Part shown: positions 1 through 64,000 of the stretch, one piece after another
How the letters are laid out: each line of letters starts with the position of its first letter
Position numbering within the stretch: position 1 is the first letter of the stretch
DNA from: Escherichia coli
Lineage (GTDB): Bacteria > Pseudomonadota > Gammaproteobacteria > Enterobacterales > Enterobacteriaceae
NCBI RefSeq assembly: GCF_022846255.1
Contig: NZ_AP025682.1
Direction: 5' to 3' (one strand)
Length of the DNA stretch: 64,000 nucleotides
Program-made: the position numbers and the translations under genes
Notes under the pieces: model-generated
The model's input: only the letters and a program-made list of their open reading frames with translations
What the model was told of the DNA's origin: nothing
Databases searched by the model: none

Positions 1-644
1 ATTTTATGGTGCTGCTGGAGCCAGAGATTATCCTCAATGCGCCGCAAGAATATCTGCTGGCGGGGATCGGTGACACGCTGGCGAAATGGTATGAAGCGGT
101 GGTGCTGGCTCCGCAACCAGAAACGTTGCCACTAACCGTGCGGCTGGGAATCAATAATGCGCAGGCCATTCGCGACGTCTTGTTAAACAGTAGCGAACAG
201 GCGCTTGCCGATCAGCAAAATCAGCAATTAACGCAATCATTTTGCGATGTGGTGGATGCCATTATTGCTGGTGGTGGAATGGTCGGTGGTCTGGGCGATC
301 GTTTTACGCGTGTGGCGGCGGCTCATGCCGTGCATAACGGTCTGACCGTGCTGCCGCAAACCGAGAAGTTTCTCCACGGCACCAAAGTCGCCTACGGCAT
401 TCTGGTGCAAAGCGCCTTGCTGGGTCAGGATGATGTGCTGGCGCAATTAACTGGAGCGTATCAGCGTTTTCATCTGCCGACTACGCTGGCGGAGCTGGAA
501 GTGGATATCAATAATCAGGCGGAGATCGACAAAGTGATTGCCCACACCTTGCGCCCGGTGGAGTCCATTCATTACCTGCCAGTCACGCTGACACCAGATA
601 CGTTGCGTGCAGCGTTCGAAAAAGTGGAATCGTTTAAAGCCTGA
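1..644 (+). CDS. ybdH: 3' portion of a glycerol dehydrogenase-like iron-containing alcohol dehydrogenase (YbdH/HcxA); the 5' end lies outside the window
   Basis: ORF 6..644 runs in frame from the window edge; the translation resembles the Fe-ADH / glycerol dehydrogenase family; position next to ybdD-cstA matches K-12 synteny. Confidence 0.85.
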   Translation, partial: FMVLLEPEIILNAPQEYLLAGIGDTLAKWYEAVVLAPQPETLPLTVRLGINNAQAIRDVLLNSSEQALADQQNQQLTQSFCDVVDAIIAGGGMVGGLGDRFTRVAAAHAVHNGLTVLPQTEKFLHGTKVAYGILVQSALLGQDDVLAQLTGAYQRFHLPTTLAELEVDINNQAEIDKVIAHTLRPVESIHYLPVTLTPDTLRAAFEKVESFKA

Positions 645-653
645 CGTGCAAAT

Positions 654-851
654 TTAGCAGCAGCGCGCGCCGCCTTTTCCACCGTAGCGCGCGTCCTGCC
701 GCTCACGGAAAAACTCTTCGTAGGTCATCGGCGTTTGATCGGGATGATTAACCCGCATATGTTCGACATAGTTGTCGTAATCAGGCATACCAATCATCAG
801 CTTCGCCGCCTGACCTAAATATTTTCCGGCTTTTGCCAGTGAATCAAACAT
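654..851 (-). CDS. ybdD: Small DUF466 protein YbdD, downstream partner of cstA
   Basis: 65-66 aa [61 protein letters not shown]; lies just downstream of cstA on the same strand. Confidence 0.85.
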
Positions 852-882
852 CAATACCTCCGGTAAACAGGTTGCTGAGAGA

Positions 883-985
883 GTGCCGGATGCGGCGTGA
901 GCGCTTTATCCAGCCTACAAATGCTATCAACGCGCTCGGTCAGTCCCCTCGCCCCACCGGGGAGAGGGTTAGGGTGAGGGGGAAC
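883..985. repeat. REP-like palindromic unit (gccggatgcggcgtgagcgctttatccagcctaca) followed by a GC-rich box C-like element (cccctcgccccaccggggagagggttagggtgaggggg)
   Basis: Direct reading: canonical REP motif gccggatgcggcgtga...ttatcc...cctac plus a G/C-rich imperfect palindrome, in the cstA-ybdD intergenic spacer. Confidence 0.6.
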
Positions 986-1032
986 CCTCGGCACTATGCC
1001 AACATTCGCCAACATCCCCCCTCACTCTGACT

Positions 1033-3138
1033 TTAGTGTGCGCCTTTTGCCTGCGCCACGATCTCCTCGACATTTTCCGGCATTGGCTCATACGGCGTTT
1101 CTTTCGCCGTTGGCTTCGGATCTTTCAATGCCGCCAGTGCCGTCTTAATCGAGAACAGCGCCAGAACCACCACGACCACCATAAAGAAGATGGTTAACCC
1201 GGCATCCAGACGGTTGTTGAACACCAGTTGCGCCAGCTGTGACTCAGTATACTGCGACGGAATATTGCCGCTGTCGATCATTGCCTGGAACTTATTAGCA
1301 ATGGCCAGGAAGCCGACTTTCGCATCCGGGCTAAACGCTTTCTGCCAGCCTGCAGTCAGGGTACAAATCAGCAGCCAGGCCGTTGGTACCAGCGCCACCC
1401 AGGCGTAACGTTGACGTTTCATTTTGAACAGCACCACGGCACAGAGCATCAGCGCCATCCCTGCCAGCATCTGGTTGGCAATACCAAACAGCGGCCACAA
1501 GGTATTAATACCGCCCAGCGGATCGACCACGCCCTGATGCAGGAAGTAGCCCCACGCCAGCACACACAGCGCCGTTGCCAGCAGGTTCGCTGGCAGTGAA
1601 TCGGTCCGCTTCAGGCCAGGAGAAACCACGCCCAGCAGATCCTGCAACATAAAGCGTGCAGCACGCGTACCTGCATCCACCGCTGTCAGAATAAACAGTG
1701 CTTCAAACAGAATAGCGAAGTGATACCAGAACGCCACATCCATCATGCCGCCCAGCGCGCCGTGCAGAATGTAGGCCATCCCCACCGCCAGCGTCGGCGC
1801 ACCGCCCGCACGGGAAATGATCGACTGTTCACCCACTTCGCTGGCAATCTGGTTGAGCGTATCTGGTGTAATGCTAAAGCCCCAGCTACTCACCACCTGC
1901 GCGGCAGAAGCGACCACATCCGCCGTCCCTGCCGGAGCCAGCACCGCCATTGGGCTGTTCATGGCAAAATACACGCCCGGATCGATGATACAGGCAGAAA
2001 CCAGCGCCATAATCGCCACGAAGGATTCCATCAACATCCCACCGTAGCCGATAAAGCACGCCTGCCCTTCGTTCGCCAGCATCTTCGGCGTGGTGCCGGA
2101 AGAGATCAGCGCATGGAAGCCAGACACCGCACCACAGGCGATGGTGATAAACAGGAACGGGAACAGGTTACCGGTCCATACCGGTCCAGTGCCATCGACA
2201 AATTTGGTCAGCGCAGGCATGGTCAGCGTCGGGCGCATAATCAAAATGCCTACCGCCAGACCGACGATAGTCCCGATTTTCAGGAAGGTAGAGAGGTAGT
2301 CACGCGGGGCCAGCAGCAACCACACCGGCAGCACCGCCGCCACAAAACCGTAGCCCACCAGCATCCAGGTCAGCTGCACGCCGGTAAAGTCAAAGTACGG
2401 TGCCCAGGTCGGACTTTCTGCCACCCAGCCGCCAGAAATAATGGCGAAAATCAGGAATACCAGACCGATGACCGACACTTCACCAATACGCCCCGGACGC
2501 AGATAACGCAGGTAGATCCCCATGAACAGCGCCAGCGGAATGGTGAAAGCAACGGTATACGTTCCCCACGGGCTATGAGTCAGGGCTTTCACCACGATCA
2601 TCGCCAGCACGGCAAGGATAATGACCATGATCATAAAGCAGGCCACCAGCGCAATCACCCCGGCGGTTGGCCCCATCTCTTCTTTGACCAGCTCACCCAG
2701 CGAGCGACCGTCACGACGCGTAGAAACAAACAGCACCATGAAATCCTGCACCGCACCGGCGAGAACCACCCCGGCGAGCAGCCAGATCATCCCCGGCAGG
2801 TAGCCCATTTGCGCCGCCAGCACCGGCCCCACCAGCGGCCCTGCTCCGGCAATGGCCGCAAAATGGTGACCGAACAGCACTTTCTTGTCCGTCGGCACAT
2901 AGTCCAGCCCGTCGTTATGGCGCACCGCTGGCGTCATACGCGTCGGGTCAACCGCCAGCACATTTTTGGCGATATACAGACCATAAAAACGGTAAGCGAT
3001 CAGATAGATACAGACCGACGCCACCACAATCCACAGCGCGTTGATCTGTTCCCCACGATTTAAAGCAATGTATCCCAGAGCAAATGCTCCCATTACAGAG
3101 AGCACTGTCCAGACGAGGTATTTCCCTGATTTGTTCAT
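1033..3138 (-). CDS. cstA: Carbon starvation protein A, peptide/pyruvate transporter
   Basis: 701 aa polytopic membrane protein MNKSGKYLVWTVLSVMGAFALGYIALNRGEQINALWIV...; the length matches CstA. Confidence 0.95.
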   Translation of the reverse strand: MNKSGKYLVWTVLSVMGAFALGYIALNRGEQINALWIVVASVCIYLIAYRFYGLYIAKNVLAVDPTRMTPAVRHNDGLDYVPTDKKVLFGHHFAAIAGAGPLVGPVLAAQMGYLPGMIWLLAGVVLAGAVQDFMVLFVSTRRDGRSLGELVKEEMGPTAGVIALVACFMIMVIILAVLAMIVVKALTHSPWGTYTVAFTIPLALFMGIYLRYLRPGRIGEVSVIGLVFLIFAIISGGWVAESPTWAPYFDFTGVQLTWMLVGYGFVAAVLPVWLLLAPRDYLSTFLKIGTIVGLAVGILIMRPTLTMPALTKFVDGTGPVWTGNLFPFLFITIACGAVSGFHALISSGTTPKMLANEGQACFIGYGGMLMESFVAIMALVSACIIDPGVYFAMNSPMAVLAPAGTADVVASAAQVVSSWGFSITPDTLNQIASEVGEQSIISRAGGAPTLAVGMAYILHGALGGMMDVAFWYHFAILFEALFILTAVDAGTRAARFMLQDLLGVVSPGLKRTDSLPANLLATALCVLAWGYFLHQGVVDPLGGINTLWPLFGIANQMLAGMALMLCAVVLFKMKRQRYAWVALVPTAWLLICTLTAGWQKAFSPDAKVGFLAIANKFQAMIDSGNIPSQYTESQLAQLVFNNRLDAGLTIFFMVVVVVLALFSIKTALAALKDPKPTAKETPYEPMPENVEEIVAQAKGAH

Positions 3139-3318
3139 AGTTGTTATCCGTGTGCGTGTCCATAGAGATGTTACATTTTGTTTCTATAACATCTTTGTAC
3201 GATTTAACAACACGGCAACCATGTAAATCGGAGTTGAAACCAATATTTAACTTAACAATGTTAACTCGATCACTCCGTTAACCGAGTTTTCCTGCAATCT
3301 CATATAATTCTGTCGGGT

Positions 3319-4480
<1,162 letters not shown>

Positions 4481-4481
<1 letters not shown>

Positions 4482-5338
4482 TATTTCACCTCGCGGGAGA
4501 GTAGCTTCCACCAGGCGTCGATGGTCGGGTTTTTCGCCAGCATGACAAAGTCGATATCGCCATGCACTTTGCGCCAGCGCGCCGCCAGCGCCATCATGCG
4601 CACCGAATCCAGACCGTAGTCGATCAGGTTGTCGTCATCGAAGGGTTCATCGGACTCGTCCAGCAACGGCAGGATCACCTCACGCAGCGCCGCTTTGCTG
4701 GCGGGGATAGGTGCTGGCAGCAATTCTTCGGTCATCACCACCCGACCAGAACGTCCGGCCACATATTTCAGCGACATCAAATGCTCGTCACGGCTGAAAT
4801 CGGCCAGCGCATCCGCCACCATAAACGGTTTAATATCGCGCATAAACGCGTCCGTTGCGGTGGTCATACAGCCAATGTGGGCATATACCCCGGTAATAAT
4901 CAGCTGGTTACGTCCACTCTCTTTGAGCATTTGCTCCAGCGGGGAACGATGAAACGCGCTATAGCGCCACTTCACCAGCACCGTGTCGTCGGCATCTGGC
5001 GTCAGGCGATCCACCACCTTTTGCTGTTCCGGCGAACGGGTCAGGCCAGGCCCCCACATATCATTCAACAGCGCCCGATCTTCATCGCTCTGCTCTTTCG
5101 GCTGGGCGGTGTAATAAACCGGGATATTGTGCTGTTTGCAGTAGTCGCGTAGTGCCGCAATATTCGCGATCACCTGCTCCATCATCGGGCAGTTCTCACC
5201 CCAGAAGCTGACAAAATAGTCCTGCATATCATGGATTAACAACGCGGCACGTTGCGGTTCAAAGGCCCAGTCGACTTTATTCTGCGGAATATCGTGAGAC
5301 TCCGGCAGTGCGTAAGCCTGTAATTTTGGAATAGCCAT
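4481..5338 (-). CDS. entB: Isochorismatase / aryl carrier protein EntB
   Basis: 285 aa, MAIPKLQAYALPESHDIPQNKVDWAFEPQRAALLIHDMQDYF...; isochorismatase N-domain with C-terminal carrier-protein region. Confidence 0.95.
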
Positions 5339-5351
5339 CGTGTTCTCTCCT

Positions 5352-6962
5352 TCAGGCTGATGTGCGTGACGCCAGCCACTGACGTAATTGTTTTTTATCG
5401 ACTTTCCCGACCGCCGTCAGCGGAAGTGAATCCACACACTCCACGCGATCCGGTAATTTAAATTCGGCAATACCCTGTTCACGCAGGAAACGACGCACCT
5501 GCACCGCGCGCAGCGGCTCTTTTACCACCAGATAAGCACAGCTTTTTTCGCCCATCAGCTCATCTTCCATGCTCACCAGTGCGGCGTAGATCACCGCCGG
5601 ATGGCGCAGCAGCAGGTTTTCGATCTCTTCGGCAGCGATCTTCTCGCCGCCACGGTTGATCTGATCTTTCTCGCGTCCCTGCACAGTGATGTAACCCTCT
5701 GGATCAATAGAGATCAGATCGCCGGAACAGTAAAAACCGTTGGCATCAAAGGCGCTGGCATTGTGCTGCGGGCTTTTGTAATAGCCACGGAAGGTGTACG
5801 GCCCGCGCGTCATCAGGCGTCCAACTTCCCCTTGCGGCAGTGGATTTCCTTCGGCATCGGCAACCCATACTTCATCGTCCGGGCACATTGGGTAACCCTG
5901 GGTATGGATAATTTTCTCCGCACTATCATCAAGACGGGTGTAGTTCACCAGCCCTTCCGCCATGCCAAACACCTGCTGCAACTGACAGCCAATCTCAGCG
6001 GGAATACGCGCCGCAAGCGTGGCAGAAAGACGGGCGCCGCCGACCTGTAACAGTTTCAGCGAGGCAAGCTGCGCCCGGCTTTCGCCTTCAGCCAGTGCCT
6101 GCAACCACAGGCTGACTGCTGGCGGCACCAGCGCGGTGACGTTCACCTGATGTTTTTCAATCAATGGGAAGCAAAGCGTAGCGCTGGGGTCGGCAGCCAG
6201 AACGACAGTGCCGCCAGCGAGAAATACCCCCAACGATCCCGGTGAACTCATGGCGTAGTTATGAGCCGCCGGGATCGCGCACAGGTAGCGCGTCTGTTGT
6301 GTGAACTGACAAATCTCGACGCTACGACGCACGCTGTAGTAGTAGTCGTTATGAGTGCGCGGGATCAGTTTCGGAGTGCCGGTGGTGCCGCCGGAAAGCT
6401 GGAAATAGGCCACTTCATCAGCAGGAGATGGCGTGGCAGTAAAATCCTCAGCCGGATGGTTAATCGCATCCTGCAAGTTATGCTCACCGCTGTCGTTGAG
6501 CAGCTGCACCACGCGAATCGAAGAATGCTCTGCAACAAATGTGTTGAGGAAATCATCCCCGCTAAATAGCGCATGTTGGCGATCGGCAATCAGTAACGCC
6601 GGTTCAATCTGGCTGGCATAGGCGTTCAGTTCACTACGCTGATGGCTGAACAGCGCCAGCACCGGCGCAACGCCCAGTTTCAGCAGCGCGAAAAAGGTAA
6701 TGTAAAGTTCAGCGACGTTACCCAGTTGTACCAGCGCGGTTTCACCAGGTTTAATGCCCTGACGGCGCAAACTACAGGCGAGGTTATCCGCCGCCTGATT
6801 CAGCTCCCGGTAACTCAACTGCCGCTCGCCGTCGATAACCGCGATGCTGTCACTCGTAGCGTGGCGAGTCAGAATGTCGGTCAGTGGCAAATCCTGCCAG
6901 TAGCCTTTTTCCCGATAGCGACGGGCAAACTCTTCCGGCCAGCGGGTGAATGGAATGCTCAT
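5352..6962 (-). CDS. entE: 2,3-dihydroxybenzoate-AMP ligase
   Basis: 536 aa adenylate-forming enzyme, [35 protein letters not shown]...; contains the [12 protein letters not shown]-binding motif. Confidence 0.95.
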
Positions 6963-6971
6963 CCTCGCTCC

Positions 6972-8147
6972 TTAATGCAATCCAAAAACGTTCAACATGG
7001 TAGAAAGTTTGACGCCCGTTTCGCGCCACTCACCCAACGGTGAGGACGCAGGCACAATCCCCGCTCCGGCAAACAGACGCACCTGATTTTCCCGCAGCTT
7101 CGCGCAGCGGATGGTCACCACCCATTCACCGTTACCTTCGCTGTCACACCAACCCACAATGCCGCCAAACAGTTCGCGGTCGAACGGCTCCAGTTCAGCA
7201 ATAACCTGAGTCGCGGCCTGATGCGGGAAACCGCTCAGCGCGGGGGTCGGATGCAGCAGACAAGCCAAAGTCAGTGCGTTTTCTTGCGAATTCGCTTTAC
7301 CTTCAAAGGGAGTTGCGAGATGCCACAGCGTCGGCGTGGTAATCAATTGTGGAGAGGAGGGAACGTGTAACTCACTACTGCGTTTGCGCAGTACCTCTTT
7401 CATCGCCTGAGTCACCAGTTCATGTTCATGGCGATCTTTTTCTGACGCCAGCAGACGATTACCCGCTTCGCGATCGAGCACTTCATCCGGCTGACGACGC
7501 GCGGAACCGGCTAACGGAATGGAGCTAAAACGCTCGCCGTCTTTACGTAGCAGCAGTTCCGGGCTGGCCCCCAGCAGAACGCCACCATCAGCCAGCGGGA
7601 CATGGAAGTTGTAACTAACCGGGTTTTGCGCAATCAACCGTTCCAGCAATACGCCACTATCAATGGCGGCGTCAGTGGTGATATCAATCAACCGTGACAA
7701 CACCACTTTGTCGACCTGCGGCGTGGCGGTAAGTGCGGCGGCGCGAGCAACCATCTGTTCAAACGTGGTTTGTTCCGGAATTGCCTGGCGTTCCACCACG
7801 TTCAGCGACTGGCTGCGGGTAAAACGGCGGGCTGAAGATTGTTTTTCCTGGCGGGAGAACGACTGCCAGGACTCGGGAATATACAGCGATGAAGGCTGAC
7901 GTGGATCGAAGGGAATCGCCCCGACCATCACCGGATTTTTGATGCCCTGCGCTTTGGCATCGGCAAACAACGCGGCGAGTTTTTGCTGGAAGGGACTGTC
8001 GGGCGAATCCCCGTTCACAGCCGGTTCATCGAAGCGGGCGAAACATCCTGACGTCGTAAAACTGCGGTACGGCGACATAAAGAAAAAGCGATTGGGCGCA
8101 AGTGTTGCCATGGTCTGCTGTACTTCCTCAGCCAGTGACGTATCCAT
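6972..8147 (-). CDS. entC: Isochorismate synthase
   Basis: [34 protein letters not shown]...; the track ORF begins 4 codons upstream (MEDD); chorismate-utilising enzyme family. Confidence 0.93.
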
Positions 8148-8176
8148 ATCATCCTCCACAAAATGATAAAGGCTTT

Positions 8177-8195
8177 AATAATGATTATCATTTAT
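8177..8195. promoter_or_regulatory. Fur box in the divergent entC / fepB promoter region
   Basis: aataatgattatcatttat closely matches the Fur consensus GATAATGATAATCATTATC; sits between divergent iron-regulated operons. Confidence 0.75.
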
Positions 8196-8335
8196 ATTTT
8201 CGGTCGCTAACCTAAAAGCAAACGCGCACTATGTCAACTCTTGAGGTAACGCAATCTGCAACTCGGGGTTGCATCTGGTTGTGGTTACAATGAAAATGAG
8301 AAGCATTAACTTCATTAATAACAGGAAGCTGATTT

Positions 8336-9292
8336 GTGAGACTCGTCCCGCTCTACCGCAACGCCCTTCTATTAACAGGACTTTTGCTTTCAGGAATAGC
8401 CGTAGTTCAGGCCGCCGACTGGCCGCGTCAGATTACTGACAGCCGGGGCACTCATACCCTGGAAAGCCAGCCGCAGCGTATTGTTTCCACCAGCGTCACC
8501 CTGACTGGCTCACTGCTGGCGATTGATGCTCCGGTGATCGCCAGCGGCGCGACCACGCCGAATAACCGCGTCGCGGATGACCAGGGCTTTTTACGCCAGT
8601 GGAGCAAGGTGGCGAAAGAACGCAAACTGCAACGGCTCTATATCGGCGAACCGAGCGCCGAAGCCGTTGCCGCGCAAATGCCGGATTTGATTTTAATTAG
8701 CGCAACCGGCGGGGATTCGGCGCTGGCGCTGTATGATCAGCTTTCCACCATCGCCCCGACATTAATCATCAATTACGACGACAAAAGCTGGCAGGCGCTG
8801 TTAACGCAACTTGGCGAAATTACCGGGCATGAGAAACAAGCGGCAGAGCGGATTGCACAGTTTGATAAGCAACTGGCGGCGGCGAAAGAGCAAATCAAAT
8901 TACCGCCGCAGCCGGTCACTGCCATTGTCTATACCGCCGCTGCACACAGTGCCAATCTCTGGACGCCGGAATCAGCACAAGGGCAGATGCTGGAACAACT
9001 CGGCTTTACGTTGGCGAAATTGCCCGCAGGGTTAAACGCCAGCCAAAGCCAGGGCAAACGCCATGACATCATTCAGCTTGGTGGAGAAAATCTGGCTGCA
9101 GGGTTAAATGGCGAGTCACTATTCCTGTTCGCCGGTGATCAGAAAGACGCCGATGCTATTTATGCTAATCCGCTGCTCGCGCACCTGCCTGCAGTACAAA
9201 ACAAGCAGGTTTATGCGCTGGGAACCGAGACGTTCCGTCTGGATTACTACAGCGCCATGCAAGTGCTGGATAGACTTAAGGCGCTGTTTTAA
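8336..9292 (+). CDS. fepB: Periplasmic ferric-enterobactin binding protein
   Basis: 318 aa, [58 protein letters not shown]...; signal peptide; siderophore-binding fold. Confidence 0.95.
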
Positions 9293-9295
9293 GCA

Positions 9296-10546
9296 TTAAC
9301 TGTCGGACGCTGTCACCTGCGGCGGCGTCTGGCGAAAACGTCGCAACTCCACCAGCACCAGCAACAACAACACGCCGATAATCAACAAACCAAAACCGCT
9401 CGCGCTTGCGGAAGCAACCGGTGTCATCATCGCGCCCAAACCGCCCAGCAGCGCCGCGCCTATGGCATCGCCCGTCACGTTTTGTGCCGTCCACAAACCG
9501 TTAATCCGCCCTAACATCGCTTCCGGGGTTTGCGTTTGCAGCATTGTATATTGCAGCAACGAACTAACCGCGCTCAGCCAGCCGAACAGCGCCAGACAAA
9601 CCACGCCTAAAATCCACATCGGCATCAGGCCAAACAAACCAATGGCGAGGAACGATCCCAGCGTGGAAAGCAGCATCAATAACCCTGGTCGCGCGCTATG
9701 TGCCAGCTTACCGCTGGTTAACGCGCCAATAGCCGCGCCGAGCGGGATCGCCGCATAGAGAAAACCAATCTGTGCCGCCGACATCTGCCAGTTGTCAGCC
9801 AGCGCCGGATACAGGACCCGCACCGCGCTCGCCATCGTCAATAAACCACCCAGCAACGCAATCCCTCCCACCAGCGGGCTGGCGAGTAGAAAACGAAATC
9901 CTGCCAGTAATGATTTCAACGGATGCTCACGCGGCTGCGGCGGTGGTGGCAACGCCGGAAGGCTTAACAACGGTAGCAAGGTAATAAACGTGCCCGCCGC
10001 CGCCAGCCCGTAGTTCCAGGCTACGCCGCCGGTCGCCAGCAGTAAACCGCCAATCATGGGCGAAATCACCGATCCCAGACGCACAGTCAACATGGTGATC
10101 GCCCCGGCCTGCATTAGGTTTTCACGCCCTACCAGTGCAGGTGTCGCCGCCAGTAGCGCCGTAACGCCAAGTGATGCGAAAAAACCATCCCATAAACCAA
10201 GTAAATAGATTGCCAGCAAAGACGGCTCCGGCAGCAGCGCATTCAGGCACAGTCCAATGAAGCCAATGCCACAGGTGCCACGCGCCAGCAAAATCACTTT
10301 TTTACGCTCATAGCGATCCGCCAGCACACCGCCGACCATCAGGCCAACAAACATCGCGCCGCCGGTCAGCGTCACCGAAAGCCCCACCTGCCAGGTAGAA
10401 TGCGTCATCATCTGGATCTGCACCGGCACCGCGACGCCGAGCAAACCCAGAGAAACAATTGAGATAAAACGAGCGAGGAATACTGCGCGAAACGCCGGGT
10501 GCGTTTTCAACAGGCTGAGGTTAAGCAGCCAGGATTGTTTATTCAT
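9296..10546 (-). CDS. entS: Enterobactin exporter (MFS)
   Basis: 416 aa MFS transporter, [34 protein letters not shown]...; divergent from fepD. Confidence 0.93.
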
Positions 10547-10619
10547 TACAATGCCTTGCCATCAAATATTTTAAATACCTATTCTTAGGCTGCACATGCT
10601 AACATATCCAAATAAGATC

Positions 10620-10644
10620 GATAACGATAATTAATTTCATTATC
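10620..10644. promoter_or_regulatory. Fur box in the divergent entS / fepD promoter region
   Basis: gataacgataattaatttcattatc is a Fur-consensus-like AT-rich hexamer array; it abuts the first ATG of the fepD track ORF. Confidence 0.7.
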
Positions 10645-10656
10645 ATGGAAGTTCGT

Positions 10657-11661
10657 ATGTCTGGTTCTGTTGCCGTGACACGCGCCATTGCCGTGCCCGG
10701 ATTGCTGTTATTACTGATTATCGCGACGGCATTAAGCCTACTCATTGGGGCAAAATCACTCCCCGCTTCCGTAGTGCTGGAGGCGCTCTCCGGCACCTGC
10801 CAGAGCGCCGACTGCACCATCGTGCTCGACGCACGACTGCCGCGCACCCTTGCCGGTTTACTGGCAGGCGGTGCGCTTGGCCTTGCCGGGGCGTTAATGC
10901 AAACCCTCACCCGAAACCCGCTTGCCGATCCTGGTTTGCTTGGCGTGAACGCCGGTGCCAGTTTTGCCATTGTGCTGGGCGCGGCGCTGTTTGGTTACTC
11001 TTCCGCGCAGGAACAACTGGCGATGGCCTTCGCCGGGGCGCTGGTGGCCTCGTTGATTGTTGCCTTTACCGGCAGCCAGGGCGGCGGGCAGTTAAGTCCG
11101 GTGCGTTTAACCCTGGCAGGCGTGGCGCTGGCGGCGGTGCTGGAAGGGCTGACCAGCGGCATCGCCCTGCTTAATCCCGACGTCTACGATCAACTGCGTT
11201 TCTGGCAAGCCGGTTCGCTGGATATTCGCAATCTACATACCTTAAAAGTGGTGCTGATCCCGGTGCTTACCGCTGGAGCAACTGCGCTATTACTGAGCCG
11301 CGCGCTGAACAGTTTAAGCCTTGGCAGTGACACCGCGACGGCACTGGGCAGTCGCGTAGCGCGCACACAGTTGATTGGTCTGCTGGCAATTACCGTGCTT
11401 TGTGGTAGTGCGACGGCGGTAGTTGGCCCGATTGCCTTTATTGGCCTGATGATGCCGCACATGGCGCGCTGGCTGGTAGGTGCCGATCATCGCTGGTCGC
11501 TGCCCGTCACGCTACTCGCTACCCCTGCCCTGCTGCTGTTTGCCGATATCATTGGGCGGGTGATTGTTCCCGGCGAACTGCGCGTTTCTGTAGTCAGTGC
11601 CTTTATTGGCGCACCAGTGCTGATCTTCCTCGTACGACGTAAAACGCGAGGTGGCGCATGA
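10657..11661 (+). CDS. fepD: Ferric-enterobactin ABC transporter permease
   Basis: MSGSVAVTRAIAVPGLLLLLIIATALSLLIGAKSLPASVV...; FecCD-family permease; start chosen 4 codons inside the track ORF because the upstream ATG lies within the Fur box; gives 334 aa. Confidence 0.9.
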   Translation: MSGSVAVTRAIAVPGLLLLLIIATALSLLIGAKSLPASVVLEALSGTCQSADCTIVLDARLPRTLAGLLAGGALGLAGALMQTLTRNPLADPGLLGVNAGASFAIVLGAALFGYSSAQEQLAMAFAGALVASLIVAFTGSQGGGQLSPVRLTLAGVALAAVLEGLTSGIALLNPDVYDQLRFWQAGSLDIRNLHTLKVVLIPVLTAGATALLLSRALNSLSLGSDTATALGSRVARTQLIGLLAITVLCGSATAVVGPIAFIGLMMPHMARWLVGADHRWSLPVTLLATPALLLFADIIGRVIVPGELRVSVVSAFIGAPVLIFLVRRKTRGGA

Positions 11662-12650
11662 TTTACGTCTCTCGCCGATTAATTATCACCTGTCTGCTGT
11701 TGCTAATAGCTTGTGTGATGGCAGGCGTGTGGGGATTACGTAGCGGTGCCGTCACGCTGGAAACTTCGCAGGTATTCGCCGCGTTGATGGGCGACACGCC
11801 GCGCAGTATGACGATGGTGGTCACCGAATGGCGTTTACCACGCGTGCTGATGGCGCTGTTGATTGGCGCGGCGCTGGGCGTCAGCGGCGCGATTTTTCAG
11901 TCGCTGATGCGTAACCCGCTCGGCAGCCCTGACGTAATGGGCTTTAACACCGGGGCGTGGAGCGGCGTGCTGGTGGCGATGGTGCTGTTTGGTCAGGACC
12001 TGACGGCTATCGCGCTGGCAGCAATGGTGGGCGGCATTGTCACTTCGCTGTTGGTCTGGCTGCTCGCCTGGCGTAACGGTATCGACACCTTTCGGTTGAT
12101 TATTATCGGTATCGGTGTTCGCGCCATGCTGGTGGCCTTTAATACCTGGCTGTTGCTGAAAGCGTCTTTAGAAACGGCGCTAACAGCGGGTTTGTGGAAT
12201 GCCGGATCGCTCAATGGCCTGACGTGGGCAAAAACCTCGCCTTCCGCACCCATCATTATATTAATGTTAATTGCCGCCGCCTTGCTGGTGCGGCGAATGC
12301 GCTTGCTGGAAATGGGCGATGATACCGCATGTGCGCTGGGCGTCAGCGTCGAACGTTCGCGACTGTTAATGATGCTGGTCGCCGTAGTGCTTACCGCAGC
12401 TGCCACTGCCCTGGCGGGGCCAATTTCCTTTATTGCTTTAGTCGCGCCACACATTGCCCGCCGCATCAGTGGCACCGCTCGCTGGGGGCTGACCCAGGCG
12501 GCGCTGTGCGGGGCGTTGTTACTGCTGGTGGCCGATCTCTGCGCCCAACAACTGTTTATGCCGTATCAACTTCCGGTTGGCGTCGTTACCGTCAGCCTCG
12601 GCGGTATTTACCTTATCGTCTTGTTAATTCAGGAGTCTCGCAAAAAATGA
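11658..12650 (+). CDS. fepG: Ferric-enterobactin ABC transporter permease
   Basis: 330 aa FecCD-family permease, MIYVSRRLIITCLLLLIACVMAGVWGLRSGAVTLETSQ...; start overlaps the fepD stop. Confidence 0.93.
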   Translation: MIYVSRRLIITCLLLLIACVMAGVWGLRSGAVTLETSQVFAALMGDTPRSMTMVVTEWRLPRVLMALLIGAALGVSGAIFQSLMRNPLGSPDVMGFNTGAWSGVLVAMVLFGQDLTAIALAAMVGGIVTSLLVWLLAWRNGIDTFRLIIIGIGVRAMLVAFNTWLLLKASLETALTAGLWNAGSLNGLTWAKTSPSAPIIILMLIAAALLVRRMRLLEMGDDTACALGVSVERSRLLMMLVAVVLTAAATALAGPISFIALVAPHIARRISGTARWGLTQAALCGALLLLVADLCAQQLFMPYQLPVGVVTVSLGGIYLIVLLIQESRKK

Positions 12651-13462
12651 CCGAATCAGTAGCCCGTTTGCGCGGCGAACAGTTAACCCTCGGATATGGC
12701 AAATATACCGTTGCGGAAAATCTGACTGTAGAAATACCTGATGGTCACTTCACGGCAATTATCGGGCCAAATGGCTGCGGTAAATCCACGTTACTGCGTA
12801 CCTTAAGCCGCCTGATGACGCCTGCTCACGGGCATGTCTGGCTGGATGGCGAGCACATTCAACATTACGCCAGTAAAGAGGTTGCACGCCGGATTGGTCT
12901 GTTGGCGCAAAATGCTACCACACCGGGCGATATCACTGTGCAGGAGCTGGTGGCGCGTGGGCGTTACCCGCATCAACCGCTGTTTACCCGCTGGCGCAAA
13001 GAAGATGAAGACGCGGTAACAAAAGCGATGCAGGCCACGGGAATAACTCATCTGGCGGATCAAAGCGTGGACACCCTTTCTGGCGGACAACGCCAGCGAG
13101 CGTGGATCGCGATGGTGCTGGCCCAGGAAACGGCAATTATGCTGCTCGATGAACCCACGACCTGGCTGGATATCAGTCATCAGATTGATTTGCTGGAACT
13201 GTTAAGCGAACTGAACCGCGAGAAAGGCTATACCCTGGCGGCGGTGCTGCACGATCTTAATCAGGCCTGTCGTTACGCCAGCCATTTGATTGCATTGCGG
13301 GAAGGGAAAATTGTTGCTCAGGGAGCACCGAAGGAGATTGTCACTGCTGAACTGATCGAGCGCATTTATGGTCTGCGCTGCATGATTATTGACGATCCGG
13401 TTGCCGGAACGCCGCTCGTGGTGCCGCTCGGACGAACGGCACCTTCAACCGCAAAGATTTAA
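12647..13462 (+). CDS. fepC: Ferric-enterobactin ABC transporter ATPase
   Basis: MTESVARLRGEQLTLGYGKYTVAENLTVEIPDGHFTAIIGPNGCGKSTLLRTL...; Walker A GPNGCGKST, signature LSGGQRQR; the ATG at 12647 overlaps the fepG TGA; the track ORF 12329..13462 is an out-of-context extension. Confidence 0.93.
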   Translation: MTESVARLRGEQLTLGYGKYTVAENLTVEIPDGHFTAIIGPNGCGKSTLLRTLSRLMTPAHGHVWLDGEHIQHYASKEVARRIGLLAQNATTPGDITVQELVARGRYPHQPLFTRWRKEDEDAVTKAMQATGITHLADQSVDTLSGGQRQRAWIAMVLAQETAIMLLDEPTTWLDISHQIDLLELLSELNREKGYTLAAVLHDLNQACRYASHLIALREGKIVAQGAPKEIVTAELIERIYGLRCMIIDDPVAGTPLVVPLGRTAPSTAKI

Positions 13463-14592
13463 ACTAAGTGGTCTGCCATCATGGCATCCTGTTTTCTGGA
13501 TGCCATCGCATGACGCAACAGCACACCACCACAAGCCACCATCCCGCCGATCAACGCGGAAAGGATCACAATAATAGCCTTACCCGGACCATCTTTTTTC
13601 ACTGGCAATGACGGTCTTAACTGATATTTAAACGGCGTAAAATTCACATCGTTGATATTTGCTTTTGTTAACTGCTCAACAAGATACTGGCGATTACGTA
13701 ATTCGCCGTTCAGTTCCGCAACGTCAGTAACCGCTTTTTCAATTTCCAGTTTGCGTTCAATACCGTCTGCGCCGAGAGAAATAGAGAAATCGGGGTCATC
13801 TTTAACGGCCTGACCATTACTGTATACGGGCTTTTTAATTCCTGCCGCGTTGGCAATGTCGAGTGAATAATTGAGGCGCTGAATGTTTGCATCAAGTTGA
13901 TTTTTCATTTTAATGCGGTCCTGAGCCAGTTTTGCTTTTTCAAACTGGGTTTTGATCTCCAGTTTATTACGGACGTTTTCTATCGACTCTTTCACCACCA
14001 ACACAGAGATATAATCGATATACCCGCTCAAAACGGTCTGCGCCTCTTCACTGGTTGGCGCGGTAAAACTTAGCGTCCAGGAGGTATACAGTGACGGTTC
14101 ATCTTTTTTCTTACTGGCATTGTCATCAACCGCTTTCATTTTTTCGCTCAATGCGACAATTGCGCGATGCAAATCCAGTTCGTCGATTTTCGCCTCTTTT
14201 AATTGGTCCATTACATAAGGTGATGAGCGCAGGTACTCTTCTAGTAAGCTAACAGACTGAAACTTCTTGATAAACAGGTTAAATGCACCGCCACGGTCGA
14301 TATTAACATCGAGATCAAGAACGCGGAGTTTGGTAAAGGTTTTCTCCAGGTCCTGCCACTGAATGGCTTCGGCGGGAGTAATGACGGCTGAGCTGGTCCA
14401 TTTTTGCGGCAGGATGAAAGAGATCAGCAAGCCTGCGCAGGCAAACGCAAAAACGACCGCCATGATCGTTTTTTTGGCCCGCCATAAAACTTCAATTAGA
14501 CTAAGTAAATCAATTTCATTATTACTGGGCGACGCCAGAGGATACTCGGGAAAATGAGCTTCACTTCCCTGTTTAATATTCAGTGATGACAT
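13459..14592 (-). CDS. fepE: Polysaccharide co-polymerase (Wzz family) FepE
   Basis: MSSLNIKQGSEAHFPEYPLASPSNNEIDLLSLIEVLWRAKKTIMAVV...; two transmembrane segments flanking a coiled periplasmic domain; start trimmed to give 377 aa. Confidence 0.9.
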   Translation of the reverse strand: MSSLNIKQGSEAHFPEYPLASPSNNEIDLLSLIEVLWRAKKTIMAVVFAFACAGLLISFILPQKWTSSAVITPAEAIQWQDLEKTFTKLRVLDLDVNIDRGGAFNLFIKKFQSVSLLEEYLRSSPYVMDQLKEAKIDELDLHRAIVALSEKMKAVDDNASKKKDEPSLYTSWTLSFTAPTSEEAQTVLSGYIDYISVLVVKESIENVRNKLEIKTQFEKAKLAQDRIKMKNQLDANIQRLNYSLDIANAAGIKKPVYSNGQAVKDDPDFSISLGADGIERKLEIEKAVTDVAELNGELRNRQYLVEQLTKANINDVNFTPFKYQLRPSLPVKKDGPGKAIIVILSALIGGMVACGGVLLRHAMASRKQDAMMADHLV

Positions 14593-14759
14593 GGGGTATA
14601 ACCTGAAAATGAGTCCAATAAGAGTAAATCTCCACGGCCCCCACTCTACCAGTTGGTGAGATTTATCCGAAGCTGAAGTTTGTAAATTACTCCCACTGAA
14701 TGCAACATTCACTCTATTTCAGAGAAATACCCACCAAATTTATAAATTAAACAAATGAT

Positions 14760-14792
14760 AAACCCATAATTATTTTCTGTAATTATGGGTTT
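14760..14792 (-). terminator. Perfect 13-bp inverted repeat with a 7-nt loop just downstream of the entF stop; candidate terminator or attenuator between entF and fepE
   Basis: Direct reading: aaacccataatta-ttttctg-taattatgggttt; on the minus strand it is followed by a T-rich stretch. Confidence 0.4.
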
Positions 14793-14807
14793 ATAGATAA
14801 TATAAAT

Positions 14808-17800
14808 TTACTTATTTAGCGTCGCACGAATAATCGGCCCAATTTTTTCAAACGCCACCGGAGAGATAATATCCACATGCGCACAATCCTGACGATAGAT
14901 ATCCAGCCCAGCAATCCACGGTGCCCAGGCCTGTTCAGGAGTCATACCTTCCTGAAGCGTGCGTTCGGCAACAAATAGCGTCGCTTTACCATCAAACGGT
15001 ACGCTATGAGCTGTCGTCAGCAGGCGCACAGCATCAGCGTAGTTGCCTTCAATGGTGGTAAACAACTCCGTTGAAGTACTTCCCTGCTGTGCCGCCAGGA
15101 AGGCTTCGCGCTCGCGGTTAATCTCCGCCAGCACTTCCGGGTCCAGACCATTGGCTTCTTTTTCCTGCCAGTTTTGCGTTTCTGGCGGCCAGGTATCCAG
15201 CAAGCCAAGAAATGCCACCTGTTCGCCACGGGCACGCAGTCGCGCCGCAATGCCCTGCGCCAGCGTACCGCCCAGCGAATAACCCAGCAGGTAATATGGG
15301 CCGTGCGGTTGTTGTTCAAGTAACGTTGCCAGATGCGCTTCGCAGACTTCATCCAGATTTGCTGACGTCTGCATGGGGCCATGAGGGCGCGGCGACTGAA
15401 TGCCGATAATCGACCATTGTGGATCGAGATAACGCGAGAGCACGCTGAACTGCCAGGCAAAACCGGATGCCGGATGGAAACAAAACAGCGTCGGACCATT
15501 ACCTTCACGCAACGGCAGAATGGTTTCGAATCCCATGCGCTGGGTGCTGTCTTCTTCACCATCAATAATCGTTGCCAGTTTGGCGACAGTTGACGCGACC
15601 ATCACCTGCCCCGGCGTCACCTGACGAGCAAACTGTCGACTTAACTGCGCTGCCAGTTTCATTGCCAGTAGCGAATGACCGCCAAGCGCAAAGAAATCAG
15701 CATCGGCATCCTGCACGTCACAACCCAGCAACGACGAGAATGCCGCGGCGATAATCGTTTCACTGCCCGCTTTCGGCGCACGCCCCGGCGCTTGTGCCTT
15801 CAGTTCAGGCAACGGTAAGGCTTTGCGATCCAGCTTGCCGTTGGCGCTAAGTGGTAACTGTGGAAGTTGCAGCAGAACCACCGGTACCATATGTGGTGGC
15901 AATGTTTCACGAAGCTGCGCCTGTAATGCGCTGGTATCCAACGGCAGACCTGATTGCGACACCAGATAGCCCACCAACTGACGCGCATCACCACCAGTGG
16001 CTGCCGCCTGGTTAATCACACAGGCGTGGGTAACGGCTTGTTCGACATCCGGCAGCGCCTGCATCACGCGATCAATTTCGCCCAGTTCGATACGCTGCCC
16101 GCGAATTTTTAGCTGATCGTCACTGCGCCCGAGGTACTCCACCGCGCCGTTATCCAGCCAGCGGGCCACATCGCCGGTACGGTACATCCGTTCACCTGGG
16201 GCAAAAGGATCGGCAATAAAGCGGCTGGCGGTCAGATCGGGTCGTCCAAGATACCCCTGCGCCAGTTGAATACCGGTGAGATAGAGATCTCCCGCCACAC
16301 CCGGCGGCACCGGATGCATCATCGCATCGAGAATGCGCAGGCCCGTATTCCACACCGGATAACCGATCGGCACACTGCTGCCGCGCACCTCTGCCAGTTC
16401 CTCGCCAAAAGCCGGATACCAACTGACATCTACCGCCGCTTCCGTCGGGCCATATAGATTATGCAACGGCGCGCCGGTTAACTGTTGCCATTCGCGGCAT
16501 AAATCAGCCGGTAAGGCTTCACCACTACAGAAAACCTGTTTCAACGTCGCGCAACTCTGGCGAGCGGTTTGCGGCGTCAGCGATGCAACAAATGCCGCCA
16601 GCATCGACGGCACAAAGTGCGTGGTCGTTACGCCATAATCAGCAAAAAAATGCTGCATAGCGAGCGGGTCGCGGTGCGCTTCCGGTTCAGCCATCACCAG
16701 TTTCGCCCCGGCAATAAACGGCCAGAAAAACTCCCACACCGAGACATCAAAACTGCACGGCGTTTTTTGGGCAACGACATCTTCGCCTGTAAGCGGGTAA
16801 TGGTTTTGCATCCAAAGCAGGCGATTAACGATAGCCGTCTGCCCGACCATTACCCCTTTTGGTCTGCCGGTGGAACCGGAGGTGAAGATGATATAAGCCG
16901 TGTGGTGCGGTTGTGAAAGCTGCAGCGGCGCACTGCCCTGTGGGGTAAGCGGGGCGTTATAGCAAAGGCTGGTTAAATTAGGGATATCGCTAAAGCGCGG
17001 CAGTTGATCGTCAGTGGTGATTAACAGCGACGGACGCGCATCTTCCAGCATCATTTTCAGGCGATCGTCCGGATAGCCGGTATCCAACGGTAGCCAGGCC
17101 GCACCAGCTTCAACTATCGCATGTAGCGCCAGGGTCAAAAAGACCGAGCGCGGTAGAGCCACCGCCACGCTGTCGCCCGGTTTAACGCCGCGCTCACGCA
17201 GCAGATTCGCCAGCGCCACCACCTGCTCGCGCATTTCCCGATAGCTGAACTGGTAACGCGCATCTGCCAGCGCCGGAGCATCCGGTGTTTTTGCCGCTTG
17301 TTCTGCCACCAGCGCGCTCAGCGTGGTTTCTGGAATCTCAACCTGAGTGGCGTTGATCTGCGCCAGCTGCGCATACTCGCCTGGCAGCATAATATCGACA
17401 TCGCCGCACAACAGCGACGGATCCGCGGCGAACTGCGCAATCAGCATTTTCAGGCGTTCAGCGTGTTGAATTAACGTTGGCTCATCGTAACGCTGTTTAT
17501 TGGCGAGGATCTCAATACTCAAATCACCGTGTTCATCCGGGAACAGGGCCAGTTCAAGGTCATTAACCGGACCGGTTGCCAGGGTATGGGTTTGCGCCTG
17601 AACACCAGGAATATCCAGTTGGTAATCAAATACCTTGATATTGAGTACCGGACCGAACAGCGGTTCCTCTCCCGCCGCGCGCCCGCTGTCACGGACAATT
17701 TGTTCGGCATCGTAACGTTGATGGCGACGCATTTTTTTCAGTTGAGCCGCCAGTCGGGTTGCCAGTTCTGGTAGCGTTTCTTGCGCCGCAATGTGAATAC

Positions 17801-18689
17801 CCAACGGCAAAACGTTGAGCACGGGTCCGGTAGCCGTCAGCGCCGCCGAGCCCAGTCGACGCATAAAGATAAATCCGGCAGCGTAGTCCATGCGGTTGCA
17901 CAATCGCCCCAGCCACAAGGCTGCCAACGCAAGTGCTAAATCGGTACGCTGCACACCTGAAAGTTGCGTAGCCAGCTGGCGGAATTCCCCGTTGGTAAAT
18001 TCCAGTTTCAGGCGCAAAATATCTGCCGAAGCGCTGCGCCCCGGTAAAGGTGCCGGAGAAAGTGACGCGGGCGGTGGTAGTTGACGACGCTGTTCCGCCC
18101 AGAATGCCGCATCACGCTGCCAGGCTTCACTTTCGCGGTACTGCTGATACTCTTCCACTACATCAGCGAAAGGCGTAAACGGCGAAGCAGGCGTTGGTTC
18201 GCCACGCAGCAATGCGCAGTAAATGTTGGCGATCTGGCGTGTAATGGCCGGGAAACTGAAGCCATCGACCAGCAAATGGTGATAACGCTGATACCAGTAC
18301 CAGCGGTTATCCGCCACCTGTATCAGTTGATGAAAGACCAGTGGTTTACCACTATCGACGCGCAGATCTTGTTGCAAATCCGCCTGCATTAATGCCCGCG
18401 CAGTACCGTGCGGATCAATGTTGGTTCGCAGGTCGATAATTTCTGGCAGTTCGAACGTCTGCGCATCATCGACCCACTGCCAGACTTCGCCGTTATCTTC
18501 CGTAAAACGCATCCGCAACGTATCTGCTTGCGCTAGTCCGGCAACCACCGCGCGGGCCAGTAGTGGCGCATCAACCTCTCCGGTTAACTCAACGTAATGC
18601 GCCACGCTCCAGGCGGAGGGTAAATCCGACAGTTTTTCTGCCATCCAGATGCCGGGCTGTGCGGCGACCAAAGGTAAATGCTGGCTCAT
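14808..18689 (-). CDS. entF: Enterobactin non-ribosomal peptide synthetase (C-A-PCP-TE, serine-activating)
   Basis: MSQHLPLVAAQPGIWMAEKLSDLPSAWSVAHYVELTGEVD...; condensation, adenylation (SGSTGRPKG), carrier and thioesterase regions; start trimmed to give 1293 aa and overlap the ybdZ stop. Confidence 0.95.
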   Translation of the reverse strand: MSQHLPLVAAQPGIWMAEKLSDLPSAWSVAHYVELTGEVDAPLLARAVVAGLAQADTLRMRFTEDNGEVWQWVDDAQTFELPEIIDLRTNIDPHGTARALMQADLQQDLRVDSGKPLVFHQLIQVADNRWYWYQRYHHLLVDGFSFPAITRQIANIYCALLRGEPTPASPFTPFADVVEEYQQYRESEAWQRDAAFWAEQRRQLPPPASLSPAPLPGRSASADILRLKLEFTNGEFRQLATQLSGVQRTDLALALAALWLGRLCNRMDYAAGFIFMRRLGSAALTATGPVLNVLPLGIHIAAQETLPELATRLAAQLKKMRRHQRYDAEQIVRDSGRAAGEEPLFGPVLNIKVFDYQLDIPGVQAQTHTLATGPVNDLELALFPDEHGDLSIEILANKQRYDEPTLIQHAERLKMLIAQFAADPSLLCGDVDIMLPGEYAQLAQINATQVEIPETTLSALVAEQAAKTPDAPALADARYQFSYREMREQVVALANLLRERGVKPGDSVAVALPRSVFLTLALHAIVEAGAAWLPLDTGYPDDRLKMMLEDARPSLLITTDDQLPRFSDIPNLTSLCYNAPLTPQGSAPLQLSQPHHTAYIIFTSGSTGRPKGVMVGQTAIVNRLLWMQNHYPLTGEDVVAQKTPCSFDVSVWEFFWPFIAGAKLVMAEPEAHRDPLAMQHFFADYGVTTTHFVPSMLAAFVASLTPQTARQSCATLKQVFCSGEALPADLCREWQQLTGAPLHNLYGPTEAAVDVSWYPAFGEELAEVRGSSVPIGYPVWNTGLRILDAMMHPVPPGVAGDLYLTGIQLAQGYLGRPDLTASRFIADPFAPGERMYRTGDVARWLDNGAVEYLGRSDDQLKIRGQRIELGEIDRVMQALPDVEQAVTHACVINQAAATGGDARQLVGYLVSQSGLPLDTSALQAQLRETLPPHMVPVVLLQLPQLPLSANGKLDRKALPLPELKAQAPGRAPKAGSETIIAAAFSSLLGCDVQDADADFFALGGHSLLAMKLAAQLSRQFARQVTPGQVMVASTVAKLATIIDGEEDSTQRMGFETILPLREGNGPTLFCFHPASGFAWQFSVLSRYLDPQWSIIGIQSPRPHGPMQTSANLDEVCEAHLATLLEQQPHGPYYLLGYSLGGTLAQGIAARLRARGEQVAFLGLLDTWPPETQNWQEKEANGLDPEVLAEINREREAFLAAQQGSTSTELFTTIEGNYADAVRLLTTAHSVPFDGKATLFVAERTLQEGMTPEQAWAPWIAGLDIYRQDCAHVDIISPVAFEKIGPIIRATLNK

Positions 18690-18904
18690 TGTGCCTCCTG
18701 CAACTGGGTGAAATTCGCCGGTGTCAGAGTACGCCAGTGGGCTTCCAGCCACTGCAGGCAGGACGCCTGTGACTGCGGCTGACACACAACGTCCCAGCCT
18801 GCCGGTAAGGCGCATTGTTGCGGCCACAGACTGAATTGCCCCTGCGCATTGCGCAAAATGTAAAACGCTCCCTGTGGATCATCGAAGGGATTACTGAATG
18901 CCAT
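18686..18904 (-). CDS. ybdZ: MbtH-like protein
   Basis: 72 aa, MAFSNPFDDPQGAFYILRNAQGQFSLWPQQCALPAGWDVVCQPQSQASCLQWLEAHWRTLTP; MbtH signature; immediately upstream of and overlapping entF. Confidence 0.9.
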   Translation of the reverse strand: MAFSNPFDDPQGAFYILRNAQGQFSLWPQQCALPAGWDVVCQPQSQASCLQWLEAHWRTLTPANFTQLQEAQ

Positions 18905-18906
18905 AT

Positions 18907-20109
18907 TCAACTCCTGTCATGGAAAAGTGGTTGCCAGAGGTCGATTAGCCCCTGCATCAAGCCACCGCGCCAACAAAGCGCATCATGTCCGCCGTCAACC
19001 TGACGCCAGAAAATGGATTCTTTTAGGGGGTGTAATTGCGCATACAGCGCCTGATTGGCCTGCATGATCATCGGCTCGCGAACACCCGCTTCCAGCACAA
19101 TGCGCAGACCTTCGGCGCTAACTTCACCAGTTTTTAGCTGTTCAAGTAACACGCCCTCTTGGTGCCCGCCCCGATGCGGCCACCAGTACGAACCTGACTG
19201 GCTTAATACACAGCCAAAGCGTTCAGGCCAGTGCAGTCCGGCATACAGCGCGGAAAGCCCACCAAAACTCTGTCCGGCAACCACGGTGCGATCGGCGCGA
19301 TCGCTAAAAGGGGCAATAGTTTTCACCAGGGGTAATAACTCTTGCTGTACTGCCAGCCAGAAATCCGCATTACACGGCAGTTCGTGGGCGCGGTGCGCGG
19401 TGTCGATAGCGTCGATCAACACATACACGGCGGGCGGAAGTTGCCGACGATGGGTCAGCGAAGTCAGCGCAGGCCAGACGGGCATACTCTGCGCCCAAAA
19501 TTCGCCATCAAGCAAAACTGCCAGCGGGCGTTCTTCTGCTGTTGCATCGCCGGTGGTAAAAATCCATACACGGCGTGAATTTTTCAACCGTTCACTTTTC
19601 CAGATAATTTCTTTGGCAGGCGTTTCTGGCGCTTGCGGACAATCCCATCCCGGTTGCAGAGACGCTTGCGGCATTTCGAGTGCAGAAACAGCGTGCCCGC
19701 GCCCGCCTTTCCAGCTTTGTGGATTCAGCGGATCGGCTATCGCCTGGGGTAATAGTTTTCGCCAGCCTTCGCGTAATTCGAGGCGATCGGGGGATGGTGC
19801 AGAAAAAATGTCATCGCGTTCAGTAGGAATAAAGCAGTAGCTGCCGCGCCAGTTGGCATTGAGTTGTGTCGTCCACTGCCAAACATCGGTTCCTGCAATT
19901 CGCTGCATCGACCGGGGCTGGCTGTTCTGATGGTGATCGGTCACGCCAGTGATATAGACCCATACGCGCTTTATCGTCGAGTATTCTTCAGAACCCTGGG
20001 GATCACGCCACCAGAAAGTGACCTCAAACATTTCGTCATTCAGACGTTGCCATTCCGGGCCATGTTTCGACTGCCACCAGCTCTCACTTCCTACTTTTAA
20101 CGCCGTCAC
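18907..20109 (-). CDS. fes: Enterochelin (ferric-enterobactin) esterase
   Basis: 400 aa, MTALKVGSESWWQSKHGPEWQRLNDEMFEVTFWWRDPQG...; esterase fold with GQSFGG serine motif; first gene of fes-ybdZ-entF. Confidence 0.92.
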   Translation of the reverse strand: MTALKVGSESWWQSKHGPEWQRLNDEMFEVTFWWRDPQGSEEYSTIKRVWVYITGVTDHHQNSQPRSMQRIAGTDVWQWTTQLNANWRGSYCFIPTERDDIFSAPSPDRLELREGWRKLLPQAIADPLNPQSWKGGRGHAVSALEMPQASLQPGWDCPQAPETPAKEIIWKSERLKNSRRVWIFTTGDATAEERPLAVLLDGEFWAQSMPVWPALTSLTHRRQLPPAVYVLIDAIDTAHRAHELPCNADFWLAVQQELLPLVKTIAPFSDRADRTVVAGQSFGGLSALYAGLHWPERFGCVLSQSGSYWWPHRGGHQEGVLLEQLKTGEVSAEGLRIVLEAGVREPMIMQANQALYAQLHPLKESIFWRQVDGGHDALCWRGGLMQGLIDLWQPLFHDRS

Positions 20110-20160
20110 ACCATAACCCCATGTTTACTGTGCAATTTTTTATTGATTGCAGAAATATAT

Positions 20161-20195
20161 TGATAATATTATTGATAACTATTTGCATTTGCAAT
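20161..20195. promoter_or_regulatory. Overlapping Fur boxes in the divergent fes / fepA promoter region
   Basis: tgataatattattgataactatttgcatttgcaat contains tandem GATAAT-like hexamers characteristic of Fur operators. Confidence 0.7.
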
Positions 20196-20351
20196 AGCGT
20201 AATGGCGCGCCGTGGGAAGCGCGGACATTAATTAATCAGCTGCACTGCGTGTCTTTCAGGATCAAAGGTTTTCGCGGTAGCGGGATGCGTCGTGTTGATG
20301 ACGACCATGCCCGACAGTTGCAATTCGTGGCAAAAATGCAGGAATAAAACA

Positions 20352-22592
20352 ATGAACAAGAAGATTCATTCCCTGGCCTTGTTGGTCAATCTGGGGATTT
20401 ATGGGGTAGCACAGGCACAAGAGCCGACCGATACTCCTGTTTCACATGACGATACTATTGTTGTTACCGCCGCCGAGCAGAACTTGCAGGCGCCCGGCGT
20501 TTCGACCATCACCGCAGATGAAATCCGCAAAAACCCGGTTGCCCGCGATGTATCGGAGATTATCCGTACCATGCCTGGCGTTAACCTGACCGGTAACTCC
20601 ACCAGTGGTCAGCGTGGTAATAACCGACAGATTGATATTCGCGGCATGGGTCCGGAAAACACGCTGATTTTGATTGACGGCAAGCCGGTCAGCAGCCGTA
20701 ACTCTGTGCGTCAGGGCTGGCGTGGCGAGCGCGATACCCGTGGTGATACCTCCTGGGTGCCGCCTGAAATGATTGAACGTATTGAAGTTCTACGTGGTCC
20801 GGCAGCTGCGCGTTATGGCAACGGCGCGGCGGGCGGCGTGGTTAACATCATTACCAAAAAAGGCAGCGGTGAGTGGCACGGCTCCTGGGATGCTTATTTC
20901 AATGCGCCAGAACATAAAGAGGAAGGTGCCACCAAACGCACCAACTTCAGCCTGACCGGTCCGCTGGGCGACGAATTCAGCTTCCGCTTGTATGGCAACC
21001 TCGACAAAACCCAGGCTGACGCGTGGGATATCAACCAGGGCCATCAGTCCGCGCGTGCCGGAACGTATGCCACGACGTTACCAGCCGGGCGCGAAGGGGT
21101 GATCAACAAAGATATTAATGGCGTGGTGCGCTGGGACTTCGCGCCTCTGCAGTCACTCGAACTGGAAGCGGGCTACAGCCGCCAGGGTAACCTGTATGCG
21201 GGTGATACGCAGAACACCAACTCTGACGCTTACACTCGATCGAAATATGGCGATGAAACCAACCGCCTGTATCGCCAGAACTACTCGCTGACCTGGAACG
21301 GTGGCTGGGATAACGGCGTGACCACCAGCAACTGGGTGCAGTACGAACACACCCGTAACTCGCGTATTCCGGAAGGTCTGGCGGGCGGTACCGAAGGGAA
21401 ATTTAACGAAAAAGCGACGCAGGATTTTGTAGATATCGATCTTGATGACGTGATGCTGCACAGCGAAGTTAACCTGCCGATTGATTTCCTCGTAAACCAA
21501 ACGCTGACGCTGGGTACAGAGTGGAATCAGCAACGGATGAAGGACTTAAGTTCCAACACCCAGGCGCTGACCGGAACGAATACCGGCGGTGCTATTGATG
21601 GTGTGAGTGCCACCGACCGTAGCCCGTATTCAAAAGCAGAAATTTTCTCGCTATTTGCCGAAAACAATATGGAGCTGACTGACAGCACCATCGTAACGCC
21701 GGGGCTGCGTTTCGATCATCACAGTATTGTCGGCAATAACTGGAGTCCGGCTCTAAACATATCGCAAGGTTTAGGCGATGACTTCACGCTGAAAATGGGC
21801 ATTGCCCGTGCTTATAAAGCGCCGAGTCTGTACCAGACTAACCCAAACTACATTCTCTACAGTAAAGGTCAGGGCTGCTATGCCAGCGCGGGCGGCTGCT
21901 ATCTGCAAGGTAATGATGACCTGAAAGCGGAAACCAGCATCAACAAGGAGATTGGTCTGGAGTTCAAACGCGACGGCTGGCTGGCGGGCGTGACCTGGTT
22001 CCGTAACGATTATCGCAATAAGATTGAAGCGGGCTATGTGGCTGTAGGGCAAAACGCAGTCGGCACCGATCTCTATCAGTGGGATAACGTACCGAAAGCG
22101 GTGGTTGAAGGTCTGGAAGGATCGTTAAACGTACCGGTTAGCGAAACGGTGATGTGGACCAATAACATCACTTATATGCTGAAGAGTGAAAACAAAACCA
22201 CGGGCGACCGTTTGTCGATCATCCCGGAATATACGTTGAACTCAACGCTGAGCTGGCAGGCACGGGAAGATTTGTCGATGCAAACGACCTTCACCTGGTA
22301 CGGCAAGCAGCAGCCGAAGAAGTACAACTACAAAGGTCAGCCAGCGGTTGGACCGGAAACCAAAGAAATCAGTCCGTACAGCATTGTTGGCCTGAGCGCG
22401 ACCTGGGATGTGACCAAGAATGTCAGTCTGACCGGCGGCGTGGACAACCTGTTCGACAAACGTTTGTGGCGTGCGGGTAATGCCCAGACCACGGGCGATC
22501 TGGCAGGAGCCAACTATATCGCAGGTGCCGGGGCGTATACCTATAACGAGCCGGGACGTACGTGGTATATGAGCATTAATACTCACTTCTGA
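20352..22592 (+). CDS. fepA: TonB-dependent outer-membrane ferric-enterobactin receptor
   Basis: MNKKIHSLALLVNLGIYGVAQAQEPTDTPVSHDDTIVVTAAEQNLQAPGVSTITADEIRK... with TonB box DTIVVTA and C-terminal YMSINTHF; start trimmed 20 codons to give 746 aa. Confidence 0.95.
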   Translation: MNKKIHSLALLVNLGIYGVAQAQEPTDTPVSHDDTIVVTAAEQNLQAPGVSTITADEIRKNPVARDVSEIIRTMPGVNLTGNSTSGQRGNNRQIDIRGMGPENTLILIDGKPVSSRNSVRQGWRGERDTRGDTSWVPPEMIERIEVLRGPAAARYGNGAAGGVVNIITKKGSGEWHGSWDAYFNAPEHKEEGATKRTNFSLTGPLGDEFSFRLYGNLDKTQADAWDINQGHQSARAGTYATTLPAGREGVINKDINGVVRWDFAPLQSLELEAGYSRQGNLYAGDTQNTNSDAYTRSKYGDETNRLYRQNYSLTWNGGWDNGVTTSNWVQYEHTRNSRIPEGLAGGTEGKFNEKATQDFVDIDLDDVMLHSEVNLPIDFLVNQTLTLGTEWNQQRMKDLSSNTQALTGTNTGGAIDGVSATDRSPYSKAEIFSLFAENNMELTDSTIVTPGLRFDHHSIVGNNWSPALNISQGLGDDFTLKMGIARAYKAPSLYQTNPNYILYSKGQGCYASAGGCYLQGNDDLKAETSINKEIGLEFKRDGWLAGVTWFRNDYRNKIEAGYVAVGQNAVGTDLYQWDNVPKAVVEGLEGSLNVPVSETVMWTNNITYMLKSENKTTGDRLSIIPEYTLNSTLSWQAREDLSMQTTFTWYGKQQPKKYNYKGQPAVGPETKEISPYSIVGLSATWDVTKNVSLTGGVDNLFDKRLWRAGNAQTTGDLAGANYIAGAGAYTYNEPGRTWYMSINTHF

Positions 22593-22625
22593 AGCTAACG
22601 TCAGATTGTTGACAAAGTGCGCGTA

Positions 22626-22720
22626 GTTCATGCCGGATGCGGCGTGAACGCCTTATCCGGCCTACAAAAAATCTTGCCAATTCAATATATTGCAGGACCA
22701 CGTAGGCCTGATAAGCGTAG
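22626..22720. repeat. BIME: two inverted REP units
   Basis: gccggatgcggcgtgaacgccttatccggcctaca ... gtaggcctgataagcgtagcgcatcaggca, classic REP palindromes in opposite orientation downstream of fepA. Confidence 0.7.
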
Positions 22721-22758
22721 CGCATCAGGCAGTTTTGCGTTTGTCATCATTCTCTAAT

Positions 22759-23427
22759 ATGGTTGACATGAAAACTACGCATACCTCCCTCCCCTTTGCA
22801 GGACATACGCTGCATTTTGTTGAGTTTGATCCGGCGAGTTTTCGCGAGCAGGATTTACTCTGGCTGCCGCACTACGCACAACTTCAACACGCTGGACGTA
22901 AACGTAAAACAGAGCATTTAGCCGGGCGGATCGCTGCAGTTTATGCGCTGCGGGAATATGGCTATAAATGTGTGCCCGCAATCGGCGAGCTACGCCAACC
23001 TGTGTGGCCTGCGGAGGTATACGGCAGCATTAGTCACTGTGGGACTACGGCATTAGCCGTGGTTTCCCGTCAACCGATTGGCATTGATATTGAAGAGATT
23101 TTCTCTGCACAAACCGCAAGAGAATTGACAGACAACATTATTACACCAGCAGAACACGAGCGACTCGCAGAATGCGGTTTAACCTTTTCTCTGGCGCTGA
23201 CACTGGCATTTTCCGCCAAAGAGAGCGCATTTAAGGCAAGTGAAATCCAAACTGATGCAGGTTTTCTGGACTATCAAATTGGAAATTGTCAGCATCAACA
23301 GATGAATATAAGCGGGCCGAATGGCGACCATATCGTGCAGTGGTTAGTAAGGGGTAATAATGTTATTACCTTGTGCCTGGTAGATAAACACCCGCACACT
23401 GCAGCATGCGGGTTATCTGGCGGGTAA
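22759..23427 (+). CDS. entD: 4'-phosphopantetheinyl transferase for EntB/EntF
   Basis: MKTTHTSLPFAGHTLHFVEFDPASFREQDLLWLPHYAQLQHAGRKRKTEHLAGRIAAVYALREYGYKC...; PPTase motifs; start taken at MVDMKTT; C-terminal ~45 aa differ from the K-12 allele as I recall it. Confidence 0.85.
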   Translation: MVDMKTTHTSLPFAGHTLHFVEFDPASFREQDLLWLPHYAQLQHAGRKRKTEHLAGRIAAVYALREYGYKCVPAIGELRQPVWPAEVYGSISHCGTTALAVVSRQPIGIDIEEIFSAQTARELTDNIITPAEHERLAECGLTFSLALTLAFSAKESAFKASEIQTDAGFLDYQIGNCQHQQMNISGPNGDHIVQWLVRGNNVITLCLVDKHPHTAACGLSGG

Positions 23428-23428
23428 T

Positions 23429-24364
23429 TCAAAGCATTTCCCGTGCCTGAGCTGCAATTCCGGCAGCATCAAATCCATGATGCTGACGCAACCACCCACG
23501 ATCCGCCGCTGCGGCATATTCTCCATCCATAATGCCTGCGCGTTTTAATTTGATCCCCGTTCCGGCCTCTGCCAACACTTCCGCGACCAGGCTACCAAGG
23601 CCGCCATTGACGTTATGCTCTTCAACCGTCATCACTGCTTTGCATCCTTTTAACGCTGCCAGCAATGCTTTGGTGTCGCATGGGCGAATCGACGGTACGC
23701 TGACAACTGTAGCCGCGATACCAGACTGCGCTAAAAGTTCTGCGGCATCGACCACTTCATGAACGGTAGAGCCTGTGGCTACCAGCGCCAGTTCGCTGCC
23801 CTCGCGCAAAGTCACCACGGCACCTGGTACAAATCGGTAGTCCTCATCGTGGATTTCCGGCAGGGCTTTACCGTCCATACGGATATAAACAGGCCCCTGA
23901 TAGCGAAGAGCATAATCAATCACCTGACGGCACTCCCGAGGTGAAGACGGGGCAAAGATTTGAATATTGCCGAAACCACGCATAACCGCAATGTCATCAA
24001 TCGCATGATGCGTGCTCGCCAGCGGTCCATAACTCGCCCCGGCATTCAGACCAAACAATTTTACGTTGGTAAAGTTGTAGCAGACATCAACCTTGATTTG
24101 CTCGTTAGCGCGAGCGATAAGAAATGGCGCGGCATTGCAGGTAACAGCCACCTTGCCGCCCAGCGCCAGCCCGGCAGCGGCACCAACCATGCTCTGTTCG
24201 GCAATACCCACATTCACCAGTCGGTCAGGAAATTGCTTAATAAAGGGAGCAATTTTTGCCGTAGACGTTGAATCAGCCACTACAGGCACCAAATCGATCC
24301 CCTCATTTACGGCATCGATAAATGCCTGAACCATCACATTTGCCAGATGTTCACTGTTACGCAT
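23429..24364 (-). CDS. Transketolase C-terminal (pyrimidine-binding) subunit of a split transketolase
   Basis: 311 aa, MRNSEHLANVMVQAFIDAVNEGIDLVPVVADSTSTAKIAPFIKQFPDRLVNVGIAEQSMVGAAAGLALGGK...; overlaps the N-subunit gene by 8 bp. Confidence 0.85.
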   Translation of the reverse strand: MRNSEHLANVMVQAFIDAVNEGIDLVPVVADSTSTAKIAPFIKQFPDRLVNVGIAEQSMVGAAAGLALGGKVAVTCNAAPFLIARANEQIKVDVCYNFTNVKLFGLNAGASYGPLASTHHAIDDIAVMRGFGNIQIFAPSSPRECRQVIDYALRYQGPVYIRMDGKALPEIHDEDYRFVPGAVVTLREGSELALVATGSTVHEVVDAAELLAQSGIAATVVSVPSIRPCDTKALLAALKGCKAVMTVEEHNVNGGLGSLVAEVLAEAGTGIKLKRAGIMDGEYAAAADRGWLRQHHGFDAAGIAAQAREML

Positions 24365-25187
24365 CTTTGAGTTCCTTCAGTGCCTGTTCAATTTCATCGC
24401 CTTTCGGCACCCGGTGATGCCATTCCGCACGCCCTTGTATAAAGGAAATGCCTGCCCCTTTAGTGGTGTGGGCAATCACCACATTCGGTTTGCCTTCCTG
24501 TTTAAGCCCTTCAAGCGTCGCGACAACCGAAGCCATATCATTGCCCTGACATTCGGTAACCTGCATACCGAATGCCAGCCATTTCTCTGCCAGAGGATCG
24601 GTGTTCATGATTTCGCGCGTTGGCCCGGCTAATTGCAGATTATTTTTGTCATTAATAATGACCAGGTTATCAAGCCCGTAATGCGCCGCCGCCAGTGCAG
24701 CTTCCCAGTTACTGCCCTCAGCCAGCTCACCATCGCCAGTAATTAAGAAGATACGACGACGGCTTTGACTTTTTTTCGCCGCCAGCGCAAGTCCTACAGC
24801 CACAGGGAAACCATGTCCCAGTGCTCCGGTATTCAGTTCAATACCTGGCGTTTTTTGCCGAACCGGATGGCCGGGTAAGTGTGAATTTGGCTGCTGATAA
24901 GTGGAAAGCCATTCCAGTGGGAAGAATCCTGCTTCCGCCAGCACGCAGTAGTAACATCCAACAGCATGGCCTTTTGACTGAATGTATATATCCCGGTCAT
25001 CGTCGTGAAGGCGATCCGGGGCGACATTGAGAATACGAAAATAGAGTGCGGTCAGTAATTCAACCTGAGAGAGATCGGCCCCAGTGTGTCCACCTGCCGG
25101 GCTATTGGCATTTAAGCGCACGATATGGCAGCGTACCGCCCGCGCTTTACGCTCAAGGGTCTGGATATCATAGCTATAGGGATTCAT
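24357..25187 (-). CDS. Transketolase N-terminal (thiamine-diphosphate binding) subunit
   Basis: 276 aa with TPP-binding GDGELAEGSNWEAALAAAHYGLDNLVIINDKN motif; first gene of a two-gene unit divergent from the regulator. Confidence 0.85.
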   Translation of the reverse strand: MNPYSYDIQTLERKARAVRCHIVRLNANSPAGGHTGADLSQVELLTALYFRILNVAPDRLHDDDRDIYIQSKGHAVGCYYCVLAEAGFFPLEWLSTYQQPNSHLPGHPVRQKTPGIELNTGALGHGFPVAVGLALAAKKSQSRRRIFLITGDGELAEGSNWEAALAAAHYGLDNLVIINDKNNLQLAGPTREIMNTDPLAEKWLAFGMQVTECQGNDMASVVATLEGLKQEGKPNVVIAHTTKGAGISFIQGRAEWHHRVPKGDEIEQALKELKDA

Positions 25188-25367
25188 TTAATACCTCTGA
25201 ATTTATTTTCAACATGGAATATTTATTCCACCGGGGACTAAAAAAACCAGAAATCCCAGGGCGTTGCGCGGCAAGACTTACGCTGCTGCATCATACTCAG
25301 GAACATTCTGCCTCCTTACACCGTCAGTTACGTGTCCGGGTAATCATCAGTTGACCTGATATCATCT

Positions 25368-25381
25368 TGAATATATATTCA
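25368..25381. promoter_or_regulatory. Palindrome TGAATATATATTCA in the transketolase / regulator divergent promoter region; candidate operator
   Basis: Direct reading; the same 12-bp core GAATATATATTC recurs at 26729..26740 upstream of the kinase-transporter operon. Confidence 0.45.
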
Positions 25382-25549
25382 ATAATGATTCTTTATTCAA
25401 TTATGCCGCCTGTTTTTTATTTTTGTCCATCGCTGATTTTAAGGATTGGTTAAAGTTAGAACTCCATCACACTTAACTGTCTTCTTTTTTCGCGTATGAT
25501 AAAAGCCTCTAAGATAAGGGCGGTACGTTAATGATTTACGGGGAAATAT

Positions 25550-26500
25550 ATGGCTAAGCAGGATGAACAGCGGCTACTGGTGAAGATCGCCACTCTTTAC
25601 TATCTTGAGGGGCGAAAACAGTCTGACATCGCCCAACTTCTCTCGCTTTCTCAGTCATTTATCTCCAGAGCGCTAACCCGTTGCCAGAAAGAAGGCGTGG
25701 TTAAAATCAGCGTTGTCCAGCCGTCAAATATCTTTCTCAATCTGGAAAAAGGCATTGAAGAGCGTTACGGCATTAAACAAGCGATTGTTGTCGATACCGA
25801 AGATGATGCCACTGACCATACCATTAAACGTGCTATCGGCTCTGCCGCCGCGCACTATCTGGAAACGCGTTTAAGACCAAAAGATTTCATTGGCGTCTCT
25901 TCCTGGAGTTCTACGATTCGCGCGATGGTCGATGAAGTTCACGCCCAAAACTTAAAAGCCAGCGGCGTTATTCAGCTGCTGGGCGGCGTGGGGCCAAACG
26001 GCAATGTGCAGGCAACTATTTTGACACAGACCCTGGCCCAGCATCTGAATTGCGAAGCCTGGTTGCTTCCTTCTCAAAGCATTGAAGGTTCGGTAGAAGA
26101 GAAAAAACGCCTGGTGGCAAGCCAGGATGTGGCTGACGTTATCGCCAGATTTGACGACGTCGATATCGCCATTGTCGGCATCGGTATCCTTGAACCCTCG
26201 CAGTTGCTAAAAACCTCGGGCAACTATTATCACGAGGATATGTTACAGGTACTGGCGGATCGCGGTGCTGTGGGCGATATCTGCCTGCACTACTACGATA
26301 AACATGGTCAGCCCGTGTTGCAGGACGATGAAGATCCAGTGATTGGTATGGCACTGGATAAAATCAAAAAATGCCCGAATGTGGTGGCACTGGCGGGCGG
26401 CAAAGACAAAGTTGCCGCCATCAAAGGCGCCATGCAGGGTGGTTATATTGATGTTTTGATCACTGATTTCCCCACCGCCAGAATGCTGATTGCGGATTAA
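25550..26500 (+). CDS. SorC/DeoR-family sugar-binding transcriptional regulator
   Basis: 316 aa; N-terminal HTH (QSDIAQLLSLSQSFISRALTRCQKEGVV) and C-terminal sugar-phosphate-binding domain typical of SorC/DeoR/EryD regulators. Confidence 0.85.
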   Translation: MAKQDEQRLLVKIATLYYLEGRKQSDIAQLLSLSQSFISRALTRCQKEGVVKISVVQPSNIFLNLEKGIEERYGIKQAIVVDTEDDATDHTIKRAIGSAAAHYLETRLRPKDFIGVSSWSSTIRAMVDEVHAQNLKASGVIQLLGGVGPNGNVQATILTQTLAQHLNCEAWLLPSQSIEGSVEEKKRLVASQDVADVIARFDDVDIAIVGIGILEPSQLLKTSGNYYHEDMLQVLADRGAVGDICLHYYDKHGQPVLQDDEDPVIGMALDKIKKCPNVVALAGGKDKVAAIKGAMQGGYIDVLITDFPTARMLIAD

Positions 26501-26523
26501 TCCTCTCCTCCCTTTCTTCTGCC

Positions 26524-26552
26524 CGCCTTTGCGAAAAAATCTTCTCGCAAAG
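26524..26552 (+). terminator. Hairpin downstream of the regulator gene; candidate intrinsic terminator
   Basis: cctttgcgaaaaaatcttctcgcaaagg forms a 9-bp stem; the 3' flank is not strongly T-rich, so strength is uncertain. Confidence 0.35.
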
Positions 26553-26646
26553 GCGCTTGCTTAAAAATCCTTTAATATCAATAAACTGAAATGATTCAAC
26601 AATCCTGTTTCTCGAGGCTTTCTCACCCTGTCACCACGCTTCTAAG

Positions 26647-26662
26647 TGTGATAGCCAGCACA
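26647..26662. promoter_or_regulatory. CRP-like site TGTGA-N6-GCACA upstream of the kinase-transporter operon
   Basis: tgtgatagccagcaca; 4/5 + 5/5 match to the CRP half-sites TGTGA/TCACA; about 190 bp upstream of the kinase start. Confidence 0.35.
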
Positions 26663-26728
26663 TTTGATGATTTTTTCTCTAGCTCAGGAAGAATAATCTG
26701 GCTAAGGTATAAATAAATAATCAGCATC

Positions 26729-26740
26729 GAATATATATTC
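26729..26740. promoter_or_regulatory. Second copy of the GAATATATATTC palindrome; candidate operator of the kinase-transporter-dehydrogenase operon
   Basis: Direct reading; identical 12-bp core to 25369..25380. Confidence 0.45.
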
Positions 26741-26850
26741 ACGCCTTAACACAAAATGTCACAGCAGGGCCTGATGAAGTAATAACGTGACCATGAGGAA
26801 CGCCTCATCTCCTTCCACGCCAGGATGCAATGTGACTCAGGAGACTACCT

Positions 26851-28371
26851 ATGTTTGCAGGAAATAAAGAGTTCGTTGTTGCGTTGGATGAGGGTACCAC
26901 CAATGTAAAAGCCATCGCACTTGATGGTTTCGGTAACGTGGTGGCGAAGTTTTCTCAACCACTGGCTATTCAGACGCCACGTGAAGGCTGGGTTGAGCAA
27001 TCCGGGGAAGCGTTAATCTCTGCCTCGCTTGATGTTATTGCCCAGGCCATCAACCACGTGGGGGCAGAAAATGTAGCGGCTCTGGCTATCAGTAATCAGC
27101 GTGAAACGGCTATCGGCTGGTATCGTCAGAGTGGAAAACCACTCAATGCGGCGATTACCTGGCAATGCACGCGCAGTGCAGAGTTTTGTGAAACACTTCG
27201 TCGCGAGGGCAAAGAGCAGCAAATTAAAACGACTACAGGCCTGCCTATCGCCCCGCTATTTTCCGCGTCCAAGATGCGTTGGCTACTGGAATCTACACCT
27301 GAGGGTGTGCAACTTGCCGACCAGGGTGAAATTTGTCTCGGCACCATTGATGCCTGGTTGCTATGGAACTTGACTGCTGGCGATTCATTTTGCTGCGACT
27401 ACTCTAACGCCGCGCGAACTCAATTACTTAACCTGAAAACAGGCGAGTGGGATGAGGAAATGCTGGCGTTGTTTCACATCCCACGCGCTGCATTGCCAGA
27501 AATTAAACCTTCCAGTGGCCTGTTCGGTTATACCCGAGGACTTAAAACAATTCCGGATGGTATTCCCGTCATGGCGATGGTGGGCGATTCTCACGCCGCT
27601 CTTTTTGGTCATGCGTTGGGAGAAGCGGGATGTGTGAAGGCGACCTATGGGACCGGTTCTTCCGTCATGGCCCCCGTCAACTCTGCTCAGTGTGATATCG
27701 CCACACTTGCCACAACCATTGCCTGGCATGATGGCGAAAATATTATTTACGGTCTGGAAGGAAATATCCCCCACACCGGCGATGCCGTGGCATGGATGGC
27801 TGACAGCACCGGTTTAAGTGAACTGACAGACGCGGAGCTGGCCCACGAACTGAATACCCTGCCAGCCTCAGTGGATTCGACTATGGGTGTTTATTTTGTT
27901 CCTGCTCTCACTGGCCTGGGCGCGCCATGGTGGGATGACAGCGCTCGCGGCGTGGTGTGTGGCTTAAGCCGTGGCGTAAAGCGCGCGCATTTGATTCGTG
28001 CCGCAATGGAATCAATCACTTATCAAATTGCAGATGTAGTGGAGGCAATGCAACAGCATGATGATTTTCACTTATCGGCGTTAATGGTGGATGGCGGCCC
28101 GACCAAAAATGACTGGTTGATGCAATATCAGGCGGATCTGCTGGGTTGCCCGGTGATGCGCAGTGATGTGCCAGAGCTTTCAGCCATTGGTGCGGGCCTG
28201 CTCGCCCGCAAAGCGCTTATCCCCGGTACCGTTGCAGATTTAAAAGCGTTATTAACTGAACACAGTGAATTTAAACCGGACATGGCGCGTCATCAGCGAC
28301 TGCAAAAGAGATGGCAGGAGTGGCGTCATGCGGTAAACAGAACATTATGGAAACCGGCATCGTCAATTTGA
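26851..28371 (+). CDS. FGGY-family carbohydrate kinase (xylulokinase / glycerol kinase-like)
   Basis: 506 aa, MFAGNKEFVVALDEGTTNVKAIALDGFGNVVAKF...; FGGY N- and C-terminal domain signatures. Confidence 0.85.
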   Translation: MFAGNKEFVVALDEGTTNVKAIALDGFGNVVAKFSQPLAIQTPREGWVEQSGEALISASLDVIAQAINHVGAENVAALAISNQRETAIGWYRQSGKPLNAAITWQCTRSAEFCETLRREGKEQQIKTTTGLPIAPLFSASKMRWLLESTPEGVQLADQGEICLGTIDAWLLWNLTAGDSFCCDYSNAARTQLLNLKTGEWDEEMLALFHIPRAALPEIKPSSGLFGYTRGLKTIPDGIPVMAMVGDSHAALFGHALGEAGCVKATYGTGSSVMAPVNSAQCDIATLATTIAWHDGENIIYGLEGNIPHTGDAVAWMADSTGLSELTDAELAHELNTLPASVDSTMGVYFVPALTGLGAPWWDDSARGVVCGLSRGVKRAHLIRAAMESITYQIADVVEAMQQHDDFHLSALMVDGGPTKNDWLMQYQADLLGCPVMRSDVPELSAIGAGLLARKALIPGTVADLKALLTEHSEFKPDMARHQRLQKRWQEWRHAVNRTLWKPASSI

Positions 28372-28474
28372 CGAACAAGACTAACCAACGGAAGGAGAAT
28401 ACCGGCCCATAAATAATTCAGGCTTTACGTTGTTTCACCGTACCCGACAATAACAACACAGAGAGAACATTGTC

Positions 28475-29410
28475 ATGAAATTACGTTTAACACTGTTAAC
28501 CGCTGCGACCCTGACTGCTCTTTCTTTTTCTGCTCATGCGGTAGAAAAAGGAACCATTATGATTATGGTCAATTCACTGGATAATCCTTATTACGCCTCG
28601 GAAGCGAAAGGTGCCAGTGAAAAAGCCCAGCAACTGGGATATAAAACGACCATTCTTTCTCATGGTGAAGATGTCAAAAAACAGAATGAACTGATCGATA
28701 CTGCAATTGGTAAAAAAGTTCAGGGCATTATTTTAGATAATGCCGACTCCACTGCCAGTGTTGCAGCCATTGAAAAAGCAAAAAAAGCAGGTATTCCCGT
28801 TATATTAATTAATCGCGAAATACCTGTGGATGATGTTGCACTGGTGCAAATTACCCATAATAACTTCCAGGCTGGCTCGGAAGTTGCCAACGTATTTGTC
28901 GAGAAAATGGGAGAGAAAGGAAAATATGCCGAACTCACCTGTAATCTTGCTGATAATAATTGCGTAACTCGCTCGAAATCTTTCCATCAGGTCATTGACC
29001 AGTTCCCTGAAATGGTCAGCGTGGCGAAGCAAGATGCCAAAGGCACGTTAATTGATGGCAAACGGATAATGGACAGTATTCTGCAAGCCCATCCCGATGT
29101 AAAAGGGGTGATTTGTGGTAATGGTCCGGTTGCACTGGGAGCTATCGCAGCACTGAAAGCAGCCAATCGCAATGACGTTATTGTTGTCGGCATTGATGGC
29201 AGTAACGATGAGCGCGATGCCGTGAAAGCCGAATCATTGCAGGCTACCGTGATGTTACAAGCGCAAGCCATTGCCGCGCAGGGGGTTACCGATTTGGATA
29301 ATTACCTGCAAAAAGGAGTTAAACCAGCCAAACAGCGGGTGATGTTCCGCGGCATTCTGATAACCAAAGATAACGCAGATAAAGTCCAGGATTTCAATAT
29401 CAAATCCTGA
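28475..29410 (+). CDS. Periplasmic sugar-binding protein of an ABC transporter (RbsB-like)
   Basis: 311 aa with signal peptide MKLRLTLLTAATLTALSFSAHA; periplasmic binding protein type I fold. Confidence 0.85.
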   Translation: MKLRLTLLTAATLTALSFSAHAVEKGTIMIMVNSLDNPYYASEAKGASEKAQQLGYKTTILSHGEDVKKQNELIDTAIGKKVQGIILDNADSTASVAAIEKAKKAGIPVILINREIPVDDVALVQITHNNFQAGSEVANVFVEKMGEKGKYAELTCNLADNNCVTRSKSFHQVIDQFPEMVSVAKQDAKGTLIDGKRIMDSILQAHPDVKGVICGNGPVALGAIAALKAANRNDVIVVGIDGSNDERDAVKAESLQATVMLQAQAIAAQGVTDLDNYLQKGVKPAKQRVMFRGILITKDNADKVQDFNIKS

Positions 29411-29456
29411 TCCCAGGTCGTTGCGCCCTCACAATGAGGGCGCAGAGGAGAATATT

Positions 29457-30077
29457 ATGGATAAAAAAGTCTGGCTGGCGCTGGCAATTCTGAGCCTGGG
29501 TGGATGTCGCATCGTCTCGCAGCAGGAACTTGCCGATCTCAAATCCCCGCCTAATCCTCATATGGCAAATATCGATCAGACCTGGCAGAAAAATATCGTG
29601 CCGCAGGTGGTAGAAAATGCACGTCCGGTTGCGGAGTTAATGGCGGCGCTACAGGCAGAAAAAGATGTCGATGCTGCCTGTAAAACGCTGGGCTATCGTT
29701 CTCAGGAAGAAAACCCGTGTATTTTCTACGTTAAGGTCGAAGGTGGCATCACCAATATTGATGCGAAATCCCGTAGCGGAAAAATGACCATCACAGATAT
29801 CAGCGGCACAAATATTGTCGTGCAGACGGGGCCAACTCTTCGCGGCACGCTTCTGCGAGATGCATATAAAGGTGCAAGCTATGAGCATTTTAACGATCAG
29901 GTTTTATTTGGTGAATATGGTCGTGCTATCAATGAGCAAGCCATCAATATGATTCAGTCGGCAAAGCTTAAAACCGGGGAAACGGTTCAGGTTTATGGCG
30001 TATTTTCTGCATGGGATATTCCGCAAACTATCCCGGATATAACGCCTGCGAAAATAGCCAGGGCGGGAGGCGAGTAA
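29457..30077 (+). CDS. DUF2291-like predicted lipoprotein embedded in the ABC transporter operon
   Basis: MDKKVWLALAILSLGGC... with a lipobox LSLGGC; start chosen at the internal Met with the signal peptide rather than the track start at 29421. Confidence 0.65.
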   Translation: MDKKVWLALAILSLGGCRIVSQQELADLKSPPNPHMANIDQTWQKNIVPQVVENARPVAELMAALQAEKDVDAACKTLGYRSQEENPCIFYVKVEGGITNIDAKSRSGKMTITDISGTNIVVQTGPTLRGTLLRDAYKGASYEHFNDQVLFGEYGRAINEQAINMIQSAKLKTGETVQVYGVFSAWDIPQTIPDITPAKIARAGGE

Positions 30078-30078
30078 T

Positions 30079-31623
30079 ATGTTGCCGCAAGAAATTGACA
30101 CCCCCCAGACTGATGAATCACCTGTAATCATAGAAACGCATGACTTATCGCGTATTTATCCGGGTGTGGTGGCGTTAGATAACGTGAATTACCGTGTCTA
30201 TCGCAATAGAGTGAATGTGCTTATTGGTGAAAACGGTGCGGGTAAATCCACAATGATGAAAATGCTGGCGGGGGTTGAAACACCTTCCTCAGGCAAGATC
30301 ATTCTTGATGGTAAAGAAGTTACCCTAAATTCTACCCATCAGGCCGAAAAACATGGAATTAGTATCATTTTTCAGGAACTGAATTTATTCCCGAATATGA
30401 ATGTCATAGATAACATTTTCATGGCGAATGAATTTTTTCAGAAAGGGAAGATTAACGAAAAATATCAGTATGAATTAGCCAAATCTTTATTAGAGAGACT
30501 GGAGTTGGACGTTGATCCCTATACCCAACTGGGAGAACTTGGTATTGGTCATCAGCAACTGGTGGAGATTGCCCGTGCCCTTTCTAAAGATACCCGGGTA
30601 CTGATTATGGATGAACCGACCTCGGCCCTCAGCCAGTCGGAAGTCAAAGTACTTTTCAATGTGATCGCACAACTGAAGCGCCGTGGTGTCACCATCATTT
30701 ATATCTCCCACCGTCTGGAAGAGTTGATGGAGATTGGCGATTTCATCACCATTTTCCGTGATGGTCGCTTTATTAGTGAACGCGCAGTGAGCGATGCCAG
30801 TATTCCGTGGATCATCGCACAAATGGTCGGTGATAAGAAAAAACATTTTGATTATCAACCAGCTACACAAGGTGACACTGTACTGGCGGTACTGGGGTTA
30901 ACGGCGCTGCATCCCAGCGGTGGTTACAAACTCAATGATGTGACATTCAACCTGCGTAAAGGCGAAGTTATCGGCATTTACGGCTTGCTGGGCGCAGGAC
31001 GTACTGAGCTATTTAAAGGACTGGTGGGCCTGATGCCCTGTCAGAGTGGGAAGATCCTGCTTAATGGTGAAACCATCGACAAATGCCATTTCCAGGCGCG
31101 GCTCAAAAAGGGGCTGGCGTTGGTGCCAGAAGATCGCCAGGGCGAAGGCGTCGTTCAGATGATGTCGATTCAGTCCAATATGACGCTATCCGATTTCAGC
31201 CTGCAAGGTTTTCGCCGTGCCTGGAAATGGCTGAATCCGCAAAAAGAGAGCGCCAGTGTGAAAGAGATGATCCAGCAACTGGCGATCAAAGTCAGTGATG
31301 CCGAACTCCCTATTACCTCACTCAGCGGCGGTAACCAGCAAAAAGTGGTACTTGGCAAAGCGTTGATGACCCAGCCACAGGTGGTGTTTCTTGATGAACC
31401 CACACGCGGCATTGATGTTGGCGCAAAAACCGACGTCTATCAGCTGGTGGGAAAAATGGCACAACAGGGGCTGGCAGTCATGTTCTCTTCTTCAGAACTC
31501 GATGAAGTCATGGCACTGGCAGATCGCATTCTGGTGATGGCTGATGGCCGTATTACCGCTGATCTACCCCGGGGCGAAGTCACCCGAGAGAAACTGATCG
31601 CGGCTTCAACACCTCAAGATTAA
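30079..31623 (+). CDS. Sugar ABC transporter ATPase with duplicated ATP-binding domains (RbsA-like)
   Basis: 514 aa; Walker A GENGAGKST in the first half, a second nucleotide-binding domain, signature LSGGNQQK. Confidence 0.9.
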   Translation: MLPQEIDTPQTDESPVIIETHDLSRIYPGVVALDNVNYRVYRNRVNVLIGENGAGKSTMMKMLAGVETPSSGKIILDGKEVTLNSTHQAEKHGISIIFQELNLFPNMNVIDNIFMANEFFQKGKINEKYQYELAKSLLERLELDVDPYTQLGELGIGHQQLVEIARALSKDTRVLIMDEPTSALSQSEVKVLFNVIAQLKRRGVTIIYISHRLEELMEIGDFITIFRDGRFISERAVSDASIPWIIAQMVGDKKKHFDYQPATQGDTVLAVLGLTALHPSGGYKLNDVTFNLRKGEVIGIYGLLGAGRTELFKGLVGLMPCQSGKILLNGETIDKCHFQARLKKGLALVPEDRQGEGVVQMMSIQSNMTLSDFSLQGFRRAWKWLNPQKESASVKEMIQQLAIKVSDAELPITSLSGGNQQKVVLGKALMTQPQVVFLDEPTRGIDVGAKTDVYQLVGKMAQQGLAVMFSSSELDEVMALADRILVMADGRITADLPRGEVTREKLIAASTPQD

Positions 31624-31640
31624 TCAGGCTGGAATTTCTT

Positions 31641-32708
31641 ATGAATCAGAAATATATGATCTATATGTACCTGTTGAAAGCCAGAACGTTTATCGCTCTG
31701 CTGTTAGTGATCGCCTTCTTTAGCGTGATGGTGCCTAACTTCCTGACGGCCTCTAACCTGCTGATTATGACTCAACACGTTGCGATTACCGGGCTGCTGG
31801 CAATCGGAATGACGCTGGTGATCCTGACAGGCGGCATCGATCTTTCCGTCGGCGCGGTAGCGGGGATCTGCGGAATGGTTGCCGGGGCTCTGCTAACAAA
31901 CGGCCTGCCATTGTGGAGCGGCGATATTATTTTCTTCAACGTACCGGAAGTGATCCTCTGCGTGGCGGTATTTGGCATTTTAGTGGGACTGGTGAATGGT
32001 GCGGTAATCACCCGCTTTGGTGTCGCGCCCTTTATCTGCACCCTCGGTATGATGTACGTCGCCCGTGGCTCTGCCCTGCTGTTTAATGATGGCAGCACTT
32101 ACCCCAATCTCAACGGCATGGAGGCACTGGGCAACACGGGTTTCGCCACCCTTGGTTCTGGCACGTTTTTAGGCGTTTATTTGCCAATCTGGCTGATGAT
32201 TGGCTTTTTGATTTTAGGCTACTGGATCACGACTAAAACGCCGCTCGGTCGTTATATCTATGCCATTGGTGGCAATGAATCTGCCGCGCGACTGGCAGGC
32301 GTACCCATCGTAAAAGTCAAAGTGTTCGTCTATGCGTTCTCCGGATTATGCGCCGCATTTGTCGGTTTGATTGTTGCCTCGCAGCTGCAAACCGCTCACC
32401 CAATGACCGGCAATATGTTCGAAATGGATGCTATCGGTGCCACGGTTCTTGGTGGAACTGCGCTGGCAGGTGGTCGGGGACGTGTCTCTGGCTCGATTAT
32501 CGGTGCCTTTGTCATTGTCTTCCTCGCCGATGGCATGGTGATGATGGGGGTCAGTGATTTCTGGCAAATGGTCATTAAAGGCCTCGTTATCGTCACCGCC
32601 GTGGTAGTCGATCAGTTCCAGCAAAAATTGCAAAACAAAGTCATTTTGATGCGTCGCCATGAAGAAAAGATGGCCGCCGCACCTGCCGTAAAACCGCTTT
32701 CCAGTTAA
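31641..32708 (+). CDS. Sugar ABC transporter permease (RbsC-like)
   Basis: 355 aa polytopic membrane protein of the monosaccharide ABC permease family. Confidence 0.85.
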   Translation: MNQKYMIYMYLLKARTFIALLLVIAFFSVMVPNFLTASNLLIMTQHVAITGLLAIGMTLVILTGGIDLSVGAVAGICGMVAGALLTNGLPLWSGDIIFFNVPEVILCVAVFGILVGLVNGAVITRFGVAPFICTLGMMYVARGSALLFNDGSTYPNLNGMEALGNTGFATLGSGTFLGVYLPIWLMIGFLILGYWITTKTPLGRYIYAIGGNESAARLAGVPIVKVKVFVYAFSGLCAAFVGLIVASQLQTAHPMTGNMFEMDAIGATVLGGTALAGGRGRVSGSIIGAFVIVFLADGMVMMGVSDFWQMVIKGLVIVTAVVVDQFQQKLQNKVILMRRHEEKMAAAPAVKPLSS

Positions 32709-32761
32709 TTAACATCATTCCGCCGGGCATTAAATTGCCCGGCTTATACAGGGGAAAAAAT

Positions 32762-33559
32762 ATGCAACGTAATTTTCAGGGTAAGACTGTAGTTATTACC
32801 GGGGCATGCCGGGGAATTGGGGCCGGGATCGCTGAACGCTTCGCCCGCGATGGCGCAAATCTGGTGATGGTTTCTAACGCTGCACGCGTGCATGAAACTG
32901 CTGAGCAACTGCGCCAATGTTATCAGGCTGACATTTTGTCATTAGAAGTCGATGTGACAGATGAAGCGCAAGTACAGGCACTCTATGAACAAGCGGCTGC
33001 ACGTTTTGGCAGCATCGATGTTTCCATTCAGAATGCAGGCATTATCACCATCGATTATTTTGATCGAATGCCGGCTGCTGATTTCGAAAAAGTGCTGGCG
33101 GTGAACACTACGGCAGTCTGGCTCTGCTGCCGGGAAGCAGCCAAATATATGGTGAAACAAAATCACGGCTGCCTGATCAACACCTCTTCTGGCCAGGGAC
33201 GTCAGGGGTTTATCTATACCCCACACTATGCAGCCAGCAAAATGGGTGTGATCGGCATTACGCAAAGCCTGGCGCACGAGTTAGCGCAGTGGAATATCAC
33301 TGTTAACGCCTTCTGCCCTGGTATTATCGAAAGCGAAATGTGGGACTACAACGACCGCGTATGGGGAGAAATTCTCAGTACCGATGACAAGCGTTATGGC
33401 AAAGGCGAGCTTATGGCGGAATGGGTGGAAGGTATTCCGATGAAGCGTGCCGGTAAACCTGAAGATGTTGCCGGACTGGTTGCCTTCCTCGCCTCTGACG
33501 ATGCGCGTTATCTCACCGGTCAAACCATCAACATCGACGGCGGCCTGATTATGTCGTAA
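32762..33559 (+). CDS. Short-chain dehydrogenase/reductase (polyol / sugar dehydrogenase-like)
   Basis: MQRNFQGKTVVITGACRGIGAGIAERFA...; TGxxxGIG Rossmann motif and catalytic YxxxK; ATG at 32762 preferred over the upstream TTG-initiated track start. Confidence 0.8.
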   Translation: MQRNFQGKTVVITGACRGIGAGIAERFARDGANLVMVSNAARVHETAEQLRQCYQADILSLEVDVTDEAQVQALYEQAAARFGSIDVSIQNAGIITIDYFDRMPAADFEKVLAVNTTAVWLCCREAAKYMVKQNHGCLINTSSGQGRQGFIYTPHYAASKMGVIGITQSLAHELAQWNITVNAFCPGIIESEMWDYNDRVWGEILSTDDKRYGKGELMAEWVEGIPMKRAGKPEDVAGLVAFLASDDARYLTGQTINIDGGLIMS

Positions 33560-33591
33560 TGCCCCTGCGGGCTACTAAGAGAGATATCAAA

Positions 33592-34377
33592 ATGATCGCA
33601 AAAGATTTTGCTCAACAATTGTTTGATCTCCACGATCGCGTCGCCTTTGTCACTGGCGCAGGTAGCGGTATCGGACAAATGATCGCTCTGGCTTTAGCCA
33701 GCGCAGGCGCACGAGTGGTGTGTTTTGATCTACGGGAAGATGGCGGACTCAAAGAGACGGTTAATCATATCGAAGCACTTGGCGGACAAGCCTTGTATTA
33801 CACGGGCGATGTTCGGGAATTGAGAGATCTTCGCGCAGCAGTCGCTCTGGCAAAAACACATTTTGGTCGTCTGGATATTGCCGTAAACGCCGCTGGAATC
33901 GCTAACGCAAACCCGGCGCTGGAGATGGAAAGCGAGCAATGGCAACGCGTTATCGATATCAACCTGACTGGTGTGTGGAATTCCTGTAAGGCGGAAGCCG
34001 AGTTAATGGTAGAGAACGGAGGCGGCTCGATTATAAATATTGCGTCAATGTCCGGGATTATCGTCAATCGCGGTCTGGAACAGGCTCACTACAACAGCTC
34101 CAAAGCAGGCGTGATTCATTTATCTAAAAGTCTTGCGATGGAATGGGTGAGTAAAGGGATCCGTGTGAACTCAATCAGTCCAGGATATACCGCAACACCA
34201 ATGAATACCCGACCTGAAATGGTGCATCAGACTCGGGAGTTTGAAATCCAGACGCCGATTCAGCGGATGGCGAAAGTGGAAGAGATGGCGGGTCCAGCGC
34301 TGTTCCTTGCCAGCGATGCGGCGTCGTTCTGCACTGGTGTTGATCTGGTGGTCGATGGTGGTTTTGTCTGCTGGTAA
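33592..34377 (+). CDS. Second short-chain dehydrogenase/reductase
   Basis: MIAKDFAQQLFDLHDRVAFVTGAGSGIGQMIALALA...; SDR motifs; start at 33592 preferred for its upstream gagag Shine-Dalgarno, with 33559 as alternative. Confidence 0.8.
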   Translation: MIAKDFAQQLFDLHDRVAFVTGAGSGIGQMIALALASAGARVVCFDLREDGGLKETVNHIEALGGQALYYTGDVRELRDLRAAVALAKTHFGRLDIAVNAAGIANANPALEMESEQWQRVIDINLTGVWNSCKAEAELMVENGGGSIINIASMSGIIVNRGLEQAHYNSSKAGVIHLSKSLAMEWVSKGIRVNSISPGYTATPMNTRPEMVHQTREFEIQTPIQRMAKVEEMAGPALFLASDAASFCTGVDLVVDGGFVCW

Positions 34378-34486
34378 AAATGGTTTCGCCCGCAGCCATC
34401 ACTGACCGCGGGCGAAAGTGTAAAGCAGGTGCCTTACCACCCTGACCTGACAACCGGATATGCGGGGATTGCTCCCCGCACAACGG

Positions 34487-34639
34487 CTACTTCTTCGGTT
34501 CGTAAGCGAGAACAACCTTAAACTCAATATTACGTTCCTTTACGGTAAACTCACACAGCGAGTCTCCGACCAGAAGCGTAAATCCCAGCACCGTTAAACA
34601 CAGCACTATGACTGCCACAAGGGCATATTTCGTCAGCAT
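34487..34639 (-). CDS. hokE: Hok-family small membrane toxin, copy 1 (variant with V at the position where copy 2 has A)
   Basis: [50 protein letters not shown], 50 aa; Hok family signature; overlapped by mok-like ORF 34551..34739. Confidence 0.8.
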
Positions 34640-34739
34640 GTTTATATTGCCTCCATGCGAAGAAGGGACTACCATCCAAATTGTTCAGGTTTGGGTAGGT
34701 AGCCCCAAGGTTGATAGAAATATCGTCCTGGGGCTTCAT
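34551..34739 (-). CDS. mokE: mok-like overlapping reading frame, copy 1
   Basis: 62-aa ORF overlapping the hok start in a different frame, as in hok/mok/sok loci. Confidence 0.5.
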
Positions 34740-34990
34740 CTTTCCAGACCTCAGAGTAAACCTGAAACCGGAAAGCTTCAGGCACCCGCAGTTATCTTAC
34801 CCTTCCTTAGCAAAATAGCTGTTTATTTATACAGTGAGTCCTGTTTAGGACTTTTCACCTGTATTATCGCCCATGCCAGTAAAACGAAATCGCCCGCAGC
34901 CATCTCTGACTGCGGGCGAAAGTGTAAAGCAGGTGCCTTACCATCCTGACCTGACAACCGGATATGCGGGGATTACTCCCCGCACAACGG

Positions 34991-35143
34991 CTACTTCTTC
35001 GGTTCGTAAGCGAGAACAGCCTTAAACTCAATATTACGTTCCTTTACGGTAAACTCACACAGCGAGTCTCCGACCAGAAGCGTAAATCCCAGCACCGTTA
35101 AACACAGCACTATGACTGCCACAAGGGCATATTTCGTCAGCAT
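34991..35143 (-). CDS. hokE: Hok-family small membrane toxin, copy 2
   Basis: [50 protein letters not shown], 50 aa; the copy adjacent to ybdK. Confidence 0.85.
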
Positions 35144-35243
35144 GTTTATATTGCCTCCATGCGAAGAAGGGACTACCATCCAAATTGTTCAGGTTTGGGT
35201 AGGTAGCCCCAGGGTTGATAGAAATATCGTCCTGGGGCTTCAT
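35055..35243 (-). CDS. mokE: mok-like overlapping reading frame, copy 2
   Basis: 62-aa ORF overlapping the hok start in a different frame. Confidence 0.5.
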
Positions 35244-35579
35244 CTTTCCAGACCTCAGAGTAAACCTGAAACCGGAAAGCTTCAGGCACCCGCAGTTATC
35301 TTACCCTTCCTTAGCAAAATAGCTGTTTATTTATACAGTGAGTCCTGTTTCGGACTTCTCATTTAATCAACTGAAGCTGAACCCGTTTTTTTCTGCATGC
35401 CTCAATCGTCAAAATTCTTCGCCGCCAGCCAGCTCTGCCATAACTTGTCACATTGCAAAAGTAGCCAAATTGCTTCAGTCACAATCAGTTCTCCATCACC
35501 AAAAAAAGAAACATTCCAGAACTTCCGCATCTCACCCAGCCGCTCCCACTTCTATACTGAATAGAAAACGCCAACATAA

Positions 35580-36707
<1,128 letters not shown>

Positions 36708-36772
36708 GTCGGGAATTGCCTTACAGAAGAATATCCCTGACAATGGTGTTTTAACTTACATTTAACAATGTT

Positions 36773-37021
36773 ATGAAACACCCTTTAGAAACCTTGACCA
36801 CCGCAGCAGGCATTTTGCTGATGGCTTTCCTCTCTTGCCTGCTGCTGCCCGCCCCCGCACTGGGGCTGACGCTGGCACAAAAACTGGTGACCACGTTCCA
36901 TCTGATGGATCTTAGCCAGCTTTACACGTTATTGTTTTGTCTGTGGTTTTTAGTGCTGGGCGCTATTGAGTATTTTGTTCTACGCTTTATCTGGCGACGC
37001 TGGTTCTCGCTGGCGGATTAA
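36773..37021 (+). CDS. ybdJ: Small inner-membrane protein YbdJ
   Basis: 82 aa with two predicted transmembrane helices; K-12 synteny. Confidence 0.85.
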
Positions 37022-37085
37022 ACGTCGATTATCGCCGAACTTCGCGGCATACTTTGCTTATTCTCCTTCGCCTAAAGGAACATTT

Positions 37086-37469
37086 ATGGATAAGCAATCA
37101 CTGCACGAAACGGCGAAACGCCTGGCTCTTGAGTTACCCTTTGTCGAGCTTTGCTGGCCTTTTGGCCCGGAGTTCGATGTTTTTAAAATTGGCGGCAAGA
37201 TTTTTATGCTGTCGTCGGAGCTGCGCGGCGTCCCCTTTATCAATCTGAAGTCCGATCCACAAAAATCCCTGCTAAATCAGCAAATATACCCAAGCATCAA
37301 GCCAGGGTATCACATGAATAAAAAGCACTGGATTTCGGTGTATCCCGGCGAGGAAATCTCCGAAGCGTTACTTCGCGATCTGATCAACGATTCGTGGAAT
37401 CTGGTGGTTGATGGTCTGGCTAAACGCGATCAAAAACGACTGCGTCCTGACTCAACCGTAAATCAATAG
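37086..37469 (+). CDS. ybdF: Small conserved protein YbdF (DUF419)
   Basis: [44 protein letters not shown]...; start trimmed from the track ORF 36966..37469. Confidence 0.85.
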
Positions 37470-37547
37470 CGCATTTTTCTCGCTTACCATTTCATCTCGA
37501 TCCTTGTAATCTGCTGGCACGCAAAATTACTTTCACATGGAGTCTTT

Positions 37548-38201
37548 ATGGATATCATTTCTGTCGCCTTAAAGCGTCATTCCACTAAGGCATTTGATGC
37601 CAGCAAAAAACTTACCCCGGAACAGGCCGAGCAGATCAAAACTCTACTGCAATACAGCCCATCCAGCACCAACTCCCAGCCGTGGCATTTTATTGTTGCC
37701 AGCACGGAAGAAGGTAAAGCGCGTGTTGCCAAATCCGCTGCCGATAATTACGTGTTCAACGAGCGTAAAATGCTTGATGCCTCGCACGTCGTGGTGTTCT
37801 GTGCAAAAACCGCGATGGACGATGCCTGGCTAAAGCTGGTTGTTGACCAGGAAGATGCCGATGGCCGCTTTGCCACGCCGGAAGCGAAAGCCGCGAACGA
37901 TAAAGGTCGCAAGTTCTTCGCCGATATGCACCGTAAAGATCTGCATGATGATGCAGAGTGGATGGCAAAACAGGTTTATCTCAACGTCGGTAACTTCCTG
38001 CTGGGCGTGGCGGCGCTGGGTCTGGACGCGGTGCCCATCGAAGGTTTTGACGCCGCCATCCTCGATGAAGAATTTGGTCTGAAAGAGAAAGGCTACACCA
38101 GTCTGGTGGTTGTTCCGGTGGGTCATCACAGCGTTGAAGATTTTAACGCTACGCTGCCGAAATCTCGTCTGCCGCAAAACATTACCTTAACCGAAGTGTA
38201 A
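37548..38201 (+). CDS. nfsB: Oxygen-insensitive NAD(P)H nitroreductase
   Basis: 217 aa, [53 protein letters not shown]...; nitroreductase family. Confidence 0.95.
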
Positions 38202-38260
38202 TTCTCCCTTGCCGGGCATCTGCCCGGCTATTTCCCCTCAGATTCTCCTGATTTGCATAA

Positions 38261-39556
<1,296 letters not shown>

Positions 39557-39609
39557 TTAAAAAAACCGCTCTCATCGAATGGATGAGAGCGGCTTTCAGA
39601 TTGTTGACA

Positions 39610-39695
<86 letters not shown>

Positions 39696-39713
39696 AATCA
39701 GCCTCACATCAGC

Positions 39714-41096
39714 TTAATTCACTTTCCTACGCAATGTTTTAAACGCCACAAACAGGAACACAATCCACACCGGCAGCAGAATCGCTGACAGGCGCATATC
39801 ATCCATCGTGCACATCAGCAGCAAAATCATGCCGAGGAAGGCGATGCAAAGATAGTTGCCGAACGGATAGAGCAGCGCCTTAAATTGTGTTTCACGCCCC
39901 TGACGTCGCATCGCCGCGCGAAAACGCAGATGCGCCAGGCAGATCATAATCCAGTTCAACAGCAGCGTTGCTACCACCAGCGCCATCAGCAGACCAAACG
40001 CTTTTTGCGGCAGCAGATAGTTGATTAACACCACCAGCGAAGTGATCGCTCCGGAAAGCATCAGCGAGTTAATCGGCACGCCGCGACGGCTGACGCGAGT
40101 CAAAAACTTTGGCGCATTACCCTGCACAGAAAGGCCAAACAGCATGCGGCTGTTAGAGTAAACCCCGCTGTTATACACCGACAGCGATGCCACCAGAATG
40201 ACGAAGTTCAGCGCAGAAGCCACCACGTTGCTGTCGAGATTATGGAAAATCATCACAAACGGGCTACTGTTGGATTTCACTTCCACCCACGGGTAGAGCG
40301 CCAGTAAAACCACCAGTGAACCGATATAAAACAGCAGGATGCGATACACCACCTGATTCACTGCTTTAGGGATGCTTTTTTCCGGATCGCGCGCTTCAGC
40401 CGCAGTAATCCCAATCAGCTCCAGACCGCCGAAGGAGAACATAATTACCGCCAGCGACAAAATCAGTCCATTCCAGCCGGTGGCAAAGAAACCGCCATAG
40501 CGCCAGAGGTTATCGATACTGGCTTTCTCACCGCCGTGCCCAGAAAACAGCAGCCACAGACCAAAGCCGATCATACCGATGATCGCCAGCACTTTAATCA
40601 GCGCAAACCAGAACTCGGTTTCGCCATATAAGCGCACGTTCACCAGGTTAACGGCGTTGATGATAATAAAGAAGGCGGCAGCCCAAATCCACGTTGGAAC
40701 ATCCGGGAACCAGTACTGCATATAGATGCCCGCAGCGGTCAGCTCTGCCATTCCCACCAGCACGAACATTACCCAGTAGTTCCAGCCAGAGAGGAAGCCC
40801 GCAAACGGTCCCCAGTATTTATAGGCAAAGTGGGCAAATGAACCGGATACCGGCTCTTCGACCACCATCTCGCCGAGCTGGCGCATAATCAGGAAAGCGA
40901 TGATCCCGGCGACGCCGTAGCCCAGCAATACAGCCGGACCCGCCATCTGAATCGCCGGGCCAATGCCAAGAAACAGACCAGTACCAATTGCGCCACCCAG
41001 CGCAATCAGTTGAATATGACGGTTATGTAATCCGCGATGAAGCGTCGGCTCTTGATTCGACGCAGTATCTTCCGATACGGTTGACGCGTTTTTCAC
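39714..41096 (-). CDS. pheP: Phenylalanine-specific amino-acid permease (APC family)
   Basis: ...KNASTVSEDTASNQEPTLHRGLHNRHIQLIALGGAIGTGLFLGIG...; the codon matching the known PheP N-terminus is a Val in the track translation, so the start (possibly GTG near 41096) is uncertain. Confidence 0.9.
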   Translation of the reverse strand: MKNASTVSEDTASNQEPTLHRGLHNRHIQLIALGGAIGTGLFLGIGPAIQMAGPAVLLGYGVAGIIAFLIMRQLGEMVVEEPVSGSFAHFAYKYWGPFAGFLSGWNYWVMFVLVGMAELTAAGIYMQYWFPDVPTWIWAAAFFIIINAVNLVNVRLYGETEFWFALIKVLAIIGMIGFGLWLLFSGHGGEKASIDNLWRYGGFFATGWNGLILSLAVIMFSFGGLELIGITAAEARDPEKSIPKAVNQVVYRILLFYIGSLVVLLALYPWVEVKSNSSPFVMIFHNLDSNVVASALNFVILVASLSVYNSGVYSNSRMLFGLSVQGNAPKFLTRVSRRGVPINSLMLSGAITSLVVLINYLLPQKAFGLLMALVVATLLLNWIMICLAHLRFRAAMRRQGRETQFKALLYPFGNYLCIAFLGMILLLMCTMDDMRLSAILLPVWIVFLFVAFKTLRRKVN

Positions 41097-41197
41097 GCCT
41101 TTCCCCTGTGTGTCTTTTTTGTTGAGGGGCACCTTTTAACATTTAGTGCCCATCGTCGCAAGACACAATCCACACGGTTAAACGGGGTATCCTGCTT

Positions 41198-44100
41198 TTA
41201 TTTCCGTACCCGATGTCGGTGCAGCCACATCAGCTTATACGCCGCCGGGATAATAAACAGCGACAGCAAAGGCGCGGTGATCATGCCGCCAATCATCGGC
41301 GCGGCAATCCGGCTCATCACCTCTGACCCTGCTCCTGTTCCCCACAGAATCGGCAGCAGACCAGCGATAATCACCGCCACCGTCATCGCTTTTGGGCGCA
41401 CGCGCAGTACCGCGCCGTGATATAACGCCTCATCCAGCTTCTGCTCGCTGAATGTTTGCGGATTATTCAACGACGGCTCGGCCTCTATGGCGTGACGTAA
41501 ATACATCAGCATCACCACGCCAAATTCGGCGGCGACCCCGGCAAGGGCAATAAAACCGGTGCCCGTCGCCACGGAAAGATGAAAGCCCATCCACCACAGC
41601 AACCAGATGCCGCCCACCAGCGCAAACGGTACGCTGCTGATAATCAGCAACGCTTCGCCCACCCGACGGAACGCCAGATACAACAGCACGAAGATGATCA
41701 TCAGCGTCATCGGCACCATCAGTTTCAGCTTATGGTTGGCGCGCTCCAGTAGCTCGAACTGCCCGGAGAATGCCACGCTAGTGCCCGGTTTTAACTGCAC
41801 TTTTTCAGCTATCGCTTTTTGCAGATCGTGAACCACCGACACCATGTCACGATCGCGGGCATCGATATAAATCCAGCTCGTCGGGCGCGCATTCTCGGTT
41901 TTCAGCATCGACGGTCCGGTAGAGACTTTAACGTCGGCCACGTCCGCCAGAGTGATTTGCTGCTTCATCGGCGTGAGGATCGGCAACTGGCGCAGTGCCT
42001 GCGGGCTATCGCGCCAGCTTTGCGGATAACGCAGATTAATTGGATAACGAGCAATCCCTTCCACCGTTTCGCCAACCATCGCCCCGCCCACCGCAGAAGT
42101 CACAAACAACTGCACATCCGCCACCGTCATACCGTAACGCGCGGCTTTTTCACGGTTAATCTCAACGTTGATATAGCGCCCACCTTCCAGACGCTCAGCA
42201 AGCGCAGAAGCCACGCCTGGCACCGTTCGCGCCACTTCTTCAATTTGCTCCGCCATCGTGTCGATATCCGCCAGCACAGTGCCGGAAACTTTAATGCCGA
42301 TAGGGCTTTTAATGCCAGTCGAGAGCATATCGATACGGTTACGAATTGGCGGCACCCACAGATTCGCCAGCCCCGGCAGACGCACGGTGTTATCCAGTTC
42401 CTCAATGATTTTGTCCATCGTCATGCCAGGCCGCCACTGATCCTGCGGCTTAAGCTGGATAGTCGTTTCTACCATCTCCAGTGGAGCAGAATCGGTGGCG
42501 GTTTCCGCTTTCCCGGTTTTGCCAAATACCCGCGCCACTTCAGGTACGCTCATAATCAGCTTGTCGGTTTTTTGCAGCATACTCGCCGCCTCCGCTGCGG
42601 AAATCCCCGGCAGCGTCGATGGCATATACAACAAGTCGCCTTCATTGATCTGCGGTAAAAATTCCCCGCCCACTTTATTGAGCGGCCAGAGAACCGTCAG
42701 CACCGAAAGCGCTGCCACCAACAGCGTGGTTTTCGGCCAGTGCAGTACTTTCAGCAACAGCGGATGATAAACACGAATCAAAAAGCGATTGAGCGGGTTA
42801 CTGCTTTCTGGCGGAATTTTGCCACGGATCCAGTAGCCCATCAGGATCGGGATCACTACAATCGCCAGTAGCGCCGCGCCCGCCATCGCATAGGTTTTGG
42901 TGAACGCCAGCGGGCCAAACAGACGACCTTCCTGCCCTTCCAGGGTGAAGATCGGGATAAACGACAGCGTGATAATCAGCAGACTGATAAACAGCGCCGG
43001 CCCCACTTCAACAGATGCATCGGTGATCACCTGCCAGCGCGTTTTATTATCCAGCGTGGCGTCAGGATGCTGGTGCTGCCACTCTTCCAGCCGTTTATGC
43101 GCATTCTCGATCATGACGATAGCGGCATCGACCATCGCCCCGACGGCAATCGCAATGCCACCCAACGACATAATATTGGCGTTCAGTCCCTGAAAGTGCA
43201 TGACAATAAAAGCAATACACAACCCCAGCGGCAACGAAATAATCGCCACCAGCGCCGAGCGCACATGCCAGAGAAACAGCGCACAGACTACCGCCACCAC
43301 AATAAACTCTTCCAGCAACTTGCCGCTGAGGTTGTCAATGGCGCGGTCAATGAGCTGGCTGCGATCGTATGTTGTAACTATCTCCACGCCTTCCGGCAGA
43401 CTGCTTTTCAGCGTTTCCAGTTTGTCCTTCACGGCGGCGATTACTTCTCGGGCGTTTTTGCCGGAGCGCAGGATCACCACCCCGCCCGCCACTTCGCCTT
43501 CGCCGTTCAGTTCGGCAATGCCCCGGCGCATCTCCGGGCCAATCTGGACCTTCGCAACATCACGCAGATAAACGGGCACGCCATTTTCACTGGCTTTTAA
43601 AACGATGTGATTAAAGTCGTCGAGCGTTTGCAGATAGCCGCTGGCTCGCACCATATATTCCGCTTCCGCCAGTTCGATCGACGAACCACCCGCTTCCTGG
43701 TTTGAAGCATCCAGCGCGCTTTTTACTTCGGCGAGACTGATGCCATATTGCGCCAGGCGCTGAGGATCGATAACCACCTGATACTCTTTCACCACACCGC
43801 CTACCGACGCCACTTCCGCAACGTCAGGAATGGTTTTCAGCTCATATTTGAGAAACCAGTCCTGCAATGAGCGTAAATCGGCAAGATCGTGCTTACCGCT
43901 GCGATCCACCAGTGCATATTCATAGATCCAGCCAACACCCGTGGCATCTGGCCCCAGCTCGGCGCTGACTCCCGCAGGCAGCTTACCCTGTACCTGGTTG
44001 AGGTACTCCAGCACCCGCGAGCGCGCCCAGTACGGATCGGTGCCATCTTCGAAAATGACATACACATAAGAGTCGCCAAACTGCGAGAAACCGCGCACAG

Positions 44101-44341
44101 TCTTCGCGCCAGGCACCGACAACATGGTGGTGGTTAGCGGATAAGTCACCTGATTTTCAACGATTTGCGGTGCCTGACCGGGATAGCTGGTTTTAATAAT
44201 CACCTGCACATCAGAGAGATCCGGCAGTGCATCCACTGGCGTGTTAATGATGGTCCAGGTGCCCCAGATACTCAGAAACAACGCGCCCATCAGCACCAGA
44301 AAACGGTTCGCCACCGAGCGACGAATAATCCATTCAATCAT
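41198..44341 (-). CDS. cusA: RND inner-membrane Cu(I)/Ag(I) efflux pump
   Basis: 1047 aa, [59 protein letters not shown]...; heavy-metal efflux RND family. Confidence 0.95.
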
Positions 44342-44352
44342 TGGTTATTCCC

Positions 44353-45576
44353 TCAATGCGCATGGGTAGCACTTTCAGAGCGCATCCGCTCCAGTGCGCC
44401 AGAAATATTGGCTTCGGAATCAATCAGGAACAGGCCGCTGGAAACCACCTTTTCACCTTCCGCCAGACCAGAGCGTAATGCGGTGACGCCTTGCGATGCC
44501 TGGAAAACGGCAACGCGTTTCGGTACAAAGCGCCCGTCGGCATCAACGGTAATCACCCGCTGTTCGCTGCCGGTATCAATCAGCGCTTGTGACGGAATGA
44601 GCAGCATCGGTTCGCTGGCGGTGTTGAGTTGCAACCAGGCGTTCATTCCCGGCTTTAGCGCCTCGTCGGTGTTGTCGACTTCCAGGCGCAGCTGCAGCGT
44701 GCGGGTTGCGGCATCCACGCCGGGTAGCAGCGTCCATTTGCGGATGGTGAGTGTTTTATCAGGTCGTGCCGGAACGGTGAGCGTAAACTGCGAGGCATCT
44801 TTCACCAGCCAGGCGATGGACTCCGGGATCGCGGCAGTGATCCACACCGGGTCCATACCCTGAATTTTCGCGACCACGTTATCTTTGGCGATATTCATTC
44901 CCGCGCGCAGATCAAACGCGGTGATCACGCCATCAATGGGCGATTTGAGCGTAAAGCGAGTCTGGATTTTTTGCGTGGCGATCAGGCGGCGAATATCCGC
45001 CTCCGGCATTCCCGCCAGTCGCAGTCGCTCAAGAATGCCTTCAGTCTGGGTCGCCGTACCGCCGGTTTCGCGCAGCAGTAAATACTCACTCTGCGCTTCC
45101 ACCCAGTCGGGAATGGTCAGGTCGAGAAGCGGCGCGCCCTTTTGCACTTTATCGCCCACGGTAAGCGGATACACCTTGTCGATAAACCCGGCGGCGCGGG
45201 CCTGCACAATGGCATACTGATACTCGTTGTAACTGACATTCGCCGGGAAACTCTGGGAAAAAGTCAGCGGCCCGCGCGTGACGGTCGCCGTTTTCACCCC
45301 CAGATTCTGCGTCTGAGTCGGGTCAATGCGCACACCAGACGCAGAACTCTCTTCATCGGCATATTTCGGCACCAGATCCATATCCATAAACGGCGATTTC
45401 CCTGGTTTATCGAACCGCGTATTGGGATACATCGGGTCGTACCAGAATAAGACTTTACGTTCTGCGGTCGACGTTTTTTCTGCGGGCGGTTCCTCCTTTG
45501 CAAACCAGGTAAAACCTGCCGCAGAAATAATACCGCCCGCGATCATGCTGCCGATAATAAGCGCGATTTTTTTCAT
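44353..45576 (-). CDS. cusB: Membrane fusion (periplasmic adaptor) protein of the Cus system
   Basis: 407 aa, MKKIALIIGSMIAGGIISAAGFTWFAKEEPPAEK... Confidence 0.95.
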   Translation of the reverse strand: MKKIALIIGSMIAGGIISAAGFTWFAKEEPPAEKTSTAERKVLFWYDPMYPNTRFDKPGKSPFMDMDLVPKYADEESSASGVRIDPTQTQNLGVKTATVTRGPLTFSQSFPANVSYNEYQYAIVQARAAGFIDKVYPLTVGDKVQKGAPLLDLTIPDWVEAQSEYLLLRETGGTATQTEGILERLRLAGMPEADIRRLIATQKIQTRFTLKSPIDGVITAFDLRAGMNIAKDNVVAKIQGMDPVWITAAIPESIAWLVKDASQFTLTVPARPDKTLTIRKWTLLPGVDAATRTLQLRLEVDNTDEALKPGMNAWLQLNTASEPMLLIPSQALIDTGSEQRVITVDADGRFVPKRVAVFQASQGVTALRSGLAEGEKVVSSGLFLIDSEANISGALERMRSESATHAH

Positions 45577-45591
45577 CTCATTAAACCTGGG

Positions 45592-45924
45592 TTACTGGCT
45601 GACTTTAATATCCTGTAATAAAGAAAGGCTGCCCTGCTGGACAAAATTAAACGCCACTTTGTCGCCGGTTTTAATTTCGCTCATTTTCGTCTGCGGGGTG
45701 ATGGTAAAGCGCATAGTCATCTCCGGCCAGTTCACGGCAGCAATCGGATCGTGATGGATGGTGATTTTTTTGCTTTCCAGATCAACACCTTTTACCACCC
45801 CAGTGGCGCTAATAACCTGTGGTTGTGCTTCGCTCATGGTTTCATGATGATGTTCGTTAGCCTGGGCATTAAAGCCAATAACGGTAAACAGACTAAACAT
45901 TGCGACTTGCAGTGCTTTTTTCAT
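45592..45924 (-). CDS. cusF: Periplasmic Cu(I)/Ag(I) metallochaperone
   Basis: 110 aa with signal peptide; MKKALQVAMFSLFTVIGFNAQANEHHHETMSEAQPQVISATGVVKGVDLESKKITIHHDPIAAVNWPEMTMRF. Confidence 0.95.
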   Translation of the reverse strand: MKKALQVAMFSLFTVIGFNAQANEHHHETMSEAQPQVISATGVVKGVDLESKKITIHHDPIAAVNWPEMTMRFTITPQTKMSEIKTGDKVAFNFVQQGSLSLLQDIKVSQ

Positions 45925-45947
45925 TTATTCTCTCCTGGAGTTAAAAA

Positions 45948-47330
45948 TTATTGCTGCCAACCGCCCCCTAAGGCGGTATATAAAGAAATTTCGTTAACCT
46001 GACGGGCATAATTCAGGTCAAGTAAAGTTTGTCGGGTTGCAAATAAAGAACGCTCGGCATCCAGCACTTCCAGATAACTTACCGCGCCGTGCTGATATAA
46101 TGCCCGCGCCCGTTGCAAAGTAATTTGCAGCGACGCAAGATAACGCTGCTGGGCGCTGATTTGATCGTTCAGGCTTTGACGTAATGCCAGCGCATCTGCC
46201 ACTTCTTTAAAGGCGTTCTGGATTTTCTGTTCATAATTCACCACCGACTGCTGCTGGCGAATTTCGGCGATATCCAGATTGGCCTGGTTGCGTCCAGCAT
46301 TAAAAATGGGGATCTCAATTTTAGGAATAAAATTCCACATCCCGCTGCTGGCATTAAATAATGACGACAGATCGCTGCTGGCGGTTGATATTCCGCTGGT
46401 CAGGCTGATAGACGGGAAAAATGCCGCACGCGCAGCACCAATATTGGCATTAGCCGCCATTAACGCGTGTTCAGCTTCCATAATATCAGGGCGCTGCAAT
46501 AAGATTTGCGACGACAAGCCCGCCGGTAATTTAACGCTTTGCAGGCTGTCGCTGTTTACTGTCTGCGCTTGCGGCAGCTTGCCGTAGCTTCCCAATAACA
46601 GTTGCAATGCATTATTTGCCTGCGCCAGTTCCCCCTGACGTTTAGCGATGTCGCTGCGGGTACTTTCTATCACCCCGCGAGCCTGTTCCAGCGCCAGAAC
46701 ATTGCTGCTACCGGTCAACAGTTGTTTTTCGACAAACGCATATGACTGCTGATAATTACGCAGCGTTTCTTCGGCTATTTGCAATTGCGCATACGCCAGT
46801 TGCTGATTGAAATAGCTTTGCGCGACATTAGAAACCAGCAAAATATGCACCGCGCGCTGAGCTTCCTCAGTGGCTAAATAATTTTGGCGCTCGGCTTCGC
46901 TCATGTTCTTTAAGCGCCCGAAAAAATCGAGATCAAAGCTGGCGTTAAGGCCAGTCGAGAACTCCCGCGTCGTGGCTGAATCGCCTTTAAGATTGCCGCT
47001 CCAGCTGCCGCTGCCCTCGCCATTGAGCTGTGGGTAGCGGTCGGCATCGGTCAGACGATATTGCGCCCGCGCTTCCTGCACTTTCAGCGCCGCCATGCGC
47101 AAATCCCGGTTATTCACCAACGCCTCGCTAATCAGCGTCTTCACCTGATTATCAACAAAAAAGGTGCGCCAGCCTGCGTTCTGGTAGTTATCTGCTGCGT
47201 TAACCAGGCCGTTCTGGCTGAGTGAGAACTGCTGAGGAACGGGCATTGCCGGACGCTGATAATCCGGTGCCAGTGAACAACCGGTTAGCGCAAGGGCCAC
47301 ACAAAATGGCAGAAGTTTACAAGGAGACAT
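45948..47330 (-). CDS. cusC: Outer-membrane factor lipoprotein of the Cus efflux system
   Basis: 460 aa, lipobox LTGCS near the N-terminus; TolC-like OMF family. Confidence 0.95.
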   Translation of the reverse strand: MSPCKLLPFCVALALTGCSLAPDYQRPAMPVPQQFSLSQNGLVNAADNYQNAGWRTFFVDNQVKTLISEALVNNRDLRMAALKVQEARAQYRLTDADRYPQLNGEGSGSWSGNLKGDSATTREFSTGLNASFDLDFFGRLKNMSEAERQNYLATEEAQRAVHILLVSNVAQSYFNQQLAYAQLQIAEETLRNYQQSYAFVEKQLLTGSSNVLALEQARGVIESTRSDIAKRQGELAQANNALQLLLGSYGKLPQAQTVNSDSLQSVKLPAGLSSQILLQRPDIMEAEHALMAANANIGAARAAFFPSISLTSGISTASSDLSSLFNASSGMWNFIPKIEIPIFNAGRNQANLDIAEIRQQQSVVNYEQKIQNAFKEVADALALRQSLNDQISAQQRYLASLQITLQRARALYQHGAVSYLEVLDAERSLFATRQTLLDLNYARQVNEISLYTALGGGWQQ

Positions 47331-47399
47331 AGGCTCATAATTTCTGGTGATTTTATGCTGCCAACTTTACTCGCCAGGCTCTGATTTTCCGGTGACAGG

Positions 47400-47421
47400 A
47401 AAATGACAAAATTGTCATTTT
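47400..47421. promoter_or_regulatory. CusR box (palindrome AAAATGACAAAATTGTCATTTT) in the cusC / cusR divergent promoter
   Basis: Direct reading of a perfect inverted repeat matching the known CusR operator between cusC and cusR. Confidence 0.8.
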
Positions 47422-47486
47422 GCCAATAAGCGATTGCCATCTGATCCCGCTACTCTAGAATTGCCCGGGCAACATGCGGAGGAAAT

Positions 47487-48170
47487 ATGAAACTGTTGAT
47501 TGTCGAAGATGAAAAGAAAACCGGAGAATACTTGACCAAAGGGTTAACCGAAGCCGGTTTTGTGGTCGATTTGGCCGACAACGGGCTGAATGGCTACCAT
47601 CTGGCGATGACCGGTGATTATGATCTGATAATCCTCGATATTATGCTGCCGGACGTGAACGGCTGGGATATCGTGCGCATGTTGCGTTCCGCCAATAAGG
47701 GGATGCCGATTCTGTTGCTTACCGCGCTTGGCACCATTGAACATCGCGTCAAGGGGCTGGAGTTGGGGGCGGATGACTATCTGGTGAAGCCGTTCGCTTT
47801 TGCTGAACTGCTGGCGCGGGTGCGCACTCTACTGCGGCGCGGGGCGGCGGTGATTATCGAAAGTCAGTTTCAGGTTGCCGATCTGATGGTCGATCTCGTC
47901 AGCCGCAAAGTCACCCGCAGCGGCACGCGCATCACTCTGACCAGTAAAGAATTTACTCTGCTGGAGTTTTTCCTCCGCCATCAGGGCGAAGTGCTGCCCC
48001 GCTCGCTTATCGCCTCGCAGGTATGGGACATGAATTTTGACAGCGATACCAACGCCATTGATGTGGCGGTGAAGCGGCTGCGCGGCAAAATCGACAACGA
48101 CTTTGAGCCAAAGTTGATTCAGACCGTGCGCGGCGTGGGTTACATGCTAGAGGTGCCGGATGGTCAGTAA
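47487..48170 (+). CDS. cusR: OmpR-family response regulator of the copper/silver-sensing two-component system
   Basis: 227 aa, [63 protein letters not shown]... Confidence 0.95.
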
Positions 48171-49602
48171 GCCATTTCAGCGCCCGTTTTCGCTGGCAAC
48201 CCGCCTGACCTTTTTTATCAGCCTCGCCACCATCGCGGCGTTTTTCGCCTTTGCATGGATCATGATCCACTCGGTAAAAGTGCATTTTGCCGAGCAGGAT
48301 ATTAATGATTTAAAGGAGATTAGCGCCACCCTTGAACGGGTACTTAATCACCCTGACGAAACGCAAGCCCGACGCTTAATGACGCTGGAAGATATCGTCA
48401 GTGGTTATTCCAATGTGTTGATCTCCCTGGCAAATAGCCACGGTAAAACGGTGTATCACTCCCCAGGTGCGCCGGATATCCGCGAGTTTACGCGTGACGC
48501 CATACCCGATAAAGACGCGCAGGCTGGCGAGGTGTATCTCCTTTCCGGCCCGACGATGATGATGCCAGGGCACGGTCACGGGCATATGGAACACAGCAAC
48601 TGGCGGATGATTAACTTGCCGGTTGGCCCGCTGGTTGACGGCAAACCGATTTATACGCTCTACATCGCGCTTTCGATCGATTTTCATCTTCATTACATCA
48701 ATGATTTGATGAATAAACTTATTATGACCGCATCGGTAATCAGCATCCTGATCGTCTTTATCGTGCTGTTGGCGGTATATAAAGGTCATGCGCCGATCCG
48801 CAGCGTCAGCCGTCAAATCCAGAATATCACCTCGAAAGATCTCGACGTTCGCCTTGACCCGCAGACCGTGCCCATTGAGCTGGAACAGCTGGTACTGTCG
48901 TTCAACCATATGATCGAGCGTATTGAGGATGTCTTTACCCGCCAGTCCAATTTCTCAGCGGATATAGCCCACGAAATTCGCACACCTATTACTAATCTCA
49001 TTACGCAAACGGAAATCGCCCTCAGCCAGTCGCGCAGCCAGAAGGAGCTGGAAGATGTGCTCTACTCTAATCTCGAAGAGCTGACGCGAATGGCGAAAAT
49101 GGTCAGCGATATGCTGTTTCTTGCTCAGGCCGATAACAACCAGCTAATCCCCGAAAAGAAAATGCTCAACCTGGCGGATGAAGTCGGCAAAGTGTTCGAT
49201 TTTTTCGAGGCGTTAGCAGAAGATCGCTGCGTGGAGCTGCGGTTTGTTGGCGACGAGTGTCAGGTTGCGGGCGATCCGCTGATGCTGCGTCGGGCGTTAA
49301 GCAACCTGCTTTCTAATGCCCTGCGTTATACGCCAACCGGAGAGACAATTGTCGTGCGCTGCCAGACGGTCGATCACCTGGTGCAAGTTACCGTCGAAAA
49401 CCCCGGTACGCCCATTGCGCCCGAACACTTACCGCGATTGTTTGACCGTTTCTACCGCATTGATCCTTCCCGCCAGCGAAAAGGCGAAGGTAGCGGCATT
49501 GGTCTGGCGATAGTGAAATCGATTGTTGTCGCGCATAAAGGCACTGTTACAGTAACGTCAGATGCACGGGGGACAAGGTTTGTTATCATATTACCCGCTT
49601 AA
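48160..49602 (+). CDS. cusS: Sensor histidine kinase of the copper/silver-sensing two-component system
   Basis: 480 aa; two transmembrane segments, HAMP, H-box [12 protein letters not shown] and ATPase domain; start overlaps the cusR 3' end. Confidence 0.95.
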
Positions 49603-49751
49603 TCCTTCAGCAAACGGCAACTTTTATAACCAGTGTAAAAATAACATGCCGCAATAGTAATACCTATTAATGATAAAAAGCTGTCACAATTCATAAAAAA
49701 CCTTAATATACGCCACCCTAAACATAACCAGCGTTAATGTAAGGTTTTTGT

Positions 49752-51989
49752 GTGGACTGGCTTCTTGATGTTTTTGCTACCTGGCTCTACGGCTTAAAAG
49801 TAATCGCGATAACGTTAGCGGTCATTATGTTCATCAGCGGGCTGGACGATTTTTTTATTGATGTCGTCTACTGGGTACGCCGCATTAAACGCAAGTTGAG
49901 TGTTTATCGCCGCTACCCGCGAATGAGTTACCGCGAACTGTATAAACCAGATGAAAAACCGTTAGCGATTATGGTTCCGGCGTGGAATGAAACGGGCGTC
50001 ATCGGCAATATGGCCGAGCTGGCGGCGACCACGCTCGACTACGAAAACTATCATATCTTTGTTGGCACCTACCCCAACGACCCCGATACTCAGCGTGATG
50101 TTGACGAAGTGTGCGCTCGCTTCCCGAACGTGCATAAGGTAGTCTGCGCGCGTCCTGGCCCCACCAGCAAAGCCGACTGTCTGAACAACGTGCTGGACGC
50201 CATCACCCAATTTGAACGTAGCGCCAATTTCGCTTTTGCTGGTTTTATTCTGCATGACGCCGAAGATGTGATTTCACCGATGGAATTGCGTCTGTTCAAC
50301 TATCTGGTCGAGCGTAAAGATCTGATTCAGATCCCAGTGTATCCGTTCGAACGCGAATGGACGCACTTCACCAGCATGACCTACATTGATGAGTTTTCAG
50401 AACTGCATGGCAAAGATGTTCCGGTGCGTGAAGCCCTCGCCGGACAGGTGCCCAGCGCAGGCGTCGGCACCTGTTTCAGCCGCCGCGCCGTGACCGCACT
50501 GTTAGCTGACGGTGACGGTATTGCTTTCGACGTGCAGAGTCTGACTGAAGATTACGACATTGGCTTCCGCCTGAAAGAGAAAGGTATGACGGAAATTTTT
50601 GTCCGTTTTCCGGTGGTGGACGAAGCCAAAGAACGCGAGCAGCGTAAATTTTTACAGCATGCGCGGACGTCAAACATGATCTGCGTGCGCGAATATTTCC
50701 CCGATACCTTTTCGACTGCGGTTCGGCAAAAATCTCGCTGGATCATCGGCATTGTTTTCCAGGGCTTTAAAACCCACAAATGGACCTCCAGCCTGACGCT
50801 GAACTACTTTCTCTGGCGCGACCGCAAAGGGGCAATCAGTAACTTTGTCAGCTTCCTCGCGATGCTGGTGATGATCCAGCTTTTGCTGTTGCTGGCGTAT
50901 GAAAGTTTGTGGCCCGATGCCTGGCATTTCCTTTCTATTTTCAGCGGCAGCGCATGGTTAATGACTCTGCTGTGGCTAAACTTTGGCTTGATGATTAACC
51001 GCATCGTGCAGCGGGTGATTTTCGTTACTGGCTACTACGGCCTGACGCAGGGGCTGCTATCTGTCCTGCGTCTTTTCTGGGGCAACCTGATTAACTTCAT
51101 GGCCAACTGGCGCGCGTTAAAACAGGTACTTCAACACGGCGATCCACGTCGCGTCGCGTGGGATAAAACAACGCATGACTTCCCCAGCGTGACTGGCGAT
51201 ACCCGCTCGTTGCGTCCGTTAGGTCAAATCCTGCTGGAAAATCAGGTCATCACTGAAGAACAACTCGATACAGCACTGCGTAATCGCGTCGAAGGTCTAC
51301 GCCTGGGCGGTTCAATGCTGATGCAGGGGCTGATTAGCGCCGAGCAACTGGCACAGGCGCTGGCAGAGCAAAACGGCGTGGCGTGGGAATCCATCGATGC
51401 CTGGCAGATCCCTTCCTCGCTGATTGCCGAAATGCCGGCCTCCGTGGCGTTGCATTATGCGGTACTGCCGCTGCGTCTGGACAATGATGAGTTAATTGTC
51501 GGCAGTGAAGATGGTATTGACCCGGTTTCGCTGGCGGCCCTGACGCGTAAAGTCGGACGCAAAGTGCGTTACGTCATTGTTCTGCGGGGACAAATTGTCA
51601 CCGGATTACGCCACTGGTATGCACGCCGACGCGGTCACGATCCGCGGGCAATGTTGTACAATGCAGTTCAGCATCAGTGGCTCACGGAACAGCAGGCCGG
51701 TGAAATCTGGCGGCAATATGTGCCGCATCAGTTCCTGTTCGCAGAAATACTGACCACGCTCGGTCATATTAATCGTTCAGCAATTAACGTGTTGTTATTG
51801 CGCCATGAACGCAGTTCTCTGCCGCTCGGCAAGTTTTTGGTCACCGAAGGCGTTATCAGCCAGGAAACGTTGGATCGCGTCCTGACAATTCAACGCGAAT
51901 TACAAGTTTCGATGCAATCACTATTACTCAAAGCAGGTTTAAACACTGAACAGGTTGCACAACTGGAGTCCGAAAATGAAGGAGAATAA
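49752..51989 (+). CDS. nfrB: Inner-membrane GT2 glycosyltransferase with C-terminal c-di-GMP-binding domain (phage N4 adsorption protein B)
   Basis: 745 aa beginning V/MDWLLDVFATWLYGLKVIAITLAVIMF (likely GTG start); GT2 domain plus C-terminal MshEN-like region. Confidence 0.9.
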   Translation: MDWLLDVFATWLYGLKVIAITLAVIMFISGLDDFFIDVVYWVRRIKRKLSVYRRYPRMSYRELYKPDEKPLAIMVPAWNETGVIGNMAELAATTLDYENYHIFVGTYPNDPDTQRDVDEVCARFPNVHKVVCARPGPTSKADCLNNVLDAITQFERSANFAFAGFILHDAEDVISPMELRLFNYLVERKDLIQIPVYPFEREWTHFTSMTYIDEFSELHGKDVPVREALAGQVPSAGVGTCFSRRAVTALLADGDGIAFDVQSLTEDYDIGFRLKEKGMTEIFVRFPVVDEAKEREQRKFLQHARTSNMICVREYFPDTFSTAVRQKSRWIIGIVFQGFKTHKWTSSLTLNYFLWRDRKGAISNFVSFLAMLVMIQLLLLLAYESLWPDAWHFLSIFSGSAWLMTLLWLNFGLMINRIVQRVIFVTGYYGLTQGLLSVLRLFWGNLINFMANWRALKQVLQHGDPRRVAWDKTTHDFPSVTGDTRSLRPLGQILLENQVITEEQLDTALRNRVEGLRLGGSMLMQGLISAEQLAQALAEQNGVAWESIDAWQIPSSLIAEMPASVALHYAVLPLRLDNDELIVGSEDGIDPVSLAALTRKVGRKVRYVIVLRGQIVTGLRHWYARRRGHDPRAMLYNAVQHQWLTEQQAGEIWRQYVPHQFLFAEILTTLGHINRSAINVLLLRHERSSLPLGKFLVTEGVISQETLDRVLTIQRELQVSMQSLLLKAGLNTEQVAQLESENEGE

Positions 51990-54948
51990 CCTTAATCGCG
52001 TCATCGGATGGTCTGGTTTACTGCTGACATCTTTATTGAGTACCAGCGCACTCGCAGACAATATCGGCACCAGCGCAGAAGAGCTGGGGCTGAGCGATTA
52101 TCGCCATTTTGTTATTTATCCCCGTCTCGATAAGGCGCTGAAGGCACAGAAAAATAACGACGAAGCAACCGCCATCCGCGAATTTGAATATATACACCAG
52201 CAGGTGCCGGATAATATTCCGCTGACTTTATACCTTGCGGAAGCCTATCGCCATTTTGGTCATGATGACCGGGCGCGGCTGTTGCTTGAGGATCAACTGA
52301 AACGTCACCCTGGAGATGATCGGCTTGAGCGCAGTCTGGCGGCTATTCCTGTTGAAGTGAAAAGCGTTACGACTGTTGAAGAACTGCTTGCCCAGCAAAA
52401 AGCGTGCGATGCTGCGCCGACCCTGCGTTGTCGCAGTGAAGTCGGGCAGAATGCCCTGCGGCTGGCACAATTACCTGTCGCCAGAGCGCAACTGAACGAT
52501 GCGACGTTTGCTGCATCGCCGGAAGGAAAAACGCTGCGAACCGATCTGCTGCAACGCGCAATCTACCTGAAACAATGGTCCCAGGCAGATACGCTATACA
52601 ATGAAGCACGCCAGCAGAACACATTAAGCGCGGCAGAACGCCGTCAGTGGTTTGACGTGCTTCTTGCCGGGCAGCTGGACGATCGGATCCTGGCGCTGCA
52701 ATCACAGGGGATCTTCACCGATCCTCAGTCATATATTACTTACGCGACCGCGCTGGCTTATCGTGGCGAAAAAGCACGCCTCCAGCATTATCTCATTGAA
52801 AATAAGCCGCTGTTTACCACGGACGCACAAGAGAAAAGTTGGCTCTATCTGTTATCTAAATACAGCGCCAACCCCGTTCAGGCGTTGGCGAATTATACGG
52901 TACAGTTTGCCGACAACCGCCAGTATGTTGTTGGCGCGACGCTACCGGTGCTGTTAAAAGAAGGTCAGTACGGCGCAGCGCAAAAACTGCTCGCCACCCT
53001 CCCCGCCAATGAAATGCTTGAGGAGCGTTATACCGTTAGCGTAGCGACCCATAACAAGGCTGAAGCTCTGCGTCTGGCACGATTGCTGTATCAGCAAGAA
53101 CCGGCAAATCTTACCCGCCTGGATCAACTGACCTGGCAACTGATGCAGAACGAACAGTCACGCGAAGCTGCCGATTTATTGCTGCAACGCTATCCTTTCC
53201 AGGGCGATGCGCGTGTCAGCCAGACTTTAATGGCGCGACTGGCGTCTCTGCTGGAAAGTCATCCTTACCTGGCAACGCCGGCGAAGGTGGCGATTTTATC
53301 GAAACCCTTACCGCTGGCGGAGCAACGTCAGTGGCAAAGTCAGTTGCCGGGTATTGCAGATAATTGCCCGGCAATAGTTCGCTTGCTGGGCGATATGTCG
53401 CCTTCCTACGATGCCGCCGCCTGGAACCGTCTGGCAAAGTGTTATCGGGACACGCTACCCGGTGTGGCGTTGTATGCATGGCTTCAGGCCGAACAACGAC
53501 AACCGAACGCCTGGCAACATCGTGCGGTAGCCTATCAGGCGTATCAGGTTGAGGACTACGCCACCGCACTGGCGGCATGGCAGAAAATCAGTCTTCACGA
53601 CATGAGCAATGAGGATCTGCTTGCTGCTGCCAATACCGCCCAGGCGGCAGGAAATGGTGCGGCTCGCGATCGCTGGCTTCAGCAGGCAGAACAACGTGGG
53701 CTGGGAAACAATGCCCTCTACTGGTGGCTGCATGCGCAACGTTACATTCATGGTCAGCCGGAACTCGCACTGAACGATCTCACGCGCTCAATCAATATTG
53801 CGCCTTCTGCCAACGCTTACGTTGCGCGGGCAACAATTTATCGCCAACGTCATAATATCCCGGCGGCGGTGAGTGATTTGCGCGCCGCGCTGGAACTGGA
53901 ACCGAATAATAGCAACACCCAGGCAGCGCTTGGTTACGCCTTGTGGGATAGCGGTGATATCGCACAGTCGCGGGAAATGCTCGAACAGGCGCATAAAGGG
54001 CTACCGGACGATCCGGCACTTATCCGACAACTGGCCTACGTGAACCAGCGTCTGGATGACATGCCTGCGACGCAGCACTACGCCCGGCTGGTGATTGATG
54101 ACATTGATAATCAGGCGCTGATAACCCCACTGACCCCAGAGCAAAATCAGCAACGCTTCAATTTCCGCCGTCTGCATGAGGAGGTCGGTCGCCGCTGGAC
54201 GTTCAGTTTCGATTCTTCTATCGGCTTGCGTTCCGGCGCAATGAGTACCGCTAACAATAATGTCGGCGGCGCAGCGCCAGGGAAAAGCTATCGTAGCTAC
54301 GGGCAACTGGAAGCCGAGTATCGCATCGGACGCAATATGCTGCTGGAAGGCGACCTGCTCTCGGTTTACAGCCGTGTATTTGCCGATACCGGAGAAAACG
54401 GGGTGATGATGCCGGTGAAAAATCCGATGTCCGGCACCGGTCTGCGCTGGAAGCCGCTGCGCGATCAGATCTTTTTCCTCACCGTCGAACAGCAGTTGCC
54501 GCTGAACGGCCAAAATGGTGCATCCGATACCATGCTGCGCGCCAGCGCCTCATTCTTTAATGGCGGCAAATACAGCGACGAATGGCACCCGAACGGTTCA
54601 GGCTGGTTTGCCCAAAACCTGTACCTCGATGCAGCGCAATATATCCGCCAGGATATTCAGGCGTGGACGGCAGATTATCGCGTCAGCTGGCATCAGAAGG
54701 TAGCTAACGGACAGACTATTGAGCCTTACGCTCACGTTCAGGACAACGGCTATCGTGATAAAGGCACTCAGGGCGCGCAGCTTGGCGGTGTCGGGGTCCG
54801 CTGGAATATCTGGACCGGCGAGACGCACTACGACGCCTGGCCGCACAAAGTCAGTCTCGGCGTCGAGTATCAACATACCTTTAAGGCGATTAATCAACGT
54901 AACGGAGAGCGCAACAATGCGTTTCTCACCATTGGAGTGCACTGGTAA
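51976..54948 (+). CDS. nfrA: Outer-membrane TPR-containing protein (phage N4 adsorption protein A)
   Basis: MKENNLNRVIGWSGLLLTSLLSTSALADNIG... with signal peptide; start trimmed to give 990 aa; overlaps the nfrB 3' end by 14 bp. Confidence 0.9.
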   Translation: MKENNLNRVIGWSGLLLTSLLSTSALADNIGTSAEELGLSDYRHFVIYPRLDKALKAQKNNDEATAIREFEYIHQQVPDNIPLTLYLAEAYRHFGHDDRARLLLEDQLKRHPGDDRLERSLAAIPVEVKSVTTVEELLAQQKACDAAPTLRCRSEVGQNALRLAQLPVARAQLNDATFAASPEGKTLRTDLLQRAIYLKQWSQADTLYNEARQQNTLSAAERRQWFDVLLAGQLDDRILALQSQGIFTDPQSYITYATALAYRGEKARLQHYLIENKPLFTTDAQEKSWLYLLSKYSANPVQALANYTVQFADNRQYVVGATLPVLLKEGQYGAAQKLLATLPANEMLEERYTVSVATHNKAEALRLARLLYQQEPANLTRLDQLTWQLMQNEQSREAADLLLQRYPFQGDARVSQTLMARLASLLESHPYLATPAKVAILSKPLPLAEQRQWQSQLPGIADNCPAIVRLLGDMSPSYDAAAWNRLAKCYRDTLPGVALYAWLQAEQRQPNAWQHRAVAYQAYQVEDYATALAAWQKISLHDMSNEDLLAAANTAQAAGNGAARDRWLQQAEQRGLGNNALYWWLHAQRYIHGQPELALNDLTRSINIAPSANAYVARATIYRQRHNIPAAVSDLRAALELEPNNSNTQAALGYALWDSGDIAQSREMLEQAHKGLPDDPALIRQLAYVNQRLDDMPATQHYARLVIDDIDNQALITPLTPEQNQQRFNFRRLHEEVGRRWTFSFDSSIGLRSGAMSTANNNVGGAAPGKSYRSYGQLEAEYRIGRNMLLEGDLLSVYSRVFADTGENGVMMPVKNPMSGTGLRWKPLRDQIFFLTVEQQLPLNGQNGASDTMLRASASFFNGGKYSDEWHPNGSGWFAQNLYLDAAQYIRQDIQAWTADYRVSWHQKVANGQTIEPYAHVQDNGYRDKGTQGAQLGGVGVRWNIWTGETHYDAWPHKVSLGVEYQHTFKAINQRNGERNNAFLTIGVHW

Positions 54949-55839
54949 ATGCGTAAGTTCATTTTCGTATTGCTGACACTGCTTTTGGTCAGCCCTTTTT
55001 CCTTTGCGATGAAAGGTATTATCTGGCAACCACAAAACCGTGATAGTCAGGTTACCGATACCCAGTGGCAGGGGCTGATGAGTCAGTTACGTTTGCAAGG
55101 CTTCGATACCCTGGTTTTGCAATGGACTCGTTACGGCGATGCATTCACCCAGCCAGAACAGCGCGCGTTATTGTTTAAGCGTGCCGCAGCTGCGCAACAG
55201 GCTGGCCTGAAGCTGATTGTCGGGCTGAATGCCGATCCGGAATTTTTTATGCACCAGAAACAGTCGTCTGCAGCGCTGGAAAGCTATCTTAACCGCCTGC
55301 TGGCTGCCGATCTCCAGCAAGCCAGATTATGGAGCGCCGTACCTGGCGTAACGCCGGATGGCTGGTACATCAGCGCGGAAATTGACGACCTGAACTGGCG
55401 CAGCGAAGCCGCCCGTCAGCCTTTGCTAACATGGTTAAACAACGCGCAGCGGTTGATTAGCGATGTTTCAGCAAAACCGGTTTATATCAGTAGTTTTTTC
55501 GCCGGAAACATGTCGCCCGATGGCTATCGCCAACTGCTGGAACACGTTAAAGCAACCGGCGTTAATGTCTGGGTACAGGATGGCAGCGGCGTGGATAAAC
55601 TGACCGCTGAACAGCGTGAACGTTATCTACAGGCCAGCGCCGATTGCCAAAGCTCCGCCCCAGCAAGCGGCATTGTTTATGAACTGTTTGTCGCCGGCAA
55701 AGGCAAAACCTTTACAGCGAAACCGAAACCGGACGCAGAAATTGCCTCGCTGTTAGCGAAACGTTCCTCTTGCGGTAAAGACACGCTCTATTTCTCTCTG
55801 CGCTATTTGCCCGTCGCGCACGGCATTCTCGAGTATTAA
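54949..55839 (+). CDS. ybcH: Periplasmic protein YbcH, third gene of the nfrBA-ybcH operon
   Basis: 296 aa with signal peptide MRKFIFVLLTLLLVSPFSFA; start abuts the nfrA stop. Confidence 0.88.
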   Translation: MRKFIFVLLTLLLVSPFSFAMKGIIWQPQNRDSQVTDTQWQGLMSQLRLQGFDTLVLQWTRYGDAFTQPEQRALLFKRAAAAQQAGLKLIVGLNADPEFFMHQKQSSAALESYLNRLLAADLQQARLWSAVPGVTPDGWYISAEIDDLNWRSEAARQPLLTWLNNAQRLISDVSAKPVYISSFFAGNMSPDGYRQLLEHVKATGVNVWVQDGSGVDKLTAEQRERYLQASADCQSSAPASGIVYELFVAGKGKTFTAKPKPDAEIASLLAKRSSCGKDTLYFSLRYLPVAHGILEY

Positions 55840-56021
55840 ATCTCCTCCAGGTAAGTCGGGTACGACCTGGCTTACCTCTTTCGCTCTCGTCAAAATTCCA
55901 TCAAGATTAATTGCTAAAAAGCGTGCTAAAGAAAGAAGATCGTTATCGGCGAACGGGCCGATCACTCATGCAGGAAGCATAGATCCTTTGAGCGGAGTTT
56001 CTGATATCTGAGGAGTGCGAA

Positions 56022-56783
56022 ATGCAATTGAGCAGCAGTGAACCTTGCGTGGTGATCCTGACCGAAAAAGAGGTAGAGGTAAGCGTCAATAACCATGCTA
56101 CGTTTACCCTTCCGAAAAACTACCTGGCCGCCTTCGCGTGCAACAATAACGTCATTGAACTCTCAACGTTAAATCACGTATTAATCACCCACATCAACCG
56201 TAACATCATCAACGATTATCTGTTGTTTTTAAATAAGAACTTAACCTGTATAAAGCCCTGGTCGCGGCTGGCAACTCCGGTTATCGCTTGTCATAGCCGT
56301 ACACCGGAAGTGTTCCGGCTAGCCGCCAACCACAGCAAGCAGCAACCCAGCAAACCCTGCGAAGCGGAGTTGACGCGCGCATTGCTTTTTACCGTATTGT
56401 CTAACTTTCTTGAGCAATCGCGGTTTATTGCCCTACTGATGTATATCTTACGCAGCAGCGTCCGCGACAGCGTCTGCCGCATTATTCAAAGCGATATTCA
56501 GCATTACTGGAATCTGCGAATTGTCGCCAGTTCGCTATGTTTAAGCCCCAGCCTGCTCAAAAAGAAATTAAAAAACGAAAATACCAGCTATAGCCAGATT
56601 GTCACAGAGTGTCGTATGCGTTACGCCGTACAGATGTTATTGATGGATAACAAAAATATCACTCAGGTGGCGCAATTATGTGGCTATAGCAGCACGTCGT
56701 ACTTTATCTCTGTTTTTAAGGCGTTTTACGGCCTGACACCGTTGAATTATCTCGCCAAACAGCGACAAAAAGTGATGTGGTGA
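56022..56783 (+). CDS. envY: AraC-family transcriptional regulator (envelope porin regulator EnvY)
   Basis: 253 aa; C-terminal AraC HTH (NITQVAQLCGYSSTSYFISVFKAFYGLTPLNYL); position next to ybcH as in K-12. Confidence 0.8.
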   Translation: MQLSSSEPCVVILTEKEVEVSVNNHATFTLPKNYLAAFACNNNVIELSTLNHVLITHINRNIINDYLLFLNKNLTCIKPWSRLATPVIACHSRTPEVFRLAANHSKQQPSKPCEAELTRALLFTVLSNFLEQSRFIALLMYILRSSVRDSVCRIIQSDIQHYWNLRIVASSLCLSPSLLKKKLKNENTSYSQIVTECRMRYAVQMLLMDNKNITQVAQLCGYSSTSYFISVFKAFYGLTPLNYLAKQRQKVMW

Positions 56784-56827
56784 AGAGCAAAGCGGAACGG
56801 ATAAGACGGGATTAAATGAAGAAGAAA

Positions 56828-56904
56828 TGGCGCGCCCTGCAGGATTCGAACCTGCGGCCCACGACTTAGAAGGTCGTTGCTCTATCCAACTGAGCTAAGG
56901 GCGC
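56828..56904 (-). tRNA. argU: tRNA-Arg (UCU), argU
   Basis: The reverse complement reads GCGCCCTTAGCTCAGTTGGATAGAGCAACGACCTTCTAAGTCGTGGGCCGCAGGTTCGAATCCTGCAGGGCGCGCCA: cloverleaf with TCT anticodon and CCA end. Confidence 0.95.
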
Positions 56905-57145
56905 GTTGATACCGCAATGCGGTGTAATCGCGTGAATTATACGGTCAACCCTTGCTGAGTCAATGGCTTTTGATCTGGTTGCTGAACAAGTGAACGACCG
57001 CGTCTGATTTTCTGATTTATTTCGTTATAGCGGCAAACAAACGCACACCGCTGCGCGTCTGAATCAAGAAAACCCGTATTTTCATGTATCAAGTACAATT
57101 TACCGCCCTAACGGAAAATTGTCCGATCCAATGAGACTGGTAACT

Positions 57146-57778
57146 ATGAAACCAACGTCGGTGATCATTATGGATACTCATCCTATCATCAGAATGTCTA
57201 TTGAAGTTCTGTTGCAAAAAAACAGTGAATTGCAGATTGTCCTGAAAACGGATGATTACCGCATAACCATCGATTATCTCCGAACCCGTCCTGTTGATTT
57301 AATCATTATGGATATAGACTTGCCCGGTACAGACGGTTTTACCTTCCTGAAAAGGATCAAACAAATTCAGAGTACAGTGAAAGTATTATTTTTATCATCG
57401 AAATCAGAATGCTTTTATGCTGGCAGAGCGATACAAGCTGGTGCTAACGGTTTTGTCAGTAAATGCAATGATCAGAATGATATTTTTCATGCCGTTCAGA
57501 TGATCCTCTCCGGATACACTTTTTTTCCCAGCGAAACGCTCAACTATATAAAAAGCAATAAATGTAGTATGAATAGTTCAACGGTCACTGTGCTATCTAA
57601 TCGTGAAGTAACCATATTACGTTATCTGGTTAGCGGATTATCTAATAAAGAAATTGCCGATAAGTTATTACTTAGCAATAAAACAGTTAGTGCACATAAA
57701 TCTAATATTTATGGCAAGCTAGGTTTGCATTCAATTGTAGAGCTTATCGACTACGCCAAATTATATGAATTAATATAA
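57146..57778 (+). CDS. fimZ: LuxR/FixJ-family response regulator controlling fimbrial expression
   Basis: MKPTSVIIMDTHPIIRMSIEVLLQKNSELQIVLKTDDYRITIDYLRTRPVDLIIMDIDLPGTDGF...; C-terminal LuxR HTH; start trimmed to give 210 aa. Confidence 0.92.
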   Translation: MKPTSVIIMDTHPIIRMSIEVLLQKNSELQIVLKTDDYRITIDYLRTRPVDLIIMDIDLPGTDGFTFLKRIKQIQSTVKVLFLSSKSECFYAGRAIQAGANGFVSKCNDQNDIFHAVQMILSGYTFFPSETLNYIKSNKCSMNSSTVTVLSNREVTILRYLVSGLSNKEIADKLLLSNKTVSAHKSNIYGKLGLHSIVELIDYAKLYELI

Positions 57779-57780
57779 TA

Positions 57781-58296
57781 TTAATTATAATTGATCATAA
57801 ATATCGCATCCGCTTTCGCCACACCAGGCTGAACACCGCTGGCTAACGCTCGATAATTGGCAAAAAAGTTTAGTGTGACATTGCCATTTGCATCAACTTC
57901 CTCAGTCGAGCTCGCCTCCCCCAGTGCGAGCCGGGAGCGATCGCTATTACGTAATTCGATGGCGACGGTTTGTGCCATTGCGGGATCATCCAGAGCCAGC
58001 AGGTTGGCATCAGATGCCGGCGTTCCCGTAAATAAAATCGCAACTGAACCCGGAGGACATCCCTCCAGCCGCAGGCTAAAAGGGACGAGTGCCGTGGTAT
58101 CGCCAGCGCTCAGTAATTGTGTCGTAGGCCATCTGCCTAAATCTACCGTCTTATCCTTATCCGCTGTGTTTACGGTACAGGAGAAATCAACAACGTTACC
58201 GTGCAAATTGATATTAATCGTTCCTAAAGGGTCAACTGCCCATCCACTGGAACTCCACAGTAGCCCGCAGAAACAGCTAAAGAGTACTCTTCTCAT
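57781..58296 (-). CDS. sfmF: Fimbrial minor subunit (FimF-like)
   Basis: MRRVLFSCFCGLLWSSSGWAVDPLGTININLHGNVVDFSCTVNTADKDKTVDLG...; fimbrial subunit fold; start trimmed from the track ORF. Confidence 0.88.
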   Translation of the reverse strand: MRRVLFSCFCGLLWSSSGWAVDPLGTININLHGNVVDFSCTVNTADKDKTVDLGRWPTTQLLSAGDTTALVPFSLRLEGCPPGSVAILFTGTPASDANLLALDDPAMAQTVAIELRNSDRSRLALGEASSTEEVDANGNVTLNFFANYRALASGVQPGVAKADAIFMINYN

Positions 58297-58306
58297 TCTC
58301 CGTACC

Positions 58307-59314
58307 TCATTGATAATCGACGCGTAAATACCCCAGCGCGCTAAACGGCCCTTCGGTCGGTTTTTGACCGGTAATACTGATAGGCCAGGCGCGAAGTGTG
58401 ACATTGGCTGCCGCAGCTGCATCCAGACGGAAAGGAATAACGCTATTGAGATCATTAGGCGTGATCGGCGTATCGTTCTGATCGGCCACAATAAAACCTA
58501 AATCCTGATTGTCCGACACCATCGCCTGACCAGAAACGGCGCTGGCTTCCAGACGCATTGTTAAATAAGCCTGCGCAGCAACATTCGTACATTTGATCGC
58601 AATGCTCTTGGTTTGCGGCATGACACCAGCTGGTCGATTCCCCGGCCCTGCCGCACTAAATAACGATGCGCCGATATCACCAAAATCAAATTCAACAATT
58701 TGCCCGGCATTTAATTCGCAGTTTTGCGGTACTTCAACCCGGCCACCAAAACTAATGGTATAAACAGGTGTAACCAACGGATCGTTAGGCGTTGATGTCA
58801 CATACACGGTAAACATCACCTGTCTGGGGATCTCCACCATGTTAATAAAGGGACGAATAACCTTTAAACGAAATATCAAATGAGAATCCATCACCCCGAA
58901 CGGAAGGTTTTGCGAAACGTTAGGATCTGTTCCCATACGAATATAATTTTGCGGAGGGAATTGAATATCCATCACGCTATCAACCAGACTCATCGCACCT
59001 AATAGATAATCATTTAATTGCATATATTTATAATTATCGATAGTTTCCTGAACAATAAAGTTGGTGACATAACTACGGTATGTATAATTCACCAGCGTGC
59101 CGGGTGGACAAATTGCTGATACACCTACCCAGCCGGATTTTTCCGGTAAAACAACAATCTGCCCTGGCTGGTTATTGGGGCTATTAAAGACATTTGAGAG
59201 ATCATAGTGTTCATCTTCTGCTACGCCAGTACTATTTGCACAAACAGTAGCCCAGGATATGTTTGTTAACCACAAACATGCCATCGCCAATAATAATCTG
59301 CAGATTATCTTCAT
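58307..59314 (-). CDS. sfmH: Fimbrial tip adhesin-like subunit (FimH-like)
   Basis: ~327-335 aa with signal peptide and two-domain adhesin/pilin organisation; exact start uncertain. Confidence 0.88.
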   Translation of the reverse strand: MKIICRLLLAMACLWLTNISWATVCANSTGVAEDEHYDLSNVFNSPNNQPGQIVVLPEKSGWVGVSAICPPGTLVNYTYRSYVTNFIVQETIDNYKYMQLNDYLLGAMSLVDSVMDIQFPPQNYIRMGTDPNVSQNLPFGVMDSHLIFRLKVIRPFINMVEIPRQVMFTVYVTSTPNDPLVTPVYTISFGGRVEVPQNCELNAGQIVEFDFGDIGASLFSAAGPGNRPAGVMPQTKSIAIKCTNVAAQAYLTMRLEASAVSGQAMVSDNQDLGFIVADQNDTPITPNDLNSVIPFRLDAAAAANVTLRAWPISITGQKPTEGPFSALGYLRVDYQ

Positions 59315-59326
59315 TGATAATTTCCT

Positions 59327-61936
59327 TTATGAGCCAGGATGTGTGCAAACTGCCGAAATAACAGTGACGGCTTGCTGTAAGCTTTGCTTCGGCAATACAT
59401 AGTGCGCAATGCAGCGTGAGTTCGCGCCGTCTCCCCACTGAACCAGTAATTCACCAGACAATGGCGCACCGCTTAAATAAACTTGCCCGTCATCACCCAC
59501 CATACTGGTTATTCCGGTACTGTTTTCCCGTACCAGTGATCCAAACGGCACCGGTTTTCCGCCCTGGGTAACGGTAATGAGCGCCCGCACGCCTATGCGG
59601 GTATCAAAATTGGCACGAACCAACGCGCCTTGCGTCGGCACAACGCTGCTAATATTTTTTTCAACATCGATGGAATTCCCCATCGTATTGGTATCAAGCG
59701 CGATACGGTTATACCGATAAACCGTGGCATACGGCATCACCGCATAGCCGCGCCAATCGGTTATAATTCCAGTTTGATTTTCAATGCGTACACCGCCTGC
59801 GCCTGGCGCTTTAATCAAAACATTGGTATCCCCTAAAGGCTGGCTCAGCGTTATACCATTTTCATGCCCGACCACACCGCCAGACAGCTGCCAGTTAACG
59901 TCATGTTGATCGCGGTCGTAGTTATACCCGACCCCCAGCGTACCGTAAGCGGCCTGCCAGTTTGCCGTGGCGCTGCCCGTATACCCATTATTCGAGGTAT
60001 CGCCCTGGCTTACGTGATAACTCAGGTTGTGGCCTTCCAGTAAGGTCCCACCAACGCCTGCCAGCCAGCTATTTTGCCCGTTGCTGTTACGGTTGGCGTT
60101 AAAGGAGGCATAAGCGCGGTCGAGCGCATTTTCCCGGGTGTAGCGACGTTTGGTCAGAACATTGAAAGGCACTGAAACATTAAGTCCGACAATACGTTCG
60201 TTATCGGGGATCCCTACAGATTCATTCCACGAAAATGAGAGTGAATAACTGATGTCAACCCAGCTGCTGGTATACCCCACCTGATACCAGGTATCTGAAT
60301 CCGAAGTATTCCAGTATTTTTGATGGGTACCAGAAATATAAAGCGAGCCAAAGTCATTAAGTGATTGTGAAATATTTAACTGCAAACGGTCTTTACGACT
60401 AAAGCGTAAATTGTGGTAATTCACGATTATCGGTTCATCGCGATGCTCACCGTCATAATCGTAATCATATTCGTACCCCTCCATTCGACGATACGCAACA
60501 TCATCAAGGGTATAAAAACCTTGTGTCGAATAGCGGTAACCCATTAACTGAAAATTGGTGCCGAAAGTGTTCATTGATTTCGCATAGAGGAAGCGAATGG
60601 AATCCCCCTCATGACGACTGTCGTCGGCTAACTGACTGCGCGCATGCGTTACATCCAGCGACACTGCGCCCCAGTTCCCGAGGTTGCGCCCCAGCCCTAA
60701 CAAAAAGGCGGTGTAATTTGCAGATAATTGCGTCCCGCCGTAGGCAGTAAATTCCTGTGGTAAACCGCCGAGTGCCGTGCCCTGAAAAAAGAAAGGCGAC
60801 GATTGCTGACTATTACCGCTACGAAAATCGCCCGCCGTCAGCTCAAATTTGAAACGCCCTTCGCGTTGTAAAATTGGCACTGTTGAATACGGAATCGTGT
60901 AATTCTGCTGATTACCATCACGCTCGTCGATGGTGACGTCCAGATCGCCATTTGAAGATGTCGGGTGCAAATCTGTAATTTCAAAAGCGCCGGGGGAAAC
61001 ATAGCTTTGATAGATAATAAAACCATTTTGCCGAATCGTTAGCTGGGCCGCCGTACGGGCAATCCCACGTACCGTTGGAGCAAATCCCTGCTGGCTATCA
61101 GGATACATATTATCGGAAGAATAAAGCCGTACACCTCGAAATCCAACGCCATCGAAAATATCACTCCCTGTATTACCGTCTCCCATTACCAGTTCACTTT
61201 TCAGCGGAATAATGGCGCGCTGTACCCAGGTGCCAATATTATTCCACTGTTCTGAATGATATCCATTTCCGCGAAAATAGTTCCAGGAACCATTGTTGCG
61301 TAAACGCCACGGGCCAATATTAATCCCGCTGAGTTCACTAAAAAAATAGCTATCGTTACCATTACCTCTGTTACCGGTGAAATTATAATTCAGGAGTAAA
61401 GCAGGAATACCTTCATCCCACTCTTCAGGCGGAATATAACCGTGAGCGCTACTCAACAACGCTATCTGAGGAATAGTGATGTTCAGGCGCATCGCTGCAA
61501 AATCAAAGTTAATTGTGGCATCAGGTACAGCTTTCAGTAAATTGATGCATTTATTATTTTGCTGCTGGGCTAACTCGGGGAATGCACTGCTATTAAGGCC
61601 AATTCGTTCAAGGAGTGCCTGGTTAAAACAAGGCATTAACCCACCTGATTTATCACCTGTATTTACTGTCGTCGATTCAAATACGATATCCTGTGAACCA
61701 ATGAACTCATCATTACGCCAGAGATCCACCCGATACACACCCGCAGGTTGATGATTACCTCTCTCAAAGCGCGATAAATCAGCAACGGATGTGCCATTCT
61801 CTAATAAAAATGCCGGGTTGAAATAACTTTCCGCATAGCTTAAAAAGGAGGGTAAAATGGCAAGAGATGAATAACAAATTCCGGCCAGACACCAAGTATA
61901 CCTCTGCGGAATATCCGTAGTAGTGGGTATTTTCAT
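59327..61936 (-). CDS. sfmD: Outer-membrane fimbrial usher
   Basis: 869 aa usher family (PapC/FimD-like). Confidence 0.93.
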
Positions 61937-61966
61937 AATTAGCTCTGATATTGTCAGATGATTCGG

Positions 61967-62659
61967 TTAGTTTAAGTTCACTTCTCTGACCGGGGTTACT
62001 GAACCATAATCATTAACGGTCTGAAATTTCAGCTTTCCCTGCACTCCTGAGGGTAAGGGAATTTGTGAATTAACTCTGGGTGCAGCCATAGCATTCCCCA
62101 GTTTTTGGCTGCCCACTTGCAAGTTAACCAGGGTGACATAAAAAGGTGATGGATTATGAACATTGATATAGTTACCGGATCGCGAAAACTTGAGTGTGTC
62201 CGGCGCTTCTGCGGGTAATTCTTGTAATTGAATTGGACGGAGAAATAATTTCATGCGCGATAAAATCGCCAGTTGCAAAACATTCCTGCCGTTCAATGCA
62301 TTTTTATCTACCGAAGGGATCGTCTTAACATTCATCCAGAACAGAGACTCACGATCTGCCGCCAGCGGTGGACCGGTGTAAATAATACGCAAAGTATTTT
62401 CGCTTTTGGGTTCACTAACAAACAGTGGCGGTGTAATGATGAATGACTTTTCTTTTACACCGCTGCTGTTTTCAATCCACGAATTGACCAGAAAGCGCTC
62501 ATTGGTATGGCTATTTCTAATCCATACCGCAGTCTGTTTAGCATCAGCGGGATAAATAATACGCGTGGCACCTAATGCGATCCCTCCGGCAGCATGGGCG
62601 CTGGCCGAAATGATTAAATAAAATATAATGAGCATCAATAACTTTATTTTAGTCATCAT
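61967..62659 (-). CDS. sfmC: Periplasmic fimbrial chaperone (PapD/FimC-like)
   Basis: 230 aa, [65 protein letters not shown]... Confidence 0.93.
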
Positions 62660-62878
62660 AGTTAATACGCCTTGTGTATTCCTGACGGCAAAAATAAGGA
62701 GTATAAAGAAATGATTGCTTTGGTTTCTTACAACACATCATTCCCTTTTCATTTAATAAAGCGGCATGATACAAAGTGAGCGTGATTTCGATTTACATTG
62801 CCACCATACCGCTTCAGACAACCGGTACATTACTTTGTTATAAGACGTGATATATAATTCAAAACAACGTGGTTTTGA

Positions 62879-63421
62879 TTATTCGTATCTCATAATAAAA
62901 GTCGCGTCAGCATTTGCTTGCCCTGCTGATGCACTTGTACCGGTACCTTTATAACGTGCAGAAAAATGAAGAACGTTGGTCCCGGGGATCAAGTTCTGGT
63001 TGGTTGAGAAGCTATTCCCATCAGGTTTGAGAATTGCGGATGTATTATCAAGTATTTCAATACCGACACCCGTTGCTGTTGTTGTATTAGTACTGGATGC
63101 AATGGCCAATAAATTATCATTGATTGCATCCGCCTGACCAGAAAATGCAACGGCAGCATTAGCGGCAACGACAGGATCGCAGTCGTTCAACTGTATAGTG
63201 AATGGAATTAATGCAGAGGTATTACCAACAGCATTGAAAATATCGGTACGATATTGACCGAGTGTGACAACCTGGTCTGCCGAGTCAGTATTCACTGAAC
63301 AGGCAGCATTCACCAGTTCGCCTTCAAAGTGAATTGTACCGCCATCTACAACGGCAGCATAACTACCCGTAGCGGCGAATAGTGCGGCAGCCAGCGCAGA
63401 CGAAATAAATCTTAATTTCAT
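62879..63421 (-). CDS. sfmA: Type 1-like fimbrial major subunit
   Basis: [57 protein letters not shown]...; start trimmed to give 180 aa. Confidence 0.9.
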
Positions 63422-63892
63422 ATATATTCCTTCAATCTCATTTATCGACTCCACATCCGTATATAACCGATTACTTTATTTAAGACACTGATAGTAGTAA
63501 AATTCCTTTTTATCCTCTAAGAATGTCTTAATTGAAAATATGCACTCTATTCTAAAAAATAGAGAGCCTCGTTAGATGAATATTTCCGCGCAAAATATAT
63601 TCAACACAAATATAGACCTGAAGCGGTAAATTACCAGGCTGAAAATTCTTTTTATATTGTCAGGTATTTCTTAAATTATCTTAATCCTTAGACAAGGAAA
63701 TAAATCAGTTCCAGATTTACAACGTCATCATGGACGAAAAATGAAGCTTTCAATCTCAGCGACGGTGCGCCTCACCTTCGCAAGAGGTCGCTTCACGCGA
63801 TAAATCTGAAACGAAACCTGACAGCGCGCCCCGCTTCTGACAAAATAGGCGCATCCCCTTCGACCTACGTAACAGATGGAATCCTCTCTCTG

Positions 63893-64000
63893 ATGGCAGC
63901 AAAGATTATTGACGGTAAAACGATTGCGCAGCAGGTGCGCTCTGAAGTTGCTCAAAAAGTTCAGGCGCGTATTGCAGCCGGACTGCGGGCACCAGGACTG
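63893..64000 (+). CDS. folD: 5' portion of bifunctional methylenetetrahydrofolate dehydrogenase/cyclohydrolase; continues beyond the window
   Basis: ATG at 63893 followed by [36 protein letters not shown]; K-12 synteny next to sfmA. Confidence 0.85.

Follow-up and report, generated by a model that had tools for sequence, protein, structure and literature searches.

A mosaic of a single REP and one box C repeat between cstA and ybdD of Escherichia coli and its likely role at the 3' end of cstA mRNA

Two families of dispersed intergenic repeats, both described since the 1980s-1990s, are the closest known relatives of the DNA segment considered here. The first is the REP element, or PU. Its Y type, a unit of BIMEs, is a 34-nt imperfect palindrome with a CTAC head, which is extragenic, highly repeated, and transcribed inside operons between tandem genes. 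The second is an intergenic, multi-copy element with a tripartite motif and family flanks, which was earlier named BoxC, then PIT, and is described as TMECO by Holder et al. (2015; PMC4666352) and as HPG1 elsewhere (PMC5100583). In K-12, the 'A mm' pattern of its motif has 13 copies (Table 1 in Holder et al. 2015, PMC4666352). The effects reported for these repeats on gene expression are varied. Terminal REPs show no genome-wide association with longer mRNA half-lives, the upstream/downstream expression ratio is raised in tandem gene pairs that contain a REP, and REP325 in yjdM-yjdN acts both as a partial Rho-dependent terminator and as a stabilizer of the upstream mRNA (bioRxiv 10.64898/2026.03.23.713779). 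Isolated PIT (box C) elements had neither promoter nor terminator activity in the reporter tests of Hoyne & Maher (2002), as far as these are related in PMC4666352. A further relevant system is the class of RNA 3' ends described by Dar & Sorek (2018), which lie directly past stable stem-loops that lack a U-tract and result from the trimming of Rho-terminated transcripts by PNPase/RNase II (PMC6061677).

Here, we analyzed a 64,000-nt stretch of E. coli DNA (assembly GCF_022846255.1, contig NZ_AP025682.1; hereafter the window), which runs in reverse relative to the E. coli K-12 map around 632 kb. The segment of interest lies in the 181-nt spacer 852-1032, which separates two co-oriented genes, cstA and ybdD, as a first-pass annotation of this DNA had stated. 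Both genes are on the minus strand. Two unrelated and long-known dispersed repeats, a single REP and one box C, make up this intergenic segment. Its REP shares with other REPs the features listed above, but is a single unit and not a BIME pair or cluster. Its box C has the motif, the flanks, and the intergenic location of the family, but the motif end also serves as the 3' arm of a post-stop hairpin that is older and specific to the locus, which results in a predicted Y shape. The likeness to the stem-loops of Dar & Sorek (2018; PMC6061677) consists of a stable GC-rich structure, the lack of a U-tract, and an RNA 3' end a few nucleotides beyond the structure in K-12; however, the only Rho signal recorded at the cstA-ybdD spacer is on the opposite strand. 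REP325 is likewise a repeat-derived hairpin module between tandem genes that favors the upstream gene, as this segment may also do, but it is a cluster of several REPs with Northern and deletion evidence, whereas the present pair of one weak REP and one box C is known by sequence and folds. The positions of all features are listed in Table 1.

Table 1. Features of the cstA-ybdD spacer and its surroundings, with positions in the window
Feature	Position	Strand	Basis or remark
hcxA (ybdH), 3' part	6-644	+	ORF list and annotation of matching E. coli records
ybdD, 65 aa, YbdD/YjiX family, downstream of the spacer	654-851	-	ORF list and matching E. coli annotation
ybdD start codon ATG	851-849	-	Sequence
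Shine-Dalgarno sequence GGAGG of ybdD itself	861-857	-	Five nt before the ybdD ATG
Single Y-type REP	885-918	none assigned	GCCGGATGCGGCGTGAGCGCTTTATCCAGCCTAC; 1 mismatch to the degenerate consensus GCCGGATGCGGCGTGARCGCYTTATCCGGCCTAC
Linker, A/U-richer and largely unpaired, between the box C structure and the REP; mRNA CGCGUUGAUAGCAUUU	919-934	-	Sequence, folds
Box C / PIT / TMECO 'A mm' / HPG1 unit	about 928-985	+	Core 946-981, left flank 928-945, right flank 982-985
Y-shaped RNA structure (predicted)	939-1031	-	Fold of 935-1035 (-) and inverted repeat I1
Tandem 10-nt duplication GCCAACATTC / GCCAACATCC, in the loop of the long post-stop hairpin	998-1017	+	
5' arm of the post-stop hairpin, GUCAGAGUGAGGGGG	1017-1031	-	Alignment, outgroup spacers, folds
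cstA stop codon UAA	1035-1033	-	
cstA, 701 aa, upstream of the spacer	1033-3138	-	ORF list and matching E. coli annotation
Approximate ortholog of the K-12 631,994 Rho termination region	~1038	+	~7 nt past the structure for hcxA-strand transcripts

The sequence of window 600-1300 is identical to that of no complete RefSeq E. coli genome, the best identity being 98.0% over 701 nt. Identity of window 1-1851 to K-12 is 96.7% over 1,851 nt, and identity to E. albertii, E. whittamii, and two further Escherichia lineages is about 90.5%. The hcxA and ybdD genes are convergent, and their stop codons are separated by 9 nt (645-653), with no terminator between them. Therefore, hcxA lacks a terminator ahead of the spacer, and the transcripts of hcxA and ybdD must each run antisense into the other gene. 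The promoter scan found no sigma-70-like promoter on either strand of 600-1300, and thus gave no evidence for a ybdD promoter inside the spacer. The terminator scan of the same interval found 0 sites with a hairpin and U-run on either strand. Two mechanically predicted ORFs that extend across the repeats, at 833-1030 (plus strand, 65 aa) and 851-1015 (minus strand, 54 aa), were treated as artefacts of the GC-rich repeats because the region is indel-polymorphic between strains.

The REP palindrome that the first-pass annotation had placed in the spacer was recovered there. It is of the type of imperfect palindromes of ~35 nt with the consensus GCCGGATGCGGCGTGAACGCCTTATCCGGCCTAC, contains the REP tetranucleotide GTAG/CTAC at one end (CCTAC at 914-918), and is read in the cstA-ybdD mRNA as 5'-GUAGGCUGGAUAAAGCGCUCACGCCGCAUCCGGC-3'. 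The Y-type consensus that we used has two degenerate positions, and the element differs three times from the strict K-12 sequence. This consensus gave 3 matches across the window and 0 matches in 100 dinucleotide shuffles. The other two matches, at 22632-22665 and 39617-39650, are further Y-type REPs, one of which is perfect to the consensus while the other has two mismatches. The element in the spacer is extragenic and highly repeated, with at least 40 matching pieces in E. coli genomes. When 500-1400 was scanned against Rfam with E up to 10, no family reached its threshold, and the only relevant match was a sub-threshold half-match that corresponds to the REP itself: 881-915 (minus strand) aligned to one REP hairpin of naRNA4 (REP325) with 26.5 bits. 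This is below the gathering score because only one of the hairpins of the model is present. Matches to the mir-423 and antizyme families were chance matches due to the GC-rich palindromes.

The REP hairpin was predicted at -13.9 kcal/mol (z -1.7), and 13 of 200 shuffles were equally stable. Under the same folding, the orthologous REP hairpin of K-12 reached -21.1 kcal/mol (z -5.1). The three substitutions relative to K-12 account for this loss of ~7 kcal/mol. In the fold of the full spacer, the REP was partly paired with the box C flank instead. Judging from these models, the REP in the window looks like a decaying element and not a maintained one.

The palindrome that had been described as box C-like proved to be an exact copy of the published motif. 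Window 946-981 reads CCCTCGCCCC ACC GGGGAGAGGG TTA GGGTGAGGGG, which corresponds to CCCTCGCCCC-N3-GGGGAGAGGG-TTA-GGGTGAGGGG, i.e., the TMECO 'A mm' type (PMC4666352 Table 1), and shows the tripartite arrangement CCCTC(G/T)CCC(C)-loop-(G)GGGAGAGGG-TTA or CCG-GGGTGAGGG. The 21-mer GGAGAGGGTTAGGGTGAGGGG from the box C core was found once in the window against 0 expected, and the segment 936-1032, which includes box C and its cstA-side flank, matches a median of 15 places per genome, and up to 26, in E. coli. Aligned with eight further copies from K-12, the sequence revealed that the family shares more than the core, namely the flanks ACGNGCNCGGNC(G/A)GT on the left, which is semi-conserved, and AA on the right. 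It is the plus strand that carries the G-rich side of box C, and this strand serves as the template for cstA-ybdD. As both genes are on the minus strand, their mRNA carries the C-rich strand of box C, CCCCCUCACCC-UAA-CCCUCUCCCC-GGU-GGGGCGAGGGG. A nearest-neighbor DNA fold of box C gave hairpins only (-22.2 kcal/mol, z -3.4). A match to GGGTGAGGG at 10904-10912 lies inside the ORF 10645-11661 (plus strand) and was rejected as a chance match.

Both repeat families and the K-12 copy of this box C are already known: the K-12 ortholog is tabulated as HPG1 no. 19, at 632,058 between cstA and ybdD (Kaplan et al. 2016, PMC5100583). It has one base substitution in the third segment relative to the window. 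Its absence from Holder's list of 23 copies is due to this single substitution in an end segment. In NC_000913.3, as represented in the RefSeq-derived E. coli collection, no repeat feature is annotated at the cstA-ybdD spacer. A second presence/absence difference of the box C family was seen in the divergent entC-fepB intergenic region (8160-8335), which is 176 nt long in the window and lacks box C. The corresponding fepB-entC region of K-12 is ~362 nt long and has two box C copies in inverted orientation, TMECO nos. 7 and 8, at 624,579-624,676 (Holder 2015, PMC4666352).

In the mRNA, box C is predicted to be part of a larger structure. The fold of the mRNA strand of 935-1035 had a free energy of -51.9 kcal/mol (z -3.84), and 0 of 200 shuffles were as stable. 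In this Y-shaped fold, the outer stem pairs GUCAG (1031-1027) with CUGAC (943-939). The first branch is a long hairpin between 1029-1018 and 982-971, the 3' arm of which is the box C end segment, and the second branch is the box C hairpin CCCUCUCCCC-GGU-GGGGCGAGGG (968-946). The two arms of the long hairpin were also detected as the inverted repeat I1, in which 1017-1031 is 87% complementary to the box C end at 968-982 over 15 nt; in the mRNA, the box C segment CCCCCUCACCC thus faces GUCAGAGUGAGGGGG (1031-1017). This post-stop arm begins 2 nt past the cstA stop codon and recurs in every Escherichia allele examined, whether or not the allele carries REP or box C, as does the post-stop hairpin itself. 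In the loop between the arms, strain GON1437 has a 10-nt alignment gap at the tandem duplication, and the repeat-free alleles lack the entire loop segment. The first-pass annotation had delimited the composite element at 883-985; this span does enclose both the REP and box C, but misses the partner arm at 1017-1031, which pairs with 968-982.

The sequence that follows the Y structure, CGAGCGCGUUGAUAGC, contains no U-run, nor does a U-run follow the REP in this window. The REP hairpin itself would be a second, weaker hairpin 20 nt beyond the Y structure. The opposite (plus) strand of 935-1035 folded at -46.4 kcal/mol (z -3.89). Liang, Rudd and Deutscher reportedly found in 2015 that REPs located within about 15 nt of a stop codon hinder terminating ribosomes. 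By analogy, it is conceivable that the Y structure, which starts 2 nt past the cstA stop codon, impedes ribosomes in a similar way.

In K-12, an RNA 3' end was mapped next to box C. Adams et al. (2021) reported a dominant curated Term-seq 3' end at 632,098 (+), inside the K-12 cstA-ybdD spacer (PMC7815308, Supplementary file 1). The peak is modest, with 1,686 average reads in LB at OD 2.0 only, which is one of three conditions, and the end, which is classed as 'orphan', precedes the ybdD start by 84 nt (PMC7815308). By reading the K-12 sequence directly and aligning it to the window, we mapped this end to the G that follows GGGGACUGACCGA, i.e., to window 935 (minus strand). The convention of the sequence strings of Adams et al. 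was checked on thrL, where the 3' end corresponds to character 51 of the string. In the mRNA, position 935 comes 4 nt after the pairing of the box C structure ends, before the REP is reached; it is directly followed by the linker and not by a U-tract. The RNA 3' end of K-12 thus sits just past the box C structure and not at the REP. Given this end, transcript coverage across cstA-ybdD is not uniform in K-12. The earlier proposal that such elements stabilize the upstream mRNA or differentially terminate transcription is thereby supported, with box C and not the REP as the site. As counter-evidence, these RNA data come from another allele, whose box C is one base different, and from one of three conditions, so that their transfer to the present genome is an extrapolation.

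An end that lies 4 nt past a stem, with no U-tract and with no intrinsic terminator found in the scan, fits the class described by Dar & Sorek (2018). Three other K-12 copies of box C also have curated Term-seq ends 3-4 nt past their hairpins, namely at 3,781,065 (+), which is the primary end of lldD (PMC7815308), at 4,231,270 (-), and at 3,959,467 (-). The last of these is a type B copy that is read in the G-rich orientation. By chance, ~0.1 coincidences between box C and RNA 3' ends would be expected, compared with four distinct sites; this rough estimate (~50 strand-specific 10-nt windows, a few thousand curated ends, and 9.3 Mb of strand positions) ignores that both features favor gene ends. 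A different arrangement was seen in the fepB-entC region of K-12, where a very abundant Term-seq end at 624,680 (-), with 103,563 reads (Adams 2021), lies 4 nt before box C no. 8, just upstream of the element and not after its hairpin.

The opposite-strand structure is nearly as stable as that of the mRNA strand, and the spacer therefore probably also bounds the read-through transcripts of hcxA, as far as the folding model goes. The K-12 list of Rho termination regions in Adams 2021 includes one at 631,994 (-), on the strand antisense to the end of cstA, with a Rho score of 4.49 and a significance of 7.9e-6 (PMC7815308, Supplementary file 2). The resolution of such regions is coarse, as the best position alone is reported within 800 nt upstream and downstream. 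At this resolution, the Rho termination region of the hcxA strand comes only past the box C structure.

Taken together, REP and box C most likely protect an mRNA 3' end or attenuate read-through. We consider it rather probable that the repeats serve as exchangeable hairpin modules, where the box C structure defines and protects the 3' end of cstA, read-through carries ybdD, and the spacer sets the CstA:YbdD ratio. Both repeats lie within the transcribed cstA-ybdD message. Transcripts would be terminated or cut further downstream, the termination occurring without a U-tract and possibly with the assistance of Rho, and would then be trimmed by 3' to 5' exonucleases up to the box C structure. Such trimming would leave a stable cstA mRNA that ends ~4 nt past the structure, while ybdD would be carried by the read-through fraction only. 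The spacer would thereby set the cstA:ybdD ratio and would not act as an on/off switch, and the same structure would also bound transcripts that leave the convergent hcxA through ybdD. Trimming or termination as the origin of the 3' end, as well as the effect on ybdD, are what we infer from the mapped K-12 end and the folds. Counting against this reading are the negative reporter tests of isolated PIT elements, the E. coli genomes that have neither repeat, the apparent decay of the REP, the missing genome-wide association of terminal REPs with longer mRNA half-lives, and the upstream start site implied by the filter of Adams et al., by which the end might belong to a short transcript of its own. 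CstA and YbdD act jointly in pyruvate uptake (PMC5847655), and therefore their ratio plausibly matters.

The variation of the spacer within the species bears on whether such a role is under selection. Among 5,426 complete E. coli genomes, at least five spacer allele types with at least four presence/absence states were distinguished. Both repeats are present in about 3,700-3,770 genomes (about 69%), with a spacer of 181-182 nt. This figure was obtained by subtraction and agrees with independent counts of 4,070 genomes with box C at the locus, 3,829 genomes with the REP and its left flank, and 3,920 genomes with a contiguous REP-to-box C segment at an identity of at least 95%. Box C alone occurs in 125 genomes of the MS1718 type (spacer of 143 nt) and 211 genomes of the GN06156 type (153 nt), together about 6%, and the REP alone in 134 genomes of the GON1437 type (127 nt; about 2.5%). 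The 98198 type, with a spacer of 112 nt and neither repeat, accounts for 1,188 genomes (22%). As both repeats are missing from 22% of the genomes and one of them from about another 9%, cstA-ybdD function requires neither. Where the repeats are absent, a plain hairpin, GCCCUC...GAGGGC with AUUUGUAUU after it, takes the place of the REP; this hairpin resembles the one of Citrobacter and Salmonella, and the allele without repeats keeps both box C flanks. All non-coli Escherichia examined (E. albertii, E. whittamii, and two further non-coli lineages) have the REP only, and from these comparisons box C at the cstA-ybdD spacer appears to be specific to E. coli within the Escherichia examined.

Across 77 species of Enterobacteriaceae, the cstA-ybdD spacer has a median length of 63 nt. 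Its fold reached -15 kcal/mol or lower in 74 of the 77 species, with z of -2 or lower in 71; in the other direction, three species have a spacer of 25 nt or less and no hairpin. The full box C motif was present in the spacers of 13 species, often as an inverted pair, and an Enterobacter-type REP in those of 14, while canonical terminators with a hairpin and U-run were found in few of the 77. An example of a hairpin with a U-run at this position is that of Atlantibacter (CUCCCCGGC...GCUGGGGAGUUUUU). The hairpin slot is thus conserved across Enterobacteriaceae, but its filling is not, as it consists of plain hairpins, U-tract terminators, REPs, or single or paired box C. In Enterobacter, Lelliottia, Leclercia, Phytobacter, and Pluralibacter, the spacer has an inverted box C pair with folds of -66 to -90 kcal/mol and a polarity opposite to that of E. 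coli. Contamination or mis-binning seems to account for two database entries outside the family: a 465-nt contig under the label Streptomyces sp. DH24, whose YbdD is 98% identical to the query, and a MAG labelled Bacillota that has an Enterobacter-like cstA-ybdD spacer with REP and box C.

These comparisons also weigh on the best-surviving alternative, according to which the repeats are neutral, selfish, or decaying elements in a tolerant spacer, and any 3' end is a side effect without a selected role. At least four presence/absence states and five allele types in one species are what such neutrality would produce, and the three hairpin-weakening substitutions in the REP, the lack of K-12's fepB-entC box C pair in this genome, and the unusually frequent rearrangement of box C loci between strains (Holder 2015, PMC4666352) point the same way. 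Nevertheless, 74 of the 77 species have a strong hairpin of some kind in the spacer, and at the REP position the E. coli allele lacking both repeats has a plain hairpin, which suggests that a hairpin role is kept while its carrier changes. We therefore regard pure neutrality as doubtful, although it overlaps with the explanation by exchangeable hairpin modules, because it accepts the molecular effect and denies selection alone.

The G-rich template strand could also act as DNA, as an obstacle to RNA or DNA polymerase or a cause of local rearrangement, if it formed a G-quadruplex or an intrastrand triplex. The plus strand has four G-runs of at least 3 nt with 3-nt loops (GGGG AGA GGG TTA GGG TGA GGGGG), and Kaplan 2016 counts the K-12 copy as one of the 'highly putative G-quadruplexes' and describes a quadruplex/hairpin switch of the related HPG2 oligonucleotide in vitro (PMC5100583). 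Triplex formation was observed in vitro and the motif was linked to locus instability (Holder 2015, PMC4666352); the cstA-ybdD locus is itself indel-rich in the strain alignment. In the same study, however, the double-stranded form was a duplex only, with no DMS protection in vivo (Holder 2015, PMC4666352), and PIT was without effect on replication, conjugation, and transcription in vivo, as far as PMC4666352 recounts the earlier study that it cites. The mapped 3' end is accounted for by the simple hairpin and Y structure with no need of non-B DNA, and since RNA 3' ends are found past box C hairpins whichever way the element is oriented, the hairpin is implicated rather than the G-run. Such DNA structures are thus an improbable explanation.

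The 3' end could belong to a separate short transcript, e.g., an sRNA derived from the cstA 3' UTR, that starts in the cstA 3' end or the spacer and ends at box C. The retention of 632,098 in Supplementary file 3 of Adams 2021 implies, by the stated filter of that study, a transcription start site within 200 nt upstream (PMC7815308). With neither a sigma-70-like promoter on either strand of 600-1300, nor an Rfam family at threshold in 500-1400, nor a U-tail for Hfq, we judge this very unlikely. A classical intrinsic (Rho-independent) terminator between cstA and ybdD, as found in some other genera such as Atlantibacter with its hairpin and U-run, is the least credible option for the window, where no U-run follows the REP or the box C structure and the scan of 600-1300 found no such terminator.

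Beyond the role of exchangeable hairpin modules at this locus, a broader proposal can be put forward tentatively, as a possibility that we hold with less than even confidence. Box C may be a REP-like family of mobile modules that define RNA 3' ends, the slot between cstA and ybdD may have been swapped repeatedly, the E. coli structure may be bidirectional, and its alleles may tune CstA:YbdD between strains. If this is true, box C would serve as a cap for the transcripts of cstA on one strand and for hcxA read-through on the other, contrary to the older report of no terminator activity of box C.

As the repeat families are known, our additions to the biology of these repeats are small: how box C hairpins relate to RNA 3' ends, how frequent the alleles are, and how hairpin modules turn over across genera. 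Their value is modest and is that of a worked example, in which box C, an element said to be without a transcriptional role, coincides with a mapped RNA 3' end at this locus and at three other K-12 sites. The cstA-ybdD spacer offers a natural allele series for how intergenic repeats may tune the ratio between the CstA transporter and its YbdD partner.

Follow-up and report, generated by a model that had tools for sequence, protein, structure and literature searches.

The closest described system to the locus studied here is the fepDGC-entS (fepD-ybdA) region of Escherichia coli K-12, a bidirectional Fur-regulated promoter-operator (Christoffersen 2001; Lavrrar 2002; Chen 2007). The DNA that we analyzed, a 64-kb stretch of E. 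coli sequence referred to below as the window, contains this same locus. The published Fur cluster of fepD-entS has its centre at distances of 25 bp (fepD) and 86 bp (entS) from the starts of the two genes, it sits between the promoters and the translational starts, and a fepD-entS oligonucleotide was gel-shifted by Fur (Chen 2007, PMC2189734). The footprint of Lavrrar 2002, cited in the same work as 621394-621462 (Chen 2007, PMC2189734), corresponds to window positions 10607-10675. Literature lists of the direct Fur regulon in both CFT073 and MG1655 include fepDGC and entS. The K-12 MG1655 annotation places fepD (b0590) at 621185-622189, which is 1005 nt and encodes 334 aa, and begins entS at 622300.

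The corresponding part of the window, 10547-10656, is a divergent control region of 110 bp that serves the E. coli enterobactin genes, with entS transcribed leftward and fepDGC rightward. The entS-fepD intergenic length, taken from K-12 and RefSeq annotation and by script, was 110 bp in K-12 and in the window alike. The ORF list gives fepB upstream, entS on the minus strand, the fepD ORF and then fepG, and the fepB / entS / fepD-fepG-fepC context that marks FepD was found in this list together with the RefSeq and K-12 annotation. Two in-frame ATGs stand near the beginning of the fepD ORF, at 10645-10647 and at 10657-10659, the latter followed by TCT GGT TCT GTT (MSGSV). The ORF at 10645-11661 encodes 338 aa from the first ATG and 334 aa from 10657, with no stop between the two. 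The coding features and candidate starts are as follows.

9296 to 10546, minus strand: entS (ybdA) ORF, 416 aa, start codon at 10544..10546 (ORF list; RefSeq and K-12 annotation).
10645 to 10647, plus strand: upstream in-frame ATG, probably not the main start (an ATG in 24/74 species; Shine-Dalgarno duplex of -0.3 kcal/mol).
10657 to 11661, plus strand: fepD coding sequence, 334 aa plus stop, with its supported start codon at 10657-10659 (conservation, annotation, NF007760, Pfam FecCD).

A sequence-only reading of the window had remarked that a Fur-like sequence ends at 10644 and that the first in-frame ATG of fepD follows at 10645; both coordinates proved exact by script and by the ORF list. 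It had preferred the ATG at 10657, which yields the expected 334-aa product. A 401-nt query (window 10450-10850) was matched with 97-100% identity by 5416 of the 5426 complete E. coli genomes, and every match lay over fepD and entS; the 91 nt at 10600-10690 were 100% identical in 4799 of these 5416 genomes, K-12 derivatives included. In NZ_CP027103 (E. coli RM14723, locus L001 of our comparison), the control region was 100% identical to the window over 401 nt, and RefSeq starts fepD of that genome at the base equal to window 10657. RefSeq flags entS and fepG of NZ_CP027103 as frameshifted pseudogenes; both ORFs are intact in the window.

The protein is a clear member of its family. Against the NCBIfam equivalog profile NF007760, FepD scored 626.5 bits with a cut-off of 428, and residues 1-333 of the 334-aa form aligned to profile positions 1-333 of 335. 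When the 338-aa form was scored, profile position 1 fell on its residue 5, and the four additional residues left the score unchanged (626.4 vs 626.5 bits). Pfam FecCD (PF01032) matched residues 23-332 of the 338-aa form with an E-value of 3.9e-92. Among solved structures, FepD matched FhuB 7lb8, HmuU 4g1u and BtuC 1l7v; the search for a structure of FepD itself found only such homologues. Since FhuB, HmuU and BtuC are homologues only, no structure bears on the N-terminus of FepD.

The sequence GATAACGATAATTAATTTCATTATC was located by script at 10620-10644. To count as a Fur box, a sequence had to match the palindromic consensus GATAATGATAATCATTATC of 19 bp or hold at least three GATAAT-type hexamers, usually in overlapping sites 6 bp apart; two overlapping matches to the consensus at this offset were found. 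The match to GATAATGATAATCATTATC was 15/19 at 10620-10638 and 16/19 at 10626-10644, the best in the 64-kb window. Four sites of at least 15/19 were observed in the window vs a mean of 0.15 in 20 block shuffles; the match at 10620-10644 is thus far beyond chance. The other two sites of at least 15/19 lie in the fepB-entC control region (8177 and 8292). Upstream of fepB, Fur-box matches were noted at 8171-8201 (a cluster of three, 6 bp apart) and at 8292-8310, 15/19 each, and these presumably represent the fepB-entC bidirectional control region. Among the 23 genera and species that were aligned, GATAACGATAAT..ATCATTATC of the fepD-entS box was near-invariant and the flanking spacers varied. The cluster centre of Chen 2007 maps to window 10632, the middle of the 25-mer. 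The sequence at 10620-10644 is therefore the published fepDGC-entS Fur operator, with Fur binding itself taken from the literature.

The operator was then placed relative to the promoters, for which cappable-seq positions in PMC12825309 Table S2 were mapped to the window. Only positions and strands were used from that table, and the start sites are our own reading of it. The control elements are listed here from left to right.

10577 to 10582, plus strand: putative fepD-direction -35 ACCTAT, a poor match, assigned from its place 17 bp upstream of TAACAT.
10588, minus strand: entS-direction transcription start site (cappable-seq, PMC12825309 Table S2 mapped to the window).
10596 to 10605, both directions: shared -10 region, with TAACAT at 10600-10605 (plus strand) for fepD and TAGCAT at 10596-10601 (minus strand) for entS (PMC12825309 Table S2).
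About 10612, plus strand: fepD transcription start site (cappable-seq, PMC12825309 Table S2 mapped to the window).
10619 to 10624, minus strand: entS -35 TTATCG, 17 bp from TAGCAT, overlapped by the first Fur hexamer and mutated in PMC12825309 Table S2.
10620 to 10644, no strand assigned: Fur operator of two overlapping 19-bp Fur boxes 6 bp apart, 10620-10638 and 10626-10644 (consensus match, conservation, Chen 2007).
10647 to 10651, plus strand: Shine-Dalgarno element GGAAG, 5 nt before ATG 10657, with its GGA core at -10 (conservation, duplex energy).

The shared -10 is given as tgttagcat in PMC12825309 Table S2, which equals window 10596-10604, and ATGCTAACATA in this region was near-invariant across the 23 aligned genera and species. 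The ACCTAT hexamer was changed to TTGACA in an 'up' mutant (PMC12825309 Table S2). In that table, the 'entS up' mutant improves the -35 of the fepD-pointing promoter and the 'fepD down' mutant destroys the -35 of the entS-pointing promoter, so the two labels appear to be swapped relative to gene orientation, unless the extracted table text, from which the start sites also come, is corrupted. With the mapped positions, the entS and fepD start sites are about 23 bp apart. Taking the start sites from the literature, the Fur box overlaps the entS -35 (10619-10624) and spans +9 to +33 of the fepD transcript. A fepD start site at about 10612 means that the Fur box is transcribed and that both candidate AUGs are on the mRNA, preceded by leaders of 33 and 45 nt. 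Inside the Fur box, at 10618-10646 on the plus strand, there was a further sigma-70-like match (TCGATA, 17 bp, TATCAT). If it were used, transcription would begin near 10653, ATG 10645 would be excluded and ATG 10657 would be almost leaderless; we found no start-site evidence for this promoter.

The choice between the two ATGs was examined by computing how strongly positions -18 to -4 before each ATG pair with the 3' end of 16S rRNA. In the window the duplex energy was -3.9 kcal/mol for ATG 10657 vs -0.3 kcal/mol for ATG 10645, and the means across species were -5.3 kcal/mol for the downstream ATG vs -0.9 kcal/mol for the upstream one. A purine motif complementary to the anti-Shine-Dalgarno sequence, 5-10 nt upstream, was present for ATG 10657 in the form of GGAAG, a weak one. 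The scoring of both starts, which the sequence-only reading had recommended, thus favored 10657, but about 32% of all plus-strand ATGs in the window score as well as -3.9 kcal/mol. The E. coli Shine-Dalgarno match is weak, not distinctive by itself, and supportive only. That reading had also argued that a start at 10657 leaves room for a ribosome-binding site. GGAAG does serve 10657, but the argument from space does not hold, because the Fur box is DNA-level regulation within a transcribed leader and does not physically exclude a ribosome-binding site. The start-codon argument should rest instead on conservation and on the AU-rich sequence of the Fur box, which is without anti-Shine-Dalgarno complementarity (-0.3 kcal/mol). 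For ATG 10645 we found neither ribosome-binding determinants of its own nor the conservation of an alternative start, although it is in frame.

The 334-aa FepD was found on at least 1000 contigs in protein records vs 14 for the 338-aa form, which is annotated in UTI89 and APEC O1 (ABE06092.1 and ABJ00011.1) and in some HMP strains. Entries of 330 aa called 'iron-enterobactin ABC transporter permease' share a 90%-identity cluster with the 334- and 338-aa FepD. Their name and length are those expected for FepG, which may reflect a quirk in how the database clusters or names proteins.

Cross-species comparison carried most of the weight. A scan with one genome per species returned 80 loci, and the tallies below cover the window plus 73 non-Buttiauxella Enterobacteriaceae species (n = 74). 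All seven Buttiauxella loci were left out of the tallies; four of them (L067, L073, L074 and L076) have no ATG at the extrapolated position, which makes the alignment anchor unreliable in this genus. The Buttiauxella loci (L067, L073-L076, L078 and L080) have a different fepD N-terminal region and leader, with a longer spacer after the Fur box, and their fepD starts are possibly GTG or others.

The downstream ATG, equal to window 10657, was present in 74/74 species. GGA at -9 to -12 was likewise found in all 74, at -10 in 54 of them. The codon at -12, where the upstream ATG would be, was much more variable: ATG in 24, AGG in 27, GGG in 11, CAG in 6 and others in 6. An in-frame stop at -6 was found in 10 species, and in several genera stops in frame or indels that break the frame separate the positions of the two ATGs. 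The spacer from the Fur box to the start was 12, 13, 14, 16, 17 or 18 nt long, and because these lengths are not all multiples of three, the stretch between the Fur box and the start evolves as non-coding sequence. A conserved start preceded by non-coding-like sequence was therefore found at ATG 10657. The genera that carry the ATG at -12 are Escherichia, Enterobacter, Lelliottia, Leclercia, Trabulsiella, Pluralibacter and relatives; those without it are Citrobacter, Salmonella, Klebsiella, Raoultella, Kluyvera, Kosakonia, Phytobacter and others. For Klebsiella and Raoultella we read ATG TCA GGG ATG TGA or TAA in the spacer, which puts an in-frame stop right before the fepD start. This four-codon mini-ORF (ATG TCA GGG ATG, then TGA/TAA) between the Fur box and fepD was seen at loci L008, L022, L023, L025-L027, L031 and L038; in Klebsiella/Raoultella it lies in the fepD frame, 18 nt ahead of the ATG, and 3 nt separate its end from the start codon. 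At three loci (L055, L061 and L065) no stop closes the fepD frame for hundreds of nt upstream; this open stretch runs antisense to entS and has ATG and TTG codons in frame, and a gene caller that chooses the longest ORF would make fepD far too long.

Aligning the 23 genera and species showed little or no variation in the -10 region, the Fur box or the downstream ATG. The first ATG has its T within the (T/G)GGA Shine-Dalgarno element, at a position polymorphic for T and G, and the TG of the first ATG overlaps this element of ATG 10657. A 5-6-nt gap in alignment columns 89-94 is common to Escherichia, Citrobacter and Salmonella vs Klebsiella, Enterobacter, Kluyvera and others, and in the window it falls at the 10644/10645 junction. 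The Fur box reaches the first ATG in E. coli because this gap puts it against the Shine-Dalgarno element.

Mainly from this cross-species comparison, the view that fepD starts at ATG 10657 and encodes 334 aa is supported, with the choice made by the ribosome being what we infer. The preference of the sequence-only reading for MSGSV and 334 aa was borne out by the 74/74 conservation, by K-12 and RefSeq annotation and by NF007760. That ATG 10645 is the true and only start, giving 338 aa, is so improbable as to be close to untenable. In its favor, the longest ORF begins with this ATG, and GenBank ABE06092.1 and ABJ00011.1 (UTI89 and APEC O1) use it as the start. However, with an ATG there in just 24/74 species, Citrobacter, Salmonella, Klebsiella, Kluyvera and others must use the downstream ATG; in addition, the position lacks a Shine-Dalgarno element, the family profile begins at residue 5, K-12/RefSeq curation gives 334 aa and the contig counts are at least 1000 vs 14.

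Another possible explanation is that AUG 10645 and AUG 10657 are both used in E. coli and the other lineages with ATGGA, so that a minor 338-aa FepD extended by MEVR is made beside the 334-aa form. We regard this as unlikely. AUG 10645 is in frame with no stop before 10657, it is on the mRNA (start site about 10612) and it follows an AU-rich stretch. AU-rich sequence upstream of an AUG can support initiation that is independent of a Shine-Dalgarno element. The upstream AUG also appears to be fixed in E. coli: comparison of the complete genomes found the polymorphism T10646G on an otherwise identical 91-nt background in no E. coli genome. It occurs in 24/74 species and is in frame in several clades. 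However, it is without anti-Shine-Dalgarno complementarity (-0.3 kcal/mol), and a 30S subunit paired to GGAAG would be expected to place 10657, not 10645, in the P site. Most predicted folds have AUG 10645 mostly base-paired (probability of being unpaired 0.03-0.37), and the folds vary with the 3' end; when the 3' end of the folded leader was changed, the unpaired probabilities of the Shine-Dalgarno element and of both AUGs did not agree between folds, and they did not clearly tell the two AUGs apart. The upstream AUG is absent or blocked by a stop in 50/74 species, which means that no conserved function can depend on AUG 10645. Literature searches for direct fepD initiation data (start codon, ribosome profiling) found nothing relevant, and the TRAINSPOTTER N-terminomics supplements have no fepD entry.

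The conservation around the first AUG invites a further reading, in which the conserved UCA(G/U)GGA(U/A)GU would be a Shine-Dalgarno element and also a candidate site for an RNA-binding regulator, e.g. CsrA, that occludes the fepD ribosome-binding site. This we find very doubtful. The conservation extends past GGA, and the consensus of 40 distinct leaders was AAUCAGGGAUGUU. Over window 10643-10655, about -14 to -2 from the fepD ATG, the consensus of loci L002-L081 was AAUCA(G/U)GGA(U/A/C)GUU. The leader consensus resembles the CsrA SELEX consensus, RUACARGGAUGU. On the other hand, 39 of the 40 leader sequences have a single GGA, and CsrA usually bridges two sites. Published data do show fepDGC expression rising in a csrA mutant (Potts 2017, PMC5694010). 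However, the same study gives no CLIP-seq peak on fepD and an unchanged translation efficiency in the mutant (+0.05 log2, with RNA at +1.38), and its authors considered the csrA effect on fepDGC to be probably indirect, perhaps through Fur (Potts 2017, PMC5694010). The idea of a CsrA site is unsupported by these CLIP-seq and translation-efficiency data. It is quite improbable, more broadly, either that the T before GGA in Escherichia and in Enterobacter/Lelliottia/Leclercia/Trabulsiella creates an AUG inside the Shine-Dalgarno element that yields a minor MEVR-extended FepD, or that UCA(G/U)GGA(U/A)GU is a post-transcriptional operator, e.g. for CsrA. If such an operator were real, there would be a second, translational control layer on Fur-repressed fepDGC.

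The explanation that we consider very probable is that of a divergent Fur-controlled region in which the Fur box is transcribed and FepD is translated from AUG 10657. Two back-to-back sigma-70 promoters would have a common -10 (10596-10605), with starts at about 10588 for entS and about 10612 for fepD. Fe2+-Fur on the 25-bp double Fur box at 10620-10644 would cover the entS -35 as well as +9 to +33 of the fepD transcript, and in plentiful iron both promoters would thereby be repressed. The Fur box would be transcribed into the 45-nt fepD leader, and the weak Shine-Dalgarno element GGAAG (10647-10651) would direct translation from AUG 10657 to give the 334-aa FepD permease. AUG 10645 would then be a by-product, its A being the conserved base after the Fur box and its UG coming from the (U/G)GGA Shine-Dalgarno element. 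The 5-6-nt gap in Escherichia, Citrobacter and Salmonella would have set the Fur box directly against that element.

The importance of this is small beyond annotation hygiene, since the 338-aa form is limited to a few older records and to longest-ORF gene calls. The sequence-only reading had called it a small annotation point, and rightly so, as K-12, RefSeq and NCBIfam already use the 334-aa start as their standard. The locus does offer a clean example of how an ATG can arise inside a Shine-Dalgarno element, and of why starts are poorly assigned by simply taking the first ATG in an ORF; it also confirms how compactly a classical divergent promoter under Fur control is laid out.

Compared with K-12 fepDGC-entS, the window comes from another E. 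coli strain, and its FepD protein is identical to the UTI89 and APEC O1 records. The 110-bp length and the Fur cluster centre of Chen 2007 are the same, and there was no substantive difference. The whole layout agrees with the published fepDGC-entS architecture and with current reference annotation and is, therefore, already known. At the protein level, FepD shares PF01032 with the FecCD-family permeases of type II ABC importers (FhuB, BtuC, HmuU, FecC/D). Within the same gene cluster, the fepB-entC and fepA-fes regions are, like fepD-entS, divergent promoters regulated by iron that contain overlapping 19-bp Fur boxes. The fepD-entS region differs from these two in having a single operator cluster downstream of the fepD start site that abuts the ribosome-binding site, in the position between promoter and start codon described by Chen 2007 (PMC2189734).

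Follow-up and report, generated by a model that had tools for sequence, protein, structure and literature searches.

A conserved hairpin behind entF of Escherichia coli as a probable leaky intrinsic terminator upstream of fepE

The stretch of Escherichia coli DNA analysed here (64 kb, referred to as the window) contains entF and fepE, both on the minus strand. An earlier note, made from the sequence alone, had drawn attention to a perfect 13-bp inverted repeat between these genes and had proposed that it either terminates or attenuates the fes-ybdZ-entF transcript, or acts as a protein-binding site controlling fepE. The repeat, aaacccataatta-ttttctg-taattatgggttt, is present at 14760-14792 when the plus strand is read, and its position was correctly described: it lies directly past the entF stop codon and ahead of the fepE promoter. 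Because both genes run on the minus strand, the RNA that matters has the reverse-complement sequence. The 301 nt around the palindrome are 100% identical to strain FDAARGOS_536, and the RefSeq annotation of this identical DNA places the palindrome between entF and wzz(fepE); the hairpin itself carries no annotation in RefSeq. The palindrome region was found in 5409 of 5426 complete E. coli genomes and is single-copy (median of one place per genome). The features of the spacer are collected in Table 1. At the other end of fepE, the minus-strand fepE and the plus-strand fepC converge, and their ORF ends overlap by 4 bp (window 13459-13462), which leaves no space for a terminator between them. 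The fepE-fepC gap in Salmonella and Citrobacter is 50-90 nt.

Table 1. Features between entF and fepE, with positions in the window.
Feature	Position	Strand	Basis or remark
entF stop codon TAA	14808..14810	-	ORF 14808..18827; RefSeq annotation of identical DNA
Hairpin 5' arm AUAAACCCAUAAUUA	14780..14794	-	starts 13 nt past entF stop; pairs kept across 21 orthologues
Hairpin loop CAGAAAA	14773..14779	-	sequence and length (3-11 nt) vary among orthologues
Hairpin 3' arm UAAUUAUGGGUUUAU	14758..14772	-	inverted-repeat search, fold
T/U-rich tract TTTATCATTTGTTTAATTT	14744..14762	-	begins directly after GGG of 3' arm
Counterpart of H-NS footprint, TTTGGTGGGTATT	14726..14738	-	2 mismatches relative to TTTGCTGGTTATT; 20 nt past hairpin; outside hairpin
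Inferred fepE -35, TTCGGA	14671-14666	-	invariant alignment block; overlaps RcsB box
Conserved RcsB box TCGGATAAATCTCA	14670-14657	-	counterpart of Salmonella box
Inferred extended -10, TGgTAGAGT	14643..14651	-	TG 14651-14650, -10 14648-14643; invariant T-G-n-T-A-n-n-n-T columns
fepE (wzz-fepE) start codon ATG	14590..14592	-	

The 13-bp repeat is real, and its complementarity extends two further bases on each side, giving 15-nt arms that are 100% complementary and enclose a 7-nt loop. No other perfect inverted repeat with a loop of 3-10 nt in the 64-kb window is as long. In 100 dinucleotide-preserving shuffles of the window, repeats with arms of at least 13 nt occurred at a mean of 0.01 per shuffle, and the longest arm obtained was 13 nt. 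The surroundings are AT-rich and of low complexity, with further short AT-rich inverted repeats near the palindrome. The arm sequence has no second copy within the 64-kb window; with one place per genome and no further copy in the window, a dispersed repeat of the REP/BIME or MITE type was rejected. The only other perfect short-loop inverted repeats in the window have arms of 10-11 nt (26524-26555, 29422-29444, 34890-34919 and 39566-39592); each of the four is rich in G and C and probably another terminator.

On the minus (sense) strand, the sequence reads AAG TAA ATTTATATTATCT-ATAAACCCATAATTA-CAGAAAA-TAATTATGGGTTTAT-CATTTGTTTAATTT, where CATTTGTTTAATTT is the T-rich tail. An A-rich stretch 5' of the stem pairs with the first U residues. 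A sense RNA of 91 nt folded with a minimum free energy of -19.5 kcal/mol (z = -3.0), and the hairpin alone, in the window allele, with -15.3 kcal/mol. The stem is AT-rich, with only three G-C pairs (CCC/GGG) of 15. These three pairs form the base of the stem if the U-tract is taken to start after GGG, as in the K-12 layout; the window allele adds five A-U/U-A pairs below them, and the first five bases of its U-rich tract double as stem-closing bases. The minimum-energy fold also contains an outer AT-rich helix flanking the hairpin, which was disregarded; the K-12 sequence, by inspection, does not keep it. A terminator consensus scan of 14300-15100 called a single site, which is the hairpin on the minus strand. 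An Rfam scan of the same segment at a permissive E-value returned chance matches only (at most 22 bits, against gathering scores of 47-160).

Terminator strength was estimated with the score of d'Aubenton-Carafa, computed approximately with ViennaRNA energies, so that its zero threshold is only indicative. Positive values were obtained for K-12 (+13.6), S. enterica (+13.6), C. koseri (+12.5), E. albertii (+10.9) and the allele of EcN and CFT073 (+7.1). The window allele scored -22.8, a low value due to its interrupted U-tract, and several Citrobacter alleles were also negative. The run of about 7-9 U expected 3' of the stem of an intrinsic terminator is found in K-12, Salmonella, CFT073/EcN and C. 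koseri. A simple terminator scan did not call the hairpins of CFT073 and Salmonella; the Salmonella hairpin was probably missed because greedy extension of the stem through G·T pairs uses up the T-run. The terminator is thus convincing in general, and looks weakest in the window allele.

The hairpin exists in several forms within E. coli. In K-12, the same 13-bp stem ends in GGG and is followed by UUUUUUAUUU (TTTTTTATTTGTTT), a textbook layout that the scan also calls. The window allele, which is of B2 type and represented by 679 genomes at 99% identity or more, and an O157-like genome read GGGTTTATCATTT. The T>A change that completes the "perfect" 15-mer palindrome interrupts the U-tract, part of which is turned into stem, leaving A and C interruptions relative to K-12. 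In this tract (UUUAUCAUUUGUUU) U occupies six of the first nine positions, and the scan still accepts the site. With the interrupted U-tract as the basis, the window allele is probably leakier than that of K-12.

A third allele, found in EcN, CFT073 and ST131-type strains, occurs in 517 of the 5426 complete genomes. It lies in a segment of strong divergence that takes in the 3' end of entF, a 246-nt spacer and fepE and is at least 99% identical among its 517 genomes. Its hairpin occupies the same place with different bases (AAAACCATAATC-CGACTAAAT-GATTATGGTTTT, then TTTATTC), with two G-C pairs, a 9-nt loop and a run of seven U. The segment (L002:2730-3045, L073:20255-20520 and L070:1254-1503, counterparts of window 14590-14850) is close to a metagenomic Escherichia contig (L070), and looks like a recombinational import.

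Conservation was then assessed between genera. The EntF C-terminus, used to scan one genome per species, did not recover Salmonella, Klebsiella or Enterobacter; FepE homologues then brought in Salmonella and C. koseri. The loci compared came from Escherichia spp., E. albertii, E. marmotae, S. enterica, S. salamae, C. koseri, about 12 other Citrobacter species and several genera without fepE. All the entF-to-fepE loci examined have a hairpin and a T-rich tail 10-40 nt past the entF stop. In Escherichia, Salmonella and most Citrobacter, including C. koseri and the C. freundii group, the hairpin behind entF keeps the same register, although the spacer flanking it is unalignable between genera.

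The hairpin alignment (21 sequences, nearly ungapped, a helix of 15 pairs) has standard pairs in 92.4% of its cells, against 38-54% when the 3' partner is slid by one to three columns. Five pairs have changed on both sides, such as A-U to C-G, or C-G to U-A, A-U or G-C, and compensatory changes are counted at four to five positions. The covariation score was 0.383 against 0.176 for shuffled alignments and was reached in none of 500 shuffles, a count that is not a probability given that the sequences are related; the control with a slid register agrees with it, and so do compensatory events that arose independently in separate lineages. RNAalifold, run independently, predicted 13 of the pairs. 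The core CCATAAT/ATTATGG is nearly invariant across the three genera, and a T-rich run follows the stem in all 21 orthologues (4-8 T in the first 9 nt past the core), the weakest being those of C. braakii and Citrobacter On2M.

In the C. amalonaticus group, an unrelated GC-rich hairpin (CCCCCGTAAC...GTTACGGGGG) with a T-run stands at the same place, about 20 nt past the entF stop in three loci (L009-L011) and about 40 nt in a fourth (L030). The position has thus stayed fixed while the terminator itself was exchanged. In genera that lack fepE, the stretch from entF to the following gene holds other GC-rich hairpins; that gene, where it was located, is fepC on the opposite strand. The conserved feature is a hairpin with a T-run behind entF, as is characteristic of intrinsic terminators, and it is the structure that is maintained rather than the sequence.

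Single-sided changes in the stem indicate on which molecule selection acts. A G·U pair keeps the RNA helix on the sense strand, but on the opposite strand it becomes an A·C mismatch, and the dyad symmetry of the duplex DNA is lost. When the 21 sequences were read in the entF sense, G·U accounted for 38 cells of the stem and A·C for two, so that nearly all one-sided changes are to G·U. Between S. salamae and S. enterica there are two stem changes, both to wobble pairs. Moreover, the sense-strand hairpin is more stable than that of the opposite strand in 14 of the 21 sequences. The excess of G·U points to selection on an RNA structure in the entF sense, and argues against both a DNA operator and an element of the antisense strand. 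A bidirectional terminator was likewise rejected, since the tail on the plus strand contains few T, no gene converges on the site, and the G·U pairs become A·C on the plus strand.

Downstream of the hairpin, aligning the 130 nt that precede the fepE ATG brings out an invariant TTCGGA-N17-TAGAGT block, with TG in front of its -10, in E. coli, Salmonella and Citrobacter, about 50-80 nt upstream of the ATG. The spacing of its extended -10 to the Salmonella fepE start site is consistent with a promoter, and this block is likely to be the E. coli fepE promoter. The Salmonella version of this block, TCGGATAATTCTGA, has been validated as a box bound by phospho-RcsB and spans -36..-22 relative to the SalCom fepE start site (PMC7913699). 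In EHEC, a fepE promoter fragment alone drives gfp, and H-NS represses fepE with a DNase I footprint, TTTGCTGGTTATT, in the promoter region (PMC8669466). In an O157-like genome TTTGCTGGTTATT is found 20 nt past the hairpin, and a footprint of H-NS on the palindrome itself was therefore rejected. An RcsB box on it was rejected as well, this box being located at the fepE -35, about 88 nt away. The known protein contacts are thus beside the palindrome, not on it.

Two further observations concern this spacer. A short palindrome, TGAATG-TTG-CATTCA (window 14697-14711, minus strand), is conserved in the K-12, B2 and O157-type alleles and partly in E. albertii, whereas Salmonella and Citrobacter have another conserved block, AATTCCGAATAT, at the aligned position; the palindrome may be a regulator site. 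One S. enterica genome carries an IS element (L067:51-1500, with a DDE_Tnp_1 transposase of 326 aa) that splits the entF hairpin from the fepE promoter block, bringing the distance between terminator and promoter to about 1.2 kb.

Databases and papers list fes-ybdZ-entF-fepE as a single operon. The published expression data display a step between its last two genes. In CFT073, which carries the orthologous EcN-type hairpin allele, RNA-seq of a fur mutant relative to wild type gave fold changes of 388 for fes, 158 for ybdZ, 294 for entF and 4.92 for fepE, so that Fur-dependent expression drops about 60-fold from entF to fepE; the only Fur ChIP peak listed for the operon is in the fes/fepA promoter region (PMC7157518, Table S1). 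In ExPEC O78-9 exposed to iron-poor serum, fes, ybdZ and entF were induced and fepE was not; fepE was induced separately, in a complement-dependent manner (PMC4145685). Microaerobic relative to aerobic growth of E. coli gave log2 fold changes of -5.04 (fes), -4.96 (ybdZ), -3.10 (entF) and -1.69 (fepE) (PMC8910356), and the induced iron genes listed in a K-12 pressure study include fes, ybdZ and entF but not fepE (PMC6049941). In the divergent operon, the same CFT073 comparison gave 274-fold for fepA and 9.8-fold for entD (PMC7157518, Table S1), which suggests another internal terminator or attenuator between these two genes.

The weak response of fepE to Fur indicates that termination is incomplete. 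The transcriptional insulation of fepE from entF is thus strong but incomplete, and the drop is not placed to the nucleotide by these data. It could alternatively result from Rho-dependent termination within the spacer, which is untranslated, or the fold change of fepE could be diluted because its promoter has a high basal level. The Term-seq and TRS supplements (Adams 2021; TRS 2023) contain no rows for entF or fepE, and our literature search found no described entF terminator.

Altogether, we consider it probable that the palindrome is a leaky Rho-independent terminator closing the fes-ybdZ-entF transcript upstream of a separately promoted fepE. The proposal of a terminator or attenuator made in the earlier note is supported by the hairpin with its T-rich tail, the covariation across genera, the strand-specific G·U pairs and the published Fur-dependent drop. 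The palindrome would give the entF mRNA a stem-loop in its 3' untranslated end. An RNA polymerase that had started at the Fur-controlled fes promoter would transcribe the 3' arm and pause on the U-rich tract; the hairpin would form in the exit channel, and most transcripts would be released about 50-60 nt past the entF stop. We infer that the 3' ends form at the tract 14744-14762. The same hairpin would then protect this end of the entF mRNA against exonucleases. Read-through by a minority of polymerases would leave fepE with a weak iron response, most of its transcription starting about 110 nt further downstream at its own promoter, controlled by RcsB and H-NS.

A different role for the same RNA structure is unlikely but deserves discussion. 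The hairpin could mark or stabilise the 3' end of the entF mRNA without terminating transcription, with Rho stopping the polymerase downstream, possibly assisted by H-NS bound to the AT-rich spacer, and exonucleases trimming the transcript back. The AT-rich stem, the interrupted U-tract of the window and its negative approximate score are compatible with this explanation, as is an untranslated, AT-rich spacer to which H-NS binds in EHEC. Covariation and G·U asymmetry, for their part, suit any hairpin of the sense-strand RNA. However, a pure stability element needs no T-rich run, and this run is kept in the 21 orthologues and in the C. amalonaticus replacement. Most alleles score as terminators, and the spacer is poor in C, which is unfavourable to Rho loading. 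The conserved T-run and the C-poor spacer make stabilisation with Rho less likely than intrinsic termination.

The other function suggested in the earlier note, a protein-binding site controlling fepE, found no support. As a DNA operator, the palindrome would be bound by a dimeric transcription factor, Fur or another regulator. A perfect 15-bp palindrome within a regulatory spacer is what such an operator could look like, the CCATAAT/ATTATGG core hardly varies over three genera, and hexamers of the ATAAT type vaguely resemble Fur half-sites. Nevertheless, we regard this as very improbable. The best match to the Fur consensus is 12/19, a background level reached by 162 sites in the window, whereas the true Fur boxes of entS-fepD and fepB-entC reach 15-16/19 (10620-10644, 8177 and 8292), and Fur ChIP-seq in CFT073 lists a peak for the operon at fes/fepA only (PMC7157518). 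The variation observed also disagrees with an operator: the stem changes keep RNA pairing yet break the DNA palindrome, the spacing between the arms is not fixed (Table 1), and in C. amalonaticus the sequence is wholly replaced with hairpin and T-run retained. Finally, the mapped H-NS and RcsB contacts lie downstream of the palindrome, which is itself about 110 nt upstream of the fepE promoter -10.

Less probable again is that CATAAT in the 5' arm is the -10 of a second, upstream fepE promoter, whose transcripts, starting in the loop and lacking the 5' arm, would escape termination. A consensus scan does find TTGCCA-16-CATAAT in CFT073 and TTAACA-17-CATAAT in Salmonella, both at 10/12, and in the window lists ATTACA-17-TATCAT across the hairpin; but 1.2-1.7 such matches are expected by chance per AT-rich stretch of this kind. 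By inspection, the window, K-12, S. salamae and C. koseri do not keep the -35, and there is no TG extension. The sole fepE start site cited from SalCom is the downstream one (PMC7913699), and such a promoter would leave the conservation of the 3' arm and the T-run unexplained. Finally, a functionless palindrome arising by chance is barely credible: AT-rich, low-complexity surroundings with other short AT-rich repeats nearby would favour it, but arms of this length are almost absent from the shuffled windows, and compensatory conservation extends from Escherichia to Salmonella and Citrobacter despite unalignable flanks.

A leaky terminator followed by a separate promoter accounts for the weak response of fepE to iron. 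Sequence and published expression fit two units, an iron-regulated fes-ybdZ-entF and a fepE transcribed from a promoter of its own under RcsB/H-NS control. For a well-known locus, this gives a finer view of the operon and is useful for annotation and for engineering or interpreting the expression of fepE, a determinant of very-long O-antigen and serum resistance. It is conceivable, although rather unlikely, that the hairpin is a tunable attenuator whose leak sets the effect of iron starvation, through derepression of the fes promoter, on FepE and very-long O-antigen. The alleles contrast in the relevant features: an uninterrupted U-tract in K-12, a longer stem with a broken U-tract in the B2-type window and O157, and a short stem with U7 in EcN/CFT073. 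Such variation in U-tract and stem among E. coli lineages could tune the iron-starvation leak into the O-antigen chain-length gene; if the attenuator is true, natural alleles would lead to lineage differences in the coupling of serum and iron stress to O-antigen length. The CCATAAT/ATTATGG core may also have a dual role, for example as a contact for a protein or for sRNA/Hfq.

With regard to known systems, the element most resembles the leaky intra-operon intrinsic terminators of Enterobacteriaceae. It has in common with them an RNA stem-loop and U-rich tract just past a stop codon, an A-rich stretch before the stem that pairs with the first U residues, compensatory and wobble conservation on the transcribed strand, and a large but incomplete drop in expression. 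It differs from typical intrinsic terminators in its long (13-15 bp), AT-rich stem with only three G-C pairs, and, in the window, in a U-tract broken by A and C. With the Fur box, the 19-bp GATAATGATAATCATTATC operator of the ent/fep cluster, it shares an AT-rich dyad, ATAAT-like hexamers and a location inside the Fur-regulated enterobactin cluster. However, it matches the consensus at only 12/19 positions, has a 7-nt gap between its arms instead of a contiguous 9-1-9 or hexamer array, coincides with no listed Fur ChIP peak, and varies in a way that keeps RNA pairing, not DNA sequence. Extragenic palindromes of the REP/BIME type are similar in lying in a 3' untranslated region, where they could stabilise the upstream mRNA; unlike them, the entF palindrome is single-copy, AT-rich rather than GC-rich and without the REP consensus. 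Thus, the entF terminator would be an ordinary member of a well-known class and would involve no new mechanism.

Follow-up and report, generated by a model that had tools for sequence, protein, structure and literature searches.

The entD gene in the stretch of Escherichia coli DNA analysed here (64,000 nucleotides of contig NZ_AP025682.1; hereafter, the window) is a chimera, joining 171 codons of ordinary Escherichia sequence to a diverged 3' end, designated tail A, that is always inherited together with the D-apiose cluster lying next to it. Tail A is a genuine entD 3' end, resembling those of Citrobacter. We consider it probable that two haplotypes of this region are swapped as blocks by homologous recombination, tail A being native to the haplotype with the apiose cluster.

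RefSeq annotation of near-identical genomes places the entD start at ATG 22768, downstream of the TTG at 22690 chosen by the ORF finder, defining a gene of 219 codons plus stop (22768..23427, plus strand). Its product is an Sfp-type 4'-phosphopantetheinyl transferase of the enterobactin system, according to that annotation, the Pfam domains 4PPT_N and ACPS, and an AF2 model. As reference for the K-12-type tail (tail B) we used the island-free strain E. coli HS, whose EntD has 206 residues and ends in ...DYQIISWNKQQVIIHRENEMFAVHWQIKEKIVITLCQHD. Residues 1-171 of the window protein and of HS are around 95% identical, and the entD body (22768..23279, codons 1-171 except for the third base of codon 171) shows 93-98% nucleotide identity with island-free E. 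coli, up to positions 23276-23279. Tail A (23280..23385, codons 172-206; position 23280 is still the third base of codon 171) takes the place of tail B position by position: the two are co-linear, gap-free and in frame over residues 172-206, but share only 12/35 amino acids (34%) and 48.6% of their nucleotides. The window protein then continues for 13 residues, KHPHTAACGLSGG, encoded by 13 codons plus stop (23386..23427) that are missing from K-12-type EntD in the alignment. The original prediction, made from sequence inspection, that the EntD C-terminus was both unlike the K-12 type and longer was therefore correct, and the tail it quoted is the exact translation of the window sequence.

Megablast searches with positions 22760-23460 against 5,426 complete E. 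coli genomes gave matches ending at query positions 517-520 (window 23276-23279) in every island-less genome, and all five cluster-bearing entD alleles (window/AF16, ST131, MCJCHV-1 type, MOD1-EC7003) leave tail B at the same codon. The homology break, at 23279/23280, is 148 nt before the entD stop, confirming the suspicion that the island junction lies inside the 3' end of the gene. The stops of entD (23427) and of the convergent transketolase gene aptB (23429) are separated by 1 nt, also as first noted. Blastn comparisons with HS, E1V33, a divergent E. coli, E. whittamii and E. albertii located a second break at 34384/34385, with window positions 23280-34384 (11,105 bp) occupying the place of 128 bp in other Escherichia. 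The event is thus a block replacement, and not a simple insertion.

The replacing block starts with aptB (23429-24364) and aptA (24357-25187), on the minus strand (23429..25187) and convergent with entD, which encode the split transketolase of the D-apiose pathway, as recognized by Pfam (Transket_pyr/Transketolase_C and Transketolase_N, respectively) and by the NCBIfam transketolase halves. The rest of the cluster (25550..34377, plus strand) encodes a SorC-type regulator, an FGGY kinase (aplK), a sugar-binding protein, a DUF2291 protein, an ABC ATPase, a permease and two SDR oxidoreductases, identified from the ORFs, the AF16 RefSeq annotation, NCBIfam and PMC13001218. All 10 cluster ORFs are intact in the window, and their content, order and site downstream of entD fit the D-apiose degradation cluster. 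For the island genes, NCBIfam yielded no specific names, just sub-cutoff matches of a generic kind (transketolase, glycerol-kinase-like and SDR), and the assignment to apiose is therefore based on PMC13001218 (J Bacteriol 2026). That paper describes the cluster in E. coli STc131/STc14, E. fergusonii and E. sp002965065, with the same 10 genes and the same site, downstream of entD and upstream of hokE/ybdK, and names aptA and aptB. It also reports growth on D-apiose for ST131, ST1193 and E. fergusonii strains, citing Carter et al. 2018 for the pathway. The island thus corresponds to the cluster for D-apiose degradation carried by ST131 and ST1193, and ST131 genomes match the window aptAB at 99% nucleotide identity.

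At the right boundary, homology with island-free genomes resumes, by blastn and by sequence, at a hairpin, TTCGCCCGC-N14-GCGGGCGAA (34385..34416, plus strand), which in island-free genomes occurs 19 nt past the entD stop. The conserved right flank consists of two tandem hokE/sokE modules (34385-34858 and 34890-35359, within 34385..35359, minus strand), matching two hokE genes annotated in AF16. No integrase or mobility gene is annotated among the 10 cluster genes, there is no tRNA within 18000-40000, and the two junctions have no common k-mer of at least 7 nt that could represent direct repeats; the cluster is not a classical integrative genomic island.

An entD match was found in 5,414 of the 5,426 genomes, and 5,408 of these contained either tail A (630 genomes) or tail B (4,778), with no intermediate tail among the 5,408. 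All 630 tail A genomes covered the entD/aptB junction, reaching into the transketolase gene, and 630 genomes carried aptAB. The original prediction had named normal entD diversity in island-free strains as the observation that would refute it; tail A was present in 0/4,778 tail B genomes. That tail A is just one allele of a variable gene, with the island being irrelevant, might be suggested by the unusual variability of entD in Escherichia, with a dS of 0.72 over codons 1-171 between HS and E. albertii and only 69% identity over codons 158-171. Ordinary drift is nevertheless hardly credible, since identity falls from around 93% to 48% at a single codon, the genomes show no intermediates and an invariable association with the cluster junction, and tail B is itself 89-93% conserved across the genus (89.5% nucleotide identity between HS and E. 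albertii, a divergence typical of the genus).

Alternatively, insertion of the island could have truncated entD, leaving an ORF that continues in unrelated island DNA up to a stop codon present there by chance. The break is indeed within the ORF, the new ORF ends 1 nt from the first island gene, and its last 13 codons overlap a terminator-like hairpin and are predicted to be disordered. Nevertheless, the stretch encoded by codons 172-206 can be aligned gap-free with both tail B and Citrobacter tails, at scores far above those of shuffled sequences. The similarity of tails A and B, in BLOSUM62 score, amino acid identity and nucleotide identity, was unmatched in 20,000 shuffles, and none of 20,000 shuffles was as good as the 12/34 identities between tail A and the tail of C. 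amalonaticus. A hand count gave 14/34 identities with a tail from the C. freundii complex, and tail A and Citrobacter EntD have in common the motif QHxQM...VQW...GN.VITL. Moreover, the 207-residue Citrobacter EntD adjoins aptB in like manner, and structure prediction gives tail A, with high model confidence, the four strands of the K-12-type protein. A newly created C-terminus is accordingly very improbable. The initial reading had weighed allelic variation against a consequence of the insertion; as a refinement, tail A is neither drift of the resident allele nor insertion-made junk. It is homologous to other entD 3' ends and belongs to the haplotype with the apiose cluster, and an appearance of read-through, into the terminator region of the convergent operon, is limited to the final 13 residues.

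Window EntD matched PF17837 (4PPT_N; 2e-18, residues 37-100) and PF01648 (ACPS; 7e-12, residues 103-182), both above gathering scores. The ACPS alignment ended at profile position 87/111, as compared with 111/111 for HS; we rejected this as a defect, because other cluster-linked alleles reach 98-110, indicating end-point noise of local alignment. The catalytic motifs, whose integrity had been put forward as a check, are intact and all upstream of the break at residue 171: the G-x-D-x-E and F-S-x-K-E-S-x-x-K motifs correspond to G105-I-D107-I-E109 (23080-23094) and F148-SAKESAFK-A157 (23209-23238) in the entD body. The body also contains all the residues invariant among 104 family members (R46, R54, W80, H90, G105, D107, F148, S149, K151, E152 and K156), as well as E109, conserved in more than 90% of them. 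The AF2 model (pLDDT 93.9, pTM 0.88) predicts a two-lobed, pseudo-dimeric α/β fold with a C-terminal β-sheet, in which tail A would supply the last four β-strands of the ACPS half-domain (170-175, 178-183, 186-195 and 198-205; pLDDT 88-98), as in the HS model. Foldseek searches with this model retrieved PcpS (7bcz; E = 1.7e-16, TM 0.83), PptT and Sfp. K-12 EntD (206 aa), PcpS (7BCZ), PptT (4QJK) and Sfp (1QR0, 4MRT) share with window EntD the 4PPT_N + ACPS architecture, the invariant residues and the predicted fold, and K-12 entD has the same position after fepA; the K-12 protein differs in the 34%-identical residues 172-206 and in the 13 extra C-terminal residues. The tail is a variable region across the family, since the HMMER match stops around residues 157-160 in most of the 150 homologues listed, and column conservation is 0.26-0.33 in the tail versus 0.81 in the motif. 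The ORF is intact in the six cluster-linked entD alleles examined, and tail A is 96-100% conserved across the 630 genomes. Window EntD therefore looks intact and, judging from its sequence, has most likely kept phosphopantetheinyl transferase activity on apo-EntB and apo-EntF; a literature search for published evidence on the activity of the 219-residue, or ST131, EntD yielded nothing usable.

The 13 extra residues result from the tail A allele having no stop at the K-12 position, so that it reads through the hairpin of aptAB. A terminator scan detected this terminator-like hairpin, ACCCGCATGCTGCAGTGTGCGGGT then GTTTATCTAC, on the minus strand (23380..23413), 16 nt downstream of the aptB stop and within the entD extension, with a 10-bp stem containing six GC pairs and a loop of 4. 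Its minus-strand fold has -23.3 kcal/mol (z = -3.3), and the stem is conserved in Escherichia sp. MOD1-EC7003, so the hairpin may act as terminator of the convergent aptAB operon. K-12-type entD has its own hairpin downstream, whereas window entD adjoins the convergent gene. The extension is predicted to be disordered, as a region of low confidence in the AF2 model (pLDDT falling from 81 to 53), and, when 104 family members are aligned, its columns are occupied in no more than 12% of them.

The order fes-fepA-entD><aptB-aptA also occurs in C. farmeri, C. amalonaticus, a C. freundii-complex genome and Intestinirhabdus alba. In C. farmeri the gap between entD and aptB is 3 nt, and the cluster ends as ...SDR-hairpin-hok, with hok in the same position as in the window; the right-boundary hairpin also follows the last SDR gene in Citrobacter. 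Conversely, in 'Erwiniaceae bacterium CAU 1747' the cluster is present but does not adjoin entD, and the adjacency is therefore not universal. The C. freundii complex offers a similar, parallel case of entD 3' divergence linked to downstream content: between a cluster-bearing and a cluster-less genome, fepA is mostly 90-100% identical but entD only 45% after around nt 400, and the cluster-less genome has a different cassette downstream of entD.

Our preferred explanation, the exchange of haplotypes as blocks, would involve a haplotype A, formed by entD codons 172-219 and the 10-gene D-apiose catabolic cluster (11,105 bp, 23280-34384), and a haplotype B, formed by entD codons 172-206 plus 19 bp (128 bp). 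These would be exchanged by homologous recombination, without site-specific machinery, through a left crossover in the conserved entD body and a right crossover in the conserved hairpin/hokE region. With the crossover in the entD body, the odd EntD tail would be the native entD 3' end of the apiose haplotype, derived from a lineage in which entD and aptB had long been tail to tail, as they still are in Citrobacter and Intestinirhabdus. Tolerance of the swap would follow from the tail being the region under least constraint in Sfp-type phosphopantetheinyl transferases: it needs only four β-strands, and the catalytic and CoA/Mg-binding motifs are all upstream of the break. Between entD of Escherichia and of Citrobacter/Intestinirhabdus, the longest stretch of identity is 14-26 nt, in the FSAKES-coding stretch ending at codon 154, and the hairpin/hok flank shows identical runs of around 15-21 nt (by eye from the alignment); both are possible recombination anchors. 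However, this block of best identity ends 17 codons upstream of the break (codon 171) and does not precisely account for the point of crossover. The closest non-Escherichia AptB is only 89% identical in amino acids (around 77% in nucleotides), and for want of a donor we infer, rather than observe, the original recombination event. P0018, with an AptB of 95% amino acid identity, was discarded as a closer donor, since it is a 1.1-kb contig 98.8% identical in nucleotides to the window and, hence, just E. coli. A protein search with the tail alone returned 18 short partial candidates, with no donor of tail A and no non-Escherichia source of a B-like tail; 'Salmonella' and 'Proteus' matches were E. 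coli-like tail B fragments, probably mislabelled.

Secondary recombination is visible in two features: the three E. coli cluster-linked alleles differ in the extent of divergent sequence upstream, and E. coli and MOD1-EC7003 have 97-99.6% identity in the cluster, as compared with 93-94% in the flanks. Between the window and MOD1-EC7003, identity is 87% in the tail and 97% in the adjoining aptB, a difference that calls for either separate recombination tracts or a nearly neutral evolution of the tail (dN/dS 0.46, with nine substitutions only). As in integrase-free islands spreading via recombination of flanking core genes, the apiose island has no integrase, tRNA or repeats, shows variable recombination tracts in the flanking core gene and spreads across species. 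It differs in having one boundary inside an enzyme gene; therefore, each exchange swaps part of a protein, with both versions being in frame and foldable.

The direction of the exchange could be opposite to the 'ancient acquisition' in B2 put forward in PMC13001218. The arrangement entD(tail A)><apiose cluster-hairpin-hok would then be original in Escherichia/Citrobacter and would have been kept by basal B2 clones and the cryptic species of MOD1-EC7003, whereas tail B would be derived or foreign, arriving upon loss of the cluster by the same block exchange. Both junctions are co-linear with Citrobacter, and at least the left one with Intestinirhabdus. In comparison with C. farmeri, the cluster genes show 76-84% nucleotide identity and the flanking fes, fepA and entF 73-78%, and distances between C. 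farmeri and I. alba are alike for both gene sets; relative to Citrobacter, cluster and E. coli core genome are therefore of about equal age. The databases contain no closer donor, and PMC13001218 likewise reports nothing above 90% nucleotide identity. In addition, Citrobacter tails share 12-14/34 residues with tail A and 7-8/34 with tail B (hand count), and BLOSUM62 scores with the C. amalonaticus tail are 50 and 31, respectively. On the other hand, E. albertii, E. whittamii, E. sp. E1V33 and 88% of E. coli have tail B, and many lineages would have had to receive it. No B-like tail was seen outside Escherichia. According to PMC13001218, E. albertii, E. marmotae, E. ruysiae and E. whittamii lack the cluster; our own EntD scan of species representatives covered five Escherichia loci only, with E. 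fergusonii, E. marmotae and E. ruysiae not recovered. Furthermore, within Escherichia the cluster is 0.4-3% divergent and the flanks 6-7%, which suggests recent spread rather than long vertical residence, and the tail identities cover just 34 positions. Indeed, we rejected tail similarity as an indicator of polarity, because the tails are too short and variable; by hand count, A and B are equidistant from I. alba (5/35 each) and have 11 identities each with the long-loop C. portucalensis tail. Overall, we regard ancestral retention as possible but rather improbable. Similarly, it is an unlikely, tentative proposal that the entD 3' end is the left recombination handle of a cross-genus hotspot for cassette exchange, with an older, Citrobacter-like tail A and a K-12-type tail that came with the loss of the cluster.

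The island and its linkage to entD are already published (2026; PMC13001218), that paper describing an entD tree that groups cluster-positive genomes together, proposing spread by recombination including entD, and citing the high-pathogenicity island as an earlier case of an island propagating within E. fergusonii. Its main text does not use the words C-terminal, breakpoint, chimeric or mosaic, and makes no mention of an intragenic breakpoint, of a chimeric EntD with 219 residues, of the 128-bp counterpart, of an overlap with the terminator or of the entD><aptB...hok layout common to Citrobacter and Intestinirhabdus. What is added here are the exact breakpoints, the true EntD nature of the tail, the extension through the aptB hairpin, the layout in Citrobacter/Intestinirhabdus and the parallel in the C. 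freundii complex.

EntD activates the carrier proteins of enterobactin synthesis and, in strains without ClbA, also those of yersiniabactin. The chimeric EntD is carried by ST131 and ST1193, which among recent extraintestinal E. coli clones are the two most successful ones. In other respects the case is ordinary, with an enzyme that is most likely functional and an island whose link to entD was already known; it neatly illustrates how the edge of an island can fall within the gene of an enzyme and leave that gene unbroken. Knowledge of the exact chimera avoids mis-scoring entD as divergent or truncated in virulence-gene typing and explains the disagreement between the entD and species trees, and the 148-nt tail is a clean marker for the apiose haplotype. 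Should the entD 3' end be a cross-genus exchange hotspot, the published 'ancient acquisition in B2' would be reversed and the siderophore pathways of ST131/ST1193 would use an EntD with a different C-terminal sheet; the entD mRNA would also have to overlap the convergent aptAB transcript, which could couple the responses to apiose and iron.

In the window, the E. coli enterobactin region runs cstA, entA-entC, fepB, entS, fepDGC, fepE, entF, fes, fepA and entD, and is followed by a sugar-utilisation cluster and then by hokE, ybdK, nfsB, ybdG, pheP and cus. We compared the window with five island-free Escherichia genomes: E. coli HS, Escherichia sp. E1V33, a divergent E. coli, E. whittamii and E. 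albertii. In all five comparisons, homology stops at 23279, inside the 3' end of entD as originally predicted, and restarts at 34385, with 11,105 bp of the window occupying the place of 128 bp (the final 109 nt of entD, stop included, plus 19 nt). On the right, homology restarts at the hairpin TTCGCCCGC...GCGGGCGAA, upstream of hokE. The event is a block replacement; neither an annotated integrase nor a tRNA lies in the block, and its ends lack direct repeats. Its GC content (23280-34384) is 49.4%, that of the ent/fep genes on the left 54.7% and that of the right side 50.2%. Beyond the right edge lie two tandem copies of the hokE/sokE toxin-antitoxin module (34385-34858 and 34890-35359), each opening with the same hairpin TTCGCCCGCAGCC...GCGGGCGAA; two copies also occur in some other Escherichia.

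Megablast of positions 22760-23460 produced matches in 5,414 of 5,426 complete E. coli genomes, ending at window 23276-23279 in all except 630. Likewise, the tail alone (23281-23427, hereafter tail A) and the two transketolase genes, aptA and aptB, each matched 630 of the 5,426 genomes, and every tail-A genome (630/630) also covers the junction into the transketolase gene, indicating that tail A is tied to the island. The 128-bp counterpart, which includes the K-12-type end (tail B), matched 4,778. Of the 5,414 genomes in which entD gave a match at all, 5,408 carry either the haplotype with tail A plus cluster or that with tail B plus 19 bp, and no intermediates were found among the complete E. 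coli genomes matched. The possibility that tail A arose by ordinary drift of the resident entD allele is contradicted, being ruled out by this complete linkage and the lack of intermediates.

According to the RefSeq annotation of near-identical genomes, entD starts at ATG 22768, has its stop codon at 23425-23427 and encodes 219 aa; residues are numbered from this ATG, the mechanical ORF starting at TTG 22690 (245 aa). The spacer between fepA and entD contains a REP/BIME-like palindromic element (22601-22749), with cross-matches elsewhere in the E. whittamii and E. albertii loci. Window and HS EntD are ~95% identical up to residue 171, beyond which 12 of 35 residues are identical in a co-linear, ungapped alignment, and the window protein ends 13 residues later than that of HS (206 aa, with the K-12-type tail ...DYQIISWNKQQVIIHRENEMFAVHWQIKEKIVITLCQHD). 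The original prediction had described a tail unlike that of K-12, longer and abutting the island, with the entD and convergent transketolase stops 1 nt apart. The observation is real and was read correctly: the C-terminal residues quoted match the translated window protein, and 1 nt separates the entD stop from the end of the convergent ORF (23429). The PPTase catalytic motifs, whose integrity it proposed to check, are present (G105-x-D107-x-E109 and F148-SAKES-x-x-K156) and, like all the invariant family residues, lie upstream of residue 171.

Alignments and structural modelling show that tail A is a genuine EntD end. It scored 41 (BLOSUM62) against tail B and 50 against the C. amalonaticus tail (12/34 identical), values attained in 0 of 20,000 shuffles in either case, whereas tail B scored 31 against C. 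amalonaticus (7/34 identical). By hand count, tail A has 14 of 34 residues in common with a C. freundii-complex tail, in the pattern QHxQM...VQW...GN.VITL. The AlphaFold2 model of window EntD, built on a 104-sequence alignment (mean pLDDT 93.9), resembles the PPTases PcpS, PptT and Sfp in structure comparison and places four confident β-strands in residues 170-205, in agreement with those modelled for HS EntD (170-174, 178-183, 186-195 and 198-204); pLDDT drops to 81 and then 53 over residues 206-219. For residues 172-206, the idea of a junk neo-C-terminus is contradicted. Within the family, conservation is lowest in the tail, at 0.26-0.33 per column versus 0.81 at the motif, and the HMMER match stops near residue 158 in most of the 150 homologues listed. 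GC content is 47.6% in tail A and 39.4% in tail B of HS. Our literature search found no papers testing the activity of the 219-aa EntD.

At the K-12 stop position, the window allele reads GAT AAA and HS reads GAT TAA, and the extension codons run across ACCCGCA-N10-TGCGGGT. Read on the minus strand, these bases form a GC-rich hairpin with a 10-bp stem, which lies 16 nt past the aptB stop and precedes GTTTATCTAC. This hairpin was picked up by a terminator scan, folds better than 199 of 200 shuffles and retains its stem in the cluster-bearing Escherichia sp. MOD1-EC7003. The 13-residue extension is best explained by entD reading on into the putative terminator of the convergent operon. Since this terminator-like hairpin lies inside entD, the convergent entD and aptB transcripts probably overlap; additionally, no terminator-like site was found on the plus strand in 23427-24000 (570 nt past the entD stop), so fepA-entD transcripts may read antisense into aptB.

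The ten island genes encode a split transketolase, a SorC-type regulator, an FGGY kinase, a sugar ABC transporter with a DUF2291 protein and two SDR oxidoreductases, corresponding to the D-apiose degradation pathway (aptA, aptB, aplK and partners; PMC13001218, 2026). The cluster occurs in 100% of the complete genomes of STc131 and STc14/ST1193, in a few other B2 sequence types, in a quarter of E. fergusonii and in 6/7 E. sp002965065, with no non-Escherichia genome at 90% nt identity to the E. coli cluster genes, and cluster-bearing strains use D-apiose for growth (PMC13001218). The essence of the finding is thus already published, although the main text of that paper mentions neither the breakpoint, nor a chimeric C-terminus, nor the Citrobacter synteny; new here are the breakpoints, the 128-bp counterpart of the block, the overlap of entD with the putative terminator and the layout common across genera. 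The ABC ATPase gene is intact in the window (30079-31623) and annotated as frameshifted in AF16 (23320-24865), its closest complete genome.

Tail B without the cluster occurs in E. albertii, E. whittamii and E. sp. E1V33, and tail A with the cluster in MOD1-EC7003. The arrangement fes-fepA-entD><aptB-aptA... is found in C. farmeri, C. amalonaticus, a C. freundii-complex genome and Intestinirhabdus alba, with the entD and aptB stops 3 nt apart in the Citrobacter genomes, and in C. farmeri the last SDR gene precedes the hairpin found at the E. coli right edge and then a hok gene. Both E. coli junctions are therefore co-linear with other genera. This conserved layout, and Citrobacter tails nearer to tail A than to tail B, fit ancestral retention of cluster and tail A, as does the equal divergence of cluster and flanking genes: nucleotide identity to C. 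farmeri is 76-84% for the cluster and 73-78% for fes, fepA and entF, and the two sets differ to a similar extent between C. farmeri and I. alba. Nevertheless, we consider retention rather unlikely. Import of the cluster from an unsampled relative fits its distribution within Escherichia. A closely related cluster (AptB 87% identical) lies away from entD in Erwiniaceae bacterium CAU 1747, with an AsnC-type regulator and an aminotransferase after aptB.

Cluster identity between the window and MOD1-EC7003 is 97-99.6%, against 93-94% in the flanks, which indicates that the cluster spread recently between Escherichia species. Three cluster-linked E. coli entD alleles (window/AF16, ST131 and MCJCHV-1/EC444/MS8320, the last with a divergent patch in codons 59-145) differ upstream of the break, which points to secondary recombination. 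Divergence within Escherichia is unusually high in the entD body (HS-E. albertii dS 0.72 in codons 1-171, versus 0.18 in tail B), and identity falls to 69% in codons 158-171. The two haplotypes are probably exchanged as allelic blocks through homologous recombination, the left crossover falling inside entD and the tail swap being tolerated because the tail is weakly constrained. The longest identical runs between Escherichia entD and the Citrobacter/Intestinirhabdus genes (14-26 nt) fall in the FSAKES-coding stretch, and the hairpin/hok flank has identical runs of ~15-21 nt (alignment read by eye); both could possibly serve as crossover anchors. Tail A of the window and that of MOD1-EC7003 share 87% identity (adjacent aptB, 97%), and the tail's dN/dS of 0.46, from only nine substitutions, is compatible with near-neutral evolution, without proving it.

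Within the C. freundii complex, fepA is mostly 90-100% identical between the cluster-bearing genome and C. portucalensis, which lacks the cluster, whereas entD identity drops to 45% past ~nt 400. EntD has 207 aa and abuts aptB in the former; in the latter it has 220 aa, and a different transporter cassette, comprising a binding protein, a DUF2291 protein, an ABC ATPase and a permease, lies downstream in the same orientation. An entD 3' end travelling with its downstream DNA is hence not peculiar to E. coli, and Citrobacter is a second genus in which the sequence downstream of entD looks like a cassette hotspot.

Follow-up and report, generated by a model that had tools for sequence, protein, structure and literature searches.

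A D-apiose cluster with two short-chain dehydrogenases and no isomerase between entD and hokE of Escherichia coli

Introduction

In the Escherichia coli genome studied here (NZ_AP025682.1), an eleven-kilobase block of ten genes lies between entD and hokE, which raises the questions of what compound these genes serve to degrade, by which steps, and how the block came to this site. The window that we analyzed is a stretch of 64,000 nucleotides from this genome. A preliminary description made from the same DNA had seen in the block a route of polyol uptake, oxidation to a ketose, phosphorylation by an FGGY kinase and entry into a dedicated split transketolase, and had considered that the substrate could not be read from sequence.

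Gene content and identity of the block

An ORF check of the window found all ten reading frames intact, in the co-oriented or divergent arrangement described previously:

23429..24364, minus strand: aptB, transketolase C-terminal (pyrimidine-binding) subunit, 311 aa, 99.7% identical to ECSF_RS02715 of E. coli SE15
24357..25187, minus strand: aptA, transketolase N-terminal (TPP-binding) subunit, 276 aa, 98.9% identical to ECSF_RS02710
25550..26500, plus strand: SorC/DeoR-type sugar-binding transcriptional regulator, 316 aa, 99.7% identical to ECSF_RS02705
26851..28371, plus strand: aplK, FGGY-family kinase (putative apulose kinase), 506 aa, 99.2% identical to ECSF_RS02700
28475..29410, plus strand: periplasmic CUT2-type sugar-binding protein (SBP), 311 aa, from profile and structure matches
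29457..30077, plus strand: DUF2291 lipoprotein in the transporter operon, 206 aa, from PF10054 and its lipobox
30079..31623, plus strand: two-domain ABC ATPase, 514 aa, from NCBIfam, Pfam on orthologues and the SE15 match
31641..32708, plus strand: ABC permease (RbsC-like), 355 aa, from NCBIfam, Pfam on orthologues and the SE15 match
32762..33559, plus strand: SDR1, classical short-chain dehydrogenase, 265 aa, 99.6% identical to ECSF_RS02675
33592..34377, plus strand: SDR2, classical short-chain dehydrogenase, 261 aa, 98.9% identical to ECSF_RS02670

A split transketolase, a SorC-type regulator, an FGGY kinase, a four-part ABC importer including the DUF2291 lipoprotein and two short-chain dehydrogenases (SDRs) make up this content, which bears out the earlier view of a purely metabolic carbohydrate island. 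The family labels given before were also confirmed, by an NCBIfam search, the RefSeq annotation that the block has in E. coli AF16 and Pfam searches of the Klebsiella and Raoultella orthologues; the domains are Transketolase_N, Transket_pyr/Transketolase_C, PF04198 Sugar-bind (SorC type), FGGY_N/C, Peripla_BP, PF10054 (DUF2291), a two-domain ABC_tran, BPD_transp_2 and two adh_short. NCBIfam held no specific model for the ten proteins, except the functionally unnamed SDR equivalog NF004774, matched by SDR2.

D-apiose is a branched sugar of plant cell walls. The ten proteins are 97.9 to 100% identical to, and collinear with, ECSF_RS02670-02715 of SE15, located between hokE and entD as well, and all ten ORFs align to this reference over their full length and without gaps. 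In SE15 these genes are the reference D-apiose degradation cluster (Royer et al., J Bacteriol 2026, PMC13001218), present in lineages STc131/STc14 and some E. fergusonii and proposed earlier from sequence by Carter et al. 2018, as stated in the same work. Gene set, order, orientation and site are the same, with no structural difference from the window. The block is this published cluster and hence already known; the preliminary description had read its genes correctly, and the published cluster already explains them. The substrate can be inferred by this way, since three E. coli carriers and E. fergusonii grew on 10 mM D-apiose as sole carbon source and K-12 did not, a correlative result (PMC13001218). 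Because carriers grow on D-apiose, the entry substrate appears to be a branched aldopentose and not primarily a polyol. Uptake, a ketose intermediate, phosphorylation by the FGGY kinase and the dedicated split transketolase match the published pathway, but the SDRs, as hypothetical stand-ins for an isomerase, would have to carry out one reduction and one oxidation and not just the step from polyol to ketose. The erythritol, ribitol, arabitol and xylitol loci suggested before for comparison are not the closest known systems either, D-apiose clusters being closer. We also considered an erythritol/threitol-type pathway, as SDR2 matches the GolD/DthD subfamily below cut-off, and rejected it because the kinase, transketolase and SBP point to an apiose system. 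Taking together the identity of the block as the D-apiose catabolic cluster of phylogroup B2 lineages, its isomerase-less transketolase route with the mechanism proposed below and its origin by recombination, we hold this reading with high confidence.

Distribution and acquisition

Using coverage of at least 80% of the block as the presence call, 626 out of 5,426 complete E. coli genomes carry it, whereas the entD-hokE site is empty in strain SSGNw2 and the block is absent from K-12, so that its accessory nature, claimed before, holds. According to PMC13001218, 100% of STc131 and STc14 complete genomes have the cluster, always downstream of the enterobactin genes/entD. The cluster is a lineage marker and may be a niche-defining nutrient pathway of the pandemic extraintestinal ST131 and ST1193/ST14 clones, a point already made in PMC13001218. 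The window was 98.7 to 98.9% identical in DNA to E. coli AF16, its best complete-genome match, and 97.9% identical to SE15, as measured over 35 kb; it is probably derived from a carrier lineage that is not ST131. An origin of the window in E. fergusonii or a cryptic clade was rejected, the identity being 98.7% to E. coli compared to 95.6% to Escherichia sp. MOD1-EC7003. The features at the junctions are:

22768..23427, plus strand: entD, enterobactin phosphopantetheinyl transferase, with an E. coli-type body and a divergent tail
23280..34384, no strand: inserted segment of 11,105 bp, which the empty-site allele lacks, replacing 128 bp of the empty site

In blastn against SSGNw2, homology stops at 23279 and picks up again at 34385, and the GC content of the segment is 0.494 versus ~0.53 in the flanks. 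K-12 BW25113 has an IS4-family element, IS186 (annotated as IS421 family), in the entD-hokE intergenic region; the block had been placed exactly where this element sits, which is right for the region but not for the point, the IS lying ~92 bp to the right of the right junction of the island. The left junction is found inside entD, of which the last ~35 codons (23280-23427) are replaced by a divergent allele that is 13 residues longer. While the EntD body is 96 to 97% identical to K-12/SSGNw2, the tail is only 34% identical to theirs and 79% identical to that of Escherichia sp. MOD1-EC7003. Citrobacter, Klebsiella or Raoultella were rejected as donors of the tail, which is 14 to 32% identical to theirs, and the same cluster adjoins fepA/entD in these three genera.

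A mobile genomic island (integrative element) was considered and rejected. There was no integrase or transposase among the ten genes, no tRNA within 18000-40000, and no shared direct or inverted k-mer of at least 8 nt at the junctions, and the left junction is an allele switch in entD. Judging from the lack of tRNA, integrase and flanking repeats and from a junction inside entD with a divergent tail, the block is not a mobile element but a piece of chromosome that was swapped by homologous recombination, one crossover falling within entD.

Transketolase, kinase and importer

The genes aplK, aptA and aptB bear the names given to ECSF_RS02700, ECSF_RS02710 and ECSF_RS02715 of SE15 (PMC13001218). 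The two transketolase genes, adjacent to those of the regulator and kinase, overlap by 8 nt, and Pfam found Transketolase_N and Transket_pyr/Transketolase_C in the orthologues of their products. AplK resembles glycerol kinases but scores under the curated GlpK cut-offs and is therefore not a glycerol kinase. NCBIfam has no curated HMM for AplK, and the homologue search returned only generic names ("FGGY family carbohydrate kinase"), so that its identity could not be confirmed by naming. Apulose kinase is listed as EC 2.7.1.233, UniProt Q6D5T8, in one preprint.

The lipobox of the DUF2291 protein is MDKKVWLALAILSLGG followed by C; our search gave no solved relative for this protein, and isomerase-type apiose clusters (see below) have a 27%-identical counterpart at the same position. 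The best solved relative of the SBP is the Rhizobium etli SBP 5ibq/4ry0 (270 bits, 2.4e-79, ~50% identity), compared to ~112 bits for E. coli RbsB. This structure is reportedly the SBP that Carter et al. described with D-apiose bound. The PDB name of 5ibq is only "probable ribose ABC transporter", and the papers that cite 5IBQ leave its ligand unnamed. The SBP of isomerase-type clusters matches the same R. etli entry at 445 bits. Given the ~50% identity to 5ibq and 43% identity to the isomerase-type SBP, the preferred ligand of the SBP in the block could be different from D-apiose.

Regulator and control sites

The regulator combines an N-terminal HTH with PF04198, the latter found on Klebsiella and Raoultella orthologues that are 90 to 92% identical, and matched the NCBIfam DeoR (201 bits) and LsrR (136 bits) models over its full length but below equivalog cut-offs. 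The candidate control elements are:

25188..25549, no strand: divergent control region between aptA and the regulator gene, with three GAATATATATTC palindromes and promoter-like hexamers
26524..26555, plus strand: hairpin 3' of the regulator gene, 14-nt arms, 93% complementary, likely terminator
26647..26662, plus strand: CRP-like site TGTGATAGCCAGCACA upstream of aplK, from a consensus match
26729..26740, plus strand: fourth GAATATATATTC palindrome, upstream of aplK, candidate operator from a motif match

The copies in the divergent region lie at 25199, 25217 and 25369. Perfect copies are confined to the two intergenic regions of the island, the motif is kept in 13 genera, and allowing up to two mismatches gave 8 matches versus 2.3 expected. 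The hairpin stem is kept in other genera via compensating sequence. The TGTGATAGCCAGCACA element is a putative CRP site by consensus, its pattern TGTGAT-N5/6-GCACA being kept in all 13 genera aligned. The regulator would probably keep both operons repressed by way of the GAATATATATTC palindromes as long as no pathway intermediate is present, and CRP would add a further layer of control.

Two dehydrogenases proposed to replace an isomerase

Both SDRs have the intact TGxxxGxG and YxxxK motifs of classical SDRs and strong adh_short-type matches; they are 29% identical to each other. SDR1 contains TGACRGIG and YAASK and lacks an acidic residue where beta-2 ends. SDR2 contains TGAGSGIG and YNSSK, and an Asp ends its beta-2 (VVCFDL), which suggests NAD(H) as its cofactor; among the solved structures nearest to it are galactitol and polyol dehydrogenases (2wdz, 3awd).

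The isomerase-type D-apiose "transketolase" cluster is known from Pectobacterium (MetaCyc PWY-8089; Carter et al. 2018, as cited in PMC13001218). We surveyed 80 loci from species-representative genomes, in 28 of which (Leclercia, Kosakonia, Phytobacter, Citrobacter braakii, Aeromonas and others) a 472-aa Fucose_iso_C isomerase gene of the L-fucose-isomerase family lies between aptB and aplK. These clusters share with the window aplK (68 to 76% identity), aptA/aptB (73 to 81%), the SorC-type regulator (71 to 75%), a CUT2 ABC importer that includes a DUF2291-like protein and, in many cases, the entD-adjacent site, but they have the isomerase and no SDRs, the reverse being true of the window with its two SDRs; the operon layout differs as well. 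Homologues of this class-B isomerase carry only generic names ("L-fucose/L-arabinose isomerase family"), with no source saying "apiose isomerase", and its probable identity with ApsI is based on gene position and the description by Royer et al. A tblastn search of the whole window did not find it (best E = 0.26), and therefore the window contains the published isomerase-less variant and not the canonical pathway. The absence of apsI from Escherichia is also reported in PMC13001218, where the SDRs had been suggested as stand-in for the apiose isomerase.

Orthologues of both SDRs were present in 38 of the 80 loci, and the SDR pair and the isomerase occurred together in none (raw counts, kinship ignored). 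This mutual exclusivity is a new result. Since the pair and the fucose-isomerase-family gene never co-occur, the survey supports the replacement of the apiose isomerase by the SDRs. If true, this would be a clean natural non-orthologous replacement of one step by two. The SDRs might instead be accessory passengers acting on side substrates or in detoxification, with a housekeeping E. coli isomerase converting aldose to ketose, as could be expected from two loci (L039 and L042) that have neither SDRs nor isomerase and yet keep kinase, transketolase and transporter. We regard this as very unlikely given that each of 66 loci has either the SDR pair or the isomerase gene and none has both, that the SDR genes follow the permease gene immediately within one operon, and that their conservation is that of core enzymes (88 to 94% identity versus 84 to 87% for the kinase; for SDR1, 88 to 94% across Enterobacteriaceae and 74 to 77% in Pseudomonas). 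Even in Pseudomonas, the SDRs stay with aptAB although kinase and transporter differ.

There are also variant clusters: Salmonella keeps only kinase, transketolase and SDR2, and Phytobacter L031 pairs an AplK-like kinase and an SDR1-like enzyme with an RbtT/DalT-type polyol transporter. They give conflicting hints as to which SDR does which step. Both could be expected if the cluster served primarily for a polyol such as D-apiitol, which would be imported, oxidized to the ketose by an SDR and passed to kinase and transketolase, growth on D-apiose being secondary; the resemblance of both SDRs to polyol dehydrogenases and the much larger distance of the SBP from 5ibq than that of the isomerase-type SBP also agree with it. 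However, D-apiose as the only carbon source supports growth of carriers (PMC13001218), a single dehydrogenase would do for a polyol while two dissimilar SDRs are co-conserved in 38 loci, and the distribution of the pair is the exact complement of that of an aldose-ketose isomerase, so we consider a primary polyol role unlikely.

Proposed pathway

With the SDRs as isomerase replacement, the following steps are predicted for E. coli, the conversion of aldose to ketose being the most conditional. The SBP, DUF2291 lipoprotein, ATPase and permease would import D-apiose, which would be converted to the ketose D-apulose by the SDRs acting in series, first by reduction to D-apiitol and then by oxidation at C2, in the place of the isomerase used by others. 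AplK would phosphorylate D-apulose to apulose-4-phosphate, and AptAB would move its C1-C2 unit onto glyceraldehyde-3-phosphate, yielding xylulose-5-phosphate and DHAP, the products that the transketolase step is said to give in the work of Carter et al. 2018.

The order of the two SDR steps could also be the opposite, with oxidation of the C2 hydroxyl to a 2-keto-aldehyde followed by reduction of C1 and no D-apiitol. This would likewise be redox neutral and need two different oxidoreductases, and the sequence data do not separate the two orders. Yet dicarbonyl compounds are reactive, and sugar catabolism seldom passes through them. An NADH-dependent D-apiose reductase (EC 1.1.1.114) was reportedly purified in 1970 from apiose-grown "Aerobacter aerogenes"; the SDR-type cluster is present in Klebsiella aerogenes and K. 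pneumoniae. The reversible NADH-dependent reaction between D-apiose and D-apiitol is catalogued as KEGG R03577 (PMC1686944), and altogether we find the oxidation-first order quite improbable. Text searches of the literature for "apiose reductase" or EC 1.1.1.114 gave nothing relevant. Returning to the reduction-first order, we give about even credence to a wider proposal, in which D-apiose isomerase is bypassed in bacteria by an oxidoreductive route made up of the two SDRs, one of them (SDR2 as the NAD(H)-type candidate) is encoded by the gene of the KEGG R03577 reductase, and the entD-adjacent site is an ancient "apiose locus" of Enterobacteriaceae holding either an isomerase or an SDR cassette. 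If true, a gene might be assigned to an orphan enzyme activity.

The proposed logic has known parallels. In the fungal pentose route, xylose reductase and xylitol dehydrogenase take the place of the bacterial xylose isomerase, and the sequence aldose, polyol, ketose, followed by an FGGY kinase, is like the one suggested for SDR1 and SDR2; this would be analogy and not homology, the fungal enzymes being an aldo-keto reductase and an MDR and those of the window two classical SDRs. The Klebsiella rbt/dal operons consist of an SDR polyol dehydrogenase, an FGGY ketose kinase, a dedicated transporter and a repressor, a layout repeated in the Phytobacter L031 variant. They feed ribulose-5-phosphate or xylulose-5-phosphate directly, without a dedicated transketolase and with one dehydrogenase, whereas the window has two SDRs.

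Gene content of the block and its identity with the D-apiose degradation cluster

ORF calls in the window reproduced the ten genes that the preliminary description had placed between entD and hokE, and its gene labels concur with NCBIfam hits, with how RefSeq annotates this block in E. coli AF16 and with precomputed Pfam results on Klebsiella and Raoultella orthologues.

Genes of the block (window coordinates, strand, product)
23429-24364, minus, split transketolase ORF (aptB), overlapping the following one
24357-25187, minus, split transketolase ORF (aptA)
25550-26500, plus, SorC-type sugar-binding regulator (PF04198)
26851-28371, plus, FGGY kinase (aplK)
28475-29410, plus, periplasmic sugar-binding protein (SBP) of the ABC importer
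29421/29457-30077 (alternative starts), plus, DUF2291 protein (PF10054)
30079-31623, plus, two-domain ABC ATPase
31641-32708, plus, permease
32735/32762-33559 (alternative starts), plus, SDR1, classical SDR
33559/33592-34377 (alternative starts), plus, SDR2, classical SDR

The DUF2291 protein carries a lipoprotein signal (MDKKVWLALAILSLGG|C). In the pathway reportedly proposed by Carter et al., D-apiose is converted into D-apulose, which AplK phosphorylates to apulose-4-phosphate, and AptAB is said to move the C1-C2 ketol to glyceraldehyde-3-phosphate, giving xylulose-5-phosphate and leaving DHAP. The apulose kinase AplK is listed in the literature as EC 2.7.1.233, with a Pectobacterium UniProt entry (Q6D5T8). 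The best solved relatives of the SBP were entries 5ibq/4ry0, an R. etli SBP (E ~1e-79, ~50% identity), reportedly the one that Carter et al. 2018 described as binding D-apiose.

Royer et al. (J Bacteriol 2026, PMC13001218) described a ten-gene "D-apiose degradation gene cluster" comprising aplK, aptA, aptB, a transporter and two putative oxidoreductases, invariably downstream of the enterobactin genes. It was found in every complete genome of STc131 and STc14 (100%), in a few other B2 sequence types, in about one-quarter of E. fergusonii and in one unnamed Escherichia species; among ~400,000 E. coli assemblies, 7.97% carry it. Three E. coli carriers and E. fergusonii, but not K-12, grew when 10 mM D-apiose was their only source of carbon, and the authors credited Carter et al. 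with having proposed the pathway in E. coli earlier from sequence similarity. In SE15, the reference of the published cluster, ECSF_RS02670-02715 have the same gene set, order and site (two hokE copies on one side, entD on the other) as the window, with proteins 97.9 to 100% identical and free of gaps. The block is therefore an already known system (Royer et al. 2026, PMC13001218; predicted by Carter et al. 2018 according to Royer et al.). The genes present, their arrangement and their match to the published cluster are established, and the growth data from PMC13001218 are correlative. The metabolic route sketched previously (uptake, a ketose, a kinase and a transketolase) was right in outline and agrees with this cluster. 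The substrate, which had been held to be unreadable, is given as D-apiose by the published cluster and the growth of its carriers, and growth on this sugar as sole carbon source (PMC13001218) tells against a polyol as primary substrate.

Distribution and boundaries

At least 80% of the block was covered in 626 complete E. coli genomes out of 5,426; the entD-hokE site is empty in some strains and holds an IS4-family element (IS186, annotated as IS421 family) in K-12, so that the block is indeed accessory. The preliminary description had placed it exactly where K-12 has IS186: the intergenic region is the same, but the IS lies ~92 bp further right than the island junction. Homology to SSGNw2, the empty-site E. 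coli strain used to set the boundaries, stops at 23279 and restarts at 34385, and the extra segment is therefore 23280-34384, in place of 128 bp.

The left junction falls within entD. EntD is 96 to 97% identical to the K-12-type protein as far as "...FLDYQI", beyond which identity drops to 34% in a tail with 13 extra residues. The stop codon of this island-linked allele, with its divergent C-terminus (23280-23431), ends one base before the convergent aptB stop, leaving no space for a terminator between both genes. The tail was matched only in entD of one cluster-carrying cryptic Escherichia species (79%), and not in the EntD proteins of Citrobacter, Klebsiella, Raoultella and Trabulsiella (14 to 32% identity). 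Royer et al. (PMC13001218) likewise noted that entD is apparently part of the exchanged region. The GC content of the block is 0.494, versus ~0.53 in the flanks. No tRNA was found in the search around the block, no integrase or transposase among its ORFs (ORF calls, NCBIfam), and no repeat of at least 8 nt common to both junctions. Given the junction inside entD, the divergent tail and the lack of these mobility features, the block is no mobile island but a chromosomal segment swapped through homologous recombination.

Beyond Escherichia, the cluster with both SDRs (SDR type) adjoins fepA, and mostly entD too, in Klebsiella, Raoultella, Citrobacter, Trabulsiella and Intestinirhabdus (16 of the 28 loci in the survey, and also L004, L006 and L090). 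A second type, with a 472-aa isomerase gene between aptB and aplK (class B), has a homologue of entD beside it in 7 loci (C. braakii, Leclercia, Phytobacter, Kosakonia and others). Since both types occur in this neighbourhood, the enterobactin-adjacent site looks like an old Enterobacteriaceae "apiose locus" holding one or other cassette. Outside Escherichia, the nearest clusters are Citrobacter amalonaticus-like (proteins ~86 to 97% identical, DUF2291 ~80%), which is consistent with Royer et al. (PMC13001218) finding no recent donor.

Directly right of the island, the hokE/sok toxin-antitoxin module is tandemly duplicated (34385-34857 and 34890-35361), each copy being ~472 bp long, opening with a strong terminator-like hairpin and 96 to 98% identical to the single copy of SSGNw2; Rfam sok matches lie at 34631-34787 and 35135-35291 on the minus strand. 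Two copies are likewise present in SE15 and AF16, and one in K-12. Just upstream of entD, the fepA-entD intergenic region holds an Rfam match to the ES036 (CssrF) sRNA at 22668-22709 (42.2 bits; gathering score, 37.6). The closest complete E. coli genomes reach only ~98.4 to 98.9% over 12-kb stretches (tested at 23000-35000 and 44000-56000), and identity to SE15, the ST131 reference, is 97.9% across 35 kb. The window seems to derive from an island-carrying lineage, other than ST131, that few complete genomes represent.

SDR pair and isomerase across species

apsI, the gene for D-apiose isomerase in the Pectobacterium cluster, is missing from the Escherichia one, and Royer et al. (PMC13001218) hypothesized that the two oxidoreductases stand in for it. 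A kinase alignment run against one genome per species gave 80 loci, which we scored by tblastn, using as queries the ten proteins of the window and the 472-aa product of the aptB-aplK gap, a Fucose_iso_C family aldose-ketose isomerase. In raw locus counts that ignore kinship, orthologues of both SDRs were present in 38 loci (28 Enterobacterales-type and 10 Pseudomonas) and the isomerase in 28 (Leclercia, Kosakonia, Phytobacter, C. braakii, Aeromonas and others); none had the SDR pair and the isomerase together, and two otherwise complete clusters (L039 and L042) had neither. Because databases name the class-B enzyme only as "L-fucose/L-arabinose isomerase family", we infer that it is ApsI from its gene position and the description by Royer et al. 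This complementarity lends modest support, at the level of sequence, to the published hypothesis.

Between genera the SDRs are 88 to 94% identical, versus 84 to 87% for the kinase, and SDR1 and SDR2 share a mere 29% identity. The cofactor motif and YxxxK are intact in both. In SDR2, which resembles galactitol and polyol dehydrogenases, beta-2 ends in an Asp (VVCFDL), as is typical of NAD(H) enzymes; SDR1 has no acidic residue there and resembles acetoin, sorbitol and ribitol dehydrogenases. An enzyme acting on D-apiose/D-apiitol was reportedly purified from apiose-grown "Aerobacter aerogenes". The reversible NADH-dependent D-apiose/D-apiitol reaction is KEGG R03577 (PMC1686944), and SDR-type clusters in exactly the form of the window occur in Klebsiella aerogenes and K. 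pneumoniae. The mutual exclusivity, the conservation and motifs of the SDRs, R03577 and the Klebsiella clusters support a putative bypass in which the two SDRs would carry out the aldose-to-ketose step by reduction to D-apiitol and then oxidation to D-apulose, much like the fungal xylose reductase/xylitol dehydrogenase route.

Variant clusters

Salmonella enterica (L007 and L008) has a GPH symporter, kinase, regulator, split transketolase and SDR2 as sole SDR, beside tktA/speB, and a second locus of Phytobacter massiliensis (L031) combines an AplK-like kinase, an SDR1-like enzyme and an RbtT/DalT-type polyol MFS transporter; these reduced variants may handle apiitol or an apioside. In Pseudomonas (L071 to L081) the SDRs are still linked to aptA/aptB (66 to 69%), with SDR1 at 74 to 77%, SDR2 at 63 to 66%, the regulator at 55 to 58%, the kinase at just 48 to 51% and an unrelated-looking ABC transporter (SBP, 28 to 30%); these clusters may be of a third type, serving the same substrate or one related to it. 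The two loci with neither SDRs nor isomerase (L039, Klebsiella sp. BIGb0407; L042, uncultured Cedecea) are otherwise of the isomerase type and retain transporter, regulator, aptAB and kinase, followed directly by fimbrial genes.

Enterobacteriaceae-like SDR-type clusters also appeared in a MAG labelled Sporobacter termitidis, a Firmicute (L024; kinase, 83%), where an entD fragment is included, and in a record labelled as the alphaproteobacterium Martelella alba (L038; kinase, 74%), probably reflecting bin contamination or misclassification rather than transfer. In AF16, the complete genome nearest to the window (L001, 11080-12625), the ABC ATPase gene is annotated as a frameshifted pseudogene and the window copy is intact, which suggests that the pathway decays occasionally.

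Regulation

Alignment of both intergenic regions of the cluster across 13 genera revealed a conserved palindrome, GAATATATATTC, at window positions 25199, 25217, 25369 and 26729; perfect copies occur nowhere else in the window, and at up to two mismatches there are 8, versus 2.3 expected. A CRP-like TGTGAT-N-GCACA (26647-26662) is conserved in the same alignment, and a hairpin lies 3' of the regulator gene (26524-26555). Promoter-like hexamers in these intergenic regions were not enriched versus shuffles. From these sequence patterns we infer a regulatory scheme whose simplest reading has aptAB, the regulator and aplK to SDR2 as three transcription units, which the SorC-type protein would repress at the candidate GAATATATATTC operators and CRP would activate. 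By analogy with other SorC-family members, the effector is probably a phosphorylated intermediate.
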